Shown piece by piece: positions 1-64,000 of a stretch of DNA of 64,000 nucleotides; positions within the stretch are counted from its first letter, which is position 1, and the number at the start of each line of letters is the position of its first letter. Both the position numbers and the translations under genes were made by a program. Source of the stretch: Candidatus Eiseniibacteriota bacterium. GTDB taxonomy: Bacteria; Orphanbacterota; Orphanbacteria; Orphanbacterales; Orphanbacteraceae. The DNA is taken from contig JBDROZ010000070.1 of the NCBI GenBank assembly GCA_043809585.1, forward strand, positions 15,122 through 79,121, in the 5' to 3' direction. The notes beneath the pieces are model-generated. The model worked only from the letters and a program-made list of their open reading frames with translations, was not told where the DNA came from and searched no databases.

Positions 1-149
1 CCCTCGTGACCGCCGGGGGAAAAGGAAAAGCCCCCGGCCGTGGACGAGACGCGGTGCTTCAGCGAGGAAAGGAGGTGGTGCCCTGCCGGAGCGGTAGAAA
101 ACCGAAGTGGGAAATCAAACCGTGGTCAGCCGCGGGAGGCGGCCGCCAA

Positions 150-1229
150 TCAGCCTCCACCCGAGGCGCGAGCCCCATCGCCTCCCGCGGACCCCCTTTC
201 CCTCTTCTCCCCGCGGGAAATCGATCCGCCCGGATTCAGAGCGTTCCGCCGCACCGCGACGATCTCGGCCGCGATGCTCACGGCGATCTCGGCGGGAGTC
301 TGGGCCTCGATCTCCAACCCGATCGGCCCGTAGATCCGTTCCATCTCCGTCTCGTCGAAGCCTTCCTTCGCGAGAATCCGCTTCACCGTTTCCACGCGCC
401 TCCGGGAACCGATCATACCGACGTATCGGTGCTTCCGGCGGAGAAGGACGCGAAGGGCGGAAACGTCGGCCGGATAGCCGTGCCCGAGGAGCACGTAGTA
501 TCCTTCCGGGTCCTCTCCCAGTTCTTCGAGCACTTTGCCCGGATCTCCGGCGATGACGCGGGAGGCGCGGGGGAAACGCTCGGGCCGGGCGAACTCCTCA
601 CGCTCGTCGACGACCGTGATCTCGAAACCGAGGGTGGAGAGGACCTCGCAAGCGGCGCTTCCCACGTGGCCGGCGCCGACGATCACGAGCCGCTCCGGCG
701 GCGAGACCCGCTCGATCATCCGGCCCTCTTCCTCGCCCACGGGGGACAAGAAGTGAATCGCCCCCCGCCCGGGGAGCGGCGGGTTCTCTTTCTCCGAAGC
801 GGTTCGGGACCAGAGGGGGTCCCCTTTTTCATCCATGAGGAGGAGCGCTTCGCACTCGGCGGGATCCCCCTCCCGTAGGCGCCGGACGATGCAGACTTCC
901 CGCCCCGCGCGGCGCCGCTCCGTCACGACCTCGACCCATTCGAGGTCCTTTGCCGCGGAGAGGGGCTCCACGAGAACGTCCATGAAGCCCCCGCAGACCA
1001 TGGCGGGTCCCTCGCTCTCGCTCCCCCACATCTCCAGATGGACCACGGCGGGCCGGCCGCTCCCCATCACGACGATGGCGGCGTCGATCACGTCCTTTTC
1101 GCCGCCCCCGCCCCCGACGGTCTCCACGGTCCGCCCACCCCGGGTCACCGCCATCCGGGCCCCGGGAATGCGGGGGGTCGAGCCGCCGCTTCTAATCACC
1201 GTGGCGAGCCCCACCGATTCGCCGTCCAT
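150..1229 (-). CDS. XdhC/CoxI-family accessory protein (xanthine dehydrogenase maturation-like, Rossmann C-terminal domain)
   Basis: N-terminal LATVIRSGGSTPRIPGARMAV...GSVSGGC-like XdhC_CoxI motif region and C-terminal ERLVIVGAGHVGSAACEVLSTLGFEITVVD Rossmann-type segment; the true start may be an internal Met. Confidence 0.6.
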   Translation of the reverse strand: MDGESVGLATVIRSGGSTPRIPGARMAVTRGGRTVETVGGGGGEKDVIDAAIVVMGSGRPAVVHLEMWGSESEGPAMVCGGFMDVLVEPLSAAKDLEWVEVVTERRRAGREVCIVRRLREGDPAECEALLLMDEKGDPLWSRTASEKENPPLPGRGAIHFLSPVGEEEGRMIERVSPPERLVIVGAGHVGSAACEVLSTLGFEITVVDEREEFARPERFPRASRVIAGDPGKVLEELGEDPEGYYVLLGHGYPADVSALRVLLRRKHRYVGMIGSRRRVETVKRILAKEGFDETEMERIYGPIGLEIEAQTPAEIAVSIAAEIVAVRRNALNPGGSISRGEKRERGSAGGDGARASGGG

Positions 1230-1327
1230 CAGGGATTTCCGGATCGCGGAAAAAGCGTCGATCGTTCACCTCCCGCTTCTGTTCCCGGGGATCGAAATCC
1301 TATGGTACTATAAGATAACTTCGGACC

Positions 1328-2416
1328 ATGGGAGTTCTTTCTTTGCGTGTTCTCTTCCTCTCCCACAATCGCTCCGACTCGGACGACGCCTATAACCACC
1401 GGCTCCGTGCTCTCCGTGATGCTCTCGAAGAGGAGGGGATGGACGCCCGGATGGCTTACCTCGGCGACGACCCCCTCGGGAAGCCGACCCTGCTTCACGC
1501 CTTCAAGATCGGCCGGACGCCCGGTATCGACGAAGCGGACGTTCTCCATGGGGGGAGCGCGGCCGTGGCGTTCGCCTGCGCCTTTCTCCGCCGCGCTCCG
1601 GGCCGCCGGCTGATCTTCGACATGCACGGCGACACGGTGGCCGAGGCCGCTCTTCACGCGCGCGGGCTCGCCCCCGCCGCCCGTCTCCGGACCCTCCAGG
1701 AGCGGTGGAAGGAGCGGATCGGACTCCGGCGGGCGGACCGGGTGCTCGTCGTTTCCGAGCCCCTCCGGGAGCACGTGCTCGCCCTCGGCGTGCCCGGGGA
1801 GAGGATCGTCCTCGTCCGGAACGGAGTCGATCTCGACCGGTTCCCCGCCGCGCCCCCCCCGCCGGCGCGCCCCGAACCTCTCGTGATCTACGCGGGCCGG
1901 TTCGAGGCGTGGCAGGGGGTCGAAAGCCTGCTCGGCGTGGCCGCCCGCGCGGCGTCCGGGAGGTTTCGCCTTCGCGTGATCGGATTCGGGGATGAGGATC
2001 GGGCGTTGAAGGACCGGTTCCGTGGGATCGGGGGGGAGGGGGTGGATCTGATCGACCGGGTCCCCCAGGAGCGCCTGTCCTCGATGCTCGCCGAGGCGGA
2101 TCTGCTCCTTCTTCCCCGGGAGCCCGGCCCGGCGGCCGAGGTCGCCTTGCCGACGAAGTTCGGCGAGTATCTGGCCCTCGGCCGGCCGGTGATCCTCACC
2201 CGCGTCGGCGAACCGGCGCTCCTCGTCGAAGAGGGAAGGTGCGGGATCGTGACGGAGCCGGGGGCGGAGTCGATCGCGTCGGGGATCGCCCGTTTCGCCT
2301 CTCTCGGCGCCGGCGAAAGGCGGGCGATGGAAGGCCGTGCGAGGGCCCTCGCCGAGAGGCTCTTCGACTGGCGGTCGATCGGAAGAGAGTACGCCGCGTA
2401 TCTTCGGACCCTCTGA
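1328..2416 (+). CDS. Glycosyltransferase family 1 (GT4-type)
   Basis: C-terminal GT1 core (LVIYAGRFEAWQGVESLL...LLLLP...PTKFGEYLALGRPVILTRVGE) typical of GT-B group-1 glycosyltransferases. Confidence 0.65.
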   Translation: MGVLSLRVLFLSHNRSDSDDAYNHRLRALRDALEEEGMDARMAYLGDDPLGKPTLLHAFKIGRTPGIDEADVLHGGSAAVAFACAFLRRAPGRRLIFDMHGDTVAEAALHARGLAPAARLRTLQERWKERIGLRRADRVLVVSEPLREHVLALGVPGERIVLVRNGVDLDRFPAAPPPPARPEPLVIYAGRFEAWQGVESLLGVAARAASGRFRLRVIGFGDEDRALKDRFRGIGGEGVDLIDRVPQERLSSMLAEADLLLLPREPGPAAEVALPTKFGEYLALGRPVILTRVGEPALLVEEGRCGIVTEPGAESIASGIARFASLGAGERRAMEGRARALAERLFDWRSIGREYAAYLRTL

Positions 2417-2437
2417 GGGGGGGGGAGACGGATCGGA

Positions 2438-3322
2438 GTGAGAGAGGAACACCCCCCGGAGGAGAGAGGTTTGCCGGAAGAGATCATGGAGTACGATTCC
2501 CGCCGGGGGGAGTACGTGGTCTCCCGGCAGGCGCGCCCCTTCCCGAGGGCCCAGGTCGTTCTCTTCCTGCTCACCCTCGTCTCGACCACCGTAGTCGGCG
2601 GCCTGGCCTACGCCGTTTCCCTGCTCGCCATTCTCCTCGCCCACGAGATGGGACACTACCTGACCGCCCGCGTTCACGGCATTCCGGCGACGCTCCCCTA
2701 CTTCCTGCCCATGCCCTTCACGATCTTCGGGACCTTCGGCGCCGTGATCCGCATGGACGGCCGGACGGCGACCCGGAAGGAGCTTTTCGACGTGGGGGTT
2801 GCGGGACCGCTGGCGGGAACCTTGGTGGCGATCCCGGTCAGTCTCTACGGGATCCGGTTGTCGAGCGTGGTGGAGGGGACGGGTATGGAGGGGATGCTCG
2901 CCCTCGGAGACTCGGTCCTATTCACCGGTCTCGGGAGGCTGATCCACGGACCGCTCCCCGAGGGGAGCACGCTCCTGCTCCACCCGATCGCCTTCGCCGG
3001 CTGGGTGGGCCTCTTCGTGACGGCGCTGAACCTCCTGCCCATCGGGCAGCTCGACGGGGGGCACGTGCTTTACGGGCTGCTGGGGCGGGCCGCGGCGCCT
3101 ATCTCCTTCGCGGTCTTCCTCTCCTTCGGCCTTCTCGCGCTCTTCGTCTCTCCGGGCTGGCTGCTCCTCGTCTTCCTGCTTCTCTACTTCGGGTACCGAC
3201 ACCCGCCGACCCTGGAGGAGGATGTCGGCCTGGACGGGAAAAGGAAGTGGATCGGGTTCCTCACCCTCGCCCTCTTCCTTCTCGCGTTCACGCCGGTGCC
3301 GATTTCGTATGGCGTCCCCTGA
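2438..3322 (+). CDS. Site-2 protease family (M50) intramembrane zinc metalloprotease
   Basis: Polytopic membrane protein with HEMGH (HExxH) in a TM helix followed by LPxxxLDGG-like motif (LLPIGQLDGGHVL), the diagnostic S2P arrangement. Confidence 0.6.
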   Translation: MREEHPPEERGLPEEIMEYDSRRGEYVVSRQARPFPRAQVVLFLLTLVSTTVVGGLAYAVSLLAILLAHEMGHYLTARVHGIPATLPYFLPMPFTIFGTFGAVIRMDGRTATRKELFDVGVAGPLAGTLVAIPVSLYGIRLSSVVEGTGMEGMLALGDSVLFTGLGRLIHGPLPEGSTLLLHPIAFAGWVGLFVTALNLLPIGQLDGGHVLYGLLGRAAAPISFAVFLSFGLLALFVSPGWLLLVFLLLYFGYRHPPTLEEDVGLDGKRKWIGFLTLALFLLAFTPVPISYGVP

Positions 3323-3335
3323 CGGGGGGAAGCTC

Positions 3336-4217
3336 CTACCGCCCGATCTTGCCGCACTCCCCGGCGTTTCGGAGAGGCGATCCCTCCGAGAGACGGTATT
3401 CGGGCCCATCCTCGAAGGCGGGATCGACGGTCTTCTTGCTCCCGTCCGCGGGCGCTTCGATCCCTTCCGCGGCGCCGACATCGGCCCCCTTGTTCTGCCA
3501 GAATCCGTTGCATTGCAGCGTGGGCAGCTGTTGGTCGTTCAGCACGCCGACCACCGACAGGCCGAGCTGGTAGGCGAAGAGGTTCCCTTCCAGGAGCGCG
3601 GCGGAGCCGAAGAGGCCGACGGCGCTCCCCAGTTTCTCGGCGTTGTTCCCGATGAACGTGTTGTTCCGGATCGTGGGGCTGTTGTTCTGGGCGTAGATGC
3701 CGCCCCCGCTTGCGGTGGCGATGCAGTTCTTGAACAAGTTCCCCTCGATCGTCGCCTTCGACTTGGGCGCGAGGTAGATGCCACCCCCCCACGGAGACCG
3801 GCACTCCTCGAGGATGTTGTTCCGGATCACCGGATCCGCGCCACTGCCGATCCGGATTCCGCCGCCGAATTGGGTGTCGTAACCGTTCCGAACCGTGAAG
3901 CCCTCGAAAACGGTGCTCTCGTTGCAGAGGCGGAGCCAAACGACCAGGATTCCCGACTGGCCGCCGTCGAGGATCGTCTTTTCCGGACCCTCGACGCTCT
4001 TGATCACCAGGTTCTTCTTGGTGACGTAGACGAGGGCGCGCTCGTAGACGCCCGGATGCACCAGCACCGTATCCCCGTCTTTGGCGAGATTCTCCACTGT
4101 CTGTTTCAGTTGCTCCGAGTCGGCGGATCCCCCTTCGCCGACGTGCCACGTCTTCGCGAAGCCGGCCGCGGGAATCATCAATGCCAAGGTCCAAGCGATC
4201 ACGACGAACCGTCTCAT
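3336..4217 (-). CDS. Secreted right-handed parallel beta-helix repeat protein (pectin-lyase fold)
   Basis: Signal peptide (MRRFVVIAWTLALMIPAAGFA), repeated GGGI / NN-xG-N beta-helix repeat units (IRNNILEE, IEGNLFKNC, IRNNTFIGN); start chosen at ATG 4217 with a GGAGGG SD. Confidence 0.5.
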   Translation of the reverse strand: MRRFVVIAWTLALMIPAAGFAKTWHVGEGGSADSEQLKQTVENLAKDGDTVLVHPGVYERALVYVTKKNLVIKSVEGPEKTILDGGQSGILVVWLRLCNESTVFEGFTVRNGYDTQFGGGIRIGSGADPVIRNNILEECRSPWGGGIYLAPKSKATIEGNLFKNCIATASGGGIYAQNNSPTIRNNTFIGNNAEKLGSAVGLFGSAALLEGNLFAYQLGLSVVGVLNDQQLPTLQCNGFWQNKGADVGAAEGIEAPADGSKKTVDPAFEDGPEYRLSEGSPLRNAGECGKIGR

Positions 4218-4474
4218 GAAACCCTCCTGATCGTTACCGGGGCGGCCGGGCCGCCCCACCGCCGACCGTGTCTCTCGAGAAACGAAGTATCGACTTTCGT
4301 CCCCATCTGTTCAAGAGATGCGCAGATTCTCGCGGTCCGCGAGAGGTCCGTGCATCTCGCCCGGCCCATCGCTCCCCAAGGGGCGACGGGGCGGGATCGT
4401 TCCGGAAGGAAAGGCATATCATTCAATATAACAATAGGTTGTGGGCAGTTCAAATCTTGAACTTCTTCCGCTCT

Positions 4475-4492
4475 TGGCACCTCCCATGCGTA
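4475..4492 (+). promoter_or_regulatory. Candidate sigma-54 (-24/-12) promoter TGGCAC-ctccc-ATGCG upstream of the secreted metalloprotease
   Basis: TGGCAC at 4475-4480 and GC at 4488-4489 give exact GG-N10-GC spacing; predicted TSS ~4501, GGAGGG SD at 4508-4513 and ATG at 4518. Confidence 0.4.
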
Positions 4493-4517
4493 TCCGTTCC
4501 GGCACGCGGAGGGTGCC

Positions 4518-6350
4518 ATGGGACATCGGACAACCGGATTTCACATCCGGGCGCTCGCCGTGTCGTTTCTGCTCCTCCTCGGCTCCGGGAACGGCGCGGT
4601 CGCATCGATCGTCATAATCACCCCCGAGGGGGGAAAAGGCTCCCTCGAGGAGGCGGAAACGGCGCTCCGGGAAGCGGGGGGCGAGGTGTGCCACCGATTC
4701 CCGGGAGAAGGCCTGATCGCCGACCTCTTCCCGGGAGAGATCGACGCCCTCGCCGGGCGCCTCTCCGGCGAATGGCGCGTGGACGACGGCCTTTCCGTGC
4801 CCGAGTCTCCGCTCCGGCGCCGGGCGGAATCCCTCTACGGCCCTCCCCGGAAGGGAAGGGGCCCGGCGTCGGGGCGGCCTCTTTCCGGGGACGCCTTCGA
4901 GCCCCCCCGGCGGTCCGGGAAGGGGGGGGAGGAGCCGGGTTTCTGGGACGGCAGCGAGTACCTTCTCGGCGACGTGGGCGTCGCCGTCTTTTTCCTCGAG
5001 TCGAACGGCGCGATCGACCCCTCGATCGAGGATTGGACCGGCGCGGAACGTCTTCACGTGCAGGCGAGGATGGTGGAAGCGACGGAGTGGTGGCGGAGCC
5101 GGGCGCCCGAGGGTTTTCTCCGGTTCACCTACGAGTTCCGCGATTCCGTGCCCGTCCCGTACGAGCCGATCGCGAGGCCCCAGGGGGACGAGGAGCTCTG
5201 GATCCGCGAGGCCCTCGCCTCTTTCGGCTTCTCGAGCGGGGACCGGTTCAGCCGGACCCAGAGTTATCTGAACGACATGAAGGCGCGCCTCGGCCTGGAC
5301 TGGGCGTTCGCCGTGTACGTCATCGACTCGTCGGAAGACGAGGACGGCATGTTCTCCGACGGTTACTTCGCCTACGCCTACGTGGGGGGACCCTTCGCCG
5401 TGCTCACCCTCGACAACGATGGCTGGGGGACGGAGAACTTCGCGTCCGTCTTCGCCCACGAGATGGGCCACGTCTTTTACGCCCTCGATCAGTACGCCGC
5501 CGCCCGGGTCCCCTGCGACCGCGCGTCGGGTTATCTCGGCGCGCCGACGGCGAACAGCCAGTACGGCGGCTGTCCCGAGAGCGAGCCGAATTGCCTCATG
5601 AGGAGCACGCACCTGGACGTGGCCGTGCTCAGCGAGACCGCCCGCGCCCAGGTGGGGTGGCTCGACGACGACGGGAACGGCGTTCCCGACGCCGTCGATC
5701 ACGATCCGTCCCTGTCGGCGGACGCCGTCACCCGGGGGGACACGGTGGAGGTGACGGGGGAGGCGGCGGTGGTCCCCGCGCCGAACCGGAATCCCCTCGG
5801 CTACGGCAACGACCTGTCGGTGTCGACCCTCGTCGCCGTCGAATACCGGACCCCGGGGGCCGAGTGGCGGGACGTCCCCGGCGCGGTCTCGGGGAAACCT
5901 TCCGCATCGGCCCGGTTCGTCCTCCCGATCCCCGCGGGCGAAGCGGAGGAGGGCAGGGTCGAACTCCGCGCCCGGGACTCGGCGGGACTCTACTCCCCGT
6001 CGTCGTCGGTCGCCTTCTCCGGCGGCGGGGAGAAAGACCCGGCCGCCGGCGGCACGGCGGAGACTCCGCCGGGTCCGGTCCGGATTCTCGGCAACCGCCC
6101 GAACCCGTTCAACCCGTCGACGGAGTTCCACCTGAGCCTGGAGGAAGCGGTCCGGGTCCGTCTCGAGATCTACGACACGCGGGGCGTTCTCGTGTGCCGG
6201 CTCGTCGACGACATCCTGACACCGGGAGAGACGGCGGTCTCGTGGGACGGGCGGGACTCGCGGGGGAGGACCGCGCCGAGCGGGCGGTACTTCTTCCGGG
6301 TCCTCGCCGGCGGCGAGTCCCGGGCCCTCCCGATCACGCTCCTCCGCTGA
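4518..6350 (+). CDS. Secreted zinc metallopeptidase (HExxH) with C-terminal T9SS-type / FlgD-Ig-like sorting domain
   Basis: N-terminal signal peptide and AHEMGHVFYALDQY zinc-binding motif. The C-terminal ~85 aa (NRPNPFNPSTEFHLSL...RLEIYDTRGVLV...VSWDGRDSRGRTAPSGRYFFRVLAGG) matches the Por_Secre_tail/FlgD-Ig consensus. Confidence 0.6.
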   Translation: MGHRTTGFHIRALAVSFLLLLGSGNGAVASIVIITPEGGKGSLEEAETALREAGGEVCHRFPGEGLIADLFPGEIDALAGRLSGEWRVDDGLSVPESPLRRRAESLYGPPRKGRGPASGRPLSGDAFEPPRRSGKGGEEPGFWDGSEYLLGDVGVAVFFLESNGAIDPSIEDWTGAERLHVQARMVEATEWWRSRAPEGFLRFTYEFRDSVPVPYEPIARPQGDEELWIREALASFGFSSGDRFSRTQSYLNDMKARLGLDWAFAVYVIDSSEDEDGMFSDGYFAYAYVGGPFAVLTLDNDGWGTENFASVFAHEMGHVFYALDQYAAARVPCDRASGYLGAPTANSQYGGCPESEPNCLMRSTHLDVAVLSETARAQVGWLDDDGNGVPDAVDHDPSLSADAVTRGDTVEVTGEAAVVPAPNRNPLGYGNDLSVSTLVAVEYRTPGAEWRDVPGAVSGKPSASARFVLPIPAGEAEEGRVELRARDSAGLYSPSSSVAFSGGGEKDPAAGGTAETPPGPVRILGNRPNPFNPSTEFHLSLEEAVRVRLEIYDTRGVLVCRLVDDILTPGETAVSWDGRDSRGRTAPSGRYFFRVLAGGESRALPITLLR

Positions 6351-6482
6351 CCTTGAACCTGTTGTCTCGCAGCCGGTTGTCTGCTGTCGCTCCTTCCGGG
6401 ATCTTGGTTGACACCGGGCGGAACGAGTGGTAGTCTGCAAACCCGGATCGACCGTGGAACCAGACACCCCGGGGGGACTCTC

Positions 6483-7364
6483 ATGCGCATTTCCGCGCCA
6501 TCCATCGCGCTTGTCATGGCCGCTCTCACCCTCTCCTGCGGTGTGCTCGGTGGGGGTGAGAAGTACGAGGACGCGACACTCGCCGACGCCATGAGCGGTG
6601 CGGCCCCGAGCAAGACGGACACCTACCGGCTCGCTTCGCCGGAGGTGATCGCCGTGAAAGGGGGCTTCGCCCTCCTGAAGGACGGGCGGACGATCCAGAT
6701 CCTCGCGGCGGACCGGCTCTACCGGTACTGGCCCGACCTGGAGGGCCGGGAATTCCACCTCCTCGTCAAGAAGTGGCCGAATCCGTTTCCCCATCTCCGG
6801 CTGGACGGCTACGAGCTGAACGGGGAGCGGATCGACACGCAGTGGGTGATCGCCGAGTCCGAGCTTCCGCTCCTGGTCGACCACCGCCTGTACGACACGT
6901 CGTTCTACGAGAAGAGCGACGTGACGGGTTGGGCGAAGACCGTCCCCCGGGACGTGGTGGACAAGAAGATCTGGGTGAACGGGGGTGTCGAGTCGATCCC
7001 CGGGATCGAGGTCGCCGAGAAGGAAGAGGCGGCGCCGGCGGGGGCGATCGACATGGCCGAAGGGGAGGAGGCGGTGGAGGACACCGAGGTGGCCCGCGGA
7101 GTGTCCGCCTACGACGCGGACCGGGGACCAAGCGACGTCTACTTCATCCTCGTGGGAGGGAAGAAGCTCGAGTTGCTTCCCATGGAGGAGGACGGCGTCA
7201 TGCTCCTTCTCGAAGGGCACGAGGCGGAGGGGCGCGCATTCGGCATCGGCGGATACATCACGGAGCTCTACCCGAAGCGCGAGGCGGAAAAGAGCGGAGT
7301 GACCGGCCGGTTTCAACTCGAAGTGTTCGACTTCGGCGGCAAGTACGTGCTGCTCCGAAATTAG
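6483..7364 (+). CDS. Hypothetical lipoprotein
   Basis: MRISAPSIALVMAALTLSCG signal peptide with lipobox-like LSCG; no recognisable catalytic motif; start placed at internal ATG 6483. Confidence 0.45.
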   Translation: MRISAPSIALVMAALTLSCGVLGGGEKYEDATLADAMSGAAPSKTDTYRLASPEVIAVKGGFALLKDGRTIQILAADRLYRYWPDLEGREFHLLVKKWPNPFPHLRLDGYELNGERIDTQWVIAESELPLLVDHRLYDTSFYEKSDVTGWAKTVPRDVVDKKIWVNGGVESIPGIEVAEKEEAAPAGAIDMAEGEEAVEDTEVARGVSAYDADRGPSDVYFILVGGKKLELLPMEEDGVMLLLEGHEAEGRAFGIGGYITELYPKREAEKSGVTGRFQLEVFDFGGKYVLLRN

Positions 7365-7699
7365 TTTCGATCTTTCAAGAGCCTCACACGTAGTGGGCCA
7401 ACTCGGGGAGCCGGGGGGTTAGGGTTCCGCGGCGAGTTCCGCAGCGCGCCGGCCTCACCTCGTGTGCCGGGACCCCTCGATGCCCGGGCCGGCGCGCGAG
7501 GACTGTTCGAGCAGGCCAGCCCTGATCCTCTGGCTCCCGCCCACCGAATTCAGGGACGCAGTTTCTGCAAGATCGAGGTTAGTTTCGGTATCGCCGAATA
7601 GATCCGGGCGCCCTTTTTCTCGGGGATCGTTGCCGCTCTCACCCCCGCGGCCGGCAACCCGATTGACACGTCCGGGCCCCCTGGTTATGGTGAGGCATC

Positions 7700-8662
7700 A
7701 TGAAGAGATTCCTCCCGCCCTTCACCCTTTTCACGATCATCTTCGCCGCACCGGCCGCCGCTTTCGAAGCGGGGCTTCTTCCGCTGGGGTCCTATTCGGC
7801 CTCCGGTTACGCCATGGGGAACGCGGTCGTCGCCCTCCCCGCCCGGGAGAGCAATGTCTGGACGAACCCGGCCGGACTCGCCTACCAAGAAGGGTATCTC
7901 TTCTACGCCGCGCCCCACGACGAGGTGACCGGCGTGACCGACGACTGGCGGGAGCGGGTCTTCGCGGCGAACGGCCTTCGGGGTCTCGGCGGCGTCTTCG
8001 GCGCGGCCCTCGTCCTCCGGCAGCAACAGAACGCCGCTGTCGGCGATCCGATTGTGCCGGCGGACATCGACGAGCCGACCCTTCTTGTCGGATACGGGCG
8101 GCGGATCGGCGCGAAGTACGCCGTGGGCGCGACGGTGCTGGGCTATCGGCACCGGTCGGACCTGGACACCCTGGATGGCGACATCACGGGCGGCGTCACC
8201 CTCGGCATGCTCCGCGTGTGGGACCATGTCCACCGGAACGACCTTCCCCTGCAGTGGCGCTGGGCACTCGCGCTCCAAAACTTCGGGCCTTCTTTCGACG
8301 TGGGGACCACGAAGACCGATCTCCCCCTCGCCCTCCGTTCGGGACTCTCGACGCGGTGGGAGAAGGAGCCGGGGACGTCGATCGTTTTCTCGGGCGACAT
8401 GCACTGGCTCCCCCGGGAGGAAGGGAACGAGAATCCCCGCATCGGCGGCGGCGTCGGCGGCGAGTTGAAGCTGAGCGGCGTGGTCGCCGTTCGGCTCGGA
8501 TACCTCTGGGACGCCGATTCGGAGCGGGCCGACGTCACCTACGGTTTCGGGATCGGCAACGAAGTGTACGGCAACATCGGCGGCATGCTCGAGTACGCCC
8601 ACGCCCCCGGACCGGTCGATTTCGCCGACCACATCGGCCTCAAGGTCTACTGGATTCCGTAG
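7700..8662 (+). CDS. Outer-membrane beta-barrel protein, PorV/FadL/TraF-like
   Basis: Signal peptide MKRFLPPFTLFTIIFAAPAAA. The N-terminal GYAMGNAVVALPARESNVWTNPAGLA resembles the GMGGAF..AD.AIYWNPAGLA motif of the PorV/FadL-like barrel family. Alternating amphipathic strands run to the C-terminus. A TTGACA-N17-TATGGT sigma-70-like promoter lies at 7655-7684. Confidence 0.45.
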   Translation: MKRFLPPFTLFTIIFAAPAAAFEAGLLPLGSYSASGYAMGNAVVALPARESNVWTNPAGLAYQEGYLFYAAPHDEVTGVTDDWRERVFAANGLRGLGGVFGAALVLRQQQNAAVGDPIVPADIDEPTLLVGYGRRIGAKYAVGATVLGYRHRSDLDTLDGDITGGVTLGMLRVWDHVHRNDLPLQWRWALALQNFGPSFDVGTTKTDLPLALRSGLSTRWEKEPGTSIVFSGDMHWLPREEGNENPRIGGGVGGELKLSGVVAVRLGYLWDADSERADVTYGFGIGNEVYGNIGGMLEYAHAPGPVDFADHIGLKVYWIP

Positions 8663-8839
8663 GCGATAGCAGACGGGGCGGACCCCGCTCGCTCCGAAGA
8701 TCCCGGCCTTGGATCGGCCACTCGCCGAGAGTCTGTCTTGGAATGGCCCGTTCATCCCTCTCTCCCCCCTTGCCCCTCGCCCCGTTCACGGTTATGCTCG
8801 CGGCGAACCCCGATTTCCGATCCCCGAACGAGGCGCGCC

Positions 8840-9694
8840 ATGCGGATCCCCTTCACCAAAGTCCAGGCCCTCCGGAACGACTTCGTCCTCGTCGACGGCC
8901 GCCGCGTACCCGTGCCCGATCCCGCCCGCCTCGCCAAAATCCTCTGCGACCGGAAGAGCGGCGTCGGCGCCGACACCCTTCTCGTCCTTCATCATTCCGA
9001 CCACGCCAACGTTCTCGTCCGCATCTTCAATCCCGACGGAAGCGAAGGGGAGATGTCCGGGAACGGCACCCGTTGCGTCGCCATGTACATCCTGGATCGC
9101 GGAGAAGGGGGGGGCGGATCGGCCTCCGTCGAAACCGTCGCGGGCGTCTCCCGTCACGATGTCGAAGAGCGCGCGGGCCGCCGCCTCCGGATCGTCTCGC
9201 GGATTCTCGCGCCCCGCTTCCAGCCGGACCTCGTCCCCGTCCGGTGGGAGGGGGACGAGGCGATCGACATCGACATCCCCCTTCGGGATCGCTCCGTCCG
9301 TGTGTCGTGCGTGAACATCGGCAACCCCCAAGCGGTCGTCCTCGACGGATGGGACGAGAAGAACTGGCGCGAACTGGGCCCCCAGATCGAGCGGCACCCG
9401 ATTTTCCCCGAGCGGGCGAACGTCGACTTCGCGCGCGTCGTGGCCGAGGGCCGGATCGAGGTTAGGCTCTGGGAACGGGGCGTGGGCCCCGTCGAAGCCT
9501 CGGGGACCGGCGCGTCGGGCGCGTTCACCGTGGCCCGCCGGAAAGGCCTGGTCGGTCCCCGGGTGCGGGTCGCCATGGAGGGGGGCGATCTCGACCTGGA
9601 GGAGCGGCATGACGGTCTTCTCCTCCGGGGTTGGTGCGAAGAGGTGTTCGAAGGGACCGCGTCGATCGAGTATCCCCTCATGGAGAAGAAGTGA
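8840..9694 (+). CDS. dapF: Diaminopimelate epimerase
   Basis: MRIPFTKVQALRNDFVLVD N-terminus and GNGTRC active-site Cys motif (SGNGTRCVAMY) characteristic of DapF; start at ATG 8840 inside the longer ORF. Confidence 0.8.
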   Translation: MRIPFTKVQALRNDFVLVDGRRVPVPDPARLAKILCDRKSGVGADTLLVLHHSDHANVLVRIFNPDGSEGEMSGNGTRCVAMYILDRGEGGGGSASVETVAGVSRHDVEERAGRRLRIVSRILAPRFQPDLVPVRWEGDEAIDIDIPLRDRSVRVSCVNIGNPQAVVLDGWDEKNWRELGPQIERHPIFPERANVDFARVVAEGRIEVRLWERGVGPVEASGTGASGAFTVARRKGLVGPRVRVAMEGGDLDLEERHDGLLLRGWCEEVFEGTASIEYPLMEKK

Positions 9695-9705
9695 AACACC
9701 GCGCC

Positions 9706-11247
9706 ATGCTTCTCGCGTGGGCCCTCGCGCTCCTCCTCGCCATCCCCGCGGGGGCGGACGAGGGGGGGCGCTTCTCGATCGACCTCGCCGAGAGGCACGA
9801 TATCCGGTTCCTCGGCGAGGATGAGGAGGACGAGATGGGTGTCCAGGTCCGCTTCGGGGACCTCGACGGCGATGGGTACGACGACGTGATCCTCGGCGCC
9901 TGGCTCGCCGACGGTCCGCGCAACCAGAGGGCCCGGTGCGGCGAGGTGTATGTCTACTTCGGCGGGGTCGTGGAGAAGAAGGGAGCGGCCTCCCTCGGCG
10001 CTTCGGTGATCTACGGCGCCGAGGCGAAAAGCCGGATCGGCTCCGCGGCGGACACGGGAGACTACGACGGAGACGGTGTCACCGACCTCCTGATCGGCGC
10101 CCGTTACTCCGACGGACCCGCCGACTCCCTCCGCCTCCGCTCCGGCGAGGCCTTCCTCCTGCTCGGCGGCTCCGACGGCTCGGCGAAACGCGTCGTCGAC
10201 CTTCGCCGCCATCCCGACGCGGTCATCGTGGGGCGCTTCGAGGGGGACCGGCTCGGGCGCCGCATCGTCGTGGAGGATCTCGACCGGGACGGCAAGGACG
10301 ACCTCCTCGTCGCCGCCGTGGGATCGGCCGGACGGGACACGGAGCGCCGCGACGCGGGGGCGGTCTACGTGATCTACGGCTCCCGCCGGGCCGACCTCGA
10401 GGGCCGCTTGGACCTTTCCCTCGCCGAGACTCCGGCCCTCCACGGCGCGGACGAATCGGACGCCCTCGGGAACGCCATGACCGTCGGCGATTGGAACGGC
10501 GACGACCTTCCCGATCTCTTCCTCGGATGCGGTTTCGCCGACGGGCCCGCCAACGGCCGGACCAACGGGGGGGAGGTCTTCGTCCTCTTCGGCGACGGCC
10601 TCCGCTTCCAAGGGGAACGGGTGGTCGAGGAGGGAACGGACTTCACCATCTACGGGGCCGAGCCGTACGACGGCGCGGGCATCGCGATCGCCGCCGGCGA
10701 CTTCGACGGCGACGGCTTGGACGACATCGCCGTGGGCGCGAGCCTCGGCGACGGTCCGGACAACTCCCGGGACAACTGCGGCGAAGTGTATCTCCTCTTC
10801 GGAGGCACGGGGACCCGCCCCGGCGACTCGATCGACCTCGCCGCGGGGGCGGACATCACATTCTTCGGCGTCGCCCCGGGGGACCAGCTCGGATCGGTTC
10901 TCCATCTCTTCGACTGGAACGGGGACGGCTACCAAGACCTGATCGTCTCCTCCCTCCTCCACGACGGACCAGGCGGCCGGCGCGTGGACGCCGGCATGGT
11001 GTACGCCACCCTCGGCGGGCGACAGTCGGCGCTCCGGCCCTTCATCGATTATGCCGGGGAGGAGGCGAATCTAATGCTCCTCGGGCCCACCCGGGGGGAC
11101 AAGATCGCGACTCTCCTCGAGGACGGGCTCATCGACGGAGCGGCGCGGCTGATCGCGGGCACCATGCTCGGCGACGGTCCGAACGACGAGCGGCGGGACT
11201 CGGGGGAGATCTACCTTCTCCCGTGGAAGCCGGGGGCGGAAGATTGA
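9706..11247 (+). CDS. Secreted FG-GAP (integrin-alpha beta-propeller) repeat protein
   Basis: Signal peptide MLLAWALALLLAIPAGA followed by ~7 repeats of the D-x-D/N-G-DG-x-DD...G-A..DG motif (DLDGDGYDDVILGAWLADGP, DYDGDGVTDLLIGARYSDGP, DFDGDGLDDIAVGASLGDGP etc.). Confidence 0.6.
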   Translation: MLLAWALALLLAIPAGADEGGRFSIDLAERHDIRFLGEDEEDEMGVQVRFGDLDGDGYDDVILGAWLADGPRNQRARCGEVYVYFGGVVEKKGAASLGASVIYGAEAKSRIGSAADTGDYDGDGVTDLLIGARYSDGPADSLRLRSGEAFLLLGGSDGSAKRVVDLRRHPDAVIVGRFEGDRLGRRIVVEDLDRDGKDDLLVAAVGSAGRDTERRDAGAVYVIYGSRRADLEGRLDLSLAETPALHGADESDALGNAMTVGDWNGDDLPDLFLGCGFADGPANGRTNGGEVFVLFGDGLRFQGERVVEEGTDFTIYGAEPYDGAGIAIAAGDFDGDGLDDIAVGASLGDGPDNSRDNCGEVYLLFGGTGTRPGDSIDLAAGADITFFGVAPGDQLGSVLHLFDWNGDGYQDLIVSSLLHDGPGGRRVDAGMVYATLGGRQSALRPFIDYAGEEANLMLLGPTRGDKIATLLEDGLIDGAARLIAGTMLGDGPNDERRDSGEIYLLPWKPGAED

Positions 11248-13277
11248 GCCCGTCCCCCGCGAGCATCGATCCGGAATCTCCGGTCCACTTTCTCCCCGGC
11301 ATCGGCCCGGCCCGTTCCGAGGATCTCGCGACGAGGGGGATCGCCACGGTCGGAGACCTCCTCCGCCTCTTTCCGCGGGAGTACATCCTTCCGGGGGAGC
11401 GGCGAAAGGTCGCCGAGGTCTCCGAAGGGGAAACGGCGGTTCTCGACGTCCGCCTCGAATCGATCCGGCTGCTCCGGCGGGGCTGGCGGCGGTCGGTGGT
11501 CGATGCGCGCGTCGCGGACGAGACCGGTTCCGCCCGCTGCCTCTGGTTCCACGCCGCCTATCTCGCCAAGTCCTTGAAGCCCGGCGCCCGGCTCCTCCTC
11601 AAGGGATCCCTCGGCGGGAAGCCGCCCGCCTTCCTCCATCCCCGATTCGAGGTGGTGCGGGACGGGGAGGAGTCCGAGTTCGAGCGGATCGTCTCAAGGT
11701 ACCCCTCCATTCCCCGGCTCCCTCCGCGCACGCTCCGGCGGGCGATCCGGTACGCCCTCGAACGGCTGCCGGCCGGGGAGGACCCCCTCCCGGAGGACCT
11801 TCGTGCGAAGCACGGCCTGCCCGAGTGGACCGAGTCCCTCCGGTCCGTGCACCGTCCCGAGGGGCCGGAGGAAGCCGCCCGGGCGAGGCGCCGCTTCGTC
11901 TTCGAAGAGCTCTACCGCCTGCAGTCCGCATTCGCCGCCGCGACCCGGTCCCGCGCGGAGGCGCGCGCCCCCCACGCCCATCCGGAACCGGGCCGGTTCT
12001 ACGAGCCCTTCTTGAAAGGTCTCCCGTTTCGCCTCACCGGGGATCAGGAGAGGAGCCTCCGGGAGATCCGGGCCGATCTCGAGTCGGGCCGTCCCATGGA
12101 GAGGCTTCTCGTGGGCGACGTCGGATCGGGAAAGACCGTCGTCGCCGCCGCCGCCATGGCGTGGGCCGCCGGGCACGGCGGGCAGGCGGCGCTCCTCGCG
12201 CCGACGGAAGTGCTCGCGCGCCAGCACCACCGCGTGCTCGAGGCCGCCTTCGGCCCCCTCGGCGCGAGTCCGGCCCTCCTGACGGGCGACCTCCCCGCGG
12301 CGGAGGCGCGGCGGGTGCGTGAGAGGATCGCTTCGGGAGAGGAACTCCTCGTCGTCGGCACCCACGCGCTCCTCCAGGAAACGACACGCTTTCATGATCT
12401 CGCCCTCGCGGTCGTCGACGAGCAGCACCGCTTCGGGGTGAGGCAGCGGGGCATTCTCCCCGGGAAAGGGGACAAGGCCCACTTCCTTCTTCTCTCGGCG
12501 ACTCCCATCCCTCGTTCCCTCGCCCTCACCTTGTACGGCGATCTCGACCTCTCCGTCATCAAGACGCTCCCGCCGGGGCGAAAGCCGGTGGAGACGAAGC
12601 GGGTGGCGGACAAGGGGGCGAAGGAGGCGTACGAGCGGCTGCGGGAGCGGGTGGACGCCGGGGAGCAGGGGTTCGTTCTCTTCCCCCTCGTCGAGGAAGA
12701 CGAGGCGGAGGACGCGCCCGAGGGTCCGAAGGCGGCGGTGCAGGCGGCGGACAAGCTCGCGAGGGGGTTCTTCCGGGGCCGCTCCGTGGGACTCCTGCAC
12801 GGGCGTCTTCCCGCGCCGGAACGGATCGAAACGATCGACAGGCTGCGACGGGGAGAGATCGACGTTCTCGTCGCCACCACGGTGGTCGAAGTGGGCGTCG
12901 ATCTCCCCCGGGCGACGGTGATGATCATCGAGAACGCCGACCGGTTCGGTCTCTCCCAGCTTCACCAGATCCGCGGCCGCGTCGGGAGGAGCGATCTCCC
13001 TTCGTGGTGTTACCTCGTGACGCGCGGACCGTTCACGCCCCAGGCGGAGGAACGCCTCGCCGTCCTCGAATCGGAGCGGGACGGCTTCCGGATCGCCGAG
13101 GAGGACCTCCGGCTCCGGGGCACGGGGGACCTTCTCGGGGAGCGGCAGCACGGACCTCTCGGCCTCGGCGCGGCGGACCTGATCCGCGACGCCGATCTGC
13201 TCGAGATCGCGCGGGCCGAGGCTTTCGCCCGCGGCCCCTCGGAGGGCCCCCTTCCCCGCCCTCCCCGGGCCGGATGA
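11244..13277 (+). CDS. recG: ATP-dependent DNA helicase RecG
   Basis: Wedge-domain N-terminus (LPGIGPARSEDLATRGIATVGDLLRLFPREY), Walker A GDVGSGKTVVA, DExH (VVDEQHRFG) and helicase C-terminal motifs. Likely TTG start at 11244 overlapping the upstream stop; the upstream 430 aa of ORF 9936..13277 are an alternative frame of the FG-GAP gene. Confidence 0.8.
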   Translation: MSPSPASIDPESPVHFLPGIGPARSEDLATRGIATVGDLLRLFPREYILPGERRKVAEVSEGETAVLDVRLESIRLLRRGWRRSVVDARVADETGSARCLWFHAAYLAKSLKPGARLLLKGSLGGKPPAFLHPRFEVVRDGEESEFERIVSRYPSIPRLPPRTLRRAIRYALERLPAGEDPLPEDLRAKHGLPEWTESLRSVHRPEGPEEAARARRRFVFEELYRLQSAFAAATRSRAEARAPHAHPEPGRFYEPFLKGLPFRLTGDQERSLREIRADLESGRPMERLLVGDVGSGKTVVAAAAMAWAAGHGGQAALLAPTEVLARQHHRVLEAAFGPLGASPALLTGDLPAAEARRVRERIASGEELLVVGTHALLQETTRFHDLALAVVDEQHRFGVRQRGILPGKGDKAHFLLLSATPIPRSLALTLYGDLDLSVIKTLPPGRKPVETKRVADKGAKEAYERLRERVDAGEQGFVLFPLVEEDEAEDAPEGPKAAVQAADKLARGFFRGRSVGLLHGRLPAPERIETIDRLRRGEIDVLVATTVVEVGVDLPRATVMIIENADRFGLSQLHQIRGRVGRSDLPSWCYLVTRGPFTPQAEERLAVLESERDGFRIAEEDLRLRGTGDLLGERQHGPLGLGAADLIRDADLLEIARAEAFARGPSEGPLPRPPRAG

Positions 13278-13406
13278 TCGAGTGGTTCTCCTTGACCGGT
13301 CGGTTCCGATCCCCTACGCTCCGAGGGTTGGCGGACGCTCCCACCGTCTCATCTCTCTGTCATCCATCCGTTCCCCGGTGGGATTCGCGGCCGGAAAGGC
13401 GGACCC

Positions 13407-13820
13407 ATGGCGACGGAGAAGATAGTCAAGTGCCGTGTCCGGCGACCCGACGTGTCGGACGCACCCTCCAGCCCGCGCTTCGTCCCCCTCGACATCTTCA
13501 ACCTCTGGAAGTTCCTGATGGAAGAGCGGCACCGGTTCGAGGTGTTCGGCCCGAAAGCGTCCCTCTGGTTCGAGCGGGGGGCGGCGACCGAGTCGAGCTA
13601 TGTGGGCATCGAGTACGAGCCGGTGACGCAGGTGGAGCTCTTCTACTTCGCCGAAGAGGACGACATGCTCCACCAGGAGGTCCGCTACTTCCCCTCCGGC
13701 GACGAGGAAGAGTACGACCACATCAAACACGCCTTCACCGCCCACTACCGCAACCACAAGACCCGCGGCGACGGCGATCCGAAGCTGAACGAAAACCCCG
13801 GCGTCTTCATAAAACGATAA
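13407..13820 (+). CDS. Hypothetical acidic protein (137 aa)
   Basis: Clean ORF with ATG, no recognisable motif; somewhat lower GC than its surroundings; convergent with the S8 protease gene. Confidence 0.35.
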   Translation: MATEKIVKCRVRRPDVSDAPSSPRFVPLDIFNLWKFLMEERHRFEVFGPKASLWFERGAATESSYVGIEYEPVTQVELFYFAEEDDMLHQEVRYFPSGDEEEYDHIKHAFTAHYRNHKTRGDGDPKLNENPGVFIKR

Positions 13821-13823
13821 AGG

Positions 13824-16442
13824 CTATCGCAGCAGAGTCAACCTCTGGGTGAGTACCTCCGTCCCCTTCGTGAGGCGGGCGAAGTAAACGCCGGAGGCGA
13901 CCTCTTCCCCCCCGGGCCCCGTGCCGTCCCAGATCTCTTCGTACGAACCGGCGGAGAGGGTCTCGTTCAGGAGAACCCGGACCCGGCGGCCTTGGAGCGA
14001 GTAGATCTCGAGGGTCACCGGCGACGGTTCGGGGAGGTCGAACCGGAGGTGGGTGATCGGATTGAACGGGTTCGGCCGCGCCGGGTGGAGCCGGAAGAGT
14101 GCCGGGACGTCCCCTCCGATCGGCACGGCGGTGGCCCCGCCGCCGGTCGCGGCGCTCGAGGCGGCGCCGGGCGAGTAGTTGTGGAAGCGGTCGTAGGCGA
14201 ACGCGGCGTAGTGATAGCGCGTGCCGGGGAAAAGCCCCCGGTCCGTGAGCGTCGATCCGCCCGACGTGTCGACGACGACGAGATCGCCCGGGAGCGGATC
14301 GCCCGCCGCATAGGTCTCGCCGTCGTCCGGCCCCCACATGACGGCGGCCGAGCTCCGGACGAGAAGGACGCCCGCCCCGTCCGCCTCGTCCGGCGGCGCC
14401 CAGAGGAGGCCGATGGTCGTGTCGTCCACCGTAGTCGCCTCGAGAGAGTCGGGCGGGTCCGGAGCCCGTGTGTCGATGCCGACGAGGGAGAAGGTCTGAC
14501 TCGTCCCGACAGGCACGTTTCCGCCCGTGACCCGGGCGGTCCATGTCCCTTCCTGGGGAGAGAGGGCCACGACCTGTTCCACGTTGTTCAGGTGATCGAC
14601 GCCGGTCACGGCCGACGCCGCCGGGTTGGACGGGTCGAGCACGGATGGGTACGCGGGGGGGGCCGTCGGCGGTAGGAGCAAGAGGTCGAGATCGTTCACG
14701 AGGGCCGGATTCGCGAGGGGGGTTCCGGCCGGGTCGTCCCAAACCAGGGTGACCTTCAGCTCCGGGAATCCGGCGGGTACCGGGAACGTCCACTCCCGGA
14801 CGCCGCCGTCGGAGACGCTGTCCTCGATCACCGTGGCGAACCGGACGCGATCGGCCGCACGCTTCACGTTCATCCGCCCGTAGCCGAACCGGTAGTCCGG
14901 TCCCGGGTTGCCGAGGTCGTCCGCCGTCCCGAGGAGCAGGGCCTTCAGCGTCGAGGGCCACGGCGGACTCCCGACGGCCCCCCACGTCTCGAGGAGGAGG
15001 GCCACGGCCCCCGAGACGGCCGGAGTCGCCATCGACGTCCCGCAGTAGTAGGCCGAACCGTAGGTGTCGCCGGACCAGGTCGACCAGATCGAGTAGTTGT
15101 AGTTCGACTGGCAGCCGCCGGCGACGATGTCCGGCTTCACCCGGCCGTCGTCCACGGGGCCGTATCCGGAGAACGTGGTCATGGACGAGTTGTTCGTGTT
15201 GACGGCGCCGACGGTGATCACGTTCTTCGCCGTCCCCGGCGGGGGAACGCAGGCGTATCCGCTCCGGGCGGCGATCCCGCAGTCGCCGTCGTTCCGCTCG
15301 TTCCCCGCGGCGACGACGATGGGGATCCGCTTTCCGAAGTAGCCCGCCACCACGGCGTCGAACTCGGGGGCGTAGCCGTCGTAGTCGCCGTAGAAGTAGC
15401 AGTTGTTCCACGCCGTCTGATCGACGTCGAGCACCCACGAGTTGGACGTGAGGTCCACGTCGTAAGCGGTGATGGCCGACCCGTACTCGCCGGGGATGTC
15501 GCCGTAGTAGTCGTACGAGAGCATCGAGCAGTCCGGCGCGACCCCGCGCCACTGGTTCGGCAGCGCGCCGAACAGGGCGGACCGCGCCCCCGACCCCCCG
15601 AGGGTCCCGGCCACATGGGTGGCGTGATCGGACGTCGGCGCGCCGGTGTCCACCACGAGCAGACGGCCGCCGAAGTCGGAGTGGGCGGCGATGGGGCCGC
15701 CGTCCCAGATGCCCGCCGTCACACCCGATCCGAGGATCGACAGGGGCGCGGCATGGACCGAATCGACGTTGCCGTTCTCCCGGATGCCGTCGTTCGCCGG
15801 CACCGGGGGGGGAAGGGGGGCCCCGATCCAGAGGACCTCGTCTTTCGCGGCGAGTGAGTCGAGGGCCGTCACCGGGAGGTTCGCGTCGAACCCGTGGAAG
15901 ACGGTCCTCCCGAGAACCGGAGTCCCCCCGGCCCGGGAGATGATGGTCGCCCCCTCGTAGAGGTCCACGTCCTCGTGAAACCGGACCCGGAGGGGAATGG
16001 CCCCCGCTTTCTTCCCGAGCGCCTCTTCCGCGACGGCCGGCGCGATCTTCGCCTTCACCGGGATCGTTCCGACCCAGCGGATCTCCTCGGGAGGGAGGGC
16101 GGCCCAGTCCGCCCCGCCATCCACGGAGACGATCCACGTGTCCCGGGGGAGATAGGCGAGCAGCGAGAACCCGGCCCGCCGGAGGCGGTCCCGGTCCGGT
16201 TTCGTGTGGAACTGGAAGAGCAGCCGCCGGTTCCCCTCCGAAGCGAGCCTCCGCCCCTCGGCGGCGGCTTCGGGCAGGCTCGCCGGGGTCATCGTCCCCG
16301 CCCCCTTCCATTGGATCCGGTAACTGGGCGGGGGGGAGGCGCTTCCGGGGGGCGTGGGGTCCTCCGGGTTCCTCCCCACGGCGGCGGCCGCGAGGAGGAC
16401 GAGAAAGACCACGGAAAACCCGGCGAGCCTCGCAGAATGCAC
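13824..16442 (-). CDS. Secreted subtilisin-like serine protease (S8) with C-terminal T9SS-type / FlgD-Ig-like sorting domain
   Basis: Subtilase catalytic motifs (VVDTG... Asp, HATHVAGT... His, GTSMATPAVSGA... Ser) and a C-terminal PNPFNPITHLRFDLP...LEIYSLQGRRV...GSYEEIWDG...SGVYFARL sorting domain. GTG start at 16442 precedes the signal peptide VHSARLAGFSVVFLVLLAAAAVG. Confidence 0.75.
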   Translation of the reverse strand: MHSARLAGFSVVFLVLLAAAAVGRNPEDPTPPGSASPPPSYRIQWKGAGTMTPASLPEAAAEGRRLASEGNRRLLFQFHTKPDRDRLRRAGFSLLAYLPRDTWIVSVDGGADWAALPPEEIRWVGTIPVKAKIAPAVAEEALGKKAGAIPLRVRFHEDVDLYEGATIISRAGGTPVLGRTVFHGFDANLPVTALDSLAAKDEVLWIGAPLPPPVPANDGIRENGNVDSVHAAPLSILGSGVTAGIWDGGPIAAHSDFGGRLLVVDTGAPTSDHATHVAGTLGGSGARSALFGALPNQWRGVAPDCSMLSYDYYGDIPGEYGSAITAYDVDLTSNSWVLDVDQTAWNNCYFYGDYDGYAPEFDAVVAGYFGKRIPIVVAAGNERNDGDCGIAARSGYACVPPPGTAKNVITVGAVNTNNSSMTTFSGYGPVDDGRVKPDIVAGGCQSNYNYSIWSTWSGDTYGSAYYCGTSMATPAVSGAVALLLETWGAVGSPPWPSTLKALLLGTADDLGNPGPDYRFGYGRMNVKRAADRVRFATVIEDSVSDGGVREWTFPVPAGFPELKVTLVWDDPAGTPLANPALVNDLDLLLLPPTAPPAYPSVLDPSNPAASAVTGVDHLNNVEQVVALSPQEGTWTARVTGGNVPVGTSQTFSLVGIDTRAPDPPDSLEATTVDDTTIGLLWAPPDEADGAGVLLVRSSAAVMWGPDDGETYAAGDPLPGDLVVVDTSGGSTLTDRGLFPGTRYHYAAFAYDRFHNYSPGAASSAATGGGATAVPIGGDVPALFRLHPARPNPFNPITHLRFDLPEPSPVTLEIYSLQGRRVRVLLNETLSAGSYEEIWDGTGPGGEEVASGVYFARLTKGTEVLTQRLTLLR

Positions 16443-16576
16443 GGCCGAGGAGTGCGATTCGCCCCCTCGCCGGAACCGCCGCGGGCGTACCCGGGCCCTC
16501 CCCGAGAGACCTCTGCTAAAGCCTCGGTATCTCAACAAGTTCCGATCGTCCTCCGGGCCCGGAGACGGGCCCTTCC

Positions 16577-16591
16577 TGGCATGAGACTTGC
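16577..16591 (+). promoter_or_regulatory. Candidate sigma-54 promoter TGGCAT-gagac-TTGCC upstream of mglA-like gene
   Basis: TGGCAT at 16577-16582, TTGC at 16588-16591, exact GG-N10-GC spacing; predicted TSS ~16603, ATG at 16651. Confidence 0.45.
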
Positions 16592-16650
16592 CCTGATTTT
16601 GAACTCCCAACTTGCAAGGTTTGCGCCGAACGCGATCGGAGGCTTTGAAC

Positions 16651-17892
16651 ATGGTGGTTTTCAACTACAGCGGCAAAGAGATCAACGCGAAGATCGTTTA
16701 CTACGGGCCGGGGCTTTCGGGAAAGACCACGAACCTCGAGCGGATCTACGGTCACGTGCCGGAGCAGCGCCGGGGGAAGATGGTCTCCATGAAGACCCGG
16801 AGCGACCGGACCCTATTCTTCGACTTCCTCCCCGTGAACGCCGGGGAGATCCGCGGGTTCCGAACCCGATTCCTCCTCTACACCGTTCCGGGTCAGGTCC
16901 ACTACAACGCGACCCGGAAGCTGGTCCTGAAGGGGACGGACGCGATCATCTTCGTCGCCGATTCCGATCCCGCCCTCCGGCAGGCGAACATCGAGAGTAT
17001 GCAGAACCTCGAACAGAATCTCGCCGAATACCAGCTCTCGGTCGAGAAGATCCCCGTGATCCTCCAGTTCAACAAGCGGGACCTGCCGAACGCCCTCACG
17101 CCGGAGGAACTGAACGGGGACCTGAACCGTCACGGGTGGCCCTGGTTCCAGGCGGTGGCCGTGAGCAACGAGGGCGTGTGGGAGACGTTCCGGGCCGCCA
17201 CGCGGGCGCTCTTCGAGAGCCTGGAGCGCACCCTCGGCGGCGAAGAGAAGGGGAAGAAGAGAGCGGGGGGGACCCCGGCCCCCGCCGAACCGGAAACCGC
17301 GAAGAAAGAGAAAGCCCCGGCGGATCCGCGGTTCCAGCCGAGCGCGCCGGTCTACGACGTGGGGGGCACGGTGGACGACGTGGTTCGCCTCTCCGACTCG
17401 CTGAAGTCGTGGAGCGCGGACGTCGCCGCCGGGCCCGAAAAGACGGACGATGCGGTCCCGGCCGCCGGGCCCGCCGAACGGGGGGAGGCGAGGGATGGCC
17501 GCTGGGAAGACCCGCTTGCGGGCGAGGGGCGCGCTCTGGGGGGAATCGACGATGGCGGGGGCAACGATCTTCCGGCGAAGCCGGCCCCACCCGCGGAGCT
17601 CGTCCCTTCCGACGATCCTGTTCCGCTGGCCGAGGGGACTTCCCCGGGGGATGGGGAGCGGAGCTCGACCCCGGGGGTCGAGGTAGCGGCCGCTCCCGAG
17701 CCGCGGCCCGCCGCGCCGGCCCGAGCGCCGGACGGCGTGGTTCGGGTCCCGGTCGAGATCGACGCGGGGAGCGGCCGGGTTCGGCTGGAAATCGCCCTCG
17801 AGATCCGTTTTGTCTCCTCCGACGCCCCGAAAGCGGCGGAACCGGAGGGGGAGCCGGCGGGCTCCCTTGACCACGAACCGGCCTGGTCGTAG
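16651..17892 (+). CDS. mglA: MglA-like Ras-family small GTPase with ~215-aa low-complexity C-terminal extension
   Basis: MVVFNYSGKEINAKIVYYGPGLSGKTTNLERIY...TRSDRTLFFDFLPVNAGEIRGFRTRFLLYTVPGQVHYNATRKLVLKGTDAIIFVADS...ILQFNKRDLPNA aligns almost position-by-position with Myxococcus MglA (P-loop, switch regions, NKxD). After ~residue 200 comes a Pro/Ala/Glu/Gly-rich tail that continues to the stop at 17892. Confidence 0.75.
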   Translation: MVVFNYSGKEINAKIVYYGPGLSGKTTNLERIYGHVPEQRRGKMVSMKTRSDRTLFFDFLPVNAGEIRGFRTRFLLYTVPGQVHYNATRKLVLKGTDAIIFVADSDPALRQANIESMQNLEQNLAEYQLSVEKIPVILQFNKRDLPNALTPEELNGDLNRHGWPWFQAVAVSNEGVWETFRAATRALFESLERTLGGEEKGKKRAGGTPAPAEPETAKKEKAPADPRFQPSAPVYDVGGTVDDVVRLSDSLKSWSADVAAGPEKTDDAVPAAGPAERGEARDGRWEDPLAGEGRALGGIDDGGGNDLPAKPAPPAELVPSDDPVPLAEGTSPGDGERSSTPGVEVAAAPEPRPAAPARAPDGVVRVPVEIDAGSGRVRLEIALEIRFVSSDAPKAAEPEGEPAGSLDHEPAWS

Positions 17893-17938
17893 AATCGAAC
17901 CGTCCGACATCGCCGGGGTGTCATGCCCCGGAAGGAGG

Positions 17939-18418
17939 ATGCTCGTGCGGTCGATTCCGGTCCTGATCGCTCTTTTCGCGACGTTCTCTCCCGGCTTCGC
18001 CGGCGAACTCCCCTACGGGGGGGTGGGCGGCTCGGGAGAGAGCGTTTTTCAATATCCGAGCCGGGGGATGCTCGGCATCCTCGACCCGGCGAAGCTCTCC
18101 GTGTCCCACGAGATGTCTTATTTCTACTCGACCGGCTCGGGAAGCGTGCCGGGGGGCGGCCTCGGTCTCTACCAGAACCGTCTCACCTATCAGGTGGCCG
18201 ACCCCCTCCGGATCACCCTGCACCTCGGGTACCAGTTCGCCTCGCCCGTCGGGTCCACGTACGGGGGCGATCAGTCGGCGAACGCATTCCTTCCCGGTCT
18301 CTCGATCTCTTACCGGCCGACGGAAAACACGCTGGTCCGGTTCGACTACCGGCAACTCCCCGGCGCCTACTCCGCCTACCGGCCCTGGTCTCTCCGGGAG
18401 CCGTACCCCGTCGACTGA
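17939..18418 (+). CDS. Small secreted beta-strand-rich protein (possible small outer-membrane barrel)
   Basis: Strong SD GGAAGGAGG before ATG 17939, signal peptide MLVRSIPVLIALFATFSPGFAG, Gly/Tyr-rich alternating hydrophobic pattern. Confidence 0.45.
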   Translation: MLVRSIPVLIALFATFSPGFAGELPYGGVGGSGESVFQYPSRGMLGILDPAKLSVSHEMSYFYSTGSGSVPGGGLGLYQNRLTYQVADPLRITLHLGYQFASPVGSTYGGDQSANAFLPGLSISYRPTENTLVRFDYRQLPGAYSAYRPWSLREPYPVD

Positions 18419-18539
18419 CCCATCCCCCCCCGATTACCGATCCCGGCTTGACTTGGCCCGGCTCCGTGGGCTAAACCAGGAACAGGGTGTCGCGGGGACG
18501 GCGCGGTCGGAAGGGCCGTCCCGAACGGAGGTGAATGCC

Positions 18540-19649
18540 TTGACCATTCGGTTTTGGGGTCGTGGTTCGGGTGAGAAGGAGAGGGGCGGGATCCTGAAGC
18601 GCCTGCAGCAGGACCCGAACAACCGGGATCTCCTCCACGAGGCGGTGGTCTATCTGGAGGGGGAGCGGCTCTATCCGGAGGCGATCGACCATCTGGAGAA
18701 GCTGCTCGCGATGGAGCCGGACAACCTCGAGCTCCTCAACACGGCCGGGCGTCTTCTCCGGAAGACGGGCCGTCACGAGGAATCCCTCGCCCGGCTGGAA
18801 CACGGTGTCCATGTCGCCTCGGACGATTTGGAAACTCAGGTCAACTTCGCGAAGACGCTGATGGCCCTCGACCGGTGGGGCGAGGCGGAAAAGAACGTCC
18901 TCCGTCTCCTCTCCCGGAACCCGGGCGTGCCGATCTGCCACTACGCCCTCGGCGTTCTACGGACCCGTCAGGATCGCTTCGACGAAGCGATTCAGGCGTA
19001 CGAGCGGGCCCTCGAGCTGGATCCGAAGTTCGCGCGGGCCCACTCGAATCTCGGCCTTCTCTACGATCAGACGGGTCGGATCGACGAGGCCCTCTCCCAC
19101 TTCCGGCGGGCCATTCGCCTCGAGCCGGAAAAGCCGGAGTGGCATCTGAACCTGGGCGCCGTCTACGGCGAGAAGGGGATGAGCCAGGAAGCGGTGGCCG
19201 AGTTCCAGGAGGCCCTCGGGCTCGACCCGAAGAATGTGGAGGCCCACTTCAATCTCGGCATGATCTTCCACGATCAAGGCGCGTTCGAGGACGCGATCCG
19301 GGAGTTCAAGATCGCCGTGGAGTCGGAGCCGGACAACATCAAGGCCCACTATCTCCTCGGCCGGGCCTACATTCGCCGGGGTATCTACGACCGGGCCCGG
19401 AAGCAGATGAACCGGGTTCTCTCTCTCGACCCGGACAACGCGAAGGCCTACTACTATCTCGGCGTGGCGGAGAACAAGAGGGAGAAGATCGACGAAGCCA
19501 TCGCCGCCCTCGAGAGGGCGATCTCCATCAATCCGGACGACGGGAAGCCGTACTACGTGCTCGGCATCGCTTACGACAAGAAGGGGGCCGGCGACAAGGC
19601 GCGGGAGGCGTACCGCACCGCGGACCGGCTGATCCAGGCGAGCCGTTGA
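18540..19649 (+). CDS. TPR-repeat protein
   Basis: At least 8 consecutive 34-aa TPR units (AHSNLGLLYDQTGRIDEALSHFRRAIRLEP etc.). The start is uncertain: TTG 18540 follows a GGAGGTG SD, GTG 18531 is an alternative, and the ORF is open from 18453. The stop overlaps the trpA ATG (ATGA). Confidence 0.6.
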   Translation: MTIRFWGRGSGEKERGGILKRLQQDPNNRDLLHEAVVYLEGERLYPEAIDHLEKLLAMEPDNLELLNTAGRLLRKTGRHEESLARLEHGVHVASDDLETQVNFAKTLMALDRWGEAEKNVLRLLSRNPGVPICHYALGVLRTRQDRFDEAIQAYERALELDPKFARAHSNLGLLYDQTGRIDEALSHFRRAIRLEPEKPEWHLNLGAVYGEKGMSQEAVAEFQEALGLDPKNVEAHFNLGMIFHDQGAFEDAIREFKIAVESEPDNIKAHYLLGRAYIRRGIYDRARKQMNRVLSLDPDNAKAYYYLGVAENKREKIDEAIAALERAISINPDDGKPYYVLGIAYDKKGAGDKAREAYRTADRLIQASR

Positions 19650-20464
19650 TGAAGACCGTTTCGCGGATCGCCGCTCGGTTCGGCGCCCTCCGGCGTGAGG
19701 GGCGGACGGGGCTGATTCCCTTCCTCACGGCGGGCGATCCTTCGCTCCGCTTCACGGAGAAGGCGATTCATCTTCTCGATCGGCCGGAAACGGCGGCAAT
19801 CGAGATCGGCGTGCCTTTCTCCGATCCCCTCGCCGACGGGCCGGCCATCCAGCGCTCTTCGGAGCGGGCCCTCGCCCGGGGCGTCACCCTGGTGCGGGTG
19901 CTGGACATGGTGGAACGTCTCCGCCCCTCCGTGGCGGCCCCCCTGGTGCTCATGTCGTACATGAACCCTCTGCTCCGGCTCGGTCTCGAACGGTTCGCCG
20001 CGCGGGCGGCCCGGGCGGGGGTGGACGCCGTGATCGCCACGGACCTTCCGGCGGAGGAATCCGCCGAGTACGGGCGGATCCTCGCCTCACACGGGATCGG
20101 CACGGTCTTTCTCGCGGCGCCGACGAGCCCGCCGGAGCGGATTCGGAGGATCGCCGCAGCATCGACCGCTTTCATCTATTATGTAAGTCTGACCGGCGTG
20201 ACCGGTGCCCGGAGCGCCCTCCCCGCCGACCTCGCCGCGCGGCTCGGGGGGGTGAGGAAGATCACGAAGAGGCCCCTCGCCGTCGGGTTCGGCGTCTCGT
20301 CCGCCGCCGAGGTGCGCCGTCTCGTGGGCCGGTGCGACGCGGTCGTGGTCGGGAGCGCCCTCGTGCGCGCGGTGGAGGGGGAGAAGAACGACCGGGACCG
20401 GCTCGCGGCCCTCGAGAAGAAGGTCGCGGCCCTCACGGTCCCCCTCGGGAGGAGAGGCAGGTGA
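19649..20464 (+). CDS. trpA: Tryptophan synthase alpha chain
   Basis: IPFLTAGDP, IEIGVPFSDPLADGPAIQ, GFIYYVSLTGVTG, VGFGVS motifs diagnostic of TrpA. No trpB is adjacent; its stop overlaps the GTG of the downstream gene (GTGA). Confidence 0.8.
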   Translation: MKTVSRIAARFGALRREGRTGLIPFLTAGDPSLRFTEKAIHLLDRPETAAIEIGVPFSDPLADGPAIQRSSERALARGVTLVRVLDMVERLRPSVAAPLVLMSYMNPLLRLGLERFAARAARAGVDAVIATDLPAEESAEYGRILASHGIGTVFLAAPTSPPERIRRIAAASTAFIYYVSLTGVTGARSALPADLAARLGGVRKITKRPLAVGFGVSSAAEVRRLVGRCDAVVVGSALVRAVEGEKNDRDRLAALEKKVAALTVPLGRRGR

Positions 20465-21288
20465 GGGCGTGGCTCCGTCTCCTCCGCGCCGGGAATCTCG
20501 TCATCCTCGGGGGGGCGATCCTGCTTGGCCACGCCCTCGCCGGGGGGGGGAGCCCCACGCATCTGATGCCCGCGCTCTTCGCGGCGGCCTTTCTCGTCGG
20601 CGCATTCTATCTCTGGAACGACGTCGCCGATCTTGCGGTGGACCGGATCAACCGCCCCGACCGGCCGCTCCCGTCGGGGGCGATCGCCGAGAAGACCGCC
20701 CGCCGCGTGGGGACGGTCCTTCTCCCCCTCGCTTTCTGCTGCGCCCTCGGGGCGGGGGTGTTCGCCCTCGGCACCATCGCCCTCTGGTCGCTGCTTCTTC
20801 TCCTTTACGAGCGATACCTGAAGAGGGCCGGGTTCGCGGGGAACCTGCTCGTCAGCGCCGTCGCCTCCTCCGCCCTCCTCTACGGCGCCCGCCTCGGCGG
20901 GGCGATCGAGGCGGGCATCGCCCCCGCCCTCTTCGCCTTCTTTCTGCATCTGGCGCGGGAGATCGTGAAGGACATCCAGGACATGCCCGGCGACCCGCGC
21001 GGGGCCCGCCGGACATTGCCCCTCTCGGTGGGGGGAAAGCGGGCGCTTCTCTGGTGCGCGTTCCCCCTGGCCCTCCTCGTCCTCTTCTCGCCGGTCCCCT
21101 TCCTGATCGGGATGTACAACGTCTTCTACCTCGCGATCGTGATCGTCGGCATCGATCTCCTTCTCGCCGTCGCCCTCTTCCTCTGCTACGCCCGCCCCGA
21201 CCGGGCCCGGCTCGGCATGTTGGCGAGGCTTCTCAAAGGCCAGATGGTGGTCGGCATGGCCGCCATTCTGGTCGGAAGCGCCTTCTGA
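20461..21288 (+). CDS. UbiA-family aromatic/isoprenoid prenyltransferase
   Basis: Polytopic membrane protein with the Asp-rich NDVADLAVDRINRPDRPLPSG motif (NDxxDxxxD) and a second basic loop typical of the UbiA superfamily. Confidence 0.7.
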   Translation: MRAWLRLLRAGNLVILGGAILLGHALAGGGSPTHLMPALFAAAFLVGAFYLWNDVADLAVDRINRPDRPLPSGAIAEKTARRVGTVLLPLAFCCALGAGVFALGTIALWSLLLLLYERYLKRAGFAGNLLVSAVASSALLYGARLGGAIEAGIAPALFAFFLHLAREIVKDIQDMPGDPRGARRTLPLSVGGKRALLWCAFPLALLVLFSPVPFLIGMYNVFYLAIVIVGIDLLLAVALFLCYARPDRARLGMLARLLKGQMVVGMAAILVGSAF

Positions 21289-21289
21289 G

Positions 21290-22072
21290 ATGGGCGTCGC
21301 GGCGGCGATTTTCCTCGGGCTGGTTCAGGGGCTGACGGAGTTCCTCCCCGTCTCGAGTTCGGGGCACCTCGTCCTCGCCCAGGCCCTTCTCGGCATCCGG
21401 TCCGAGGGGATCTTGATGGAGGTGCTCCTCCACGTGGCGACGGCCTTCGTGGTCCTCGGCTTTTACCGGGAGAGAGCGGTCGACCTCCTCCGCCCCCGGT
21501 TCGACGGGGAGCGGAACCGGTACCGCCTCGCGATCGTCATCGGCCTCCTGCCGACCGCCGTCGTCGGTCTCTTCTTGAGAGATCGGATCGAGGCGCTTTT
21601 CGAGCGGCCCGGGCCGACCCTGGCCGCCCTCGCCTTCACCGGGGTCTTCCTTCTCCTCACCCGGCTCGCCCCCCCCCGGGAGCGTCGAATCACCCTCGGA
21701 ATCGCCTTCCTGATCGGGATCGCCCAGGCCGTGGCGATTCTTCCCGGGATCTCCCGGTCCAGCGCGACCATCGCCTGTGCCCTTTTCCTCGGCGTCCGGC
21801 GGAGGGAGGGGGCGGAGTTCTCGTTCCTCCTCTCCGTGCCCGCCATTTTGGGCGCCGCCCTCCTGACGGCGAAGGACATCACCGGGGAGGCCGCGTCGGG
21901 GACGGCCCTCGCTCCCGCCCTTCTCGGAGCCGCCGTCGCCGCCGTATCGGGCTACTGGGCGCTCCGCCTCCTGGTCCGTCTCGTAACCCGCGGAGGATTC
22001 CACCGTTTCGGCTATTATTGCCTCACTCTGGCGGCGGTCGGCGCGGCGTCGGTCTTCCTCCTTTCCGGTTGA
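21290..22072 (+). CDS. uppP: Undecaprenyl-diphosphatase
   Basis: LGLVQGLTEFLPVSSSGHL and PGISRSSATI motifs of the BacA/UppP family. Confidence 0.85.
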   Translation: MGVAAAIFLGLVQGLTEFLPVSSSGHLVLAQALLGIRSEGILMEVLLHVATAFVVLGFYRERAVDLLRPRFDGERNRYRLAIVIGLLPTAVVGLFLRDRIEALFERPGPTLAALAFTGVFLLLTRLAPPRERRITLGIAFLIGIAQAVAILPGISRSSATIACALFLGVRRREGAEFSFLLSVPAILGAALLTAKDITGEAASGTALAPALLGAAVAAVSGYWALRLLVRLVTRGGFHRFGYYCLTLAAVGAASVFLLSG

Positions 22073-22245
22073 CAGAAAGCCCGAGGGGCGGTACTCTATA
22101 AGTTCTTATCCCTAGGCCTCTTGGCTTCGGGAGGACCGATCGGAACGAATCCCGAATCGACCTATTCCCGCCCGAGCAATCCGCGGAGACCGGGAGCGCC
22201 CCTGCTCCCGGATCCGTGAGTTTCCCGGGCGGCGGGAACGAAAGG

Positions 22246-22887
22246 ATGAATCGAGAGATGACGGCACCTTGGCGAATCATCGGACTCGCGGCTTTCGCGG
22301 CCCTCATTCCGGGAGCGGCCGCGGCGGTGGATTACGATAAGATCGAATCCCGTCCCCCCATGGGGCGGATCGAGGCGTACGAGAAGCTGCTCGGTGTGGA
22401 GAAGGACTCGGTGGAGCTCCTCTTCAAGCTGGGCAACGCCTACTATGACGCCGAGATGGGTGAGATGGCGGCCTCTTTCTATCGGCGTTCCGTCGTCGCA
22501 GGAGGTGATTCGAAGGTCGTCATCAACCTCGCGTTCGTGCTCGACGAGCTCGGGAAACGAGACGAAGCGGGCGAGGCGTACCGGGACGGTCTCCGTCGTA
22601 TGCCGAAGGACGCGGCGCTCCAGTCTTTTTACGGCGACTTCCTCGCCGCAGACCCCGATTCGGCCGCGGGATTGCCCGCCGCCGTGGAGGCGTACCGGCG
22701 CGCTCTCGATCTGGACGAGAATTGCGTCGAGGCGCACTTCGGCCTCGGAAATCTCTTCGCCGAGACGGGCATATACAAGGAGGCGATCCGGGAGTGGGAG
22801 CGGGTCCTTGCCATCGACGAAAAGCACCGTCTCGCCACCCGGGCGCGAAGCAACATCGAAAAGGCGCGGACCGAGAGGGGGCGTTGA
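22246..22887 (+). CDS. Secreted TPR-repeat protein
   Basis: Signal peptide, then TPR units (LLFKLGNAYYDAEMGEMAASFYRRSV, AHFGLGNLFAETGIYKEAIREWERVLAID). Confidence 0.55.
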   Translation: MNREMTAPWRIIGLAAFAALIPGAAAAVDYDKIESRPPMGRIEAYEKLLGVEKDSVELLFKLGNAYYDAEMGEMAASFYRRSVVAGGDSKVVINLAFVLDELGKRDEAGEAYRDGLRRMPKDAALQSFYGDFLAADPDSAAGLPAAVEAYRRALDLDENCVEAHFGLGNLFAETGIYKEAIREWERVLAIDEKHRLATRARSNIEKARTERGR

Positions 22888-22957
22888 CGCCATCCGGCTT
22901 CGTCGGTAGAGTCTCCAAGTCCGGTTCGGTGGAAGATCTCTCGAACCCGTCGGTTCC

Positions 22958-24130
22958 GTGGAGGAGATGAGAGCGATGATCGTGCGAAACCGTAAGACCT
23001 GGGCGCTCGCGGCGCTCGCGACCGTACTGCTGATCGGAGGGATCGCCTGCGAGGTCCAGGATGATGTCATCACCCGGGAGCGGGTCGAATCGGACCCGGA
23101 GACGAAGGCGAATCGCCTCATGGCGAGCGCCCGCCAGTACCTCGACAGCGAGCTCTATCCCCAGGCGGAGCTTGCGTACCGGGAGGTCATCGATCTCCAG
23201 CCGGACAACCGGACCGCCCTCTCGAACCTCGCCTTCGCCGTTCGCGCCCAAGATCGCGGGGATGAGGCCTTCGAGTTGTACAAGCTCTATGCCGAGCGCT
23301 TCCCCGATGATGCCGACGGTTTCGCCCGCCTGGCCGCCGCCTACAACGACCGGGAGAATTACGCCGCCGCCGCCCAGCAGGTGGAGAAGGCGGTCGGGCT
23401 CAGCCCGGAGGACGCGACGCTCCGCAGCGATCTCGGGCACTATTACGTGCAGCTCGGGATGTGGGAGGAGGCGCAGGCCTCCTACGAGAAGGCGGTCGAG
23501 CTGGATCCCGAGAACGAGGAGTATCCGGGGATCCTCGCGACGGTCTACAAGGAGCTCGGAAAGACCGACGAACTTCTCGCCACCCAGGAGGCCCTCCTCG
23601 CGAAAGACCCGGAGAACAAGCGTCTCGTCAAGAACGTGGCCCAATTGAATGTCGACGTGGAGAACTACCCCCGGGCGACGGAGCTGTACGACCAGCTCGC
23701 CGAGATGGAACCGGAGAACACGGCGATCTTGAAGAACGTGGCGGTGCTCCAGCTCCGGATGGCGGACACCACGGCGGCGGTCGCGACCTATGAGCGGGTG
23801 GTAAGGCAGGATCCGAAAGATTCGGACGCCCGGGTTCGCCTCGCCGATCATATGCTGACCCTCGGCCGGTTTGACGAGTCGATCCGGACGGTTCAGATCG
23901 CCCTCGACCAGGCCCCGAACAACGCCCAGGGATGGTGCGTGTGGGGGAGGGCCCTCGAGAAGAAGAAGCTGTACGAGCAGGCCAAGGCGAAGTACGAGAA
24001 AGCCGCCACCCTCGGCGATCCCTTCTGGTCCGAGTACGCGAGCAAGGAAGTGATCCGGCAGCAACAGCTGATTCTCCGAGAAGAGGCGAAGAAGAAACAG
24101 GAAGAATACCAGAAGCTCGAAGAACTCTGA
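22958..24130 (+). CDS. TPR-repeat (lipo)protein
   Basis: Signal peptide with a Cys after LIGGIAC; multiple TPR units; coiled-coil Lys/Glu-rich C-terminus. Confidence 0.6.
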   Translation: MEEMRAMIVRNRKTWALAALATVLLIGGIACEVQDDVITRERVESDPETKANRLMASARQYLDSELYPQAELAYREVIDLQPDNRTALSNLAFAVRAQDRGDEAFELYKLYAERFPDDADGFARLAAAYNDRENYAAAAQQVEKAVGLSPEDATLRSDLGHYYVQLGMWEEAQASYEKAVELDPENEEYPGILATVYKELGKTDELLATQEALLAKDPENKRLVKNVAQLNVDVENYPRATELYDQLAEMEPENTAILKNVAVLQLRMADTTAAVATYERVVRQDPKDSDARVRLADHMLTLGRFDESIRTVQIALDQAPNNAQGWCVWGRALEKKKLYEQAKAKYEKAATLGDPFWSEYASKEVIRQQQLILREEAKKKQEEYQKLEEL

Positions 24131-24165
24131 GTTCTCTCTTCTTTTCTACTGTGGCCCAGGCGCGC

Positions 24166-24446
24166 TGCCTGCGAAACCGATTCTCCATCGGCGCCGTCCT
24201 CGGCGTGGCTCGGGCCACGCCTACGGGCGGCGCCTCGTCCGAACCGGCTTCTCGGCGAGCGCGCCTGGGCCTCGCTACGAAAAGAACCGAGACCTCAGAG
24301 TTATCACTTCGCACCACCGGGGCCTCGCTACGCAAATCGTCGGAATCCTAGAGCTCTTCTCGCTTGTGCTCAGCGGAATGCGCCTGGGCCTCGCTACGCA
24401 AATCGTCGAAATCCTAGAGCTCTTCTCGCCAAACGTCCGAGGAAAG
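24166..24446. repeat. Degenerate tandem repeats (~60-66 bp unit, 3-4 copies) in an intergenic region
   Basis: gcgcctgggcctcgctacg occurs at 24261 and 24380. ggcctcgctacgcaaatcgtcgRaatcctagagctcttctcgc occurs at 24321 and 24387 (44 bp, 1 mismatch). Weaker copies lie at 24166 and 24268. Confidence 0.5.
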
Positions 24447-24452
24447 CGCCGC

Positions 24453-24545
24453 GGGGGGGGGACACAACCGCGGGGGGGGGACACAATACCTAATTCGGAA
24501 TTAGGTATTGTGTCCCCAGAATTTCTATTAGGTATTGTGTCCCCA
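24453..24545. promoter_or_regulatory. Palindromic multi-half-site element: 41-bp near-perfect inverted repeat plus direct repeats of the half-site GGGGACACAATACCTAAT, flanked by G9-G10 runs
   Basis: ggggacacaatacctaattc (24477-24496), a single g, then gaattaggtattgtgtcccc (24498-24517). A third right-arm copy attaggtattgtgtcccc lies at 24527-24544. ggggggggacacaa occurs at 24453 and 24472. Lies ~80 bp upstream of the desulfurase start. Confidence 0.5.
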
Positions 24546-24622
24546 GTTACCGTCCTACCCGTTCCTCGTGCGCTTCCAGGCCCCTTCGACTAGACTGATC
24601 AATAGACGAAAGGAGTCCGACC

Positions 24623-25774
24623 GTGCCCGAGCCGCGCCGCGTCTACCTCGATCATAACGCGACGACCCCCGTCCGCCCCGAAGTGGCGGAGGTGATGACC
24701 GAGGCTTTTCGCCGATGGTGGGGCAACCCATCGAGCCCCTACCGGAGCGGCCGGGAAGCCAGGGCGAAGCTGGGCGAGGCGCGGGAGACCGTGGCCGGGC
24801 TCCTCGGCGCCGAATCGGAGGGAGTCGTCTTCACGGGAAGCGGTACCGAGGCGGACAACCTCGCGATCCTCGGAATCGCCGCGCCGGCCGGGGCCGGTTC
24901 CGTCGTGATCTCCGAAGTGGAGCATCCCGCCGTCGACGCCCCCGCCGCACTTCTCGCGGCGAGGGGGTTCGAGGTGACGCGCATTCCCGTCGGCCCTCTC
25001 GGCGCCGTCGATCCCGGCGCGTTCTCCCGGGCCCTCCGCGAGAGGACGCGCATCGTCTCCCTCATCCACGGCCAGAACGAGACGGGCGTTCTCCAACCCG
25101 TGCGTGAAGTGGGCGCCCTCTGCCGGGAGCGGCACATTCCGTTCCACACCGACGCCGCCCAGACCGCGGGCAAATTCCCCCTCGATCTTCGCGAAGACCC
25201 GATCGACCTGGTCACCGTCGTGGGCCACAAGATCTACGGACCGAAAGGCGCCGGCGCCCTCGTGATGGGCCGCGGCCTCCCCCCCCTCGGGCCGGTCACG
25301 GTCGGCGGCGGACAGGAAGGGGGGCGCCGGCCGGGCACCGAAAGCGTTCCCCTCGCCCTCGGGCTCGCCACCGCCCTCCGGCTCGCTGTTCAGGAGAGGG
25401 ATGAGGAGCAGCCCCGTCTCCGCCGGATCCGGGACCGCTTCGAGAAGCGCCTCGTCGAGCTTCTCGACGGAGTCACGGTCGTCGGAGCCGGCCGGGAACG
25501 GATCCCGGGCACGAGTTACGTTCTCCTCGCCGGAGTCTCGGGGGGGGCGGTCTCCGAAGAGCTCGACCGGCGGGGCCTCGAAATCTCCACCGGGTCGGCA
25601 TGCCACTCCGGTTCGCCCGAGCCCTCGGCCACCCTTCTCGCCATGGGCATTCCCCGGGAGGCGGCCCTCGGCGGGATCCGGATCGGCTTCGGCAAGAGCA
25701 ACGCCGAAGCGGATGGGGACCTTCTCGCCGACACCCTCGCCGAGGTGGTCCCCGGGCTCCGCCGGAAAGGATGA
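24623..25774 (+). CDS. Cysteine desulfurase, NifS/IscS family (class V aminotransferase)
   Basis: [11 protein letters not shown]-terminus, PLP-lysine region ([11 protein letters not shown]) and SGSACHS active-site Cys loop; GTG start after an AAAGGAG SD. Confidence 0.8.
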
Positions 25775-25781
25775 TCCCCCG

Positions 25782-26876
25782 TTGATCGAGAACGTATCGC
25801 CCCCGAAGGGGTCGCGGATCGCGGTCGCCATGAGCGGCGGAGTGGATAGTGCGGCGGCGGCCCTTCTCCTCAGGGAGGCGGGATACGACGTGGCGGGAGT
25901 CACGCTGAAGCTCTTCTGCCTCGGCGAAGCCCCCGACCTCGAGAGGGACCGTTCCTGCTGCTCCGCCGAGGCGATCGAGGACGCCGCGTCCACCGCCGCC
26001 CGCCTCGGAATCCCCCACTTCGTCTGGGACTTCAGCGAGCCCTTCCGGGAGTGGGTCATCGATCCGTTCCGGGACGAGTACCTCCGGGGCCGCACGCCGA
26101 ACCCGTGCGTGGCGTGCAACCGGAACGTCCGCTTCCGCCTCCTCCTCGACAAGGTGCGCCGCTCCGGGTACACCTACCTCGCGACCGGCCACTACGCGCG
26201 GCTCGCCGACGCCGGCGGGGCCACCGCGATCCTCCGCGGCCGGGACCCGGGGAAAGACCAGTCCTACGTGCTTTGGGGCATCCGCCGGGAGGATCTCCCG
26301 GGGCTCGTCTTTCCGGTCGGAAGCCTCGCGAAGGAAGAGGTCCGGGCCCTTCTCTCCCGGGCCGGCCACCCTGTGGTGGACAAGCGGGAGAGCCAGGACA
26401 TCTGCTTCCTTCCCGGCCGGGACCTCCGGGGTTTTCTCGCCGTTTCCGAGGAGGGGGAAATCGTCGACCGGGAGGGAAGAGTGATCGGCCGCCACGACGG
26501 AGCGGCCCGGTACACCATCGGCCAGAGGCGCGGCCTCGGAGTCGCCGCCGGCGAAGTCCTCTACGTGACCGGCGTCGATATCGCGGAGAATCGGGTTCGC
26601 CTCGGTCCGGAGGGGGATCTTTACGCGGCGGGGCTCGTCGCCGAGGACGCCAACTTCCTCGTTCCTCTCGAGTCGCTCCGGGAGGGGCCGGTGGAGGCGA
26701 AGATCCGCTACCGGCACGAGCCGGCGCCCGCCTCGATCGCCCCCCTTTCCGGGGGCCTCCTGGAAATCCGCTTCCGAAACCCCCAAAGGGCGATCACCCC
26801 CGGACAGTCCGTCGTTCTCTACCGGGGGGAGCGCCTTCTCGGCGGCGCCGTCATCGCCCGGATCCTCGAAGACTGA
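25782..26876 (+). CDS. mnmA: tRNA-specific 2-thiouridylase
   Basis: PP-loop SGGVDS ([14 protein letters not shown]), catalytic Cys motifs (NPCVACN, CFL). Probable TTG start at 25782, 8 nt after the desulfurase stop. Confidence 0.8.
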
Positions 26877-27133
26877 GTCCTTTCCCAATCACTAGAACCG
26901 GTTTCACAACCTCCATTCTGCTGCGATCGGCTGCAAGGCCCGGCGGCTGCGTACTCGGGTAAAAACGTCCTCAATGGCCTTCTTAGGCCACCTCCGGGCG
27001 TTTTCCCCCTTGATCCTTGCCGCCGGACCTTTCGCTCGATCTCGCGACGAAGGAGGTTGTGAGACCGATTCTAATGTCCCGGGGTCCGCTCGAGACTTCG
27101 CGGCCCCGACCGGCGCGCCGCATCATTCCGTCT

Positions 27134-27787
27134 TCAGTGGCTCCCCGCGCTCGTGCGGCTCAGCATCCCCCTCACGAAAACGGGAATGTTGTTCGCGATC
27201 AGTTTTTCCTTGTCGAACTTGCCGTACCCGTACGAATCCCAGAAGGTGCAAGAGAGCACGCAGTCGTTGACGAGGCCGACGAAAGCGCGGGCGGTGATCT
27301 GCGGGTTCAGATCCCGGATCTCCCCCCGCTCGATTCCGATGCGAATCCGGCGTTCCAGGAATTCGATGAAAGGGAGCCTCCAACTGAGATAGAAGCGTTT
27401 CGCCTCCGGGCTTCCCGCGAGCGTGGCGGCGAGAAACAGCTTTTGAATCAGCGGGTCCGCCAATCCGATGTCCAGAATTTTCCTCGCCACGGTTTCCAGG
27501 GTCTCCGGCAGGCCGAGTTCCTGAGGAAGCCCCGAGAGGAAGTGCTCGAAGTCGAAGGAGCCGATCTTGCGCTGAAGGACGTTTTCGAAGATCGCCTCTT
27601 TGGACGGGAAGTGCTTGTAGAGGGCCGACTCGCTCACGCCGCACGCCTTGGCCAGATCCTTGGTCGTGGTCCCCTCGAAACCCTTCCGCGCGAAAATCCG
27701 AGTGGCCGTCTCGAGGATCTGTTCCCGCCGTTCCGAGGCGGGAAGGCGGGGGGTCGAGCTTCGAGTGTCAGCGGTCATCGTTCCCAT
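27134..27787 (-). CDS. TetR/AcrR-family transcriptional regulator
   Basis: N-terminal HTH (REQILETATRIFARKGFEGTTTKDLAKACGVSESALYKHFPSKEAIF) typical of TetR_N. Confidence 0.75.
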   Translation of the reverse strand: MGTMTADTRSSTPRLPASERREQILETATRIFARKGFEGTTTKDLAKACGVSESALYKHFPSKEAIFENVLQRKIGSFDFEHFLSGLPQELGLPETLETVARKILDIGLADPLIQKLFLAATLAGSPEAKRFYLSWRLPFIEFLERRIRIGIERGEIRDLNPQITARAFVGLVNDCVLSCTFWDSYGYGKFDKEKLIANNIPVFVRGMLSRTSAGSH

Positions 27788-27791
27788 CACC

Positions 27792-27813
27792 GGTTAGTGA
27801 ATGCTTACTGACC
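27792..27813. promoter_or_regulatory. Imperfect palindrome GGTTAGTGAatgCTTACTGACC abutting the TetR start codon (candidate autoregulatory operator)
   Basis: Half-sites ggttagtgaa / ggtcagtaag (revcomp) match 7/10; positioned 5 nt upstream of the TetR start, in the divergent region shared with the DUF4230 gene. Confidence 0.25.
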
Positions 27814-28164
27814 GAGTATCGCCCGAGTCTATGTGCCACGCAAACAACGAATTATGCATACTATTATTAGTTGACCGGAGACGGTCCCGGGGGCCGAGCC
27901 CGGACGACGCTTTCATTAGCCAGACTAACAAGTTGCGGGGGCCGGCACCACCGTAACGATTCTCTTCGGGGAAAAGGGAGCAAGAAAAAGTTAAGAAAAG
28001 CCGGGGCCCCCCTTGACCGCGGCCGCCTCCTCCATTGACGGCAGTCGGCGAATCGTTCCGTTCTCGTCCCTCCGCTTCACAGGAATGGGGGAATGGGCCG
28101 GGACGGGAGCGCGACCTTGACGCCCCGGCCCCGTGGCCGTACGCTCCCCCCCGGAGGTGCCGGG

Positions 28165-28881
28165 ATGGAAGCCTTTTTGATCGGTCTCGTGATCGGAGTC
28201 GGAGCGTCGGCGTTTTTCTGGCTTCGTACGCGGCGGAAGCGAACGCCCCGGGCGGCCGAGCCGGCCATGGTGGTCCAGTCCTTCGTGACCCAGGCCCGGG
28301 CGGTGGCCGAGCTGTCGGTCTACCGGATCCGGACCAAGGAGATCATCACCGCCTCCGACCACTGGCTCGGCGAGTTCGGGAAGAAGTACCTCACCTGGCT
28401 TTTCAGCAAGAAGCACATGACCATGATCTTCGAGTTCGTGGTCGATTTCCGGTACAGCCTGACGAGCCCCGACTTCGGCGTCGAGCTCGACGGCGGGGGG
28501 GAGTGCCGCATCACCGTCCCCGCGCCGAACCACGAAGTGCAGATCATGGACATGCTCGTCCACAGCGAGGGGAAGACCGAACTCCTCCCCTGGCTCATGC
28601 CGGACCTGCTCGAACGGGTCTTCACCGGCAACTCGTCGGTGGACGAGAAAAACCGCCTCATCGCCGAGGCGAAGCAGGAGGCCCACCGCCTCGCGGCGCG
28701 CCTCGTCCAGCAATACGAACGGGATGCCCAGCTCTCCGCCACCCGCACCCTCGAGACCATGGCCCGCGGCTTCGGCCTCGACCGCCTCTCCATTCACTTC
28801 CTCCCCGCCGGCGAGTTCCGCCCCCACGTGGACGCGTCGAACATCGAGAGAGCGTTGCCGGAACCGGATCCGGGAATCTGA
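28165..28881 (+). CDS. DUF4230-like membrane-anchored protein
   Basis: Single N-terminal TM helix (MEAFLIGLVIGVGASAFFWL) then soluble domain; family assignment from overall architecture only. Confidence 0.4.
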   Translation: MEAFLIGLVIGVGASAFFWLRTRRKRTPRAAEPAMVVQSFVTQARAVAELSVYRIRTKEIITASDHWLGEFGKKYLTWLFSKKHMTMIFEFVVDFRYSLTSPDFGVELDGGGECRITVPAPNHEVQIMDMLVHSEGKTELLPWLMPDLLERVFTGNSSVDEKNRLIAEAKQEAHRLAARLVQQYERDAQLSATRTLETMARGFGLDRLSIHFLPAGEFRPHVDASNIERALPEPDPGI

Positions 28882-29152
28882 AAGGTCGAGGACAAACCGA
28901 GAAGCCGACACGGTACGGCGCAGGTCTGCTCCCATTTTGTGAGCAAGCGGGGGTTTGGTAGGAACGGGCGGGCCGGGTGAAACGGGCCCCCGTCCGCGAG
29001 CTCCCGCACCCCGTCCGGATACTCCGCCCGAATGCCCGCCGCCATCTGCGCGAAGATCACCGCCCGCGCCGGCGCCGTGTTGATCGCCTCGAGAGGCAGC
29101 GCCACTTCGATCAGTTTCTTCTTCTTCCGATGTTCCAAGGTCACTCTCTCCA
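28794..29152 (-). pseudogene. Possible N-terminal remnant of a DUF1156-type (defence-associated) DNA methyltransferase
   Basis: The KKKKLIEVALPLEAIN...PARAVIFAQM segment resembles the conserved N-terminus of DUF1156 methylases, with the intervening [21 protein letters not shown]-like block missing. Only ~118 codons are open. It overlaps the 3' end of the DUF4230 gene on the opposite strand. Confidence 0.2.
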
Positions 29153-30298
29153 CCGGAGCTTCGTCAGCTCCGCGAGGGGCAGGGCCTCCACCTTCTCGTG
29201 AAGGCGGTAGCGGTCGGCGCCCGGATACACGACATAGAGCGCGGCGAGCCCGAGGTCCTCCAGCGCCACGTGCACGGACCGGGTCATCCCCGGCGCGTCG
29301 GCGCACTTGAACTCGAAGCCGTAACGCTTTCCCTTGCGAAGGAGGAGAAGATCCAGTTCCGCCCCCCGCTGGGTCGACCAGAAGTAGGCGTCCCGCTCCC
29401 CCGCGAGGGCCAGAACCTGCTCCAGCGCGAACCCCTCCCAGGAGGCGCCGTAGCGGGGGTGGGAGCGGAGCGCCCCCATGCTCTCGATGCCGAGCAGGTG
29501 ATGCAGGAGCCCCGAATCCCGGAGGTAGATCTTCGGTGCCTTCACCTGCCTCTTCCTCAGATTCTCGTGCCAGGGGGGGAGCACGCGGACGAGAAGTGCC
29601 CCGCTCAGAACATCCAGATAGTGGCGCGCAGTCTTCGGGGTGACGCTCATGGCCCGGGCGAGCTCCGACGCATTCCAGGTCTGGCCGTGGCAGTGGGCGA
29701 GCATCACCCAAAACCGGCGCAGGGCAGGCGCCGGAATCCGGATGCCCAGCTGCGGGATGTCCCGCTCCAGAAAGGTCGCGGCGAACCCCTCCCGCCATCG
29801 AATCGAAGCCGCCTCCCCGGGGGCCAGGAAAGAGCGCGGGAATCCCCCCCGGAGCCAGAGGCGGTTCATCCGCTCCGGTCCGACCTCGTCGATCGAGAAG
29901 CCGGGAACCTGCACGAAGAAGGCCCGCCCGGCGAGGGTCTCCGAAGCGCCCCGCACCAGGTCGGGGGAAGCGCTTCCCAGAATCAGGAACCTCGCCGGAC
30001 GAGGTCTCCGATCGGCCAAAGGCCTTAAGACTTCGTACAGACCGGGCATCCTCTGGATCTCGTCGATCACGACGAGGCCACGAAGGCCCCGGAGGGCGAT
30101 CTCCGGGGCTTCCAGGGCACGCCGGGCCGGGGCGCTTTCCAAGTCGAATACATGTAATCGTTTATGGTTTTTCGCCAGCATGCCCGCCAAGGTGGTCTTG
30201 CCCGTCTGGCGCGCCCCCAAGAGAACCGTTACCGGCGCCTCCCGGAGGCCGGTCCGGGCCGCTTTCATGATGCCTGGGCGTTCCAGTAATTGTTGCAT
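29141..30298 (-). CDS. AAA+ ATPase, COG1373 / DUF4143 family
   Basis: Walker A GARQTGKTT, Walker B VVIDEIQ, C-terminal DUF4143-like region; ~63% GC versus ~70% for the flanks. Confidence 0.65.
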   Translation of the reverse strand: MQQLLERPGIMKAARTGLREAPVTVLLGARQTGKTTLAGMLAKNHKRLHVFDLESAPARRALEAPEIALRGLRGLVVIDEIQRMPGLYEVLRPLADRRPRPARFLILGSASPDLVRGASETLAGRAFFVQVPGFSIDEVGPERMNRLWLRGGFPRSFLAPGEAASIRWREGFAATFLERDIPQLGIRIPAPALRRFWVMLAHCHGQTWNASELARAMSVTPKTARHYLDVLSGALLVRVLPPWHENLRKRQVKAPKIYLRDSGLLHHLLGIESMGALRSHPRYGASWEGFALEQVLALAGERDAYFWSTQRGAELDLLLLRKGKRYGFEFKCADAPGMTRSVHVALEDLGLAALYVVYPGADRYRLHEKVEALPLAELTKLRWRE

Positions 30299-30349
30299 AT
30301 TGGGAGTCTGTCTCCTAATTTTCAACAATGTCAAGGGGGTCTTTCCTTG

Positions 30350-30952
30350 TCATGTCGCATCGGTCTGCTGGTGCTGCCCCATGTATCCGATCACCACCTT
30401 CTTCTCTTCCGGATCCCTGGCGAAGGCGATCCGCATGGTGTGGCGCGGATCCTTGCTGCTCCCCGTTCCGACATGTTCCTCCAGAGCGTAGGCCTTGTTC
30501 CCCCGACGGGCGTGGTACCACTCCCGGTACTTCTCCACCGTCGCCTCTTTCTGGTGGGCCCGGTACCACCAATCACAGGTCGCGCGGAGGTCCATGTCGA
30601 GATTCGGACAGGACTGAACCCCCGTCTTCGAGTCGTGATAGACCGTGGCCAGCCACTCGATGACGGCCCAAACCTCCCCCTTCTCCTCGAAGAGATCCCG
30701 ATCCACCTCCAATTTGCTGTTCAGGGCGAAATCGAGGGGATCGCCATACCGATCGATGGCCCCCTCGACGACTTCGAGGGCGGGCTCGTCGCCGCGGTAA
30801 AGCATTCTATTGTCAAGTCTTCCGGAGGCCTCTTTGTAGGTGAGTTCGACGCCGACCGTTCCGTGCCACTTCGCATCTACGACCGTGACCGGTCCGGACG
30901 GATCGATGCCTTTGACGAGAGCGCCCCGAGTCAAGTCTTCCAGTCGAGCCAT
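30350..30952 (-). CDS. Hypothetical protein (200 aa), lower GC
   Basis: Clean ORF, ~60% GC, no confidently recognised domain; sits beside the COG1373 ATPase. Confidence 0.4.
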   Translation of the reverse strand: MARLEDLTRGALVKGIDPSGPVTVVDAKWHGTVGVELTYKEASGRLDNRMLYRGDEPALEVVEGAIDRYGDPLDFALNSKLEVDRDLFEEKGEVWAVIEWLATVYHDSKTGVQSCPNLDMDLRATCDWWYRAHQKEATVEKYREWYHARRGNKAYALEEHVGTGSSKDPRHTMRIAFARDPEEKKVVIGYMGQHQQTDAT

Positions 30953-31180
30953 CGGCGTCTCGGGCTCCTCTGGCCGGGAGGCCGGGTCGTGTTATGCTTT
31001 GTGAGTCATGATTCTAGCGGACAAGGACTCGTCCGCCAAGGGGATAGATCGACCGGGCCCATGGCTTTGCCCACCTGTTCCCTCGACGTGGGGGATCGGC
31101 GCGGAGTATCCTGTCGGATGGGATCGACGAACCCGAACGTGCCGGTCCCGACGAATCCCATTCAAGGAGGACGAGCTTTC

Positions 31181-31867
31181 ATGAGACGAACAGTCCTGTC
31201 TTTGACCGCCCTGACCCTCACGGTACTCGCGATCGTTCCGCCCGCCGCGGGAGGCGTCACTCCCTGGCTCGAGATCGGCGGGCGCTACGGCACGTACGCG
31301 ATGGACGACGTGAACGACGACATCGCGGCCATCGATGCGCTGATCTGGCCCACGAGGTTCGACGAGATCTCCGGCGGACTCGGATTCGGAACGGGCGCCG
31401 GACTCCGGGTCTCGCCGAACCTCGACATCGGTATCCGGTACGAGCGGTTCATGGCCAAGTCGGAGGCGTCCGATTTCAGCGGCTCCATTACCTACGACTT
31501 CGGGGCGAACGGCCTCTTCGGGTTCATGGAGTACCGCTTTCCCTCTTCCTCGAAGATCTCCGGCGGGATCGGCGCCGGAGGAGGATTGGTGGTTTCATCG
31601 GGCGAGGTGGGGCTCACGGTGACCGGTGTGGGCTCTGTCAGCGGCGACACCGAGGGATCGGGCCCCCTGCTCCAAGGCTACGGATTCATCGACCTTCCCC
31701 TCTCGCCGCGGGTGTCGATCATTCCGAGCGCCGGCTATCGGTACGCCAAGGTCTCGTCACTGGAGATCGACGGACTCCCGGTCTACAACGCCGACGGGTC
31801 AGATTACTCCGTCGACTACAGCGGCGTCTTCCTCTCCGCTTCGATCCGGTTTCTTCTGGGGGGATAG
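31181..31867 (+). CDS. Outer-membrane beta-barrel protein (OmpW/porin-like small barrel)
   Basis: AGGAGG SD, signal peptide MRRTVLSLTALTLTVLAIVPPAAG, alternating Gly/Tyr/hydrophobic strands. Confidence 0.45.
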   Translation: MRRTVLSLTALTLTVLAIVPPAAGGVTPWLEIGGRYGTYAMDDVNDDIAAIDALIWPTRFDEISGGLGFGTGAGLRVSPNLDIGIRYERFMAKSEASDFSGSITYDFGANGLFGFMEYRFPSSSKISGGIGAGGGLVVSSGEVGLTVTGVGSVSGDTEGSGPLLQGYGFIDLPLSPRVSIIPSAGYRYAKVSSLEIDGLPVYNADGSDYSVDYSGVFLSASIRFLLGG

Positions 31868-31908
31868 GGGCCCGCTACCTGCTTCATCCGACCCCCGGGC
31901 CGCCCCTC

Positions 31909-32922
31909 CTACCGCCCGAAGATCTTCCCGAGCGCCTTCTTCCCTTCCATCATTCCCCTCGCCGCGGGGGAGCGGTACCAGCGCGTTTCCATATAGGGGA
32001 CGAGCGCGCCGCCGAAGCCCGCCTTGAAGGCGGCGATGGTGGGCGTGTTGGCGCCCATCATGTCGAAGGAAGTGAACTCGCCCCGAAGGTCGGCGAGGAT
32101 GCGCCAGACGAGGTAGGGTGTCGCGCCCTGGCTTACGAGGTCGGGATCGGAGCCGGCGACCCAGTCGTACGCGTCCCCTTCGCCGAGGACGACCGCCCGG
32201 AAAGCGTGGACCTTGCCGTCCGCTCCCTCGGCGACGTACGCGCGCGCGATTCCCTCGGCGGCGAGCCCGCGGAACCAGGCGGCGAGCGTCTCGGGGGGGA
32301 GCGGAGGCGGTTCGTCGTGGCGCCCGTAGCTCGCGGCCCACATCCGGGCCACGTCGTCGATCCGCTCCGCCCGCTTCACGACGACACCCTCTTTCTCCGC
32401 TTTGCCGATCTGTTTGCGGAGGTTGTGGCGGAAGTCGCCCTGCATTTCATCGGGCGGGCCGATCTCCATGCGGAACGTATACCTCGGGATCGTCTCCCAG
32501 CCGTTCCACGGAAACGGGCGGAGGTCGGGCAGGCTCGGGTGGTGAACGAACCACGCCACGGCGCACGCCTTCCGCACCCCTTCTTCGAGGGCGGCGACGG
32601 AGCGGAGGATCTCGTCGGTCACGGCGCACCGCCGCGACGCCTCGGGGACGGTCACGTAGAAGCCCGGGTATCCGGTGAGGAGCGGGGGAAGAACCAAGTC
32701 CATGCCCAGTTTGCGCAGGGCGAAGCCGCCGCACCCGGCGACGAGATTGCCGTTCTTGCGGCAGCCGAAAAGCCGCCACTCCTTGTTGCCGAGGCTCTCG
32801 GCGGCGATCCGTTGCCAGGCGGCGGTCGCGAAGGGGGTGAACTGAGGCGTCCCGCGAACGAACCTGTCCCACTCTTCCGTCTCGCTCCCGGTCAGGACGT
32901 CCACTTCATACCGGTCGGCCAT
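31909..32922 (-). CDS. GNAT/FemAB-like acyltransferase (Acetyltransf_6-type)
   Basis: Two-lobed FemAB-like architecture with a C-terminal GNAT-like region (LVWRILADLRGEFTSFDMMGANTPTIAAFKAGFGG). Confidence 0.45.
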   Translation of the reverse strand: MADRYEVDVLTGSETEEWDRFVRGTPQFTPFATAAWQRIAAESLGNKEWRLFGCRKNGNLVAGCGGFALRKLGMDLVLPPLLTGYPGFYVTVPEASRRCAVTDEILRSVAALEEGVRKACAVAWFVHHPSLPDLRPFPWNGWETIPRYTFRMEIGPPDEMQGDFRHNLRKQIGKAEKEGVVVKRAERIDDVARMWAASYGRHDEPPPLPPETLAAWFRGLAAEGIARAYVAEGADGKVHAFRAVVLGEGDAYDWVAGSDPDLVSQGATPYLVWRILADLRGEFTSFDMMGANTPTIAAFKAGFGGALVPYMETRWYRSPAARGMMEGKKALGKIFGR

Positions 32923-33285
32923 GGCCCCCTCCGATCGACGGCATCATAGCAGATGAAAACCGATGGAAACACCCCCCCGATCCCTCCACGCCCCCTTTTG
33001 AATTCACGTTGAAAAGAAAGAAGATGGGCGTCCCCCTGGTCCCGGGCCGGGCAATGCGGCAGTTGCCCCGGCCGGCAAGGGCAATAATTGTACAGCATTA
33101 ATATTTGCTTGTAGGAAACGGTGTCTCTGGGTTACACTTGCTGTCGGCGGAGTGAAAGTGAAGTGCATATTGGGGGTGTGGTGCAACCGCGATGCCGCTC
33201 TTTCCCTTCGTCCGCCAAGACGTGCCACACCGAACCCGTCGGAGAATCTCACAAACGGAGAACGCCGCCGAGAGAGGAGAGATTC

Positions 33286-34074
33286 ATGAGAACAGGGAAA
33301 ACAACGCCACTGTTTCTATCCCTGGCCGTAATTGGGTTGTTGGTGGGCGCCGTCCCGAACGCTTCGGCTGTTGTGAACGGCGACTTCGAGGCGGGCGCCG
33401 CTCCTTGGAAGGGGAACGGCGCGAGGGTCAAAGGAATCAACCTCCCGATTCCCCCGGGAGTCGTTCCCATGGGCCCCCAGCACGCAGGCTGGATGCAGGC
33501 GGGCGGTGTACCAGAGCGCATCAGGCAGACGTTCGATTGTGTTCCTCCGGTACCTCCTCCGGAGGCGCATTGCACGGTGACGTTCGATTGGCTCTTTTGG
33601 AAGCGGAATCCCGGTGATGTGGCTCGCGTCGTGCTGCAAAGTGCCGGAGGGGTCTTCGTCGGCATTATCCCCGGAGCGAATCCGCCCTTGCAGGGGCATG
33701 ACTCGATCTCGATTCCGGGCTGTGTGAATCCGACCGAGATCGACTTCTACCTGTTCAATCCGGGGAACCCTCCAGGTTTTGGTGCGATCAAGTCTGTTCT
33801 GGTCGTCGACAATGTCGTTTGCGAGTGCCTGGAAGGGAACCACACCACATTGCAGCAGGGGAGTCTGGGAGAGATCCCGGAGACCGTACCCCCACCGGAC
33901 CAAGACATTCCGGACCGGGAGGATTTCGACTGCGACGAAGACGGTGTCTACGACTTCCAGGAACTGGTCGAAGGAACTCAGGTCGACGAGAATGAGAACT
34001 GGGTCCCGGACGATTGTGAAGCGACCGGTACCGAGAGCGGAAGCTGGGGTGGAGTGAAGACCCTCTTCCGTTAG
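33286..34074 (+). CDS. Secreted Cys-containing hypothetical protein
   Basis: GAGAGGAGAG SD, signal peptide MRTGKTTPLFLSLAVIGLLVGAVPNASA, 10 Cys residues, acidic D/E-rich C-terminal third. Confidence 0.45.
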   Translation: MRTGKTTPLFLSLAVIGLLVGAVPNASAVVNGDFEAGAAPWKGNGARVKGINLPIPPGVVPMGPQHAGWMQAGGVPERIRQTFDCVPPVPPPEAHCTVTFDWLFWKRNPGDVARVVLQSAGGVFVGIIPGANPPLQGHDSISIPGCVNPTEIDFYLFNPGNPPGFGAIKSVLVVDNVVCECLEGNHTTLQQGSLGEIPETVPPPDQDIPDREDFDCDEDGVYDFQELVEGTQVDENENWVPDDCEATGTESGSWGGVKTLFR

Positions 34075-34093
34075 CAGGAGAGAGAGAGAGGCG

Positions 34094-34121
34094 GCGGCGC
34101 GGAAGCCCGGGTGCCTATCCC
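34094..34121 (+). terminator. Rho-independent terminator hairpin
   Basis: agcccggg-tgcctatc-cccgggct followed by tttt, 20 nt after the stop at 34074. Confidence 0.55.
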
Positions 34122-34311
34122 CGGGCTTTTCTCGTGCATACGAGGACCGCCGCCCGGCCCCGAGCGGACCCTTCCCCTGCGAGGTACACCCCGACAGCGG
34201 CTGACGGCGAGGCCCTCGGGCCACGACAGGGCATCGAGAGGGATTGCACCCAGGCGATTGCGACGGCCCTCCTGATCCGAGCCTTCGGGGCCGACTTATC
34301 CTCCTCGGAGA

Positions 34312-34977
34312 CTAGCGTCGCCGGACCGTCAGCCGAAGAGCGGGCAGGTCGCCGATGGTCGCCACGACCTCGTCCCCCTCCACGAGGGGGCCGACGCCTT
34401 CGGGGGTGCCGGTGAGGAGAAGGTCCCCCTCTTCGAGGGTCATGTACCGGGAAGCGTGGGAGATGAGTTCGGCGGGGTCGAAGACCATTCGGGAGGTGCT
34501 CGCCTTCTGCCGCACCGCGCCGTTCACGGTGAGGGACATCACGAGGTCTCGCGGGTCCGGCACGGTCGAGGCCGGGGCGAAGTCGCCCACCGGCGCGGAC
34601 CCGTCGAATCCTTTCGACATCGTCCACGGCCGCCCCCCTCTCTTCGCTTCCGATTGAAGGTCCCGGAGCGTGAGGTCCAACGCGATGCCGTAGCCGGCGA
34701 CGAGATCGGGAGCGTCCGCGGGAGAGACGTCCTTCCCCCCCGCACCGAGAAGAACGGCGAGCTCGAGCTCGTGATGAAGAAGTCCGAAGGAGGCCGGTAC
34801 GAAGAGACCGCCGCCGTCCGGCCGGACGACGGCGGTTCGCGGTTTCAAGAAGAAGAAAGGTTCGTCGGGGACCGTCTCGCCCATTTCCCCGGCGTGGGCG
34901 GCGTAGTTTCTCCCGACACAGAGGACCTTGCGGATCGGGAAGTCTTCTCCGCCGAGACGGACCGAGCCGACGGTCAA
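34312..34977 (-). CDS. Fumarylacetoacetate hydrolase (FAH) family protein
   Basis: KVLCVGRNYAAHAGEMG...FFLKP...LDLTLRDLQ...TGTPEGVGPL motifs of FAH-fold hydrolases/isomerases. Confidence 0.75.
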   Translation of the reverse strand: MTVGSVRLGGEDFPIRKVLCVGRNYAAHAGEMGETVPDEPFFFLKPRTAVVRPDGGGLFVPASFGLLHHELELAVLLGAGGKDVSPADAPDLVAGYGIALDLTLRDLQSEAKRGGRPWTMSKGFDGSAPVGDFAPASTVPDPRDLVMSLTVNGAVRQKASTSRMVFDPAELISHASRYMTLEEGDLLLTGTPEGVGPLVEGDEVVATIGDLPALRLTVRRR

Positions 34978-36950
34978 GGGGCGTCGCTCCTGACGCGCAC
35001 GACCGCCTCGCCCGTCGCCGTCACGCCGTCGGCGGTGATCGCCGTCGCCCGGATCGTCCCCTCGCCCCCCGGCACGGTGCCGAGGAAAACCACCGGGGCG
35101 GGTCCGGAGCCGTCGTCCGGAATCGGAGGCACCGGGGTCGAGCCGCCGCTCGGGTCGCCCCCCGGGCGGGCGTCGAGGGAATCGTCGTAATCGGGAAAGT
35201 GCGGGCCTTCATAGGGGACGAGAGCCCCGATGTTCCCGACGAGCTCCCACTCCACGTCCACGCCCCACATGAGGTCGCCCCGGGTATCGAAAGCGTAGGC
35301 GAAAACGACCGCGCTGTCCCCGGCGGACGCCTCGACCGGGTTCGGCCGGATCTCGACCCTGCTGAGCGCCGGAGCCGGCTCGATTCTCACGGGAACGCTC
35401 TTCACGATGACATTGTTCGACAGGACGTCGGTGATCGTGACAGTCACGACCCCCTCCCCTACATTCTCGGCCCGGAGCCAGGCGCCCTCCGGCCCGGGGA
35501 GCGGCGATCCGTCCGGCGGCCTCGGCATGTCGGGATCCCCGCCACCCCCCTGCCCCGGCTCGGGGCCGGTCGTCCCCCCTTCGCCGAAGCCGTCGTCGCC
35601 GAAGTCACCGTCCCCCCAATCGCCATCCGGCCCCATCCACGGAATCGCGAAGGGCTCGATCGTTCCGAGATCCGCCGGCGTGACCGACCACTCGTACTCG
35701 AGGTCCTCCATGGAGCGGTCCCACTCGTTCAGACCCCGCGCGAAGAAGTAGCCCCCTCCGCCCACGGTGAGCAGCGCGTCTTCCGGGCGAAGGTCCGCCG
35801 AGGTCAACTCGCCCCGGTCGTACACCGTGACATAGACGAAGGTCCGCCAATCCGCCCCCTCGGCCTGCACCGTAATGCTCCCCTCCGCCTCGGGGCTGAT
35901 GTCCGGGTTCGCCGTGAAGCGGGCGAGGCGCACCGCGTCCGGATCGACCGGAAACGGCGGGAACACCGGCCCCTCCGGCGGAACCGGGTCCGTCGGGTTG
36001 CCCGGTCCTTCATCGTCCGGGTCGCCGGCGAAGTCGCCCTCTACGGCGCCCCCGCCCCCGCCCATCGGGTACCCATGGTCGATCCACATTTCATTGAGGA
36101 GCCACTCGAGGATGTTCGCCCGCTCGTCGGCGGGGAGGTCGTCCGCCGCCACGATCGTTCCGATGCCGGAGGGAAATACCCCCCAGAGGAGGTTCGCATC
36201 GGCGTCGACGTGCCCCGCCCCGTTGACCGCCCACGCGGCGAGATATCGCTCGCCCCCCGCGGGGATTCTGAATCTCCACGACGGCCGGAGTTCGATCCGC
36301 ACCACGTCGCCGTCGGCGACCACTTCGATCGGCGCCTCCGCCCGGACGTCGTCCCGGAAAGACGCGACGATCGTCCCCCGCCCGACGGCGGTGCCGATGA
36401 AGATCCCCTCCCGGGAGATCACGCCGATCGGCCTTTCGGAGCGGATCGACCAGGTCGGCCGGTAGCCGATGGCCGGATAAGAGCCGTCCTCCATCGCGTA
36501 GAGGCCGCCCGCCCAGAAGTGCGCGCTTTCGAGAATGCCGACCCGCGCCCCGTCCGGGTAAATGCCGAACTCGCCCAGCACCGCGTCCCGCGGAAGGACC
36601 GTGATGTCCACGCGCACCGTGTCGCCGCCGTGGACGCTCACCTCGATCCGGTTGCTTTGATAGGAGGACCCGGCCCCGGCGTCGACCACGACCGTCACGT
36701 TCCCCGACTCGAGCCCGTCGAAAACGAAAGACCCGTCGGCGCCGGTCACCGTCGTCCGGTCGGTCCCTTCGATGCGGACCGTGACGCCGGCCAGGTTTTC
36801 GGGGGAATCGGAACCGTCGGTCACCTGGCCGCGAAGAACGCCCGGGCCGTCCTCCGGATCGACCGGACCGCTCTCGTTGCCGGAGCACGCGAGAAGAAGC
36901 ATCGAAAGAAGAACAACGGGAATCACCGGAAACAAACGCGGCAACCGCAT
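34974..36950 (-). CDS. Lipoprotein with carboxypeptidase-regulatory-like and bacterial Ig-like (Big) domains
   Basis: MRLPRLFPVIPVVLLSMLLLACSG lipobox, CarboxypepD_reg-like GVTVRIEGTDRTTVTGADGSFVF, repeated Big-like beta-sandwich segments; its stop overlaps the FAH start by 4 bp. Confidence 0.55.
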   Translation of the reverse strand: MRLPRLFPVIPVVLLSMLLLACSGNESGPVDPEDGPGVLRGQVTDGSDSPENLAGVTVRIEGTDRTTVTGADGSFVFDGLESGNVTVVVDAGAGSSYQSNRIEVSVHGGDTVRVDITVLPRDAVLGEFGIYPDGARVGILESAHFWAGGLYAMEDGSYPAIGYRPTWSIRSERPIGVISREGIFIGTAVGRGTIVASFRDDVRAEAPIEVVADGDVVRIELRPSWRFRIPAGGERYLAAWAVNGAGHVDADANLLWGVFPSGIGTIVAADDLPADERANILEWLLNEMWIDHGYPMGGGGGAVEGDFAGDPDDEGPGNPTDPVPPEGPVFPPFPVDPDAVRLARFTANPDISPEAEGSITVQAEGADWRTFVYVTVYDRGELTSADLRPEDALLTVGGGGYFFARGLNEWDRSMEDLEYEWSVTPADLGTIEPFAIPWMGPDGDWGDGDFGDDGFGEGGTTGPEPGQGGGGDPDMPRPPDGSPLPGPEGAWLRAENVGEGVVTVTITDVLSNNVIVKSVPVRIEPAPALSRVEIRPNPVEASAGDSAVVFAYAFDTRGDLMWGVDVEWELVGNIGALVPYEGPHFPDYDDSLDARPGGDPSGGSTPVPPIPDDGSGPAPVVFLGTVPGGEGTIRATAITADGVTATGEAVVRVRSDAP

Positions 36951-37132
36951 GATTGGCCCTCCTAGGGGGTTACAACTATTCAGTTTACCGCGCCGTTGCT
37001 CATCCGTCAATCGACGATTTGGTGCGTTTCGGCCCGATCTACCGTTCCGTTTCGTGCACCGGCGCCGATTTGGCGTCCTCGGCCTCTTTCTCGGGGTCGG
37101 TCCGACACTCGGACCGGAAGGCGCTACCTCAC

Positions 37133-37219
37133 GTGGGGACGCCGAGTTTCGGCAGCACCACCCGCGTGAGGAGGAAGTAGATCACCAGGGCGCCGACGAT
37201 GTAGAGTCCATTCATTCCG
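37133..37219 (-). CDS. Candidate 28-aa single-TM micro-protein (MNGLYIVGALVIYFLLTRVVLPKLGVPT)
   Basis: GGAGGAG SD 6 nt upstream of the ATG; hydrophobic helix; last ORF of the minus-strand operon; below the 60-aa cut-off of the ORF track. Confidence 0.3.
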
Positions 37220-37235
37220 GTTCTCCTCCATCCTC

Positions 37236-37457
37236 TCATCGCACGGAGGCCGCGGACCGCGCGTCCGGACATTCCGGCTTTCCGGTCGCCTTCAGGATTT
37301 TGTCCAGCGGGCAGAACAGGGTGAAGGCCGATTGGATCATGTTCAGGCCGATGAACACCGTGAAGAGCGGGGCGTAGGGCGTCACGAACCGACCGATCGC
37401 CAGGCTTCCGAGGATCATCAGGCCCACCACCACTCGAAACATCTCCTTCTGGGTCAT
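37236..37457 (-). CDS. DUF2892-family small membrane protein (YgaP-like)
   Basis: Two TM helices and the conserved IQSAFTLFCP motif (QSAFTGxCP) of DUF2892. Confidence 0.55.
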   Translation of the reverse strand: MTQKEMFRVVVGLMILGSLAIGRFVTPYAPLFTVFIGLNMIQSAFTLFCPLDKILKATGKPECPDARSAASVR

Positions 37458-37469
37458 CGCTCTCTCTCC

Positions 37470-38723
37470 TTAGAATGTATACCGGATTCGGGTGTACAGG
37501 TTGTCGTTCTTGTCGAATTGTCCGAACTGGGTCCGGTCGCTTTGCCCCTCGAAGAGGTTGCCGCCCGCGGCGATCTCCACCTCGTCAGTCACTTTGTAGC
37601 TCACCATGGGGCGAACGTAGACGTCCTCGTCCGTGGGCGAGTAGAACGTGAAAAGGGAGAGGCGGATCGTGTGATAGAGCGCCATCTTCTCGAGCCGGAG
37701 CGTCACGATCTGGCGCAGCTCGTCCTGCTCCCGCGCCCCCTCCGGCAGACCCGCGGCGTATTTGTCGTGGTCCCCCATGAACTCGCCGTACCACTGGACC
37801 GTCGCGTTCAGGTCGGTGGCGAGCTGCCGTTCGTACCCGGCGAGCATCCGGACCTCTGAGTTCGCCACCATCGGATCGCTCCCGTTCCTGTCCTCGTCCG
37901 AGTCGTAATACCCCGCCTCGAGCCAGTAGACGCCGCCGAAGCCCGTCGACCGGGCGCTCGCGCCGTACACCGCGAGGTTCGGATAGTAGGGAAGCCCGCC
38001 CCCGGTCATCCCCGCGGGGGTCTTCCAGAAGCCCCGGTACCCGTAGAGGGAGAAGTTGTAATCGCCGAAATACTTCGAGAGCCGGAGCGCGATCTCCCCC
38101 TCCTCGATCTCGTTCTCCGGGGCCGTGGGCGGTCCCATGACGCCCGGCGGCGAGTAGAAGGAGAGCCGAGAGCCGTCCGGAAGGCGGTCGGGCGTGAAGG
38201 CCGGCGTCGCCACGAGGTCCACCGTGAAGGGGAGGCCGAAGACGCCGAGCCGCACCGCGTCGGCAGGGGCTTTCAGATACTGGTCCTCCCGGCCGATGAA
38301 GAACGACACCCAGTCCTTCGGAAAGAGGTCGTTCACGAAGATCAGGTCGCCCGTCCCCCAGGTGAGGGCCTGGCGCCCCGCCTTCACCTCGAGCCGGTCG
38401 GCGAGGGTGTTGAACCGGAGAAAGCCCTCGCGGATTTCCCACCCCGCGCCGCCGCCGAGCACGTTGTCCTGCATGATGTCGAGCCGGAGGAACGCCTCCC
38501 CCCGGTCGCCGTAGCTCGAGAGCTTCAGCTGCGCCCTCGTCTCGTTCAGCGTGTAGTCGCGCACATCGTCGAACCTCGGGTCGTCGGCCGTGCGGAGACC
38601 GTAGCCCCCTTCCACGAAGCCGTGCCAATCCACGTCCGCGAATGAACGGCCCGGCAGGGCGGCCGCGACCAGGAGGACCGCCGCCGTCAACATTCGGTTC
38701 CTCGTCTTTCGTCGCCGATTCAT
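37470..38723 (-). CDS. Outer-membrane beta-barrel protein (porin/alginate-export-like) of the MMPL operon
   Basis: Signal peptide MNRRRKTRNRMLTAAVLLVAAALPGRSFA, long amphipathic beta-strands, C-terminal YTRIRYTF aromatic terminus typical of OMPs. Confidence 0.5.
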   Translation of the reverse strand: MNRRRKTRNRMLTAAVLLVAAALPGRSFADVDWHGFVEGGYGLRTADDPRFDDVRDYTLNETRAQLKLSSYGDRGEAFLRLDIMQDNVLGGGAGWEIREGFLRFNTLADRLEVKAGRQALTWGTGDLIFVNDLFPKDWVSFFIGREDQYLKAPADAVRLGVFGLPFTVDLVATPAFTPDRLPDGSRLSFYSPPGVMGPPTAPENEIEEGEIALRLSKYFGDYNFSLYGYRGFWKTPAGMTGGGLPYYPNLAVYGASARSTGFGGVYWLEAGYYDSDEDRNGSDPMVANSEVRMLAGYERQLATDLNATVQWYGEFMGDHDKYAAGLPEGAREQDELRQIVTLRLEKMALYHTIRLSLFTFYSPTDEDVYVRPMVSYKVTDEVEIAAGGNLFEGQSDRTQFGQFDKNDNLYTRIRYTF

Positions 38724-38746
38724 CGTCTCGTCTCCGTCTATCGTGA

Positions 38747-39556
38747 CTACTGGATGTACTCCGAGGGGGGAGCCTTCAGGTAGCGCTCGGTGAACAGGCC
38801 CTCGTCCACGCCGATGTCGTATCGGATGTCCTTGAACTCGACCAGCGTCGAGTGTTCTTTCTTCACGTTGGTCATGCGGCGCTTCGAGATGGTCGTGAAG
38901 CCGTCCACGTCCTTGATCTCTTCCGCCTCGAAGAGGCGCTCGAGCACACCCTTCGTGTCGTAGTACTCCTCGCGTTCCGGAAGCATGTTGTCCTTGCCGA
39001 TCCAGGTCAGCTTCCTCGCGAAGGAGTCCTTCTCCTTCGGCACGCTCTCGATCACGTAGAAGGAGCGGCCGTCTTTTTCCTCTTCCCGGAGAAGGGTGTG
39101 GTTGTCGTCGGTCCAGTGGCGGCCGGAGACGTCCTCGTAGGAGAAATCGCTCCCCACGAAGGACGAGCCCTTGTCGCTCGACGAGATTCGCCGGACCAGG
39201 TCGATCGCCGGAATGTAGATCCACCGCGAGTCGTCCTTCTCCGCTTCCTTCCACACCATGAAGGTGGTGCCGCGCACGTCGCCCGGCTCGAGGAAGTAGG
39301 TCCAGTACTTCTGGGCCCCGCCCTCCTCGAGGTCGAGGCGGAGCATCACGAACTCCCGGATCCGGACCTTCCCGTTCTTGTCCTTCAGCTCCATCGAGAC
39401 CTTCGCCTTGCCGTCGTTCCCCGTGTAGTAGAGGTTCAGGTGGGCGGTCTTCATGAGTTCCGCCGCGTCCTCCGCCGAGGCCGGGCCCGCGGCCAGGATC
39501 CCCGCGGCGAGCACCGCCGCCGTGATCAAGCCGAACAGGGTGTTTCCCTTTTTCAT
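38747..39556 (-). CDS. LolA-like outer-membrane lipoprotein-sorting protein family
   Basis: Signal peptide [28 protein letters not shown]; LolA_like fold signature (WIGKDNMLP..., DFSYEDV) of the type usually encoded beside MMPL transporters. Confidence 0.6.
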
Positions 39557-39578
39557 GGTTCTTGCTCCTTCCTGCTTC

Positions 39579-41936
39579 TTACGAACGGGCCCCGGAAGAC
39601 GCCGCCGAATCGGCCGCGGTTCCGGAGCGCTTCCATTGCTTCCGGCCGGCGAGAAACACCGGATTCATGAGCGAGAGAATCGCCGGGAAGGCGAAGAAGG
39701 TGGTGATGCCGCTCACCACCATGATCGCGAAAAAGAAGGCCCCCACCGTCACGTAGGGAACCAGGCTCGCGAAGAACATGGGGACGAATCCGATGGCGAT
39801 CACCAGGATGTTCCGCGTGATCGCCCGGGAGGGGGCCTCGAAGATCGCGGACATGGTCGCCTTGAAGTCGCCGGTCACCCGGTAGATCTCGCGGCTCCGC
39901 TGCAGGAAGTGGATCGCGAAGTCGATCGAGAGGCCGAGCGTGAGGGACGAGAGAACCGCCACGGGCATGTCGTACGGCTTCCCGATGAAACCGATGAGGC
40001 CGTACACCAGCGTGATCGTCGCGGTCAGCGGGATCACGGACAGAATGCCGAGCCGCACCGACCGGAAGAGGAAGATCATCATCACGAGCACCGTGAAGAA
40101 GCTGCCGAGCAGGGCCTTCATCATGCCGTTCACCATCCTCTGCTGCCAGATCACGTTGATGTACGACATGCCCGCCCACCGGGCGACGAGCCCGCCCGGC
40201 GGCGGGTTCCTCACGAGGAAGTCATCCGCCGACCGCACCACGCTGCTCACTTCCCTGTTCTCCCCCCGGTGCATCTGGACCCAGATGTTCGCCCGGTCCG
40301 ACTCGGGGGTGATGAACTTGAAGAGGTCGTCCGGCGAGCCCCCCGACATCTCGTACAGGAAGAGGTACTGGGCGATCTCCTCCCGCGAGTCGGGGACGAT
40401 CCCCTCCGCCGGGTCCCGTTTCAGCTCTTCCCGCACCTTCTTCACGATGTCCACGATCGACGTCGTGGCGCCCACGTTCGGGTGCTTGTCCAGGTGCTTC
40501 TGAAGGCGTTCCACGTACTTCATCGCCTCCGGGTCCTTCAGGCCCCCCTCCTCGCCCGACTGCACCGAGAGGTACGCGAGATAGGTGCCGGCCAGATGGC
40601 GGTTCATCACCTCGTCGGCGACCCGGAGAGGGTGCCCCGCCTTGAACCACTTCACGGGGTTGTCATTCACGACGATCTTGCTCACTCCGACCGCGGAGAG
40701 CAGGAAGACGAGCACGCCCACGACCACGATCGGCTTGTGGAATCGGAGCGCGAAGTCGCGGATGAAGTGCATCGATCGGCGCATCGCGGCGCCCCCCTCG
40801 CCGGTGGCCCCGAACTTCGCCAGGGTCTTCTTCGGCAGGAGCACCGCGTAGGCGATGTTGAACGTGACGGAGAGGAGCCACGCCGACGCGATGCCGAAGG
40901 CGACGAAGCCGCCGAAGACCTGTACCGGCGGGATCGGGGTCACGATCAAAGAAGCGAAGCCGACCACCGTGGTCAAAGATGTGAAGATCATCGGGATGAA
41001 AAGCTCGTCCATGGTCTCCACGATGGTCAGCTTCATGTCGAGGTGGCGCTGGTACCGTTCGTGAAACTCACTCAGGATGTGGATCGAGTTGAGCACCGCG
41101 ATCGGTATCAGGAAGATCGGAATCATCGAGGACATGATGTGGACCGTGTAGCCGAGGCCGATCAGAAGGCCCATGGTCCAGATCACGCTGATGACGGCGA
41201 CGATCATCGGGGCCGCGATGATGGCCGCGTTGCGGAAGAAGAAGAAGAGCAGGAGGAAGATCACCACGAACGCCGCCGGGGCGGAGACCACCATCTGCTT
41301 GAACATCTCGGCGCCGAAAGTGTCTTGGGCGAGGGGCATGCCGGCGAGGAAGTACTCCTCGTCGTCGCTGCCGAGCTCCGCGAGAACCCCCTCGATCTCG
41401 GTCGCCACCCGGTGGGAGACGTCTTTCGACTCGAGGGGCACGAAGATCGCCATGGCCTTGCCGTTGTCGGAGGCGAGCTTGCCCCGAAGCACCGGGTTCT
41501 TCTTGATCTGGGCGAGCACGCGGGCCGATCCTTCTTCGTCCCTCGGCGCCTCTTCCATGAGTGTCTCTACCCGGAGGATGCCCTCTTCGGTAGTGAAGAT
41601 GTCGTCCACGTCCGTGGGGGCGAGAAGGTCGTCATCGATAACGCCGTCCATCTCCCGGATCCGTTCGGTGATCTCGACGACCCGCGCGAGGGTGGCCGGG
41701 TTGAAGACGCCCTCTTCCTTCACGATGCCCACCACGAGGATGTCGTGAAGCCCGAAGACCTCCTTTACCTCATCGTGAAAGACGCGGACCTCCTCGTTCT
41801 CGGGGAGCATGTTCTCCGGGTCCGTGTCGATGTAGATCTTGGGGAGCTGAACGGCGAAGGCCACGGTCACGGCCAGAATCAGTGCGATGACCACCTTCGG
41901 ATGGTGCATGGAAAAGTCGACCAGGAACCTTTTCAC
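39579..41936 (-). CDS. MMPL-family RND superfamily exporter
   Basis: 785-aa 12-TM protein with two large periplasmic loops and duplicated 6-TM bundles; RND/MMPL motifs (GxSxDFxIHF, [24 protein letters not shown]); GTG start after a GGGAGGAAG SD. Confidence 0.8.
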
Positions 41937-41994
41937 TTTCCTGCTTCCTCCCGTGATAGAGCGGACGGTGTTTCGATTCGATACTCCACCCTAC

Positions 41995-42010
41995 TGCAAC
42001 CGGGGGGCCA
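41995..42010 (-). promoter_or_regulatory. Candidate sigma-54 promoter TGGCCC-cccgg-TTGCA driving the MMPL operon
   Basis: On the minus strand tggccccccggttgca gives GG-N10-GC with a perfect TTGCA -12 element; predicted TSS ~41984, GTG at 41936. Confidence 0.45.
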
Positions 42011-42103
42011 ATACACCGCCGATCCGTCCTCTAAACCACAAGCCATTGAAATCATTGCGAATAGTGTCTCGAAGACAGGTCGGGCCGGACTCCCTCGCTG
42101 CTG

Positions 42104-42160
42104 TTTTTGTTGCGCCGGCCCGGAATTGACGCAATATTCTGTTGCGCCGGGTCGCAACAA
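42104..42160. promoter_or_regulatory. Enhancer-like TGTTGCG dyads between the sigma-54 promoter and the activator gene
   Basis: Perfect inverted repeat TGTTGCG-N6-CGCAACA at 42140-42159 and TGTTGCG-N15-CGCAA at 42108-42134; ~100-170 bp upstream of the predicted TSS. Confidence 0.4.
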
Positions 42161-42221
42161 AGCGGAGACGTTTCCGGGGGGAACGAAACAGCGCGGACGG
42201 CCCGGAAGGAGGAAGGGATCG

Positions 42222-43616
42222 ATGAAGGCGGACGTCGGCAACCTGCAGGTTTGCATGGCCCAGAAGGCGAACATGGAGGCCATCTTTCACAGCGTGGCCG
42301 ACGGCATTCTCACGGTGGACGCCCACCTCGTGATCACGAACATCAATCATGCCGCCGCCCGGGTGATCGGCGTCGAACCGGCGGAGGCCGTCGGCAGGCC
42401 TCTCCGGGAGGTCCTGCTCTGCCGGCTCTGGCGACTCGGCCCGATGCTGAAGGAGACCATGGAGACCGGCGAGGGGGTGGCGGAGCGCGAGAACATCCTC
42501 GTCCGCCCCGACGGCAACGAGATCCGCGCCCTCCTGACGACGAACCGCCTCCTCGACAGCGACGACAAAGTGGCGGGGGCGGTGATCATCCTCCGCGACA
42601 TCACCCACCTCCGGGAACTCGAGGTCCGCCTCGAGGACCGCGCCGCCCTCCACTCCCTCGTCGGGAAGAGCCATCGGATGCAGGAGGTCTATACACTGAT
42701 CGAGCAGGTGGCGCCGACGGACTCGACGGTGTTCATCCAGGGGGAGAGCGGCACCGGGAAGGAGCTGATCGCCGACGCGATCCACCGGAGCAGCACCCGG
42801 CAGGGCGCCCCCTTCATCAAGGTCAACTGCTCCGCCCTCTCCGAGAGCCTCCTCGAGAGCGAGCTGTTCGGGCACGTGAAGGGCGCGTTCACGGGGGCCA
42901 CGTACGACCGGAAGGGGCGGTTCGAAATGGCCACGGGCGGGACGATCTTCCTCGACGAGATCGGCGACCTGACCGAGCGCATCCAGGTGAAGCTGCTCCG
43001 GGTGCTCCAGGAGCGGGAGATCGAACGGGTGGGGGACACGAAGGTCATGAAGATCGACGTCCGCGTTCTCGCCGCCACCCACCAGCCACTGAAAAAGCTC
43101 GTGGACGAGGGCCGCTTCCGCAAGGACCTCTTCTATCGGCTGAACGTGATTCCCATCCACGTCCCCCCCCTCCGGGACCGAAAAGAGGACATCCCGGCCC
43201 TCGCGTCGGTCTTCCTCAGGGAGCTGTCGGCGCGCATGAGGAAGAAGCTCGAGAAGATCTCCCACGACGCCTTGCGGGCGATGATGGATTACGGGTGGCC
43301 GGGCAATGTGCGGGAACTCCGGAACGCCTTGGAGCACGGGGCGGTGAAAACCCGGGGCCCGGCGATCCTCCTCGAGGACCTGCCGGGGGAAATCGTCTCG
43401 GAGACGGCGAAGATCGATTCCGCCTACAGCGCCGGCCCGACCGGGCGCGGCTGGGGAAGCGTCACCCCCTGGGGCGGCCCCCGGGACGAGGGGAAGGCGA
43501 TCCGCACCGCCCTCGAAAAGACCGGGTGGCACCGGGGCAAGGCGGCCCAGATCCTCGGCATCGACAGAACCACGCTCTGGCGGAAGATGAAGCGCCTCGG
43601 CATCGACATGAATTAG
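42222..43616 (+). CDS. Sigma-54-dependent transcriptional activator (PAS sensor - AAA+ sigma-54 interaction - Fis-type HTH)
   Basis: GESGTGKE Walker A, GAFTGA sigma-54 contact motif ([16 protein letters not shown]), DEIGDL Walker [11 protein letters not shown]-terminal HTH ([22 protein letters not shown]). Start at ATG 42222 after GGAAGGAGGAAGGG; the upstream 920 codons of ORF 39453..43616 are antisense to the MMPL operon. Confidence 0.85.
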
Positions 43617-43620
43617 CGTC

Positions 43621-43680
43621 TCCCGCGCAACAGCACGAATGTTGCATTCTGTTGCACCCGAAAGCCGCGCAACAACGCCG
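43621..43680. promoter_or_regulatory. Second array of TGTTGC dyads immediately downstream of the activator gene
   Basis: CGCAACA-N7-TGTTGCA (43626-43646) and TGTTGCA-N12-GCAACA (43652-43678); shares attctgttgcRcc with the upstream array. Confidence 0.35.
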
Positions 43681-43843
43681 CTGCCGGCGCCGCCCCTGCC
43701 AACTCTTTGTTTTACCTTCTATTACAAGAAAGACCGTGGTTTGTCATGGTTCCTGCAATTACCTCGGGGCGAACGGAAGAGAGCGGCGGGCCGAGCGCCG
43801 CGATGAGAGCGAAGAAGGAAACGAGTCCCAGGAGAAGGTAACC

Positions 43844-44185
43844 ATGTCGGAAGCGATCAACATCAGCGATACCCAGTTCGAAGCGGAAGTTCTCCAGTCG
43901 CCGACCCCCGTGGTCGTGGATTTCTGGGCTCCCTGGTGCGCCCCCTGCCGGATGGTCGCTCCGGCGATCGAGAGTCTGAGCCGGGAACTGAGCGGAAAGG
44001 TGCGTTTCGTGAAGATCAACGTGGACGACAACCCGATGCAGGCCTCCAAATACGGCGTGCAGGGCATCCCCACGCTCCTCTTCTTCCAGGGGGGGGAGCT
44101 CGTGGACAGCGCGGTCGGCGCCTACCCGGAGCCGATGCTCCGCGAGAAGGTGACCGAGACCTTCGGAATCGCGGAGACGAACTAA
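43844..44185 (+). CDS. trxA: Thioredoxin
   Basis: VVVDFWAPWCAPCRMVAP...YGVQGIPTLLFF, the thioredoxin fold with a WCAPC variant of the WCGPC active site. Confidence 0.8.
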   Translation: MSEAINISDTQFEAEVLQSPTPVVVDFWAPWCAPCRMVAPAIESLSRELSGKVRFVKINVDDNPMQASKYGVQGIPTLLFFQGGELVDSAVGAYPEPMLREKVTETFGIAETN

Positions 44186-44386
44186 CCCAAGACCGGCCGC
44201 GGGGGGACCGGTTCCCGTAGAGGCTCCCCCGCCAAGTTGATCGATAGATTGGGCGAGACCGAGAACAGAAGCACAAGCAACGTACTTCATGATCTCGAGC
44301 GGGCAAGCCCGCGATCCTCCCGAGAAGCCGGGCCGCGTCGTATGGGCGCGGCCCGCTTCTGTATTCCGCTCGAATCCGCGTGCTTT

Positions 44387-45775
44387 CTACCGCTCCCCGT
44401 CGGGCTCGTCCCCCTCCTCGAGCCTCTCCCCGAATGCCGGGGCCGCAAGGAAAAAGAAGATCAACCCGAGATAGTTGTGGTGGAAGATCCGGGAGAAGAA
44501 GAGGAAGAGAAACAGGAAGAGCGCGAAGGAGACGACCGCGGACGACGCCGTCCGCTTCTCGAAGTGCCGCCGGAGCAGCAGCCACCCCAGGGGCAGCACA
44601 ACGGTCAGGTGGAAGATCCAGAACGGAAAGTAATGATACCGGCTCGGGACCAGATGAAACACGTTCACCAGACTGGCGATCCCGTAGCCCGGCGTGCCGC
44701 CGAGCGGATAGCTCACCTCCGACAACCCCACGTTGAACGCGTACGTATCGTCGAAGAACGCCCCCGGGTCCCAGAGAAAGAAGGGAAGCGCGAGAATCAC
44801 GAGCGGCGCGAGACCCGGCAGGGCCTTCTTCCCTCCCCGCCGGAGAACCGCCCCCCATCCCCCGGAGCCCCTTCCCGCGAGCACCACGAAGAACGGCACG
44901 AACAAGAACGCGAACTGTTTCGTCGCGCAGGCGAGCCCGAGAAGCAGCGCCGCCCCCCGCCACCGCCCGGTGATCATCGCGTGAACCGCGGCCACGAGCA
45001 GCACCGCCACCACCACGTCGTTCCGGCCCTCCACGATGTGGGGCACCAAGAACGGGTTGAGGCCCCAGAGGGCCGCGAGGGCGAGCTGGCGGTCCGGGTC
45101 GGCGCTCCACCTCGTCACGAAAAAGAAGGGCGCGAGAAACAGAAGCAGATAGAGAACCCGCCCGTCGTACCCGCCGAATGCCGCCTCGCCCGCGGCGAGA
45201 AACGGTGCTTGGACGAGAAAAGAGAAGGGGAAGTACGGGTGGTGGATGATCGCCGGATTGCCCGGGCCCCAGTCGAGTTCCGCCATCGGCGTCGACCGGT
45301 AGTCCGCGGCGTACGGGTTCGTTCCCCGGAACAAGAACCGAACCGCCTCTTCCGTCTGGATCACGCCGCCGTCGTGGGCGTGCCCCCTCGGTCCGACGGC
45401 AAAACGGAGCCCGATTTCCGCGATCGCCGGCAGCACCACGATCCACGCGACCAGGAGGCCGAGGAGAACCGCCCGAACCCCCGTGCGGGTCTTGCGGAAG
45501 AGAACGCCGAGCGCGGTGAGAGAGTACAAGAGAAGCAGCCCGAGCCCGACGGCGACCCGAAGAGCGCCGATCGGATTCCGCACCAGGCTCGTGTCGAAGA
45601 ACCGGGCCCATCCCGAACCGGTCGCGCCGAGATCCGCGCTGTCCCGCCCGAACTCGAGCTGCCCCTCGGAGGGGAGGTTCAGCATGAGCAGGAGGAAGAG
45701 AAGGACGGCGTCGACCGGGAATCCTCGAACCCCCGTCCGCCCGGCGCCCCGCGCTTTCATCGCTCCGTCGTTCAC
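44387..45775 (-). CDS. Polytopic integral membrane protein, DUF2029/GT87-like (putative glycosyltransferase)
   Basis: 11+ TM helices, Phe/Leu-rich, loop motifs reminiscent of GT-C mannosyltransferase-like proteins; family call is tentative. Confidence 0.4.
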   Translation of the reverse strand: MNDGAMKARGAGRTGVRGFPVDAVLLFLLLMLNLPSEGQLEFGRDSADLGATGSGWARFFDTSLVRNPIGALRVAVGLGLLLLYSLTALGVLFRKTRTGVRAVLLGLLVAWIVVLPAIAEIGLRFAVGPRGHAHDGGVIQTEEAVRFLFRGTNPYAADYRSTPMAELDWGPGNPAIIHHPYFPFSFLVQAPFLAAGEAAFGGYDGRVLYLLLFLAPFFFVTRWSADPDRQLALAALWGLNPFLVPHIVEGRNDVVVAVLLVAAVHAMITGRWRGAALLLGLACATKQFAFLFVPFFVVLAGRGSGGWGAVLRRGGKKALPGLAPLVILALPFFLWDPGAFFDDTYAFNVGLSEVSYPLGGTPGYGIASLVNVFHLVPSRYHYFPFWIFHLTVVLPLGWLLLRRHFEKRTASSAVVSFALFLFLFLFFSRIFHHNYLGLIFFFLAAPAFGERLEEGDEPDGER

Positions 45776-45995
45776 GGCCCACTCCCTTCCGGCGGTCGGT
45801 CATTCAGAGTAGGCGACGGTCCGGTAGGAACGCCACACCTTTTCGAACCGGATCCGTGGCCCGGAGAACGAGGAATCGTCGAGGAGACCAAAACCACGAA
45901 GGAACGATCGAACCGATCGTCGGTTCCCTTCCGCTCATCGTGTTCTTCGCGGCTTCTCTTTCCGGGTCCGAGCGCGGCGGGCGGGCGGCAAGAAG

Positions 45996-47609
45996 CTACT
46001 CGGTCACCTTCATGACCACCATCGTGATGTCGTCCTTGACCTTGGCGCCGTCGATGAACGCCATGATGTCGTCGTAGAGACCGTCGGCGATCCGTTTCGC
46101 CCCGAACTCCGCCCGTTCGGCGAGCGCTTTCCCCAGGCGCTCCGTCCCGAACAACATCCCCGACGGCGAACGGGCCTCGACGATGCCGTCCGTGTAGAAG
46201 AGGACCACGTCGCCGGGCGCGAGGTCCCGCATGCCCACCTCGTACTCCACGTCTTCCTGGACGCCGAGGATGAGCCCTTCCGCGTCCAGGGTCTCCACGA
46301 GCCCCGTCTCCTTCCGGTAGAGGACGGGGGTATTGTGGCCGCCGTTGGCGAAGAGGAGGCGCCGGTTCCGAAGGCCGAGCCGCGCCGCGAATAGAGAGAT
46401 GAGCAGGCTCGACGCGGTGAGGTCCCGGTAGAGGAGGCGGTTCGCCCGCTCGAGAACGACGCCCGGGTTGTCCGAATCGCTCGCCGACGCGAGGAGCGTC
46501 GCCCGGGCGGTGGTCATGATCAGGGCCGCTCCGAGATTGTGCCCCGTCACGTCCCCGATGAGAACACTCACGGACCGGTCCTCCCGAACCACGTACCCGT
46601 AGTAGTCGCCTCCCACGTTGTCGGCGGTCGCGCACCGCCCCGCGAGATCGACCCCCTCCACGACCGGCGCCTCCTCCGGGAGCAGGGACGCCTGGATTTC
46701 CCGGGCGAGTTCGAGGTCCCGTTTCATTCGGGCCGCCTTTTTCAGTTCCTCCACGAGCCGGGCGTTGGCGATCGCCGTCGAAGCCTGGGAGGCGACGGCC
46801 GAGACGAGCTTCTCTTCGCCGCTCGTGAACGGCGCCCGATCCCGCTTCGTCAACACGATGGCTCCGACAACGCCGTCCGCTTCGACCGATGACGACCGGA
46901 GGAGGGGGACGGCCAGCACCGACTCGATCTTTTCCTCACCGGCGTCCCGGAGGAAGTTTTCCTCCGGCGGCTTCTCCTCCGTCACGATCATGGCCCGCCG
47001 GCTTCGGATCACCTCCGCGAGGAAACCTTCCTGGTCCGGATCTCCCGCGGAGTAGCGACAGCGATCGCAACAGCCTCCTTGGGGGGACTTGATGGCGAGG
47101 GGCGTGCAGCGCTTTCCGTCGTAGAGAAGAACGGAACCGCATCGGAACGTCAGGATCGATTCGAGCCGGTCGAGAAGGGTCTCGCCGATCTTCTTCTCGT
47201 CGAAAAGGGCGGCGAACTGATCGCTCAGATCATAGAGGAGGTTCACCTCCTCGTACTTTTCCGAGATTTCCTCGGCCAGGCTGCCGAACTGGTATTCGGA
47301 GTCGAGAATCCCTTCGGCCACCATCGCGACGAGCCGGGCCACGTCCCGCGCATCGGAGCGGCCCTTGCCGGCGCCCCGGACCCTCACGTATCCGACACCC
47401 CGATTCCACGTATGCAGGGGGAACTCGTGGTCCGTGAATTCCTTCCCCCCGGCGGGCGCTCCGTCGCCCCAACCGGCGACCTTCACGCCCTCCAAAGAGA
47501 GGACGTCGACGGCGACGGCGTGAAGTTCGCACATCTCCGTCACGAAGTGGGGGAAACGGCTGTCCGCCGCGAGGGATTCCACTCCCGCGATCGACTGGCG
47601 GTCGTCCAT
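45996..47609 (-). CDS. SpoIIE/RsbU-type PP2C serine phosphatase with N-terminal GAF domains
   Basis: C-terminal PP2C signature (DVTGHNLGAALIMTTARA...LFYTDGIVEA...DDITMVVMK) preceded by GAF-like segments. Confidence 0.7.
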   Translation of the reverse strand: MDDRQSIAGVESLAADSRFPHFVTEMCELHAVAVDVLSLEGVKVAGWGDGAPAGGKEFTDHEFPLHTWNRGVGYVRVRGAGKGRSDARDVARLVAMVAEGILDSEYQFGSLAEEISEKYEEVNLLYDLSDQFAALFDEKKIGETLLDRLESILTFRCGSVLLYDGKRCTPLAIKSPQGGCCDRCRYSAGDPDQEGFLAEVIRSRRAMIVTEEKPPEENFLRDAGEEKIESVLAVPLLRSSSVEADGVVGAIVLTKRDRAPFTSGEEKLVSAVASQASTAIANARLVEELKKAARMKRDLELAREIQASLLPEEAPVVEGVDLAGRCATADNVGGDYYGYVVREDRSVSVLIGDVTGHNLGAALIMTTARATLLASASDSDNPGVVLERANRLLYRDLTASSLLISLFAARLGLRNRRLLFANGGHNTPVLYRKETGLVETLDAEGLILGVQEDVEYEVGMRDLAPGDVVLFYTDGIVEARSPSGMLFGTERLGKALAERAEFGAKRIADGLYDDIMAFIDGAKVKDDITMVVMKVTE

Positions 47610-47761
47610 GGCTTTCGATGCTCCGGCCCCGGGGGGGCGTGACACATTCCAACTTCAATCGAATCATCGGCATAGAACACCAATCCCTTGACGGAAAAGG
47701 GAAGGCCGCTCGCTCCCCGGCGGACGGATGGAGACAAAATCGGATGAAAGAAGGCGGTTTG

Positions 47762-49132
47762 TCAGTCCGTTCCGGGGCCGGGCGGGGAAGGCTCCTCCTG
47801 GGCGACGAACCCGAGGCCCCGGAGCCGCTCGATCGCGGGGACCTCGAGCCGGACCCTGACCCGCACGCGGTCTTCGCGGTAGGAGCGCTCGAGCACCTCC
47901 CCCTCCCGGTAGACCCGTGCCGCCTCCGCGGAGGCGGAGGGGGGAAACTCGAGATCGACCACGCGCCGGAGGGACCGGGCCTCCCGGAGCATCTCTTCGA
48001 GAAGGCGGTCGACGCCCGACCCGGTGATGGCGCTCGTGATGAGCGCCGGCCCGTACCGGTTGGCGAGATGGTTCAACGAGAGGGGATCTTCGACGCGGTC
48101 CTCCTTGTTCAGCACCAGGATCGTCGGCTTGTGGGAAACGCCCAGCTCCTCGAGAACTTCGTGGACCGTCTCGATCTGCCCCTCCCCGTCGCCGCTCGAC
48201 GCGTCCACCACGTGAATCAGGAGGTCCGCCTCCCTCACCTCGGCGAGGGTCGCGCGGAAGGAGGCGATCAACGAGTGGGGAAGTTTTCGAATGAAGCCGA
48301 TCGTGTCGGAGAGAACGATCCGGTAGTCCCGGGAGAGCTCCACCACCCGGCTCGTGGTGTCGAGGGTGGAGAAGAGCTCGTCTTCCGCCTTCACCGTGGT
48401 CCCGGCGAGGCGGTTCAGGAGCGTCGACTTCCCGGCGTTCGTGTACCCGACGAGGGCGGCGGTCACCTGGCTCCGGCGGGCGCGCCGCTGCACGTCCCGG
48501 CTTATGTCGATCCGCTTGAGCGCCTTTTTCAGATTGTCGATCCGCTCCCGCACTCGCCGCCGGTCGACTTCGAGCTGGGTCTCGCCGGGACCCCGCGTGC
48601 CGATTCCGCCTCCGAGCCGGGAAAGGTGCTGCCAGAGCCTCCGGAGCCGGGGCAACGCGTATTCGAGTTGGGCCAGCTCGACCTGGAGCTTCGCCGTGTC
48701 CGTGCGTGCGTGAATCGCGAAGATATGGAGAATCAACTCGCTCCGGTCGATCACCTTCGCCCGGATCGCTTTTTCGAGGGTCCTGCCCTGGGCGGGGCTG
48801 AGATTGTTGTCGAAGATGAGGAGACGGGCGCCGTGCTCCCGCATGAACTCGCCGAGCTCTTCGACCTTGCCCTTGCCGATGTAGGTGGCGCCTTCAATGC
48901 GCGTGCGCCGCTGGCGGAATCGCCCCACCACCTCCGCGCCGGCGGTGCGCGCGAGCTCCGCCAGTTCCTCGAGGGAGCGCTCGATCGCGGCCGGCGGGTC
49001 GTCCGGGAGGCCGACGGCGACGAGGACCGCCGTCTCCATCCCCGGCTTCGAAAGGTCGACGCCCTCGTCCGTGTATTCGGGAGGGGTCTCTCTGCCGGGT
49101 TTCCGCCGGCGCCGCGGGTCCTGGCTCGTCAA
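47762..49132 (-). CDS. hflX: GTPase HflX
   Basis: HflX N-terminal domain, G1 GYTNAGKSTLLN, G3 DTIGF, G4 NKED. Confidence 0.8.
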   Translation of the reverse strand: MTSQDPRRRRKPGRETPPEYTDEGVDLSKPGMETAVLVAVGLPDDPPAAIERSLEELAELARTAGAEVVGRFRQRRTRIEGATYIGKGKVEELGEFMREHGARLLIFDNNLSPAQGRTLEKAIRAKVIDRSELILHIFAIHARTDTAKLQVELAQLEYALPRLRRLWQHLSRLGGGIGTRGPGETQLEVDRRRVRERIDNLKKALKRIDISRDVQRRARRSQVTAALVGYTNAGKSTLLNRLAGTTVKAEDELFSTLDTTSRVVELSRDYRIVLSDTIGFIRKLPHSLIASFRATLAEVREADLLIHVVDASSGDGEGQIETVHEVLEELGVSHKPTILVLNKEDRVEDPLSLNHLANRYGPALITSAITGSGVDRLLEEMLREARSLRRVVDLEFPPSASAEAARVYREGEVLERSYREDRVRVRVRLEVPAIERLRGLGFVAQEEPSPPGPGTD

Positions 49133-49139
49133 TCCCCGC

Positions 49140-51596
49140 CTACCCTTCCTCGTCCGGCCCGATATCCAGGTCCCCGTCCTCCTCGTTCACCACCCGGGCC
49201 ACGGCCATCACCACGTCCCCCTCGTCGAGGTTGATCATCTTCACGCCCTGCGTGTTCCGCCCCATCATAGAGACGCCGCTCACCGCGAGCCGCAGGATGA
49301 TCCCGTTCCGAGTGATGATCATGAGCTCGTCCGAATCGATGACCTCCCGGATGCCGACGAGCCGGCCGTTCCGCTCGCTCGCCTTGATGGTGATGATCCC
49401 CTTGCCGCCCCGTCTCGTTACGCGGTACTCCTCGATGGTGGTCCGTTTGCCGTAGCCGTTCTCGGTCACCACGATGACCGAGCCGTTCCGCTCGAGGGTG
49501 ACCATGCCGATCACTTCGTCCCCCGGATCGACGAAGGCGCCCCGAACGCCCCGGGCCGTGCGCCCCATGGGCCGCACTTCCTCTTCGTGGAAGCGGATCG
49601 CCTTGCCGAGGAGCTTCGCGAGAATGATCTCGCTCGACCCGTCGGTCACCTTCGCCTCGATCAGGCCATCCCCTTCTTCCATGGTGATCGCGTAGATGCC
49701 GACCCTCCGCGGGTTGCCGAAGGCGGAGAGGGGCGTCTTCTTGATGTAGCCCTTGCGGGTGGCGAGGACCAGGTACTTGTCGTCCGGGAAGTCCCGCACG
49801 GCGATGACCGCCGTGACCTTCTCGTCCTGCCGGAGCTGCACGAGGTTCACCACCGCCTTGCCCCGGGCGGTCCGACTCGCCTGCGGCACCTGGTGCGCCT
49901 TCAGCCAGTAGCATCGCCCCTGGTCGGTGAAGAACAACAGGTACGAGTGGGTCGAGGCGATGAAAAGCTGCTCCACGAAGTCCTCGTCCTTCGTCGTCGC
50001 CCCCATGATGCCCCGCCCGCCCCGGTGCTGCTTGCGGTAGGTGCCGACGGGGAGGCGCTTGATGTAGCCGGCGTGGGAGATAGTGACCACCATGTCCTCG
50101 TCCGCGATCAGATCCTCGAAATCGAAGCTGATCACGTCGTCGATGATGTCCGTCCGGCGCTCGTCGCCGTACAGGTCCTTCATCTCCTCGATCTCGTCCT
50201 TCAAGATCTGGCTGATCCGCGCCTCGCTCGCGAGAATGTTCCGGAGGTCCTCGATCGTCTTGATCAGCTCGAGGTACTCCTCCTCGATCTTCTTCCGCTC
50301 CATGCCGGTGAGCCGCTGGAGGCGCATGTCGAGGATCGCCTGGGCCTGCTTCTCGCTCAGATCGAACCGCGACATCAGGCCCTGCCGGGCGGTCTCCGTG
50401 TCGGCCGAGCCCCGGATGAGGGCGATGATCTCGTCGATGTGGTCGAGGGCGATCCGGAGCCCCTCGAGGATGTGGGCCCGGTCTTCCGCTTTGCGGAGAT
50501 CGAACTCGGTGCGGCGCCGCACCACCTCGCGGCGGTGCCGCACGTACTCGGTGAGCAGATCCTTCAGCGTGAGGACCTTCGGTTCCTGGTCGACCAGCGC
50601 GATGAGAGAGGCGCCGAAGGTGTCCTGCATCTGGGTGCGTTGAAAGAGCTGGTTCATGATGACCTGGGTCGGCGCGTCCTTCTTCAGCTCGACCACGATC
50701 CGCATTCCGTTACGGTCCGACTCGTCCCGGATATCCGAGATCCCGTCGACTTCGCCGTCCCGGACGAGCCCCGCGATCTTCTCGATCAGCGTGGTCTTGT
50801 TGACCTGGTAGGGGATCTCGTGGATGACGATCCGCTCCCGGTCGTTCTTGTACGTCTCCATGCTCGTTCGGGCGCGGACCGTGATGCGGCCGTGGCCGGT
50901 CAGGTAGGCGCGGCGGATGCCGTCCACCCCGTGGATCACGCCTCCCGTCGGAAAATCAGGTCCCTTCACGTAATCGAGCAGCGCCACGTCCGGGATGTCC
51001 GGGTTATCGATGACCGCCGTCAGGGCGTCCGCCACTTCCCGGATGTTGTGGGGCGGAATGTTCGTCGCCATGCCGACGGCGATTCCGGTGCAGCCGTTGA
51101 CGAGGAGGTTCGGGAACTTTCCGGGAAGAACGACCGGCTCGTCCTTCGTCTCGTCGTAGTTCGGCCGGAAGTCGACGGTCTCCTTGTCGAGATCTTCGAG
51201 AAGATGGGTCGCGGGCCGGGCCATCCGCGCCTCGGTGTATCGCATCGCCGCCGGCGGGTCGCCGTCGATGGACCCGAAGTTCCCCTGCCCGTCGATGACC
51301 GGGTAGCGCATGTTGAAGGGCTGGGCGAGGCGGACCAGGGTCGGGTAGATCACCTGCTCGCCGTGGGGGTGGTAGTTACCGGAGGTGTCGCCCGCGATCT
51401 TCGCGCACTTCCTGTGCTGGCTTCCCGGCGCGAGCCTGAGGTCGTTCATCGCCACGAGAATCCGGCGCTGCGACGGCTTCAGCCCGTCCCTCACGTCGGG
51501 AAGGGCGCGCTGGATGATCACGCTCATCGCGTACGTGAGGTACGACTCGGTCATCTCCTTTTCGAGTCGAACGGGAAGAATGGTCTCTTGGGTCAT
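49140..51596 (-). CDS. gyrA: DNA gyrase subunit A
   Basis: LKPSQRRILVAM, active-site Tyr region (AAMRYTEARM), GyrA box and C-terminal beta-pinwheel repeats. Confidence 0.9.
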   Translation of the reverse strand: MTQETILPVRLEKEMTESYLTYAMSVIIQRALPDVRDGLKPSQRRILVAMNDLRLAPGSQHRKCAKIAGDTSGNYHPHGEQVIYPTLVRLAQPFNMRYPVIDGQGNFGSIDGDPPAAMRYTEARMARPATHLLEDLDKETVDFRPNYDETKDEPVVLPGKFPNLLVNGCTGIAVGMATNIPPHNIREVADALTAVIDNPDIPDVALLDYVKGPDFPTGGVIHGVDGIRRAYLTGHGRITVRARTSMETYKNDRERIVIHEIPYQVNKTTLIEKIAGLVRDGEVDGISDIRDESDRNGMRIVVELKKDAPTQVIMNQLFQRTQMQDTFGASLIALVDQEPKVLTLKDLLTEYVRHRREVVRRRTEFDLRKAEDRAHILEGLRIALDHIDEIIALIRGSADTETARQGLMSRFDLSEKQAQAILDMRLQRLTGMERKKIEEEYLELIKTIEDLRNILASEARISQILKDEIEEMKDLYGDERRTDIIDDVISFDFEDLIADEDMVVTISHAGYIKRLPVGTYRKQHRGGRGIMGATTKDEDFVEQLFIASTHSYLLFFTDQGRCYWLKAHQVPQASRTARGKAVVNLVQLRQDEKVTAVIAVRDFPDDKYLVLATRKGYIKKTPLSAFGNPRRVGIYAITMEEGDGLIEAKVTDGSSEIILAKLLGKAIRFHEEEVRPMGRTARGVRGAFVDPGDEVIGMVTLERNGSVIVVTENGYGKRTTIEEYRVTRRGGKGIITIKASERNGRLVGIREVIDSDELMIITRNGIILRLAVSGVSMMGRNTQGVKMINLDEGDVVMAVARVVNEEDGDLDIGPDEEG

Positions 51597-51606
51597 GTCC
51601 TATCCT

Positions 51607-53876
<2,270 letters not shown>

Positions 53877-53887
<11 letters not shown>

Positions 53888-54980
53888 GAACCACCATCCC
53901 CTCTTCCGGCAGCGAGAAGCGGACCGCGTCCGGAAAGTACCTTTCCAGGTCGCTCCGGTCGGTGCCGGTGGCAAAGACCTGCCCTTCGCCGGCGAGTCTC
54001 TCGGCGAGGGCGAGCGAACGGCCCTCGTCGAGTTCGGTGAAGACGTCGTCGAGCAGGAGGAGGGGCGACTCCTTCGTGACCCGCCGCATCAACCTCCCGG
54101 CGGCGATCTTCAGGGCGAGCACCGCCGTGCGGTGTTGGCCCCGGGATCCGAAACTGCGGATCGTCTTCCCGCCGAGGAGGATCTCCACATCGTCCAGATG
54201 GGGTCCCACCGAGGTGCGCCCCGTCCGGAGATCCCGCTCCCGGTGCATTCGCAGCTTACGGACGAAAGCCTCTTCCGAAGCTCCGTCGTCGCCCCTCACG
54301 CCCGGCACGTACGCGACTTCCAGTCTCTCGCCCCCGCCGAGCTCGCCGTACACACCCTCCGCGATCGGTCCGAGCTCTTCCAGCGCCTCCCTCCTCATCT
54401 CGAGAAGGGGCGTCGCGAAGCGGGCGAGCTGGCGATCCCACGGATCGAGAAGAGCACCGCCGCCGCGGCCGAAGCCCTCCCGGAGGAGGCGGCCCCTGTG
54501 GCGGTGCACCCTTTGATACTCCTGCAGCGAGCGGAGGTAGACGCCGGACAAGGTGCAGAGCGTGAGATCGAGGAACTGGCGCCTGCGCTCCGGCTCTCCC
54601 CTCGTGATATCCACATCCTCGGGCGATACGAACACGACACCGCACCGTCCGACCATTTCGCTGAGCCTGGCGACCTCTTTCCGGTCAACGCTCCCCCGCT
54701 TGCCCGCGCCTTCCTCGTAAACGAGAGCGAGGGTCGTCCGCCCACCGCCCCCCTTCCGCAATTCTCCGGCCACCGAGAATGCGCGGCTTTCGAATCGGAC
54801 CAGCTCGGCGTCTCTGCGGGTGCGGTGGGATCGGGTCGCGCCGAGGAGGAAGATCGCCTCGAGGAGATTCGTCTTTCCCCTTCCGTTCGGTCCCCAGATC
54901 GCGGCGGAGCGTCCCTCGAAACCGATTTCGAGACTCCGAAAATTGCGGAAATCCGCGAGCCGCAGGGTTTCGAGAATCAC
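53877..54980 (-). CDS. recF: DNA replication and repair protein RecF
   Basis: Walker A GPNGRGKTNLLEAI, ABC signature and Walker B LLLDDV. Confidence 0.85.
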
Positions 54981-55004
54981 CTCCCGATCCCGTCCCGCTC
55001 CGGC

Positions 55005-56123
55005 CTACTCGGCCAGGCGCAGAGGCATGAGGAGACAGAAGTAATGCTCGTCCTTCTCCTGCTCCATCGGTTCGAGAATCGCCGCTTTGATCGGCGTGTC
55101 GAGACAGAGCTTCACCTTCTCCCCGTCCAGGTTCTTCAGAATGTCGGTGAGATACGACGAGTTGTAGCCGATGTCCATCTTTTCCTCGCCGTACTCCGCC
55201 TCGATCTGATCGGTCGCTTCCCCGAGATCGGGAGTGTTCGACCGGAAGACTATCGAATTCTTCTCGAGGGACACCTGGACCTGATGGGTCAAGGTGTCGG
55301 AAAGAATCGCCACTCGGCGGCACGCGGTCATCGCCTTGGTACGATCGATGACGGCGATCTTTTCGTTGCTCTTCGGAATCACCTGCTCATAACGCGGAAA
55401 GGGGCCCTCGAGAAGCCGCGAATAGATAATCGTCCGCCCGAAGGAAAAAACCAGGTAGTTGTTGTCCACCGTGATGTCCACGTCCTCGTTTGCCTGCTCG
55501 CCGCAGAGGTAGGCCATCTGGCCGAGCGCCTTCGGTGAGACGAGAAACTCCTTGCGTCCCTTTACGGGGAACTTGCCGTTCTTTTCTATCTTCGCGAGGC
55601 GGTAGCCGTCGGTGCAGACCATCTCCATGCGGAGAGGCTCGACGCGCCAGAAGACGCCGTTCAGGGCGGGCCTCGTCTCGTCCTTCGAAACGGCGAACGC
55701 GGTTTTGGAGATCATGCGCTGCAGCGTGCCGCCGGGAAGCGCGATCTTTTCTTTCGACTGGATTGCCGGAGTCTTGGGAAACTCCTCTTCCGCGATACCC
55801 ATGATCCCGTACTTGGTTTCGCCGCACTCGATGCGGATCTTAGTCTCTCCTTCGAGAGAGAAACGGATCTTGTCGTCCGGAAGAAGACGGACTATTTCTC
55901 CGAGCCGGCGGGCAGGAACGGTGATGACCCCCTCGGTCTTCACCTTGGCCGGGACCGTCGTGGAGATCGACGTGTCCAGATCGGTGCAAACGATGGTGAC
56001 CTCGTCCTTCTTCACCTCGAGCAGGAGGTTCGAAAGAACGGGGAGCGTCGTTTTCGGTGGAACGATGTGGAGGACCAGATCCAACGTCCGGGAGAGGTCC
56101 GCCTTTTCGATCACGAATTCCAT
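55005..56123 (-). CDS. dnaN: DNA polymerase III beta sliding clamp
   Basis: MEFVIEKADLSRTLDLV...TTLPVLSNLLLE three-domain clamp; start at ATG 56123 after an AGGAGG SD. Confidence 0.85.
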   Translation of the reverse strand: MEFVIEKADLSRTLDLVLHIVPPKTTLPVLSNLLLEVKKDEVTIVCTDLDTSISTTVPAKVKTEGVITVPARRLGEIVRLLPDDKIRFSLEGETKIRIECGETKYGIMGIAEEEFPKTPAIQSKEKIALPGGTLQRMISKTAFAVSKDETRPALNGVFWRVEPLRMEMVCTDGYRLAKIEKNGKFPVKGRKEFLVSPKALGQMAYLCGEQANEDVDITVDNNYLVFSFGRTIIYSRLLEGPFPRYEQVIPKSNEKIAVIDRTKAMTACRRVAILSDTLTHQVQVSLEKNSIVFRSNTPDLGEATDQIEAEYGEEKMDIGYNSSYLTDILKNLDGEKVKLCLDTPIKAAILEPMEQEKDEHYFCLLMPLRLAE

Positions 56124-56229
56124 GAATGTCCTCCTGGACACAGAAAGATAGGTCCCGTCGAGGAGCCCGCGGCTCGCGGCTTCCGTACGCGCATTATAGG
56201 AGACCGCCCCGGAACGGGCAAGGGAAAAC

Positions 56230-56700
56230 ACCCCGGTAGAAATTGCTATAACACAAACATTGTCATTTGATTACGGGATCGCATTTTGGACGAGCCTAAA
56301 ACGAATCGTTCACAATAATAGTCCCTTCTTCTTCTGAATAAGATCTCTAGTAGTAGTAGTAGGGGCTGCGGATATGTGGACAAAAGCACGGGAAGCCGTC
56401 TCTCTCTCGAATTCGAGGTCCTCCGTCGAGTGAGTCGTCCACGGGCTTGTGGACGACCTCCGGAGAAAGGGACGACTTGTCCACCGTCCCCCGGGGAGGA
56501 CCGATCCGTCCACCGATCGGGCCTCTTCTTCCACGAGTCATGCACCGGTTTGTCCACGGGCGATCTTCCTGTCCTCTTCCTTGGTGTTTTCCGTTACTTT
56601 CGTGGTCTTCCTCTCCGGAGAAGGAACCCTGAAGCATTATGTGAGCATTAGTGAATGCGAGCACTGCGGCAGATGACGTGCCATCGCGCGAGCGTCAGCG
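56230..56700. promoter_or_regulatory. Chromosomal replication origin (oriC): AT-rich unwinding element plus DnaA-box cluster between dnaN and dnaA
   Basis: AT-rich 56240-56360 (tgctataacacaaacattgtcatttg..., aataatag, tagtagtagtag). DnaA-box variants: TGTGGACAA 56375-83, TCGTCCACG 56445-53, TGTGGACGA 56458-66, TTGTCCACC 56487-95, CCGTCCACC 56516-24, TTGTCCACG 56560-68. Confidence 0.55.
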
Positions 56701-56893
56701 ATTCGCACCGGGATTTCTTGCCGGATTAACCTGGGTTATGCATGAATCTCCGTCACGAGGGCTCGGATCGCCTGACGAGCCGCCACCGGAGGCGTAGTTA
56801 TACACTACGCCGAGGAGGCGGCGATGGAAAGGAGGCTTCGCAGGCGGCGATCCGAGATCGCAGTAGGAGATTTGTGCATAATCCAGGTTAAGG

Positions 56894-58255
56894 CTAGGCC
56901 GCGATGTGGTCGACGATCTTGTCGACTTTCGCACGGAAGCCTTCGTCCGCGCCGGTCAGGCGTTCGATCTTCTGGCATGCGTGGAGCACCGTCGAGTGGT
57001 CCCGATTCCCGAAACGCGCGCCGATCTGGCTGAGCGAAAGCCCCGTGAGCTCCCGGGCGAGGTACATGGCGATCTGTCGCGCCAGGGCGAGATCGGCGGT
57101 ACGCCGCTTGGAGAGCATTGCTTCCAGCGGGAGATCGAACTGGTCCGCCACGACCCGCTGGATCGCCTCCACCGTAGCCGCCCGGGCCTTCTTGGAGAGG
57201 AAGTCCTTCAATATTTCCCGGGCCATCTCGATCTTGATGTCCTGCCCCGTGAGGGACGAGAAGGCCAGGAGGCGCACCAGGGAACCCTCGAGCTCTCGGA
57301 TGTTCGAGCGGATCGAGTTGGCGATGAAGAGAAGCACGTCGTCCGGAATGGAGAGGCTTTCCGATTCCGCCTTCTTCCTTAGAATCGCGATCCGCGTCTC
57401 GAGATCGGCCGGCTGGATGTCCGCCACCAATCCCCACTCGAAGCGGGAAACGAGACGCTCTTCGAGGTTCGTGATGTCCTTCGGCATGCGGTCGCTCGTC
57501 AGGACGATCTGCTTCCGGGCGTTGTAGAGCGCGTTGAAAGTGTGGAAGAACTCCTCCTGGGTGCTCTCCTTCCCCGCGAGGAACTGGACATCGTCGATCA
57601 GAAGAAGGTCCACATTCCGGTAGCGCTCCTTGAAGTGCAGGGTGGATCCGTTTTGGATCGACTGAATCATCTCGTTCATGAAGCTCTCGGCCGAGACGTA
57701 ATGGACCGTGTAGCCCCGGTTCTTCTCTTCCACTCGGTGGCCGATTGCCTGAATGATGTGGGTCTTACCGAGGCCCGTTCCGCCGTACACGAAGAGGGGG
57801 TTGTAGATCTGGGCGGGGTTCTCCGCGACCGCCTGGGCGGCGGCGTGGGCGAACTGGTTCGACCGGCCGACCACGAAGGAGGAGAACGTGAACCGGTCGT
57901 TCAGCCGCGGGTTTGGTCCCCCATTCCGGGGTGCCCGGGCCGGGACCGCCGGGTCGGGTGTCTTCCCGGCGTGATCCCGTGCCGCGGGCTTGGGCCTGCG
58001 GAGAGGCTCGTCGGAGACGGTAAAGTCGATCTCCGGCGGAGGTGAACCGAGCGCCTCACCGAGGCTCCTTCGGATGAGCGAAAGGTGATTGTCCTTCAGC
58101 CAATCCGCGAAAAACTGGTTCGGCACCTGGATCCGGACCCCCTCCGCCGAGCAAGAGACACAGCGGGTGGGGAGGAACCAGGCCTCGAAAGTCTGAGGGG
58201 GCACCGCTTTCCGGATGGCAGTCAGCGCTTCATTCCAGAGTTCGGAGGGAGACAT
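56894..58255 (-). CDS. dnaA: Chromosomal replication initiator DnaA
   Basis: Walker A GGTGLGKTHI, LLIDDVQFL, sensor and C-terminal DnaA-box-binding HTH (LSKRRTADLALARQIAMYLAREL). Confidence 0.9.
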   Translation of the reverse strand: MSPSELWNEALTAIRKAVPPQTFEAWFLPTRCVSCSAEGVRIQVPNQFFADWLKDNHLSLIRRSLGEALGSPPPEIDFTVSDEPLRRPKPAARDHAGKTPDPAVPARAPRNGGPNPRLNDRFTFSSFVVGRSNQFAHAAAQAVAENPAQIYNPLFVYGGTGLGKTHIIQAIGHRVEEKNRGYTVHYVSAESFMNEMIQSIQNGSTLHFKERYRNVDLLLIDDVQFLAGKESTQEEFFHTFNALYNARKQIVLTSDRMPKDITNLEERLVSRFEWGLVADIQPADLETRIAILRKKAESESLSIPDDVLLFIANSIRSNIRELEGSLVRLLAFSSLTGQDIKIEMAREILKDFLSKKARAATVEAIQRVVADQFDLPLEAMLSKRRTADLALARQIAMYLARELTGLSLSQIGARFGNRDHSTVLHACQKIERLTGADEGFRAKVDKIVDHIAA

Positions 58256-58282
58256 GAATGGTGACTCCTGGGTTATCCTCGC

Positions 58283-58377
58283 TTATCCACAGAGAAAACC
58301 TATCTTTTCCACAGGTCTCGGGGGTAACCCCGGGAGAAGAGACAAAAACCCCCCTGTTTATCCACATATGTGGACAA
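58283..58377. promoter_or_regulatory. DnaA boxes upstream of dnaA (dnaA-rpmH divergent region)
   Basis: Perfect TTATCCACA at 58283-58291. TTTTCCACA at 58305-13. Convergent pair TTATCCACA (58358-66) / TGTGGACAA (58369-77). Confidence 0.5.
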
Positions 58378-58835
58378 ATTAACAACTCCTTACACAGCAG
58401 TTAGTTGAATCCGGAAATCGGGCGGGCGCCGTCCGGTCGGACCCGAGAAGGGGCGCACGTGGGCGTGGAATCCGCGCGAAGATGTCGAAAACGGATGTCG
58501 GTATGAGGATTGTATCCACACCCCGGACGGGATCCGCGAGATCACCGTGAGCGATGAGCATCGTAGCACGCGAAAAAGGAAGCGATCAAGGTTTTTCTCC
58601 GTGCCCCCCCGGGATTTTTGCACAGGCTAACCGATTCAATGATAATAAGAAGCGCGAAGCGGCCTCTCCTGGGGATATCTTTTCCTCCGAAACCTCTTGT
58701 CCGAGGAACGAGGGGGGGGCGATTCCCCTTGACACAACCCCACCCCCCCCATAGACTTTCCCCCAAAGTGGGAGTGTTTCTCGAATGGTCCGGCGGCACG
58801 GTCGCCGGACTCGGCACTTGACGAGGGAAATCGAC

Positions 58836-58970
58836 TTGAAGAGAACGTTTCAACCAAGCAACAAGAGGAAAAAGAGAAACCACGGGTTCCGGGCCCGCAT
58901 GAGGACCCGGGGGGGGCGCGCCGTACTCGCGCGTCGCCGGGCTAAGGGGAGAAAACGGCTCACTCCGTAG
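58836..58970 (+). CDS. rpmH: 50S ribosomal protein L34
   Basis: [43 protein letters not shown] is near-consensus L34. TTG 58836 gives the canonical 44 aa; the in-frame ATG at 58785 would add an atypical 17-aa extension. Confidence 0.75.
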
Positions 58971-59387
58971 GTGAAGCTCTTGCAAGAGCGGAAGGTACGC
59001 CAAACGCTGCGCAGGTCGGAGAGGCTCCGCCAAAGGAAGGACTTCGATCGGCTGTTCCGCCAGAGCCGGGTCGCCCGAGGCGAGGACTTCCGAGTCCACT
59101 ATTTCCATCGAGACCCTGCGGGCCCGATTCCGGCGCGGGCGGCGTTTGTGGCGGGACGAAGAATCGGCAATTCGGTTACGCGAAACCGCATCAAGCGACT
59201 GCTCCGCGAGGCGTTTCGAAGGATCAAGAAGGACCTGAACCCCGCCCCTATCGACCTCGTCTTCGTGGCGAATCGCGATTTCTCGGGCCGGAGTTCGGGG
59301 GAAGTGACGGATCGGATGAGGGAACTCATGGCCAAGATCGGGGCCCTCGCCGAATCCGGGGCGTCCGGCGACGGCCCCGCGACATGA
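58971..59387 (+). CDS. rnpA: Ribonuclease P protein component
   Basis: Basic RNR motif region ([15 protein letters not shown]); GTG immediately after the rpmH stop. Confidence 0.75.
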
Positions 59388-59593
59388 GATCGTTCTTGAT
59401 CCTTCTGATTCGCGCCTATCGTTTCTGCGTATCCCCTCTCTTTCCCGCTTCCTGCCGGTTCGAACCCTCCTGTTCCGCCTACGCCCTCGAGGCCGTGGAA
59501 CGCCACGGGTCGGCTCGGGGCGCGTGGGTGGCCGCCCGGCGTCTCCTCCGCTGCCATCCCTTTCACGAGGGAGGCCACGACCCGGTCCCCTAG
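59384..59593 (+). CDS. yidD: Membrane protein insertion efficiency factor YidD
   Basis: [35 protein letters not shown] is the conserved YidD/haemolytic-domain motif. Confidence 0.8.
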
Positions 59594-59696
59594 GGCCCGC
59601 CCCTTGCCGGGGCTCCCCGGGGTGGTGTCATCCGGGCCGCGCCTTCCTCTCGGAAAGCAGAACCGGGGCGAACGCTCCGCGACGCGTGGTAAATAA

Positions 59697-61493
59697 ATGG
59701 ACCGAAAAGCCCTCTATGCCATCGTCCTCTCGACGCTGCTGATCATCACGTACCAGATCGTCTTCGTGAAGCCGCCGGAGAACCTCCCCTTGGACGAGGG
59801 GATGGTCCAGAAGGGGGCGAGCCGTCCCGAGGCCGGCGTGCCCAGACCGGACGCCGGTGCAACGATCTCGCCGACGCCCCCGCCCGGAGGCGAGCCGGTC
59901 CTCGGGGCGATCCCGGAGGTCGGCCTGGAAGAGGAGCCGGTGGAGTGGGCGACGATCCCCGTCGAGACGCCTCTCTACGCGCTCACCATCGACACCCGGG
60001 GGGCGACAATCCGGGACCTCCGCCTTGTCGAGTTCGAGGGGGAGGAGGATGGTCCGGTAGTGCTCGTCCCGAACGAGGGCCCCGGCGGACTCGGGCTGAT
60101 CCTCAAGGTCCGGGACGGCGAGATCGATCTCCGGGGGACGGTCTTCCGGGCCGACCGGGACCGCGTGAGACTCCGGGGACCCGAAGGGCCCGACGCCGAA
60201 TCGCGGGTCACCCTCGAGCGCACACTCGCCAACGGCCTCACCGTGAAACGGATCTTCAAGTTCCGGGCCGACTCGTATCGGATCGACGTGGACCAGGTGA
60301 TCTCCCGCGGGCCGTCGGCGCCCGAGGTCTACTCCTACCGCCTCCTGTGGGAGCCGGGGATCGCCTTTACCGAAGGGGACCCGGAAAACGAGAAGCGGGA
60401 GATGGGCGCCGTCACGTTCACTGCCGGCAAGGCGATCACCGACAAAGCGGGGAAGGTGAAAGAGGGCGAGCCGGTGGAGCGGACCGGCGCCCGCTGGGCG
60501 GCGGTGAAGAACAAGTACTTCGCCATCGCCCTCGCCCCCGACGAACGGGCCGACGCGGACGTGATGATCCACCGCATGGGCGAGGAAGAGCGGGTCTTTC
60601 TCGACATGAGGATCGCCATGCCCGATCCGGTGCGGAACGAGACCGGGATCGGCATCTATGCCGTGCCCCTCGAGATGGACCTGCTGAAGGGGGAGGGGAT
60701 CGGTCTCGAAGGACTCATCGACCTCGGGTGGGTCTACATTCGCCCGATCTCGGGCCTCACGCTCACGGCGATCAACTTCCTCTACAAGTACGTGCCGAAC
60801 TACGGCGTCGTGATCATCCTCATCTCGCTGATCACGAAGATCCTCTTCTACCGGCTCACGCACAAGAGCTTCAAGTCCATGAAGGACATGCAGAAGATCC
60901 AGGGACAGGTCAGCGCCCTCAAGGAGAAGTACAAGGGGGACGCGCAGCGGCTGAACAAGGAGACGATGGCGCTCTACAAGCGCGAAGGCGTAAACCCCCT
61001 CGGCGGATGCCTTCCCATGCTCCTGCAGATGCCGGTGTTCATCGCCCTCTACCAGGTCCTCCAGAGAACGATCGGGCTCCGCAGGGCGCCGTTCATGCTC
61101 TGGATGGACGACCTCTCCCGGCCGGACGTTCTGACCAACCTGCCCTTCGCCCTCCCCTTCCTGGGAACGCACCTGAGCCTTCTGCCGCTCCTCATGGGCG
61201 CGTCCATGATCCTGCAGCAGAAGATGACCACCGTAGACCCGCGGCAGAAAGCGCTGGTCTACATGATGCCCGTCTTCATGACGGTTCTCTTTTACCGGCT
61301 GCCGTCCGGCCTCGTGCTGTACTGGTTCGTGAACAACGTGCTCTCGATCGGCCAGCAGTACCTGATCCACAGAGGAGACGGCAAGGGGGACGAGCCGGCT
61401 ACCGACGCGAAGACGACCCGACAAAGCGGCAAGAGCACCAAGGGCCGGGGGCGCGGACGAAGCGGCGCCTCACCGGCGAAGGAGACATCATGA
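59697..61493 (+). CDS. yidC: Membrane protein insertase YidC
   Basis: N-terminal TM, large periplasmic domain, C-terminal 5-TM core (GVNPLGGCLPMLLQMPVFIALY...LPSGLVLYWFVNN). Confidence 0.85.
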   Translation: MDRKALYAIVLSTLLIITYQIVFVKPPENLPLDEGMVQKGASRPEAGVPRPDAGATISPTPPPGGEPVLGAIPEVGLEEEPVEWATIPVETPLYALTIDTRGATIRDLRLVEFEGEEDGPVVLVPNEGPGGLGLILKVRDGEIDLRGTVFRADRDRVRLRGPEGPDAESRVTLERTLANGLTVKRIFKFRADSYRIDVDQVISRGPSAPEVYSYRLLWEPGIAFTEGDPENEKREMGAVTFTAGKAITDKAGKVKEGEPVERTGARWAAVKNKYFAIALAPDERADADVMIHRMGEEERVFLDMRIAMPDPVRNETGIGIYAVPLEMDLLKGEGIGLEGLIDLGWVYIRPISGLTLTAINFLYKYVPNYGVVIILISLITKILFYRLTHKSFKSMKDMQKIQGQVSALKEKYKGDAQRLNKETMALYKREGVNPLGGCLPMLLQMPVFIALYQVLQRTIGLRRAPFMLWMDDLSRPDVLTNLPFALPFLGTHLSLLPLLMGASMILQQKMTTVDPRQKALVYMMPVFMTVLFYRLPSGLVLYWFVNNVLSIGQQYLIHRGDGKGDEPATDAKTTRQSGKSTKGRGRGRSGASPAKETS

Positions 61494-62266
61494 AAAGCGT
61501 GATCGGTGAGGGACGCACCGACGAGGAAGCGCTGGATCAGGCGCTGAAAAAACTGGGAGTGCGGATCGACGAGGTCCACGTCGAGGTTCTCGAGGAGAAA
61601 CGAGGACTGCTCTTCGGGCTTCTCGGCGGTCGGAAGATCCGCGTGAAGGTCACCCACCAGCAGGGGACGGAGGAGAAGATCGAGAAGGTCCTCTCGGGAA
61701 TCCTGAGGCGCCTCGACATCGGAGCGCGGGTGGAGGTCCGCAAGGACGAGGGAGACTATCACGTGGAAGTGATCACCCTCGAGGGGGACGGCCTTCTCAT
61801 CGGAAAACACGGTGAAACACTTCACGCGCTCGAGCATCTGTTGAATCGCATCGTCCACAAGGACCCGAACGAGCCGGGACGGGTGCGGGTCGACGTGGGG
61901 GGCTACCGGGAACGCCGGGACGACCAGCTCCGGTCGAGAGCGCTCCAGATGGCGGAGAGAGTGAAGGAGTCGGGACGCGAGGTCAGCACGGACCCGCTCT
62001 ACTCGCCGGACCGGAGGGTGATCCATCTCGCCCTGACCGGGGACCCGAAGATCCGCACGTACACGGTGGGGGACGGGCTCTACAAGAGCGTCGTCGTCGC
62101 ACCGAGCCAGGGGGGTCCGCGAGGGAGCAGCAGTCGCTCCGACGATGGACGCCCGGCGGCGAGCCGCTCCGGCGGAAACCGCGGCGGCGGGGGGCGTTCC
62201 CGCGCTGGCCGAAGCGGTGGAGGCGGACGGGGCCAGGGCGGAGACCGCCATCGAAGGAATGATTGA
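61490..62266 (+). CDS. jag: Jag/KhpB RNA-binding protein (Jag_N, KH, R3H) with RGG-rich tail
   Basis: Jag_N (TDEEALDQALKKLGV), KH-like GKHGETLHALEHLLN, R3H region, Arg/Gly-rich C-terminus; ATG overlaps the yidC stop (ATGA). Confidence 0.7.
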   Translation: MKSVIGEGRTDEEALDQALKKLGVRIDEVHVEVLEEKRGLLFGLLGGRKIRVKVTHQQGTEEKIEKVLSGILRRLDIGARVEVRKDEGDYHVEVITLEGDGLLIGKHGETLHALEHLLNRIVHKDPNEPGRVRVDVGGYRERRDDQLRSRALQMAERVKESGREVSTDPLYSPDRRVIHLALTGDPKIRTYTVGDGLYKSVVVAPSQGGPRGSSSRSDDGRPAASRSGGNRGGGGRSRAGRSGGGGRGQGGDRHRRND

Positions 62267-62514
62267 CCGGGCCGTGACCGATAAATCGACTCGGATTCGC
62301 GAAGGGCGGCCCGTGACGGCCGTCCTTTTCGTTTCGCTCTTCACGCTCTTCGTGGTCTTCTGCTCCCGGACGGACGGAGATTCACGGCGAAGGACACGGA
62401 GGGCGCGAAGAAAGTGGAAAGCGGGAGGCACAGAGCCGTTCGTCCTGAGTGCCGCTGAGCGGAGCGAGGCGGTGTATCGAAGGAGGAACCGGCGAAGCAG
62501 GGGAAGAACGGACC

Positions 62515-63984
62515 ATGCTTTACCGTGACGGAGACACGATCGTGGCGCAGGCAACGCCGCCGGGCACGGGGGCGCTCGCGGTGGTGCGCCTTTCGGGGCC
62601 GGAATCGGCGCGGATCGCCGACGAGATCTTCCGCGGGGGCGGGCGCCCCTCGGAGTCGGAGCCCCGCAAGATGCTCCATGGCGAGATCGTGGATACCGCC
62701 GACACCGCGATCGACGAAGTTCTCCTCGTCCGCTTCGCCGCACCCCGTTCCTATACGGGAGAGGACGCCGTCGAGATCTCCTGTCACGGCGGCCCTTACC
62801 TGGTGCGGCGAATCGTCGACCGGGCGGTCCTCGCCGGGGCCCGCCCCGCTGCGCCGGGGGAGTTCACCCGCAGGGCCTTCGTGAACGGCCGGATCGACCT
62901 CGCCCAGGCGGAGTCGGTGGCGGACCTGATCCGGGCGCGGACCGAAGGGGCGGCTCGAAGCGCCCTCCGGCAGCTCTCGGGCGATCTGTCGGAGCGCTTC
63001 CTCATCCTACGGGAGGGGCTCGTGGAGGTCCTCGCCGGAGTCGAGGGAGAGCTCGATTTCGCGGCGGAAGAGGAGGTGCCGGGCTACGACCGGCCGGGCG
63101 CGGCGCGCGTCGTCGAAAGCGTCGGGACCGAACTCGTCCGTCTCGGGGCGGAAGGGGAGAAGGGGCGGCTCGTGCGCGAAGGGGTTCGCGTCACGATCGT
63201 CGGCCGTCCGAACAGCGGAAAGTCGACCCTCTTCAATGCGCTGCTCGGCGAGGAGCGGGCGATCGTGTCGCCGGAGCCGGGCACGACCCGGGACCTTATC
63301 GAGGGGGAGGTGGAGATCGGCGGCCTTCTCTTTCACTTTTCCGATACGGCGGGCATGCGGGAGGCGACCGGCGCCGTCGAAGAAGAGGGAATTCGCCGCG
63401 CCCGGAGGCGTCGTGACGAGGCGGACCTCCTCCTCGTCGTCATCGACCGCTCGGAGGAGATGACCGGCGAAGACCGGGAAGTTCTCGCGTCGACGGAAGA
63501 GCGCAGGCGGATCGTCGTCCTTGCCAAGGACGACCTCCCGGAGGTTTCGGGGACACAAATCCTCATTCAGCCGAGAGGCCGGGTCGGACGGCGCGAAACA
63601 CGGGAAGAGAAGGAACGACCAGGAATCTCCGGCGATCATGGAATCGAGGATTGTGTCCCCGAAACTTCGGACGATACCTTGTTCGTCTCTCTCTCCGCCG
63701 TGACCGGCGAGGGAATGGACGGCCTCCGGGAGGCAATGCTCGCGGCGATGGGCGCGAAGGAAGTGGAGGCCCTCGGCGACGGGGTCGTGACGAGCGTGCG
63801 GCACCTCGAGGCGATCCGCGCAGCGAAGAGCGCGCTCGCGCGGGCCGAGGGCGTGATCGACGAAGGGGAACTCCTCGCCGAAGAGCTGCGGGAGGCGATC
63901 CGCCACATCGGCGAGATCACCGGCGAAGGGGCGCGGGAAGAAGTGCTCGACCGGATCTTCTCGCGCTTCTGTCTCGGCAAGTGA
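62515..63984 (+). CDS. mnmE: tRNA modification GTPase MnmE
   Basis: N-terminal THF-binding domain (IVAQATPPGTGALAVVRLSG), G domain GRPNSGKSTLFN / DTAG / KDD, C-terminal CLGK motif. Confidence 0.85.
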   Translation: MLYRDGDTIVAQATPPGTGALAVVRLSGPESARIADEIFRGGGRPSESEPRKMLHGEIVDTADTAIDEVLLVRFAAPRSYTGEDAVEISCHGGPYLVRRIVDRAVLAGARPAAPGEFTRRAFVNGRIDLAQAESVADLIRARTEGAARSALRQLSGDLSERFLILREGLVEVLAGVEGELDFAAEEEVPGYDRPGAARVVESVGTELVRLGAEGEKGRLVREGVRVTIVGRPNSGKSTLFNALLGEERAIVSPEPGTTRDLIEGEVEIGGLLFHFSDTAGMREATGAVEEEGIRRARRRRDEADLLLVVIDRSEEMTGEDREVLASTEERRRIVVLAKDDLPEVSGTQILIQPRGRVGRRETREEKERPGISGDHGIEDCVPETSDDTLFVSLSAVTGEGMDGLREAMLAAMGAKEVEALGDGVVTSVRHLEAIRAAKSALARAEGVIDEGELLAEELREAIRHIGEITGEGAREEVLDRIFSRFCLGK

Positions 63985-64000
63985 TCCCGCGGGTCGAGTG

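What the first reader, a model, noticed from the sequence alone, without database searches (positions are those of the whole stretch)
4518..16442. T9SS-type (Por_Secre_tail / FlgD-Ig-like) C-terminal sorting domains on two proteases plus a PorV-like barrel in a high-GC genome
The HExxH metalloprotease (4518-6350) and the S8 subtilase (13824-16442) both end in the conserved ~80-aa NPFNP...IYD..G..V...G...W.G....G..V.SG.Y sorting domain. An OM barrel with a PorV/FadL-like N-terminal motif (7700-8662) lies between them. This domain is best known from Bacteroidota T9SS cargo. Its presence at ~70% GC suggests a non-Bacteroidota lineage from the Fibrobacteres-Chlorobi-Bacteroidetes (FCB) superphylum, such as Gemmatimonadota-like or a candidate division, using a T9SS-like or analogous export route. 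That route remains poorly characterised outside Bacteroidota.
Basis: partly seen in the sequence, partly recalled or inferred. Interest (0 to 1): 0.5.

Follow-up and report, generated by a model that had tools for sequence, protein, structure and literature searches.

The report
T9SS-type cargo tails in Eisenbacteria
Two secreted proteases in a Candidatus Eisenbacteria genome end in the C-terminal sorting domain that Bacteroidota use for type IX secretion, and a divergent PorV/PorQ-like outer-membrane barrel lies between them; this extends a known system to another related candidate phylum, and the secretion machinery itself was not found.

Summary

Across 155 related CTD proteins from FCB-type lineages, 96% end within 3 residues of the stop.

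No T9SS core gene (SprA, GldK/L/M/N, PorU) was found in the 64-kb window. None was recognised in the limited screens of ~230 kb of Eisenbacteria flanks. The full genome could not be scanned, so use of a T9SS is inferred, not shown. NCBI already labels such proteins "T9SS type A sorting domain-containing" in Eisenbacteria. Verdict: a new member of a known kind, of modest interest.

The parts
4518..6350 (+). Secreted zincin-type metalloprotease (610 aa) of an uncharacterised family. It has a signal peptide (aa 1-30), HEMGH at aa 314-318 (nt 5457-5471) and a C-terminal sorting domain.
   Evidence: GC3-supported ORF and its translation. The motif AHExGHxFYAxDQY...PCDR...C(I/L)MRS is invariant in 4 orthologs. 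The catalytic part has no Pfam, NCBIfam or PDB sequence match.
6075..6347 (+). CTD of the metalloprotease (about 91 aa, ending at the stop codon), of the FlgD_ig / T9SS type-A-like class.
   Evidence: PF13860 scores 32.1 bits against a cutoff of 27. TIGR04183 scores only 13.2 bits against 23, and the CTD part of the PorU model NF033707 scores 25.9 bits. FlgD 3osv is matched at E=1e-3, or 5e-6 with a profile.
6483..7364 (+). Conserved putative lipoprotein (about 293 aa, MRISAPSIALVMAALTLSC...) that always follows the metalloprotease gene. Function unknown; possibly a cognate partner.
   Evidence: Translation. No family hit. An ortholog lies next to the metalloprotease ortholog in L001, L002 and L009.
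7700..8662 (+). Outer-membrane beta-barrel (320 aa, with signal peptide). A divergent, lineage-specific member of the PorV/PorQ family, and a candidate CTD-cargo shuttle.
13824..16442 (-). Secreted S8 subtilase (872 aa from the GTG at 16442), with signal peptide, catalytic domain (nt 14877-15638) and a C-terminal sorting domain.
   Evidence: Peptidase_S8 at 127 bits. The VVDTG, HATHVAG, AAGNE and GTSMATP motifs are present. Orthologs are found in L001, L002, L008 and L009.
13827..14102 (-). CTD of the S8 protease (92 aa, ending at the stop codon). It qualifies as a T9SS type-A sorting domain.

Best explanation
The window comes from a Candidatus Eisenbacteria (Eiseniibacteriota) chromosome. It encodes two extracellular or surface proteases that carry a T9SS-type C-terminal sorting domain.

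Proposed mechanism:
1. Each protease is exported to the periplasm through Sec, using its N-terminal signal peptide.
2. Its ~90-aa C-terminal Ig-like beta-sandwich (signature NPFNP...IYD..G..V...WDG....G....SGxYF...LLR-stop) is recognised at the outer membrane by a type-IX-like translocon.
3. A PorV-family shuttle barrel takes up the cargo.
4. The cargo is then released, or the tail is cleaved and the protein is attached to the surface.

The barrel at 7700-8662 is a divergent, Eisenbacteria-specific member of the PorV/PorQ family. It is the best candidate in the window for a CTD-binding shuttle or anchor.

Shown: domain homology, terminal placement, signal peptides, the predicted fold of both the CTD and the barrel, and the taxon.

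Inferred: that secretion really depends on the tail, that the genome has the SprA/GldKLMN/PorU machinery, and that this particular barrel handles these cargoes.
For: - Taxon: the barrel is 100% identical to NCBI protein ABIK65_09130 of a Ca. Eisenbacteria MAG.
- CTD homology: PF13860 passes for both proteases, and TIGR04183 passes for the S8. Among the closest database relatives of the CTD, most carry PF18962 Por_Secre_tail together with PF13860. NCBI names them 'T9SS type A sorting domain-containing protein', including in Eisenbacteria and KSB1.
- Lineages: the 80 best genomic matches come almost entirely from FCB-type lineages. These are Eisenbacteria, Krumholzibacteria, Latescibacterota, Gemmatimonadota, Zixibacteria, Fibrobacteraceae, Ignavibacteria, Cloacimonadota, KSB1 and Marinimicrobia.
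- Terminal signal behaviour: among 155 unique CTD ORFs, 149 end 0-3 residues before the stop codon, 141 end in R or K, and 137 carry NPF(N/S).
- Other Eisenbacteria CTDs: five of the seven tested pass TIGR04183 at 26-34 bits.
- Fold: the high-confidence CTD model is closest to the PorU CTD, with the mirolase and PorZ CTDs also near the top.
- Barrel: evidence is.
- Classic T9SS cargo architecture in the same lineages: gingipain-R-like proteases with pro-domain, C25 domain, Ig domains and CTD.
- Published mechanism: type A CTDs are Ig-like beta-sandwiches collected by the PorV shuttle, and shuttle genes can be linked to cargo genes (PMC12618676). T9SS has been proposed for several non-Bacteroidota FCB phyla (PMC11285876).
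Against: - No T9SS core component was found in the 64-kb window by Pfam or NCBIfam.
- In about 230 kb of DNA flanking CTD genes in 15 Eisenbacteria loci, no SprA-sized ORF lacking a CTD and no clear PorU were found. That sample is about 5% of one genome. The family scans showed only the top 25 families each, so this absence carries little weight.
- The metalloprotease CTD fails TIGR04183. Neither CTD hits PF18962 at E<=0.01.
- By sequence, the nearest solved relatives of the CTD are FlgD domains.
- The barrel is below the curated family cutoff, is not a PorV or PorQ ortholog, and is annotated 'hypothetical' by NCBI.
- The barrel sits in a housekeeping syntenic block and probably has its own promoter.
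- CTD-cargo plus PorV/PorQ-barrel pairs also exist in Elusimicrobiota, where T9SS is not known.
- No paper in the library links Eisenbacteria and T9SS.
Confidence: 0.6

Rival explanations
1. The CTDs are true sorting tails, but the barrel is not their dedicated shuttle. It lies between them only because this chromosomal block (M50 protease, metalloprotease, lipoprotein, barrel, dapF, FG-GAP, recG, S8) is inherited as a unit. The barrel could be a general PorQ-like or other outer-membrane component, and a canonical PorV would be encoded elsewhere.
For: - The same gene order occurs in L001. In L002-L004 the barrel stays beside dapF while the metalloprotease-lipoprotein pair has moved about 5 kb away.
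- There is a 336-nt gap and a strong sigma70-like site directly upstream of the barrel.
- The barrel HMM found no copy next to any of the other ~150 CTD genes sampled.
- In Bacteroidota all type A cargo share one PorV (PMC12618676).
Against: - No other PorV/PorQ-family barrel was seen in any Eisenbacteria DNA examined.
- The clade is conserved and restricted to this lineage.
- It remains within a few kb of CTD genes in every relative.
Confidence: 0.3
2. The tail and a PorV/PorQ-like barrel form part of a reduced or non-canonical export or surface-anchoring route. That route does not need the canonical SprA/GldKLMN/PorU machinery.
For: - In Elusimicrobiota (not FCB) a bona fide PorV/PorQ_fam barrel (170.8 bits) sits in a conserved three-gene unit directly downstream of a TIGR04183-positive PQQ-propeller protein. 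No core genes lie within 10 kb.
- One CTD protein is labelled as coming from Phycisphaeraceae.
- No core gene was found in anything sampled here.
Against: - The sample is far too small to infer absence.
- The CTD subtype is concentrated in FCB-type lineages, several of which are reported to carry T9SS genes.
- Cargo architectures mirror P. gingivalis gingipains.
- An Eisenbacteria C25 peptidase family with intact His/Cys motifs is as close to PorU as to gingipain, and could be the sortase.
- MAG taxon labels can be wrong (L007 and L009).
Confidence: 0.12
3. The terminal domain is merely a generic FlgD-like Ig module (for stability, adhesion or substrate binding), and the barrel is an unrelated FadL/BamG-type transporter or BAM accessory subunit. 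On this view nothing here relates to type IX secretion.
For: - Pfam assigns both tails to FlgD_ig, and the best PDB sequence matches are FlgD.
Against: - A generic module would not sit at the extreme C-terminus in 96% of 155 proteins of unrelated function, nor end in R or K in 91% of them.
- The S8 tail and five of the seven other Eisenbacteria tails tested pass TIGR04183.
- The barrel has no Pfam hit at all at E<=0.01, including Toluene_X/FadL.
- The barrel hits PorV/PorQ_fam at 1e-17 and PDB PorV by sequence.
- All 77 sequences scanned (the barrel plus its 76 nearest relatives) match PorV/PorQ_fam, and no FadL-type family appears among the 25 families listed.
Confidence: 0.07

Closest known systems
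T9SS type A C-terminal sorting domain (TIGR04183 / PF18962 Por_Secre_tail) of Bacteroidota cargo such as RgpB, mirolase, PorU and PorZ
   Same: - About 80-90 aa Ig-like beta-sandwich at the very C-terminus of Sec-exported hydrolases.
- An N-terminal P-N-P-type strand motif, a central (I/V)YD..G..V motif, a G.Y motif near the end, and a basic last residue.
- The S8 tail passes TIGR04183.
- The modelled fold is closest to the PorU CTD.
   Different: - It belongs to the longer 'FlgD_ig-like' flavour, with an extra W(D/N)G....G....SG loop.
- Pfam files it under PF13860, not PF18962.
- One of the two tails fails TIGR04183.
- The host is a high-GC candidate phylum in which the machinery has not been shown.
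PorV (LptO) and PorQ, the FadL-fold shuttle and anchor barrels of the T9SS (NF033709, NF033710, NF033711; PDB 6H3I chain F)
   Same: - A predicted ~14-stranded barrel with the shared N-terminal motif.
- A full-length match to PorV/PorQ_fam.
- PorV is the best structural and the only meaningful sequence match in the PDB.
- All nearest relatives are PorV/PorQ family members.
   Different: - 320 aa, against about 390-400 aa for PorV.
- Below the family cutoff (64.7 against 90 bits) and far below the PorV cutoff (11.7 against 250 bits).
- The PorQ equivalog model did not appear among hits at E<=1.
- It forms an isolated clade, with only 5 clusters at E<=1e-30 among 1.84 billion representatives.
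- It is not adjacent to a porU gene.
Cargo-linked PorP/SprF shuttle genes of Flavobacterium johnsoniae type B substrates
   Same: An outer-membrane barrel gene lies close to genes for CTD-bearing cargo. This is a published precedent for genetic linkage between shuttle and cargo (PMC12618676).
   Different: - A different barrel family: TIGR03519 was not hit by the window's barrel.
- A different CTD type (type B).
- Here the barrel is not immediately downstream of a cargo gene and seems to have its own promoter.
FadL/TodX transporters and the Bacteroidota BAM subunit BamG
   Different: - No Pfam hit of any kind at E<=0.01, so no Toluene_X/FadL match.
- Sequence relatives are PorV/PorQ, not FadL.
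- BamG's conserved N-terminal extension and its BamA/BamH contacts cannot be assessed here.

Membership tests
T9SS type A sorting domain (TIGR04183 / PF18962) | Scores at or above the curated cutoff of the family model | tested here: inconclusive
   The S8 tail scores 29.4 bits against a cutoff of 23 and passes. The metalloprotease tail scores 13.2 bits and fails. PF18962 is not hit at E<=0.01 by either. PF13860 FlgD_ig passes for both. The closest database relatives mostly carry PF18962 together with PF13860.
T9SS type A sorting domain (TIGR04183 / PF18962) | Located at the extreme C-terminus of a protein that also has an N-terminal Sec signal peptide | tested here: met
   Both tails end at the stop codon. 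Signal peptides were read directly from the sequence, since no predictor was available. Of 155 related ORFs, 149 end 0-3 residues from the stop.
T9SS type A sorting domain (TIGR04183 / PF18962) | Ig-like antiparallel beta-sandwich fold like solved T9SS CTDs | tested here: met
T9SS type A sorting domain (TIGR04183 / PF18962) | Occurs in a genome that encodes the T9SS core (SprA/Sov, PorK/L/M/N = GldK/L/M/N, PorU, PorV) | tested here: inconclusive
   None was found in the 64-kb window. None was recognised in the partial screens of about 230 kb of flanks from 15 Eisenbacteria loci. The rest of the source genome could not be read, and the sample is too small to infer absence.
T9SS type A sorting domain (TIGR04183 / PF18962) | Secretion depends on the tail, and the tail is removed by PorU | not testable with these tools
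   This needs experiment. Gly/Ala/Ser/Pro-rich linkers precede both tails, which is compatible with cleavage but not evidence of it.
PorV/PorQ family (NF033709) | Scores at or above the curated cutoff (90 bits) | tested here: not met
   64.7 bits, E=1.1e-17, covering model positions 11-307 of 326. This is significant homology but below the membership cutoff.
PorV/PorQ family (NF033709) | 14-stranded FadL-fold outer-membrane barrel closest to PorV | tested here: met
PorV/PorQ family (NF033709) | Nearest sequence relatives are family members | tested here: met
   All 77 members scanned (the barrel plus 76 nearest representatives) match NF033709. Of these, 72 also match PorV and 71 match PorQ.
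PorV ortholog (NF033710) / PorQ ortholog (NF033711) | Equivalog-level score; gene next to porU (for PorV) or functionally paired with PorZ (for PorQ) | tested here: not met
   NF033710 scores 11.7 bits against 250. NF033711 was not reported at E<=1. No PorU or PorZ is present in the window.
Peptidase S8 (subtilase) | Family HMM above cutoff, and Asp/His/Ser catalytic motifs present | tested here: met
   PF00082 scores 127.1 bits against 21.8. VVDTG, HATHVAG, AAGNE and GTSMATP are present.
Zincin / metzincin-like metalloprotease | Conserved HExxH with a third ligand and a Met-turn; match to a described family | tested here: inconclusive
   AHExGHxFYAxD and C(I/L)MRS are invariant in 4 orthologs. 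There is no Pfam, NCBIfam or PDB sequence match for the catalytic part.
FadL / Toluene_X / BamG | Sequence match to the FadL-type family models | tested here: not met

The most novel reading that the evidence does not exclude
Eisenbacteria, and independently Elusimicrobiota, may use the type-A-like tail together with a lineage-specific PorV/PorQ-family barrel in a pared-down or differently built outer-membrane export or anchoring route. That route would lack some or all of the canonical SprA/GldKLMN/PorU machinery. If so, the CTD-barrel recognition module would be older and more widespread than the T9SS itself.
Probability: 0.1. Interest if true: 0.65.

Novelty: new member of a known kind. Interest (0 to 1): 0.28.

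Why it matters
It adds Candidatus Eisenbacteria to the non-Bacteroidota lineages whose secreted hydrolases carry T9SS-type sorting tails. It assigns a protein that NCBI calls 'hypothetical' to a divergent, lineage-restricted branch of the PorV/PorQ shuttle family. This helps predict the extracellular proteome of an uncultured phylum, including proteases, gingipain-like enzymes and FG-GAP proteins.

The practical gain is modest. Routine NCBI annotation already labels these tails as T9SS type A domains. T9SS has already been proposed for several sister phyla. The real open question, whether these lineages have the full machinery or a variant of it, was not settled here.

Tried and rejected
1. 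Source contig: I tried to find it by exact protein look-up, but it is not in the gene-position index.

2. PorU hunt, none confirmed:
- The large protein next to an Elusimicrobia PorV/PorQ barrel is not PorU.
- Seven large Eisenbacteria CTD proteins matched NF033707 only through their CTD.
- A Peptidase_C25 fragment cluster in L089 turned out to be a gingipain-R homolog, i.e. cargo.
- The L043-type (Eisenbacteria), L082 (Krumholzibacteria) and L061 (Fibrobacteraceae) C25 proteins are also gingipain-like.
- The L064-type family is ambiguous: RgpB at 1.4e-6 against PorU at 1.3e-5.

3. SprA hunt by size: no ORF of 1,300 aa or more without a CTD looked like SprA.

4. Bulk NCBIfam scans of 52 flank ORFs in alignment mode were swamped by housekeeping families, because only 25 families are displayed. 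They are uninformative.

5. The two 391-aa unknowns beside the barrel in L002 have no family hit, and are unrelated to each other and to the 391-aa gene upstream of the CTD cluster.

6. BamG and FadL as the barrel's identity: rejected on sequence evidence.

It was repeated with 4 sequences.

8. Literature searches for T9SS in Eisenbacteria or sister candidate phyla found nothing specific.

9. Rfam and tRNA scans of the window found nothing.
Full report
**What is in the sequence.** GC3 frame analysis of this ~67-70% GC window supports a run of genes:
- a beta-helix protein (3336-4259, -)
- an HExxH protein (4518-6350, +)
- a ~293-aa putative lipoprotein (6483-7364, +)
- a 320-aa protein with a signal peptide (7700-8662, +)
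- dapF (8738-9694, +)
- an FG-GAP protein (9631-11247, +)
- recG (ending at 13277, +)
- a small ORF (13407-13820, +)
- an S8 peptidase on the minus strand (13824-16442; the ORF is open to 16664)
- a Ras/Arf-like GTPase (16612-17892, +)

These assignments rest. The rest of the window carries housekeeping genes, including the replication-origin cluster of gyrA, gyrB, recF, dnaN, dnaA, rnpA, yidC and mnmE.

Both proteases end in a ~90-aa domain that passes Pfam FlgD_ig (32.1 and 31.1 bits against 27). The two tails align without gaps at 39% identity, and both stop at ...TLLR. A six-frame HMM scan finds only these two copies in the window. The S8 tail passes the T9SS type-A model TIGR04183 (29.4 against 23 bits). 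The metalloprotease tail does not (13.2 bits), although it matches the CTD portion of the PorU model at 25.9 bits. Both proteins have plausible Sec signal peptides. The S8 catalytic motifs are intact. The metalloprotease motif AHExGHxFYAxDQY...C(I/L)MRS is invariant in four orthologs, but its catalytic part matches no described family and no solved structure by sequence.

**The tail behaves as a terminal signal, not a generic Ig module.** An alignment of tails from the window and its relatives retrieved 7,651 significant hits among 8,000 scored candidates. Most carry PF18962 Por_Secre_tail together with PF13860. NCBI names them 'T9SS type A sorting domain-containing protein', including in Eisenbacteria and KSB1.

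A scan of one genome per species returned 260 confirmed matches. The best 80 come from Eisenbacteria, Krumholzibacteria, Latescibacterota, Gemmatimonadota, Zixibacteria, GN15, Fibrobacteraceae, Ignavibacteria, Cloacimonadota, KSB1, Balneolales and Marinimicrobia. In those loci I found 155 unique CTD-bearing ORFs of very different sizes and functions:
- 149 end 0-3 residues before the stop codon
- 141 end in R or K
- 137 carry NPF(N/S)

Five of the seven other Eisenbacteria tails tested pass TIGR04183 at 26-34 bits.

**The barrel.** The 320-aa protein matches the NCBIfam PorV/PorQ family model over almost its whole length (E=1.1e-17). At 64.7 bits it falls below the 90-bit cutoff. It does not reach the PorV equivalog (11.7 against 250 bits). 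It has no Pfam hit at E<=0.01.

In an exhaustive profile search of 1.84 billion representatives, the Eisenbacteria-type barrel is an isolated clade. Only 5 clusters score at E<=1e-30, and 364 hits score at E<=1e-3. I scanned the barrel together with 76 of its nearest relatives. All 77 match PorV/PorQ_fam, 72 also match PorV and 71 match PorQ. I therefore treat it as a divergent, lineage-specific offshoot of the PorV/PorQ family. It is not a certified member and not a PorV ortholog.

**Organism and context.** The barrel is 100% identical to a 'hypothetical protein' (ABIK65_09130) of a Candidatus Eisenbacteria MAG, on a 163-kb contig. NCBI taxonomy lists Eiseniibacteriota among unplaced candidate phyla. 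A phylogenomic study treats Eisenbacteria as the closest relative of Joyebacterota, which was described as a phylum within the FCB superphylum.

The local gene order is conserved in a 76%-identical relative (L001). In a 54%-identical relative (L002-L004) it is rearranged. There the barrel stays next to dapF, and the metalloprotease-lipoprotein pair lies about 5 kb away among additional CTD genes. A 336-nt gap and a strong sigma70-like site (7663-7691) precede the barrel. So the barrel's position between the two cargo genes is inherited synteny rather than a tight cargo-barrel operon.

**The machinery question, which I could not settle.** No T9SS core gene is in the window; the weak PorW and PorE hits are generic TPR matches. 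I sampled about 230 kb around CTD genes in 15 Eisenbacteria loci.
- There is no SprA-sized ORF lacking a CTD.
- Seven large CTD proteins match the PorU model only through their CTD.
- Bulk family scans of the flank genes showed only housekeeping families, because of the display limit.
- A local C25-domain probe found many C25 peptidases. The ~1,300-aa Eisenbacteria family is a gingipain homolog with a pro-domain match, as are a Krumholzibacteria ORF, a Fibrobacteraceae ORF and a frameshifted gene in L089. All of these are cargo with the classic T9SS architecture.
- A ~1,650-aa Eisenbacteria family keeps the His/Cys motifs and is equally distant from gingipain R (1.4e-6) and PorU (1.3e-5).

This sample is about 5% of one genome, so finding no core gene carries little weight either way.

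**A caution from outside the FCB group.** The most PorV-like distant relative of the barrel, P0013, passes PorV/PorQ_fam at 170.8 bits. It belongs to a large Elusimicrobiota family. There it forms a conserved unit of a giant surface protein, a PQQ-propeller with a TIGR04183-positive tail, and the barrel. No T9SS core gene lies within 10 kb. A CTD plus a PorV/PorQ-type barrel is therefore not by itself proof of a complete T9SS.

[quoted passage not shown] No paper in the library links it to Eisenbacteria. In Bacteroidota, type A CTDs are Ig-like sandwiches collected from the SprA translocon by PorV. Type B cargo use cognate PorP/SprF shuttles that are often encoded next to them (PMC12618676). 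The tails here are the longer 'FlgD_ig-like' flavour of type A.

**Verdict.** The T9SS interpretation is the most likely one, but it rests on homology of cargo signal and barrel, not on the machinery. This is a new member of a known kind: type-IX-style cargo tails in another FCB-allied candidate phylum, already flagged by routine annotation, plus a newly recognisable divergent PorV/PorQ-like barrel. Interest is modest at 0.28. The most novel reading still open is a CTD-barrel route that works without the canonical core. I give it about 10% probability.

Noticed in passing
window 49140-63984: The window contains the chromosomal replication-origin gene cluster: gyrA, gyrB, recF, dnaN and dnaA on the minus strand, then rnpA, yidC and mnmE on the plus strand. 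Cumulative GC skew reaches its minimum near 54-56 kb. The dnaA-rnpA intergenic region (58283-58970) is a likely oriC location.
   Followed up: partly
window 4518-7364; L001:6987-9881; L002:15624-18547; L009:10204-12553: The metalloprotease belongs to an uncharacterised family with no Pfam, NCBIfam or PDB sequence match. The motif AHExGHxFYAxDQY...PCDR...C(I/L)MRS and three Cys residues are invariant. Its gene is always adjacent to a conserved ~300-aa putative lipoprotein, which could be an inhibitor, chaperone or anchor.
   Followed up: partly
L005:3158-7893; L087:1-11512; L088:1-11512: In Elusimicrobiota (not FCB) there is a conserved three-gene unit: a giant ~4,500-aa surface protein, a PQQ beta-propeller with a TIGR04183-positive tail, and a 503-aa bona fide PorV/PorQ-family barrel. 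No T9SS core genes lie within 10 kb. Only two papers in the library mention both T9SS and Elusimicrobia, and the one I read does not describe T9SS in that phylum.
   Followed up: partly
L043:6308-19393 (also L041, L067, L070): Eisenbacteria share a conserved tandem cluster of four CTD proteins. These are a ~1,300-aa gingipain-R-like C25 protease with a pro-domain, then proteins of ~560, ~940 and ~1,460 aa, the last with a NosD-like beta-helix. The cluster lies downstream of conserved ~360-, ~495- and ~391-aa genes. One member of the scanned set that included two of them matched poly-gamma-glutamate synthase PgsB, but which member was not determined.
   Followed up: partly
L064:5243-10276; L046:5372-10276; L042:1215-6047 and L042:5876-10864: A ~1,650-aa Eisenbacteria protein family has a signal peptide, a C25-like domain that retains the VGHGY and AINCS catalytic motifs, FG-GAP/Fn3-like regions and a CTD. 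It is equally distant from gingipain R and the PorU sortase, so it is a possible PorU analogue. L042 carries a tandem pair.
   Followed up: partly
L090:5775-12947 (NCBI assembly GCA_003152875.1, contig PMBF01000023.1): Two ~720-745-aa multihaem cytochromes with MtrC/MtrF-like domains carry FlgD_ig plus Por_Secre_tail tails. This suggests that extracellular electron-transfer cytochromes are exported by the same tail-dependent route in some uncultured lineage.
   Followed up: no
L007 (CAWBQK010000011.1) and L009 (JAGUYC010000333.1): These MAG contigs are labelled 'Candidatus Latescibacteria' and 'Gemmatimonadetes'. They nevertheless carry orthologs of the window's S8 protease and barrel (L009 also the metalloprotease and lipoprotein) in the same neighbourhood, and their S8 CTDs are 88% and 66% identical to the window's. 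Their taxon labels are probably wrong or outdated. L006/L007 also shows many frameshift-fragmented genes, which is typical of uncorrected long-read assembly.
   Followed up: partly
window 16612-17892: A 426-aa protein with an N-terminal Ras/Arf-like small-GTPase domain is divergently transcribed from the S8 protease gene. It is conserved at that position in relatives (L001, L006). Its function is unknown.
   Followed up: no
window 7663-7691: A near-consensus sigma70-type promoter-like site (TTGACA-17-TATGGT, 10 of 12 matches; 2 sites found in the region against 0.2 expected) ends only 9 nt before the barrel's ATG. This would imply a leaderless or very short-leader transcript.
   Followed up: no

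What the first reader, a model, noticed from the sequence alone, without database searches (positions are those of the whole stretch)
16560..16625. Back-to-back candidate sigma-54 promoters between the S8 protease and the mglA-like gene
On the plus strand TGGCAT-gagac-TTGCC (16577-16591) precedes mglA. On the minus strand cGGCGCAaaccTTGCA (16617-16603) has a perfect -12 and a weaker -24 element and would drive the S8 protease. The two -12 elements are only ~12 bp apart, so the divergent promoters would overlap. This suggests coordinated or mutually exclusive sigma-54 control of a polarity GTPase and a secreted protease.
Basis: seen in the sequence. Interest (0 to 1): 0.5.

Follow-up and report, generated by a model that had tools for sequence, protein, structure and literature searches.

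The report
Two head-on sigma-54 promoters at mglA
In an uncultured Eisenbacteria genome, the cell-polarity GTPase gene mglA has a strongly conserved sigma-54 promoter, and 23 bp away a weaker sigma-54 site faces it head-on; that second site occurs only in genomes where a secreted protease gene was inserted on the other strand, so this is an ordinary promoter type in an unusual arrangement.

Summary
Both motifs exist. The minus-strand one was mis-placed by 11 nt: it is at 16628->16613, not 16617-16603. The geometry is face-to-face, not back-to-back. The two -12 GC elements are 23 bp apart, and the predicted start sites coincide at about 16602/16603.

The plus-strand element TGGCATGAGACTTGCC (16577-16592) is almost certainly a real sigma-54 promoter for mglA.
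- It is the best sigma-54 PWM hit in the 64-kb window with two independent matrices.
- An equivalent site lies upstream of mglA in about 60% of 158 homologous loci from Eisenbacteria, Krumholzibacteria and Latescibacteria, against 1.2% of control windows.
- It has conserved enhancer-like TGCA palindromes 110-150 nt upstream.
- The window encodes a sigma-54 activator protein.

The minus-strand element CGGCGCAAACCTTGCA is weaker: rank 3 of 128,000 positions with an E. coli ChIP-derived matrix, rank 11 with a lineage matrix. It is nevertheless conserved in all 10 distinct genomes that carry the divergent S8 protease gene, with GG and TTGC invariant. It is absent from 83 sigma-54-positive mglA loci without that gene. 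No sigma-70-type promoter, Rfam family or conserved RNA structure explains it.

It is probably (about 0.5-0.65) a second sigma-54 site serving the protease. Nothing has been tested experimentally.

The parts
16577..16592 (+). Sigma-54 (-24/-12) promoter of mglA: TGGCATGAGACTTGCC. GG is at 16578-79 and GC at 16590-91; the predicted TSS is about 16603.
   Evidence: It is the only TGGCA-N6-TTGC in the window. It ranks 1 of about 128,000 positions with the lineage PWM (19.3 bits) and with the E. coli ChIP PWM (15.8 bits). TGGCA and CTTGCC are invariant and the spacer varies in 10 clade members. An orthologous site is present in 93 of 158 loci against 1.2% of control windows.
16613..16628 (-). Second sigma-54-type element, CGGCGCAAACCTTGCA, read on the minus strand. 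GG is at 16627-26 and GC at 16615-14; the predicted TSS is about 16602, pointing towards the S8 protease gene.
   Evidence: Rank 3 (11.7 bits, E. coli PWM) and rank 11 (8.6 bits, lineage PWM). C-GG-C...TTGC-[A/T] is invariant in 10 distinct S8-clade sequences, with changes only at degenerate positions. It is absent from 83 sigma-54-positive loci that lack S8; their best score is 9.0 bits and their median is -1.6.
16593..16612 (.). Shared start and melting region between the two -12 elements. It is 19 nt of poorly conserved sequence in most members and 21 nt in three.
   Evidence: Sequence and alignment. The start sites are inferred from the rule that the TSS lies about 12 nt after the C of the GC element.
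16430..16442 (.). Enhancer (UAS) candidate site 1, TCGCAGAATGCAC, an imperfect TTGCA-N3-TGCAA palindrome. It overlaps the GTG start codon of the protease at 16442.
   Evidence: Invariant in the clade. The same GCAGAATGCA element is non-coding in the distant loci L035, L052 and L034. TGCA-type pentamers peak 110-140 nt upstream of the -24 element in 82 loci. The 9-mer TGCATTCTG occurs only here and at 43643.
16452..16463 (.). Enhancer (UAS) candidate site 2, GTGCGATTCGCC (TGCG-N3-CGC palindrome). Its centre is about 22 bp from site 1.
   Evidence: TGCG..TTCGC is invariant in 10 sequences. Relatives carry paired sites about two helical turns apart.
16530..16541 (.). Conserved block TCTCAACAAGTT between the enhancer and the promoter, at -73 to -62 from the plus TSS. 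It resembles an IHF site (WATCAA-N4-TTR).
   Evidence: Conserved in the clade; L082 has TATCAAACGCTT at this position. The IHF reading is inference only.
16638..16642 (+). Shine-Dalgarno sequence GGAGG of mglA.
16651..17892 (+). mglA-like gene: a MglA GTPase domain plus a 215-aa low-complexity C-terminal extension.
   Evidence: PDB match to MglA 5ymx/6h17/3t12 at E=5e-68; Pfam Arf/Ras/Roc.
13824..16442 (-). Secreted S8 serine protease gene with a signal peptide and a FlgD_ig-type C-terminal domain. It sits between orf137 and the mglA control region in this clade only.
   Evidence: Pfam. The synteny recG-orf137-mglA-x-TPR holds in most loci; S8 is present only in WIN, L007, L081, L082, L161-L164 and L169-L171.
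42222..43616 (+). PAS-Sigma54_activat-HTH_8 enhancer-binding protein. It shows that the organism uses sigma-54, and it is a candidate (unproven) activator of the mglA promoter.
   Evidence: Pfam Sigma54_activat E=1.9e-72. It is flanked by TGTTGCA-type repeats, including the twin of the mglA enhancer 9-mer.

Best explanation
The 208-bp spacer between the S8 protease gene and mglA is an enhancer-dependent sigma-54 control region.

(1) Plus-strand promoter. The -24/-12 element at 16577-16592 is the promoter of mglA. Sigma-54 holoenzyme would bind it as a closed complex. It would fire only when an AAA+ activator, bound to the paired TGCA palindromes at 16430-16463 (about 140-170 bp upstream of the start), loops over. 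The conserved block at 16530-16541 may help that looping. Transcription would then start near 16603. This arrangement predates the protease gene and is shared by many Eisenbacteria, Krumholzibacteria and Latescibacteria. Confidence about 0.9. The sequence conservation is shown; the mechanism is inferred from the sigma-54 paradigm.

(2) Minus-strand site. In the clade where the S8 protease gene was inserted upstream, a second, weaker sigma-54 site arose on the other strand at 16628-16613. It faces the first, with the two -12 elements 23-25 bp apart and both predicted starts at about 16602/16603. It most likely gives the otherwise promoter-less protease gene a sigma-54 promoter with a 160-nt leader, using the same enhancer, which lies downstream of that start. 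Confidence about 0.65 that it binds sigma-54 holoenzyme, and about 0.5 that it is the protease promoter.

(3) Consequence. Both sites would melt the same few base pairs, and each lies in the other's initial transcribed region. Only one polymerase can therefore fire at a time. One signal would switch on both genes, and the split would be set by competition between a strong site and a weak one. This step is inference.

The overall confidence of 0.55 refers to the whole picture, (1) to (3) together.
For: Plus site.
- It ranks 1 in the window with two independent PWMs.
- Matches of at least 10/12 to the consensus are 32-fold enriched in the 250 nt upstream of mglA homologs.
- 93 of 158 loci have a site of at least 12 bits against 1.2% of control 300-nt windows.
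- The -24 and -12 elements are invariant with a variable spacer across leader lengths of 55-244 nt.
- TGCA palindromes are positionally fixed 110-140 nt upstream.
- No sigma-70-like promoter is found in 16300-16800.
- An EBP gene is in the window.
- A second conserved sigma-54 promoter (TGGCCC-N5-TTGC) lies next to that EBP gene.

Minus site.
- It scores 11.7 bits, rank 3 of 127,966, so about 0.003 chance hits of this quality are expected in the 208-nt spacer on that strand.
- In the 10-sequence alignment only two places keep at least 11 bits in every sequence, the plus site and this one; the third best is 2.6 bits.
- GG and TTGC are invariant, all substitutions fall at degenerate consensus positions, and the last base is only A or T.
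- It is present in 10 of 10 S8-clade sequences and in 0 of 83 other sigma-54-positive loci.
- E. coli holoenzyme-bound sites include near-identical sequences such as TCGGCGCAACTTTTGCAG. G at -22 occurs in 22% of those sites and C at -26 in 17%.
- The protease gene has no upstream gene on its own strand and no recognisable sigma-70 promoter.
- No conserved RNA structure and no Rfam family accounts for the block.
Against: - There is no experimental datum of any kind: no TSS, and rpoN itself is not in the window.
- The minus site scores only 3-13 bits with the lineage PWM, where orthologous mglA promoters score 13-27.
- In every member it lacks the consensus T at -26 and A at -22.
- It has no enhancer on its own upstream side, which is mglA coding sequence. 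Activation would have to come from a site about 135-170 bp downstream of its start.
- Distant S8 homologs elsewhere have no sigma-54 site, and some have sigma-70-like -10 boxes.
- The S8 clade is monophyletic, so presence or absence counts as one evolutionary event.
- The protease start codon has no Shine-Dalgarno sequence, and the 160-nt leader would run through the other promoter and the enhancer.
Confidence: 0.55

Rival explanations
1. Only the plus-strand promoter is a sigma-54 site. The conserved block 16613-16628 (plus strand GCAA-N7-GCCG, at +11 to +26 of the mglA transcript) is an operator for another DNA-binding protein, or a leader element that tunes mglA in this clade. The protease would then be transcribed from a promoter type these tools cannot recognise.
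For: The lineage PWM score is low, at 3-13 bits. The element has non-consensus bases at -26 and -22 in all members and no enhancer on its own upstream side. Part of the block resembles the enhancer half-site: TGCAA, with a 2-mismatch hit to TTGCA-N3-TGCAA at 16605-16617. Distant S8 homologs are not sigma-54 controlled.
Against: The element is asymmetric, unlike typical dimer operators. Its invariant bases are exactly the sigma-54 core, GG-N8-TTGC[A/T]. It scores at the 32nd-100th percentile of sites bound in vivo in E. coli. No conserved RNA pairing was found. It occurs only where the protease gene is present.
Confidence: 0.2
2. The minus-strand element does bind sigma-54 holoenzyme, but as a silent competitor rather than a promoter. 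A closed complex parked head-on 23 bp from the mglA promoter would damp or gate mglA expression, and the protease gene would be expressed by other means.
For: Sigma-54 holoenzyme forms stable, transcriptionally inactive complexes. The E. coli ChIP-seq paper (PMC4591121, read) reports that sigma-54 can repress when its site overlaps another promoter. The sites' geometry makes simultaneous firing impossible.
Against: The element appears only in the clade that acquired the protease gene. It points at that gene, and no other promoter for that gene is visible. The same paper found no roadblock effect of intragenic sites in E. coli.
Confidence: 0.15
3. Both motifs are chance matches in a lower-GC spacer, and both genes use unrecognised sigma-70-type promoters.
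For: Simple consensus counting puts the minus element at chance level. Spacers are AT-richer than coding DNA.
Against: The plus element is conserved across three candidate phyla, with 50-fold enrichment over control windows. Both elements are invariant in a spacer where only 19% of columns are invariant. No sigma-70-like site was found there, although the same scan finds one at 17867-17895.
Confidence: 0.02

Closest known systems
Classical enhancer-dependent sigma-54 promoters (for example glnAp2, nifH, Pu: UAS - IHF bend - GG-24/GC-12). This description comes from general knowledge of the family.
   Same: It has GG-N10-GC geometry and the TGGCAYG-N4-TTGC consensus. Paired palindromic sites lie about 140-170 bp upstream of the start, spaced about two helical turns apart. 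A conserved AT-rich block sits between them. An EBP with a Sigma54_activat domain is encoded in the genome. There are no -35/-10 boxes.
   Different: The controlled gene is mglA, a Ras-like polarity and motility GTPase. No paper in the searched library links mglA to sigma-54. The host is an uncultured FCB-group lineage. The activator and the signal are unknown.
Divergent sigma-54 promoter pairs that share an activator region (for example E. coli zraP/zraSR and hyc/hyp). This comparison is from memory and was not checked here.
   Same: Two oppositely oriented sigma-54 promoters in one spacer could respond to one activator.
   Different: In those pairs the promoters are back-to-back, with the activator sites between them and separate start regions. 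Here the sites face each other, the enhancer lies to one side, the predicted starts coincide, and each site lies in the other's transcribed region.
Intragenic and antisense sigma-54 binding sites, and sigma-54 promoters with long 5' UTRs, in E. coli (Bonocora et al. 2015, PMC4591121).
   Same: These are weak-to-moderate sites with C at -26 or G at -22 that are bound in vivo (for example TCGGCGCAACTTTTGCAG). They include promoters with long leaders that run antisense to or through other features, and they are conserved.
   Different: In E. coli those sites lie inside genes and far from another sigma-54 promoter. Here the second site sits 23 bp from a strong sigma-54 promoter, in head-on orientation.
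Myxococcus xanthus mglBA operon
   Same: The gene product is a close MglA homolog (E=5e-68 to 5ymx).
   Different: No mglB (Roadblock/LC7) gene is adjacent. orf137 and the 160-aa downstream gene have no MglB signal. The protein carries a 215-aa C-terminal extension. The promoter type proposed here has not been reported for mglA in the searched library.

Membership tests
Sigma-54 (-24/-12) promoter: plus element 16577-16592 | GG and GC dinucleotides exactly 10 bp apart within TGGCAC-N5-TTGC | tested here: met
   TGGCATGAGACTTGCC matches 10/12 of the consensus and is the only TGGCA-N6-TTGC in the window.
Sigma-54 (-24/-12) promoter: plus element 16577-16592 | PWM score in the range of bona fide sites and above the genomic background | tested here: met
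   Rank 1 of about 128,000 positions with both PWMs, and the 98th percentile of E. coli ChIP-associated motifs.
Sigma-54 (-24/-12) promoter: plus element 16577-16592 | Conservation of the -24 and -12 elements, with a free spacer, upstream of orthologous genes | tested here: met
   93 of 158 loci against 1.2% of controls. TGGCA and CTTGCC are invariant in 10 clade members with a variable spacer.
Sigma-54 (-24/-12) promoter: plus element 16577-16592 | Upstream activator (EBP) binding sites about 80-200 bp from the start | tested here: met
   Paired TGCA palindromes at 16430-16463. Across 82 loci such pentamers peak at -140 to -110 from the -24 element. EBP binding itself was not tested.
Sigma-54 (-24/-12) promoter: plus element 16577-16592 | The genome encodes sigma-54 (rpoN) and at least one EBP | tested here: inconclusive
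   An EBP with Sigma54_activat (E=1.9e-72) is at 42222-43616. rpoN is not in the 64-kb window and the rest of the genome could not be read.
Sigma-54 (-24/-12) promoter: plus element 16577-16592 | Transcription start about 12 nt after the GC, dependent on rpoN and an EBP | not testable with these tools
   Needs 5'-end mapping and genetics or in vitro transcription.
Sigma-54 (-24/-12) promoter: minus element 16628-16613 | GG and GC exactly 10 bp apart within the consensus | tested here: met
   CGGCGCAAACCTTGCA matches 9/12. The geometry is kept in all 10 clade sequences.
Sigma-54 (-24/-12) promoter: minus element 16628-16613 | PWM score in the range of bona fide sites | tested here: inconclusive
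   With the E. coli ChIP PWM it scores 11.7 bits (rank 3, 32nd percentile), and relatives score 12.9-16.6 bits. With the lineage PWM it scores only 8.6 bits (rank 11), and relatives score 3-13 bits against 13-27 for mglA promoters.
Sigma-54 (-24/-12) promoter: minus element 16628-16613 | Conserved core with a free spacer, in the right orientation upstream of a gene | tested here: met
   GG and TTGC[A/T] are invariant in 10 sequences, and only degenerate positions vary. The element points at the S8 gene, whose start is 160 nt downstream. It is absent where S8 is absent.
Sigma-54 (-24/-12) promoter: minus element 16628-16613 | Activator sites on its upstream side | tested here: not met
   No TGCA-type site was seen when reading the mglA coding sequence to its right, around 16730-16780. 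The only enhancer-like sites lie 135-170 bp downstream of its predicted start.
Back-to-back divergent sigma-54 promoter pair with a shared intervening UAS | Promoter elements lie between the two start sites and the activator sites lie between the promoters | tested here: not met
   The plus element (16577-92) is to the left of the minus element (16613-28). The predicted starts coincide at 16602/3, and the UAS lies to one side at 16430-63.

The most novel reading that the evidence does not exclude
After a protease gene landed next to an ancient sigma-54-controlled mglA promoter, a second sigma-54 site evolved in situ, head-on to the first. Two holoenzymes then compete for one melting region and one enhancer. 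The result would be a single-enhancer, bidirectional either/or switch that partitions each activation event between a polarity GTPase and a secreted protease. As far as I know and as far as the papers searched show, this face-to-face, shared-start architecture has not been described for sigma-54 promoters.
Probability: 0.4. Interest if true: 0.6.

Novelty: new variant of a known kind. Interest (0 to 1): 0.45.

Why it matters
MglA is the master polarity and motility switch in Myxococcus and Thermus. Almost nothing is known about it in the FCB-group candidate phyla. A sigma-54 promoter conserved across Eisenbacteria, Krumholzibacteria and Latescibacteria implies that mglA is off by default there. 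It would be switched on only when a signal-sensing AAA+ activator fires. That gives a concrete handle on when these uncultured bacteria use the MglA module: the enhancer motif and a candidate PAS-domain activator.

If the head-on second site is functional, it is a compact natural example of promoter competition within the sigma-54 system. It would also show how a newly inserted gene can capture an existing enhancer. Both points can be tested with short DNA fragments, heterologous sigma-54 holoenzyme, and metatranscriptome 5' ends.

If only the plus promoter is real, the finding is an ordinary new member of a well-known promoter class.

Tried and rejected
- Simple consensus counting. The minus element is at chance level by this measure. 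I replaced it with PWM and conservation tests.
- Sigma-70 promoter and terminator scan of 16300-16800. Nothing was found. The same scan does find a TTGACC-17-TAGAAT at 17867-17895.
- Rfam at E<=1. No family matched.
- RNAalifold on the 10 mglA leaders. The result was -0.1 kcal/mol with no covariation, so the leader-structure idea was dropped.
- orf137 (13407-13820) as MglB. There was no Pfam or PDB match.
- ORF 17923-18474 as MglB. It is the wrong frame. The real gene is 17938-18418, a secreted beta-rich protein with no Pfam hit.
- EBP genes 2-3 kb upstream of mglA in another clade (L011, L024, L027 and others) as orthologs of the window's EBP. They share only the generic AAA+ domain similarity of 46-54%, which is the same level seen with E. 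coli NtrC. That is no evidence of orthology.
- Distant S8 homologs (41-44% identity) as carriers of an ancestral sigma-54 promoter. None has one.
- The long antisense ORF across the spacer (13824-16664). It is not coding, because indels are not in frame and there is no in-frame start upstream of the GTG at 16442.
- TTGC-N3-12-GCAA and TTGCA-N3-TGCAA counts in the window. Neither is enriched on its own. Only the 9-mer TGCATTCTG is informative.
- Literature. No paper links mglA or Eisenbacteria with sigma-54 control. No report of face-to-face sigma-54 promoters turned up.
- The window's exact MglA protein is not on record in the contig index.

Full report
WHAT IS IN THE SEQUENCE

The window is 66% G+C. 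Its closest relatives are MAGs labelled Candidatus Eisenbacteria.

Around the finding the genes are:
- recG (9936-13277, +);
- a 137-aa ORF of unknown function (13407-13820, +);
- an S8 serine protease with a signal peptide and a FlgD_ig-type C-terminal domain (13824-16442, -);
- a 208-bp spacer;
- an MglA GTPase gene (16651-17892, +; E=5e-68 to M. xanthus MglA 5ymx) that carries a 215-aa low-complexity C-terminal extension;
- a small secreted protein gene (17938-18418, +);
- a TPR protein gene;
- trpA.

The plus element is therefore to the left of the minus element, and the two are face-to-face, not back-to-back. The C of each GC element is at 16591 and 16614, 23 bp apart. With the usual 12-nt distance from that C to the start, both starts fall at 16602/16603.

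IS THE PLUS ELEMENT A SIGMA-54 PROMOTER?

TGGCA-N6-TTGC occurs once in 64 kb, against 0.09 expected.

I fetched 160 loci that encode MglA homologs from genome and metagenome collections. The results were as follows.
- Matches of at least 10/12 to TGGCACG-N4-TTGCW are 32-fold denser in the 250 nt upstream of mglA than elsewhere in the first 80 loci.
- I built a PWM from 43 relatives' sites, leaving out the window and its two nearest relatives. It ranks the window's element first of 127,954 positions, at 19.3 bits.
- To avoid circularity I built a second PWM from 149 E. coli ChIP-seq-associated sigma-54 motifs (S2 Table of PMC4591121). This also ranks the element first, at 15.8 bits, the 98th percentile of those sites.
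- With the E. coli PWM, 93 of 158 loci have a site of at least 12 bits in the 300 nt upstream of mglA, against 1.2% of 4,847 control windows.
- The sites sit at leader lengths from 55 to 244 nt in different lineages. The leaders are unrelated in sequence, and only the -24/-12 element is kept.
- In the window's own clade, TGGCA and CTTGCC are invariant while the spacer changes: GAGA, GTCT, ACCT, GGGA, GGCT.

The surroundings fit the sigma-54 paradigm.
- TGCA-type pentamers peak sharply 110-140 nt upstream of the -24 element in 82 non-redundant loci. They form paired TTGCA-N3-TGCAA-like palindromes about 21 bp apart.
- The window has TCGCAGAATGCAC (16430-16442) and GTGCGATTCGCC (16452-16463) at exactly that distance, and both are invariant in the clade.
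- The element GCAGAATGCA is also found, non-coding, in distant Latescibacteria and Krumholzibacteria loci.
- A conserved block, TCTCAACAAGTT (16530-16541), lies between the enhancer and the promoter and resembles an IHF site. That reading is inference only.
- No sigma-70-like promoter, terminator or Rfam family is present in 16300-16800.
- The window encodes a PAS-Sigma54_activat-HTH_8 activator at 42222-43616 (E=1.9e-72; NCBI names it a sigma-54-interacting regulator).
- Next to that gene, on the minus strand upstream of an MMPL/LolA-like operon, is another sigma-54 element, TGGCCCCCCGGTTGCA (42010-41995). In a relative it reads TGGCCCAAGGGTTGCG, with the core kept and the spacer changed.

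The organism therefore uses sigma-54, although rpoN itself is outside the window. I put the plus element at about 0.9 as a genuine sigma-54 promoter of mglA.

THE MINUS ELEMENT

By plain consensus counting it is at chance level. The lineage PWM gives it only 8.6 bits (rank 11), below nearly all orthologous mglA promoters, which score 13-27 bits. Four other results nevertheless speak for it.

1. Score against bound sites. With the experimentally derived E. coli PWM it ranks third in the window at 11.7 bits, the 32nd percentile of bound sites. About 0.003 chance hits of that quality are expected in the spacer on that strand. The homologous elements in relatives score 12.9-16.6 bits, the 56th-100th percentile. 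Among the E. coli motifs, G at -22 occurs in 22% and C at -26 in 17%. One of those motifs, TCGGCGCAACTTTTGCAG, is almost the same sequence.

2. Association with the protease gene. The protease gene is a clade-specific insertion. Most loci have recG-orf137-mglA, and only the window and 10 further loci carry S8 between orf137 and the mglA control region. In all 10 distinct sequences of that clade the element reads C-GG-C-[G/T]-[C/T]-[A/G]-A-N-N-[C/T]-TTGC-[A/T]. GG and TTGC never change. Every substitution falls at a position that is degenerate in the sigma-54 consensus, and the base after GC is only A or T.

3. Conservation within the spacer. Only 40 of 208 columns are invariant. In the whole alignment only two places keep at least 11 bits in every sequence, the plus promoter (minimum 14.5) and this element (minimum 11.7). 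The third best is 2.6 bits.

4. Absence elsewhere. Among 88 distinct sigma-54-positive mglA loci, the five S8-clade members in that set are the only ones with a strong antisense site within 75 nt downstream of the promoter. The other 83 have a median of -1.6 bits and a maximum of 9.0.

Two further points bear on it.
- The distance from the plus -12 element is 19 or 21 nt, whereas the distance to the mglA ATG varies by up to 11 nt. That ties the block to the promoter rather than to translation.
- The leaders show no conserved RNA structure.

The protease gene has no co-directional upstream gene and no recognisable sigma-70 promoter, so some promoter must lie in this spacer.

Against the sigma-54 reading:
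- the site lacks an enhancer on its own upstream side;
- the protease mRNA would have a 160-nt leader running through the mglA promoter and the enhancer;
- the GTG start has no Shine-Dalgarno sequence;
- distant S8 homologs (41-44% identity) in other contexts have no sigma-54 site, and some have sigma-70-like -10 boxes;
- the clade is monophyletic, so the presence/absence pattern is a single evolutionary event.

I put it at about 0.65 for a sigma-54 holoenzyme site and about 0.5 for the protease promoter.

HOW IT WOULD WORK (INFERENCE)

Each holoenzyme would bind its -24/-12 element as a closed complex. The activator, bound at 16430-16463, would reach either one by looping. That position is upstream of the mglA start and downstream of the protease start. 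Enhancers of this class are known to act from either side; this is general knowledge and was not tested here.

The two sites would melt overlapping base pairs around 16600-16605. Each lies within the first 25 nt transcribed from the other, so firing is mutually exclusive. The strong plus site should win most of the time.

PMC4591121 reports that sigma-54 can repress when its site overlaps another promoter, and that sigma-54 promoters can have long leaders. A purely repressive role for the minus site therefore remains a rival.

CANDIDATE ACTIVATOR

The 9-mer TGCATTCTG occurs only twice in the window, against 0.12 expected, and no shuffle out of 100 gave two or more. One copy is in enhancer site 1 of mglA. 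The other is at 43643-43651, just downstream of the PAS-EBP gene.

The block TGTTGCATTCTGTTGCAC at 43640-43657 is conserved in a relative. Eisenbacteria mglA enhancers commonly read TTGCATTCTGC.

This makes the EBP at 42222-43616 a reasonable but unproven activator of mglA.

COMPARISON AND NOVELTY

The plus promoter is a standard enhancer-dependent sigma-54 promoter attached to an unexpected gene. No paper in the searched library connects mglA or Eisenbacteria with sigma-54.

Divergent sigma-54 pairs are known. From memory, examples are zraP/zraSR and hyc/hyp, and these are back-to-back. A face-to-face pair with a shared start and a one-sided enhancer was not found in the literature search and is not known to me. 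If functional, it is a new variant of a known kind.

Overall interest is moderate: solid comparative support, a neat and testable architecture, but no experimental evidence and a well-understood promoter class.

Noticed in passing
window 41995-42010 (-), 42100-42160, 42222-43616 (+): A likely second sigma-54 promoter, TGGCCCCCCGGTTGCA, lies upstream of the MMPL/LolA-like operon (39579-41990, minus). It is divergent from a PAS-Sigma54_activat-HTH_8 activator gene, with TTGCG...CGCAA palindromes between them. In relative L172 the -24/-12 core is kept and the spacer differs.
   Followed up: partly
window 43638-43658 and 43737-43757 (+), upstream of trxA (ATG 43844): The conserved repeat TGTTGCATTCTGTTGCAC is followed about 85 nt later by TGGTTTGTCATGGTTCCTGCA. 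That second block looks like a -24/-12 element with GT in place of the essential GG. Both blocks are conserved in L172. L003 has a similar TGTAACGTATTTTGCA 141 nt upstream of its mglA. Whether this is a variant sigma-54 site or something else is unexplained.
   Followed up: partly
window 16433-16442 / 16442: The GTG start codon of the S8 protease lies inside enhancer site 1 (GCAGAATGCAC). That element is non-coding in distant loci without the protease, so the inserted gene's first codons (V-H-S-A) overlap an older regulatory site. NCBI's annotation starts the protein 10 codons further in (862 aa against 872 aa).
   Followed up: partly
window 17251-17892 (+): MglA carries a roughly 215-aa Pro/Ala/Glu/Gly-rich C-terminal extension with no Pfam hit. 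Clade relatives also encode 400-410-aa MglA proteins, and the extension is only about 35% identical between them.
   Followed up: no
window 17867-17895 and 17938-18418 (+): The gene after mglA encodes a roughly 160-aa protein with a signal peptide and a beta-rich sequence. It has no Pfam family and is conserved in the clade. It has its own sigma-70-like promoter (TTGACC-17-TAGAAT) overlapping the end of mglA. The mechanically listed ORF 17923-18474 is the wrong frame.
   Followed up: partly
window 56231-56894 (dnaA-dnaN spacer): This is a probable oriC. It has several TGTGGACAA-type DnaA boxes, plus a palindromic sigma-54-like sequence TGGCACGTCATCTGCC at 56683->56668. That sequence is the second-best E. 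coli-PWM hit in the window at 13.4 bits.
   Followed up: no
L011, L024, L027, L046, L069, L083-L085 (e.g. L027 2657-2672, minus): Another Eisenbacteria clade has no plus-strand sigma-54 site for mglA. It has a strong minus-strand one (CGGCACGCAAGTTGCA) 270-370 nt upstream of mglA. That site lies about 45 nt before a divergent small Cys/His-rich gene, in an operon that ends with an EBP gene.
   Followed up: partly
L041, L042, L048, L053, L056, L063, L070, L073, L077 (about 1.2-1.3 kb upstream of mglA): Krumholzibacteria-type loci share a recurrent TGGCACGGTTCTGGCT on the plus strand about 1.2-1.3 kb upstream of mglA. They also have a conserved hairpin (GGGCCCTCTCTCAATACGGGAGAGGGCC) just upstream of the mglA enhancer, probably the terminator of the preceding gene.
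   Followed up: no
L002, L004, L005, L006: The nearest relatives outside the S8 clade (MglA 71-82% identical) have recG or orf137 directly upstream and no recognisable sigma-54 site. The promoter has therefore been lost or replaced several times.
   Followed up: no

What the first reader, a model, noticed from the sequence alone, without database searches (positions are those of the whole stretch)
16651..17892. MglA-like GTPase with a ~215-residue Pro/Ala/Glu-rich C-terminal extension and no adjacent mglB
The first ~195 residues align almost residue-for-residue with Myxococcus MglA, which normally ends there and is encoded with its GAP MglB. Here the frame stays open for another ~215 codons of low-complexity sequence (AEPETAKKEKAPADP..., PAKPAPPAELVP...) ending in a more ordered segment (VVRVPVEIDAGSGRVRLEIALEIRFV). 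No roadblock/LC7 gene flanks it. Instead it sits between a T9SS-type protease and a small secreted beta-rich protein plus a TPR protein. Such a tail could tether the polarity GTPase to the envelope or secretion machinery. It could also be a GC-driven readthrough artefact.
Basis: partly seen in the sequence, partly recalled or inferred. Interest (0 to 1): 0.6.

Follow-up and report, generated by a model that had tools for sequence, protein, structure and literature searches.

The report
MglA-type GTPase with conserved anchoring tail
This is a real gene from a large, apparently undescribed branch of the bacterial MglA polarity GTPases, in which the GTPase carries a long floppy tail ending in a small conserved beta-hairpin and has no MglB gene next to it. 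Sister branches end in membrane anchors instead, so the tail most likely positions the switch in the cell.

Summary
The ORF at 16651-17892 (+), 413 aa, is real. Residues 3-194 align without gaps to M. xanthus MglA (E=5e-68), and all catalytic motifs are present.

The tail is not a GC read-through artefact:
- In-frame GC3 stays at 0.70-0.93 through it.
- Orthologues of 50-68% identity cover 94-100% of the length.
- The 150 nearest 50%-identity cluster representatives are all 251-790 aa.

The tail has four parts: an acidic Ala/Pro/Gly-rich disordered linker (aa 197-362), a short motif (DDVVRLSDSLKSW), an amphipathic beta-hairpin (VVRVPVEID-AGSG-RVRLEIALEIRFV, aa 363-388, AF2 pLDDT ~80), and a clade-specific end (SLDxxxxW).

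The hairpin motif occurs in 160 of 188 extended relatives. Sister clades instead end in a MinD-like basic amphipathic peptide or a transmembrane helix, and all 15 of those have mglB directly downstream. Hairpin-class loci have it in 0 of 45, and the window has none in 64 kb.

A cytoplasmic TPR protein follows the gene in 22 of 45 hairpin-class loci. The upstream S8 protease is not conserved.

Best reading: a distinct MglA paralogue whose tail is a flexible tether with a terminal docking module. What the hairpin binds is unknown. The main published survey of prokaryotic small GTPases excluded proteins over 240 aa.

The parts
16638..16642 (+). Shine-Dalgarno-like GGAGG, 8 nt upstream of the ATG
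   Evidence: Read directly from the sequence. The orthologue N-termini (MVVFNYSGKEIN) support ATG 16651 as the start.
16651..17892 (+). Complete gene for the tailed MglA-type GTPase (413 aa plus stop)
   Evidence: ORF list. GC3 is 0.86 in frame. Full-length orthologues include P0001 at 68% identity and 100% coverage.
16651..17238 (+). G domain (aa 1-196), MglA Group-1 type: P-loop GPGLSGKT, Arg finger R53 (DRTLFFD), G3 TVPGQ with Q82, G4 NKRD
   Evidence: phmmer against PDB: 5ymx E=5e-68, gapless over 3-194. Pfam Arf/Ras/Roc hits. Confident AF2 model. These residues are invariant or nearly invariant in alignments A1 and A2.
17239..17736 (+). Acidic Ala/Pro/Gly-rich disordered linker (aa 197-362), variable in length and sequence among relatives
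   Evidence: AF2 pLDDT mostly below 50. Composition and net charge of -13. Poorly aligned and of variable length in A1 and A2. GC3 stays high.
17374..17421 (+). Conserved short motif within the linker, DDVVRLSDSLKSWSAD (aa 242-257); weakly predicted helix
   Evidence: Conserved as DDVVRLSGSLxSW in the close clade. A related x[VI][IR][RH]LSxxxx[IL]LG motif occurs in another subclade, P0022-P0027, P0034 and P0047. AF2 predicts a helix at 247-255 with low pLDDT.
17737..17820 (+). C-terminal amphipathic beta-hairpin module, VVRVPVEID-AGSG-RVRLEIALEIRFVSS (aa 363-390)
   Evidence: V366 and P367 are invariant in A1. A regex for the motif matches 160 of 188 extended relatives and 82 of 141 further cluster representatives. 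AF2 predicts strands 363-371 and 376-384 at pLDDT ~80. The beta hydrophobic moment is 2.5-2.8.
17821..17892 (+). Acidic C-terminal end with the clade-specific terminal motif SLDHEPAWS (aa 405-413), plus stop codon
   Evidence: [SV][LV]D[ST]GxxW[KSNT] lies at the extreme C-terminus of close orthologues only. It is absent from more distant hairpin-class proteins, which end 2-12 aa after the hairpin.
18453..19649 (+). Cytoplasmic TPR-repeat protein, a conserved downstream neighbour and candidate partner or effector. The true start is probably near 18540, giving ~369 aa.
   Evidence: Pfam TPR families. Full-length homologues at E<1e-25 lie 40-1460 bp downstream in 22 of 45 hairpin-class loci and in none of the short, amphipathic-helix or TM loci. 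The orthologue N-termini have no signal peptide.
17939..18418 (+). Small exported beta-rich protein (159 aa, Sec signal peptide). It lies between the GTPase and TPR genes and is conserved mainly in closer relatives.
   Evidence: tblastn hits downstream in 10 of 45 hairpin-class loci. Signal peptides are present in orthologues. No Pfam family reaches its threshold.
13407..13820 (+). Conserved 137-aa protein of unknown fold. In other genomes it lies 220-460 bp upstream of hairpin-class mglA. Here and in L001 the S8 protease gene separates it from the GTPase gene.

Best explanation
The gene encodes a functional member of a distinct, widespread and so far unclassified subfamily of Group-1 MglA-type small GTPases. 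In this subfamily a catalytically complete G domain is joined to a short conserved amphipathic beta-hairpin at the C-terminus by an intrinsically disordered, fast-evolving linker of 100-400 residues.

Proposed mechanism (inferred). The G domain cycles between GTP and GDP states like MglA. The linker acts as a flexible tether. The hairpin, whose one face is wholly hydrophobic, is the docking module that fixes the switch to a cellular site, either by binding a partner or by self-association. This is analogous to the membrane-targeting peptide or transmembrane helix at the same position in sister clades.

The conserved cytoplasmic TPR protein encoded just downstream is the leading candidate partner or effector. 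GTP hydrolysis would rely on a GAP encoded elsewhere (for example the MglB of a canonical mglBA pair, as seen in other Eisenbacteria genomes) or on slow intrinsic hydrolysis.

Shown: gene reality, family membership of the G domain, tail architecture and its conservation, absence of a linked mglB, and the TPR linkage. Inferred: the tethering function, the identity of the hairpin's ligand and the source of GAP activity.
For: - G domain: gapless match to MglA structures (E=5e-68). R53, Q82, TVPGQ and NKRD are conserved.
- Tail is translated and under selection: in-frame GC3 is 0.70-0.93. Orthologues at 50-68% identity cover 94-100% of the query. The hairpin stays in frame after linkers of very different length in 160 of 188 extended relatives and 82 of 141 further 50%-identity cluster representatives.
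- Family size: all of the best 150 cluster representatives are 251-790 aa.
- AF2: confident G domain, disordered residues 197-360, hairpin at pLDDT ~80.
- Sister clades carry, at the same position, a basic amphipathic peptide (KKKRGFFKRLFGLK, net charge +4 to +7) or a C-terminal TM helix. Some hairpin-class proteins also carry an internal GFWGRLFRRGRK-like peptide.
- A rough NJ tree places the window protein in a hairpin clade separate from canonical short MglA.
- mglB linkage: 0 of 45 hairpin loci, against 10 of 10 amphipathic-helix, 5 of 5 TM and 9 of 14 short loci.
- TPR homologue downstream in 22 of 45 hairpin loci and in none of the other classes.
- TPR proteins are known MglA-GTP effectors (SgmX, PMC7519303).
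Against: - No direct evidence shows what the hairpin binds.
- The window's linker is acidic (net -13) and lacks the basic helix, which argues against direct membrane binding.
- Synteny may partly reflect inherited gene order. trpA, an unrelated housekeeping gene, is conserved downstream almost as often as the TPR gene (17 of 45).
- Thermoanaerobaculia hairpin-class genes stand alone among metabolic genes with no TPR neighbour.
- The NJ tree is rough and unbootstrapped, and it places the Thermoanaerobaculia hairpin group nearer the membrane-anchored clades. The hairpin may therefore be ancestral or convergent.
- Whether this genome has a canonical mglBA pair could not be tested.
Confidence: 0.55

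Rival explanations
1. The hairpin, or the DDVVRLS motif, is an intramolecular regulatory element. It folds back on the G domain and acts as a built-in inhibitor or GDI/GAP surrogate, replacing the linked MglB. The tail would then control the nucleotide cycle rather than localisation.
For: The hairpin and a linked mglB are strictly mutually exclusive: 0 of 45 against 15 of 15 in the membrane-anchored sister clades. The hairpin reaches pLDDT ~80 despite lying after a 165-residue disordered linker, which is compatible with docking. MglA-GTP is known to bind short motifs in disordered linkers (GltJ linker, PMC11135422). Signature substitutions in the hairpin clade cluster in the switch I/beta2 region (V45, M47, K48).
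Against: The exclusivity rests on only two or three independent lineages, so it may be phylogenetic inertia. The intrinsic Arg finger and Gln are intact, as in MglB-dependent MglA. A very long, variable linker is unnecessary for a cis-acting element. No contact information could be obtained.
Confidence: 0.2
2. The hairpin is a self-association (dimer or oligomer) or condensate-forming module. Together with the disordered acidic linker it builds a polar or mid-cell assembly of the GTPase, with no specific heterologous partner.
For: The hairpin has one fully hydrophobic face that must be buried (beta moment 2.5-2.8). Thermoanaerobaculia members are monocistronic, with no conserved neighbour. The linker is long and of low complexity.
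Against: There is no evidence of oligomerisation. The TPR gene is linked in about half of the main clade. Only a monomer could be modelled.
Confidence: 0.15
3. The tail is an annotation or assembly artefact. A missed stop or frameshift near codon 196, or GC-driven read-through, would make the real product a ~195-aa canonical MglA.
For: GC content is about 70%, so long spurious ORFs are common. Two overlapping ORFs of 365 and 658 aa cover the same DNA in other frames.
Against: In-frame GC3 periodicity persists to the stop codon. Independent assemblies from many phyla keep the frame and the C-terminal hairpin. No orthologue ends near residue 195. The short proteins found form a separate clade linked to mglB.
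Confidence: 0.02

Closest known systems
MglA of Myxococcus xanthus / Thermus thermophilus (Group 1 MglA; PDB 5ymx, 6izw, 3t12)
   Same: The G domain is ~60% identical and aligns without gaps. It has the P-loop, the intrinsic Arg finger (R53), catalytic Q82, the TVPGQ G3 motif (Thr in place of Asp) and the NKRD G4 motif.
   Different: Canonical MglA is a 190-200-aa single-domain soluble protein encoded next to mglB. The protein here is 413 aa with a disordered linker and a C-terminal hairpin, has no mglB within 64 kb, and falls in a separate clade.
SofG of M. xanthus (orphan MglA paralogue)
   Same: Both are Group-1 MglA paralogues longer than the G domain and not coupled to mglB. MglB does not stimulate SofG, and its GAP is unknown (PMC4316618).
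   Different: From my own knowledge, SofG's main extension is N-terminal and it works with the bactofilin BacP. Here there is no N-terminal extension (the alignment starts at residue 1-3), and no bactofilin gene was seen among the neighbours scanned. The C-terminal hairpin is not a described SofG feature.
Bdellovibrio MglA with TPR protein Bd2492, and M. xanthus MglA with TPR effector SgmX
   Same: In both cases an MglA-type GTPase acts through a TPR-repeat partner. Bdellovibrio MglA is also an orphan without MglB (PMC4316618). SgmX is an MglA-GTP effector (PMC7519303). Here a cytoplasmic TPR gene is conserved just downstream.
   Different: Those GTPases have no tail. The TPR protein here matches only generic TPR models, all below the family cut-offs, and no interaction has been shown. 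The Bd2492 detail is from my own knowledge.
FtsZ architecture (GTPase core, disordered C-terminal linker, short conserved C-terminal peptide that binds membrane anchors)
   Same: The same three-part logic: a globular GTPase, a linker variable in length and sequence, and a short conserved terminal docking element. This is an analogy only, from my own knowledge.
   Different: The fold is unrelated (tubulin-like versus Ras-like). The FtsZ peptide is a short helix or strand that binds FtsA, ZipA or SepF, whereas here the element is a ~25-residue beta-hairpin with an unknown ligand.
C-terminal membrane anchors of MinD/FtsA (amphipathic helix) and of eukaryotic Ras/Rho/Rab (hypervariable region plus lipid or polybasic anchor)
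   Same: Sister clades of this family end in KKKRGFFKRLFGLK-type peptides or a TM helix after a variable linker. This is the same design as MinD's membrane-targeting sequence and the Ras hypervariable-region anchor (own knowledge).
   Different: The window protein itself has neither a basic amphipathic peptide nor a TM helix nor a CAAX box. Its terminal module is a beta-hairpin and its linker is acidic.

Membership tests
MglA family, Group 1 (Wuichet & Sogaard-Andersen 2014) | Ras-like G domain with P-loop GxxxxGK[ST] and G4 [NT]KxD | tested here: met
   GPGLSGKT and NKRD are present and invariant in A1. Pfam Arf/Ras/Roc and TIGR00231 hits.
MglA family, Group 1 (Wuichet & Sogaard-Andersen 2014) | G3 motif with Thr in place of the usual Asp (TxxGQ), plus the catalytic Gln | tested here: met
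   LYTVPGQV, with T78 and Q82 invariant in A1 and nearly invariant in A2.
MglA family, Group 1 (Wuichet & Sogaard-Andersen 2014) | Intrinsic arginine finger (R53 in M. xanthus numbering) and the bacterial insertion between G1 and G2 | tested here: met
   The DRTLFFD segment aligns gaplessly with MglA. R53 is invariant in A1.
MglA family, Group 1 (Wuichet & Sogaard-Andersen 2014) | Single-domain protein of 150-240 aa (the length criterion used in that classification) | tested here: not met
   The protein is 413 aa. That survey excluded sequences longer than 240 aa (PMC4316618).
Canonical MglA/MglB module | mglB (Roadblock/LC7 GAP) encoded within four genes of mglA | tested here: not met
   tblastn with an Eisenbacteria MglB gave no hit at E<=10 in the 64-kb window and 0 of 45 in hairpin-class loci. 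No Robl_LC7 appears in the precomputed Pfam annotation of L001, L002 or L004-L007. The upstream 137-aa protein is not Roadblock-like.
Canonical MglA/MglB module | GTP hydrolysis stimulated by MglB; GTP-dependent polar localisation | not testable with these tools
   Requires biochemistry and cell biology. Whether the genome encodes MglB elsewhere is also unknown, because only 64 kb is available.
SofG-type orphan MglA paralogue | N-terminal extension preceding the G domain; functional link to a bactofilin | tested here: not met
   The G domain starts at residue 1-3. No bactofilin was found among the neighbours scanned. The SofG features themselves are recalled from my own knowledge.
Hairpin-tailed MglA subfamily (defined in this work) | G-domain signature GKMVSMKT / VPGQV[HY]YN, a disordered linker, and a C-terminal h-x-h-P-h ... 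[RK]-h-x-h-x-h-x-h hairpin | tested here: met
   The signatures were used to retrieve 588 loci. Clade-specific residues are G8, V45, M47, K48, L75 and A98. Hairpin regex and AF2 model.
Membrane-anchored small GTPases (MinD-like MTS, tail-anchor TM helix or Ras-type CAAX/polybasic) | C-terminal basic amphipathic helix, TM helix or CAAX box | tested here: not met
   The window protein ends ...SLDHEPAWS. Its linker has net charge -13 and it has no hydrophobic stretch. The feature is met only by sister clades.

The most novel reading that the evidence does not exclude
Bacterial MglA-type GTPases have independently evolved the eukaryote-like design of a small GTPase followed by a hypervariable C-terminal tether and an interchangeable anchor. 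The anchor can be a basic amphipathic peptide, a tail-anchor TM helix or a novel amphipathic beta-hairpin. The hairpin version found here would be an MglB-independent, self-contained polarity or positioning switch. Its hairpin would be a new docking or regulatory module, possibly binding the conserved TPR neighbour or its own switch regions. It would organise a housekeeping process in Eisenbacteria, Latescibacterota, Krumholzibacteriota, Gemmatimonadota and Acidobacteriota, rather than Myxococcus-style motility reversals.
Probability: 0.3. Interest if true: 0.8.

Novelty: new variant of a known kind. Interest (0 to 1): 0.6.

Why it matters
MglA is the model prokaryotic Ras-like switch. It is described as a soluble single-domain protein whose position is set entirely by partners such as MglB and RomR/RomX. 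The family shown here is large. All of the nearest 150 cluster representatives at 50% identity are tailed, across at least eight phylum-level lineages. In this family the switch carries its own tether and terminal module, and sister clades carry plain membrane anchors.

This bears on three questions:
- how small GTPases acquired C-terminal membrane targeting, which is a hallmark of eukaryotic Ras, Rho and Rab;
- how an MglA-type GTPase can work without a linked MglB GAP;
- what organises cell polarity in uncultivated FCB-group and related phyla.

The family was invisible to the reference classification, which discarded proteins longer than 240 aa. The hairpin is a short, clearly defined module with a testable binding function.

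Tried and rejected
1. Artefact or read-through. Rejected on GC3 periodicity and on orthologue conservation of the frame and the C-terminal motif.

3. Functional link to the T9SS-type S8 protease. Rejected, because the protease is absent in L002 and in distant syntenic loci.

4. Motility or secretion genes in the neighbourhood. Pfam scans of ten downstream genes gave only housekeeping and TPR proteins. The Thermoanaerobaculia copies sit among amidohydrolases.

5. Whether the hairpin docks on the G domain in the AF2 model. This could not be assessed, because model coordinates are not exposed to the scripting environment.

6. Literature. Four full-text searches found no description of tailed, membrane-anchored or hairpin-bearing MglA. 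Source databases give these proteins no name, or only generic ones.

7. Looking up the contig of the 100%-identical neighbour protein P0122 failed because it is not on record. The rest of the genome could therefore not be searched for mglBA.
Full report
**Observation.** The window contains an ORF at 16651-17892 on the plus strand (413 aa). A longer reading from a TTG at 16612 is possible. The ATG at 16651 is preceded by GGAGG at 16638-16642, and every orthologue starts MVVFNYSGKEIN, so 16651 is the start. Residues 3-194 align without a gap to M. xanthus MglA (PDB 5ymx, E=5e-68) and T. thermophilus MglA (3t12, E=6e-67). The P-loop (GPGLSGKT), the intrinsic arginine finger (DRTLFFD), the MglA-specific G3 motif (TVPGQ) and G4 (NKRD) are all present. 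The frame then stays open for about 217 more codons. The tail is rich in Ala, Pro, Gly, Glu and Asp, and the linker has a net charge of -13.

**Is the tail real?** At ~70% GC, long spurious ORFs are common; two of them overlap this gene in other frames. Three observations show the tail is translated:
- Third-position GC stays at 0.70-0.93 in this frame up to the stop codon, as in well-supported neighbouring genes.
- The closest homologues in a 5.8-billion-protein collection are 341-463 aa. Those at 50-68% identity cover 94-100% of the query, tail included.
- An exhaustive HMMER search of 1.84 billion cluster representatives found 2077 relatives at E<=1e-30. All of the best 150 are 251-790 aa long.

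No orthologue ends near residue 195. The artefact hypothesis is rejected.

**Anatomy of the tail.** Alignment of 19 relatives and inspection of over 300 tails show four elements:
- a linker that varies freely in length and sequence (aa 197-362 here);
- a short motif, DDVVRLSDSLKSW (aa 242-254), conserved in the close clade, with a related x[VI][IR][RH]LSxxxx[IL]LG motif in another subclade;
- a C-terminal module of consensus h-x-h-P-h-x-h, a 5-12 residue loop, then [RK]-h-x-h-x-h-x-h. Here it reads VVRVPVEID-AGSG-RVRLEIALEIRFV (aa 363-388), with V366 and P367 invariant in the 19-sequence alignment;
- in the close clade only, a terminal [SV][LV]D[ST]GxxW motif (SLDHEPAWS here).

A regular expression for the hairpin matches 160 of 188 extended relatives and 82 of 141 further cluster representatives. 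Many of the remainder match by eye. AlphaFold2 with a 114-sequence alignment gives a confident G domain, pLDDT below 50 for residues ~197-360, a weak helix at 247-255, and two strands (363-371 and 376-384) at pLDDT ~80. Both strands alternate hydrophobic and charged residues (beta hydrophobic moment 2.5-2.8). One face of the hairpin is entirely hydrophobic and must be buried against something.

**Relatives and classes.** A scan of one genome per species found 588 related loci, of which 80 were kept. They come from Candidatus Eisenbacteria, Latescibacterota, Krumholzibacteriota, Gemmatimonadota, Zixibacteria, Ignavibacteriales, Fibrobacteria, Thermoanaerobaculia and other Acidobacteriota, Planctomycetota, Nitrospirota and others. 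A neighbouring protein in the window is 100% identical to an NCBI entry from a Candidatus Eisenbacteria MAG, so the window is from that candidate phylum. Reading each gene through to its stop sorts the proteins by their C-termini:
- hairpin;
- basic amphipathic peptide such as KKKRGFFKRLFGLK (net charge +4 to +7), which from my own knowledge closely resembles the MinD membrane-targeting sequence;
- a C-terminal transmembrane helix (Planctomycetota);
- canonical short proteins of 190-192 aa.

Some hairpin-class proteins also carry an internal GFWGRLFRRGRK-like peptide. An NJ tree of the G domains is rough and unbootstrapped. It places the window protein in a large hairpin clade that is separate from the canonical short clade containing M. 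xanthus MglA. A second hairpin group (Thermoanaerobaculia) falls nearer the membrane-anchored clades.

**MglB.** In an Eisenbacteria locus with a short mglA (L070), the upstream gene is a typical MglB. I used it as a tblastn query against the window and all 87 loci and tabulated hits within 3.5 kb:

| Tail class | Loci with mglB nearby | Position of mglB |
|---|---|---|
| Short (canonical) | 9 of 14 | directly upstream |
| Amphipathic helix | 10 of 10 | 7-48 bp downstream |
| TM helix | 5 of 5 | 49-73 bp downstream |
| Hairpin | 0 of 45 | none |

The 64-kb window has no hit even at E<=10. The query detected MglB at 31-37% identity in other phyla, so sensitivity is adequate for Group-1 MglB. 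No Robl_LC7 domain appears in the precomputed annotation of six hairpin-class loci. The absence of a flanking mglB is therefore a property of the whole hairpin class. Short mglB-mglA pairs occur in other Eisenbacteria genomes (L025, L065, L070). The tailed gene is thus a paralogue, not MglA that lost its partner. Whether this particular genome has both could not be tested.

**Neighbourhood.** The order recG ... tailed mglA, small protein, ~370-aa protein, trpA, ubiA-family, uppP is conserved in L001 (68% identity) and L002 (50% identity), and partly in distant loci.
- The ~370-aa protein is the TPR protein at 18453-19649. Full-length homologues (E<1e-25) lie 40-1460 bp downstream in 22 of 45 hairpin-class loci and in none of the other classes. 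The orthologues have no signal peptide, so the protein is cytoplasmic.
- A 137-aa protein (window 13407-13820) lies 220-460 bp upstream of the GTPase gene in 14 of 45 loci. In the window and L001 the S8 protease gene is inserted between them.
- The protease is absent from L002 and the distant loci, so the T9SS/protease association is incidental.
- The small exported protein (17939-18418) is conserved mainly in closer relatives (10 of 45).

One caveat applies. trpA is conserved downstream in 17 of 45 loci, so part of this synteny is probably inherited gene order rather than functional coupling. Thermoanaerobaculia hairpin-class genes are monocistronic among amidohydrolase genes.

**Dead ends.**
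- Ten downstream genes are housekeeping or TPR genes, with no motility or secretion machinery.
- Model coordinates are not exposed, so I could not check whether the hairpin docks on the G domain.

**Mechanism.** What is shown is a catalytically complete MglA-type switch, a disordered tether under no sequence constraint, and a strongly conserved terminal hairpin with a hydrophobic face. In sister clades the equivalent position holds unmistakable membrane anchors. The most economical inference is that the tail positions the GTPase: the hairpin docks to a partner or self-associates, and the linker gives reach. This resembles FtsZ's linker plus C-terminal peptide, or the Ras hypervariable region plus anchor (analogies from my own knowledge).

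The downstream cytoplasmic TPR protein is the leading candidate partner or effector. TPR proteins are established MglA-GTP effectors (SgmX, PMC7519303). The window's acidic linker and the lack of a basic helix argue against direct lipid binding.

The main rival is cis-regulation, in which the hairpin or the DDVVRLS motif binds the switch regions and substitutes for the linked MglB. Three things favour it: the strict mutual exclusivity with mglB, the known ability of MglA-GTP to bind short motifs in disordered linkers (GltJ, PMC11135422), and clade-specific substitutions next to switch I (V45, M47, K48). However, that exclusivity rests on few independent lineages.

I put the tether/docking model at about 0.55, cis-regulation at 0.2, pure self-association at 0.15 and artefact at 0.02.

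**Comparison with known families.** By its G domain this is a Group-1 MglA family member: all catalytic and sequence criteria were tested and met. It fails the single-domain length criterion and the mglB-coupling criterion. It is not SofG-like, because it has no N-terminal extension. [quoted passage not shown] Four full-text searches found no description of tailed or anchored MglA proteins. The source databases call these proteins hypothetical, MglA, or SRP receptor beta subunit. I cannot exclude a description in literature outside the searchable library.

**Verdict.** The finding is a new variant of a known kind: a large, conserved, MglB-unlinked subfamily of MglA GTPases with a disordered tether and a novel C-terminal beta-hairpin, alongside sister subfamilies with built-in membrane anchors. 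Interest is moderate to high (0.6). It is not a new class of system, but it changes the picture of MglA as a tail-less soluble switch and provides a small, well-defined module whose function can be tested directly.

Noticed in passing
[not shown]
   Followed up: yes
window 13824-16664 (-): An S8 subtilase with a FlgD_ig-like C-terminal domain (T9SS-type sorting domain?). It sits between the 137-aa gene and the GTPase gene only in the window and L001, and is absent from L002 and distant loci. This looks like a lineage-specific insertion into an otherwise conserved gene order.
   Followed up: partly
L028, L030, L035, L045, L047, L049, L058, L060, L063, L084 (gene at ~8001 or as listed): Extended MglA proteins of Ignavibacteriales, Zixibacteria and Fibrobacteria end in MinD-like basic amphipathic peptides (KKKRGFFKRLFGLK). 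All have mglB 7-48 bp downstream. Membrane-anchored MglA/MglB modules of this kind appear not to have been described.
   Followed up: partly
L069, L072, L077, L080, L081: Planctomycetota MglA-like proteins of 316-489 aa end in a predicted C-terminal transmembrane helix (tail-anchor topology). Each has mglB 49-73 bp downstream.
   Followed up: partly
window 17867-17895 (+): A sigma-70-like promoter match (TTGACC, 17-nt spacer, TAGAAT; 10 of 12 positions; 0.1 expected by chance) overlaps the stop codon of the GTPase gene. It could drive the downstream small-protein and TPR genes separately. No terminator-like site lies between the genes.
   Followed up: no
window 17939-18418 (+): A small exported beta-rich protein (Sec signal peptide, 159 aa) with no Pfam family. 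It is conserved between the GTPase and TPR genes in closer relatives, and weakly in some Eisenbacteria and Krumholzibacteriota loci. An exported protein is an odd companion for a cytoplasmic switch.
   Followed up: partly
window 22216-22887 and 22958-24130 (+): Two further TPR-repeat genes lie downstream of uppP. Both are also present at the same relative position in L001 and L002.
   Followed up: no
L004-L007, immediately downstream of recG: A Zn_ribbon_4/5 (MJ0042-type) protein follows recG near the tailed mglA in distant loci. In M. xanthus, the zinc-ribbon domain of GltJ binds MglB, and the GltJ linker binds MglA-GTP (PMC11135422). No such gene is present in the window.
   Followed up: no
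P0039, P0079, P0091, P0097, P0111, P0136, P0145, P0149 (tails): Some hairpin-class proteins carry both an internal basic amphipathic peptide (e.g. GFWGRLFRRGRK) in the linker and the terminal hairpin. The two modules are therefore not strict alternatives.
   Followed up: partly
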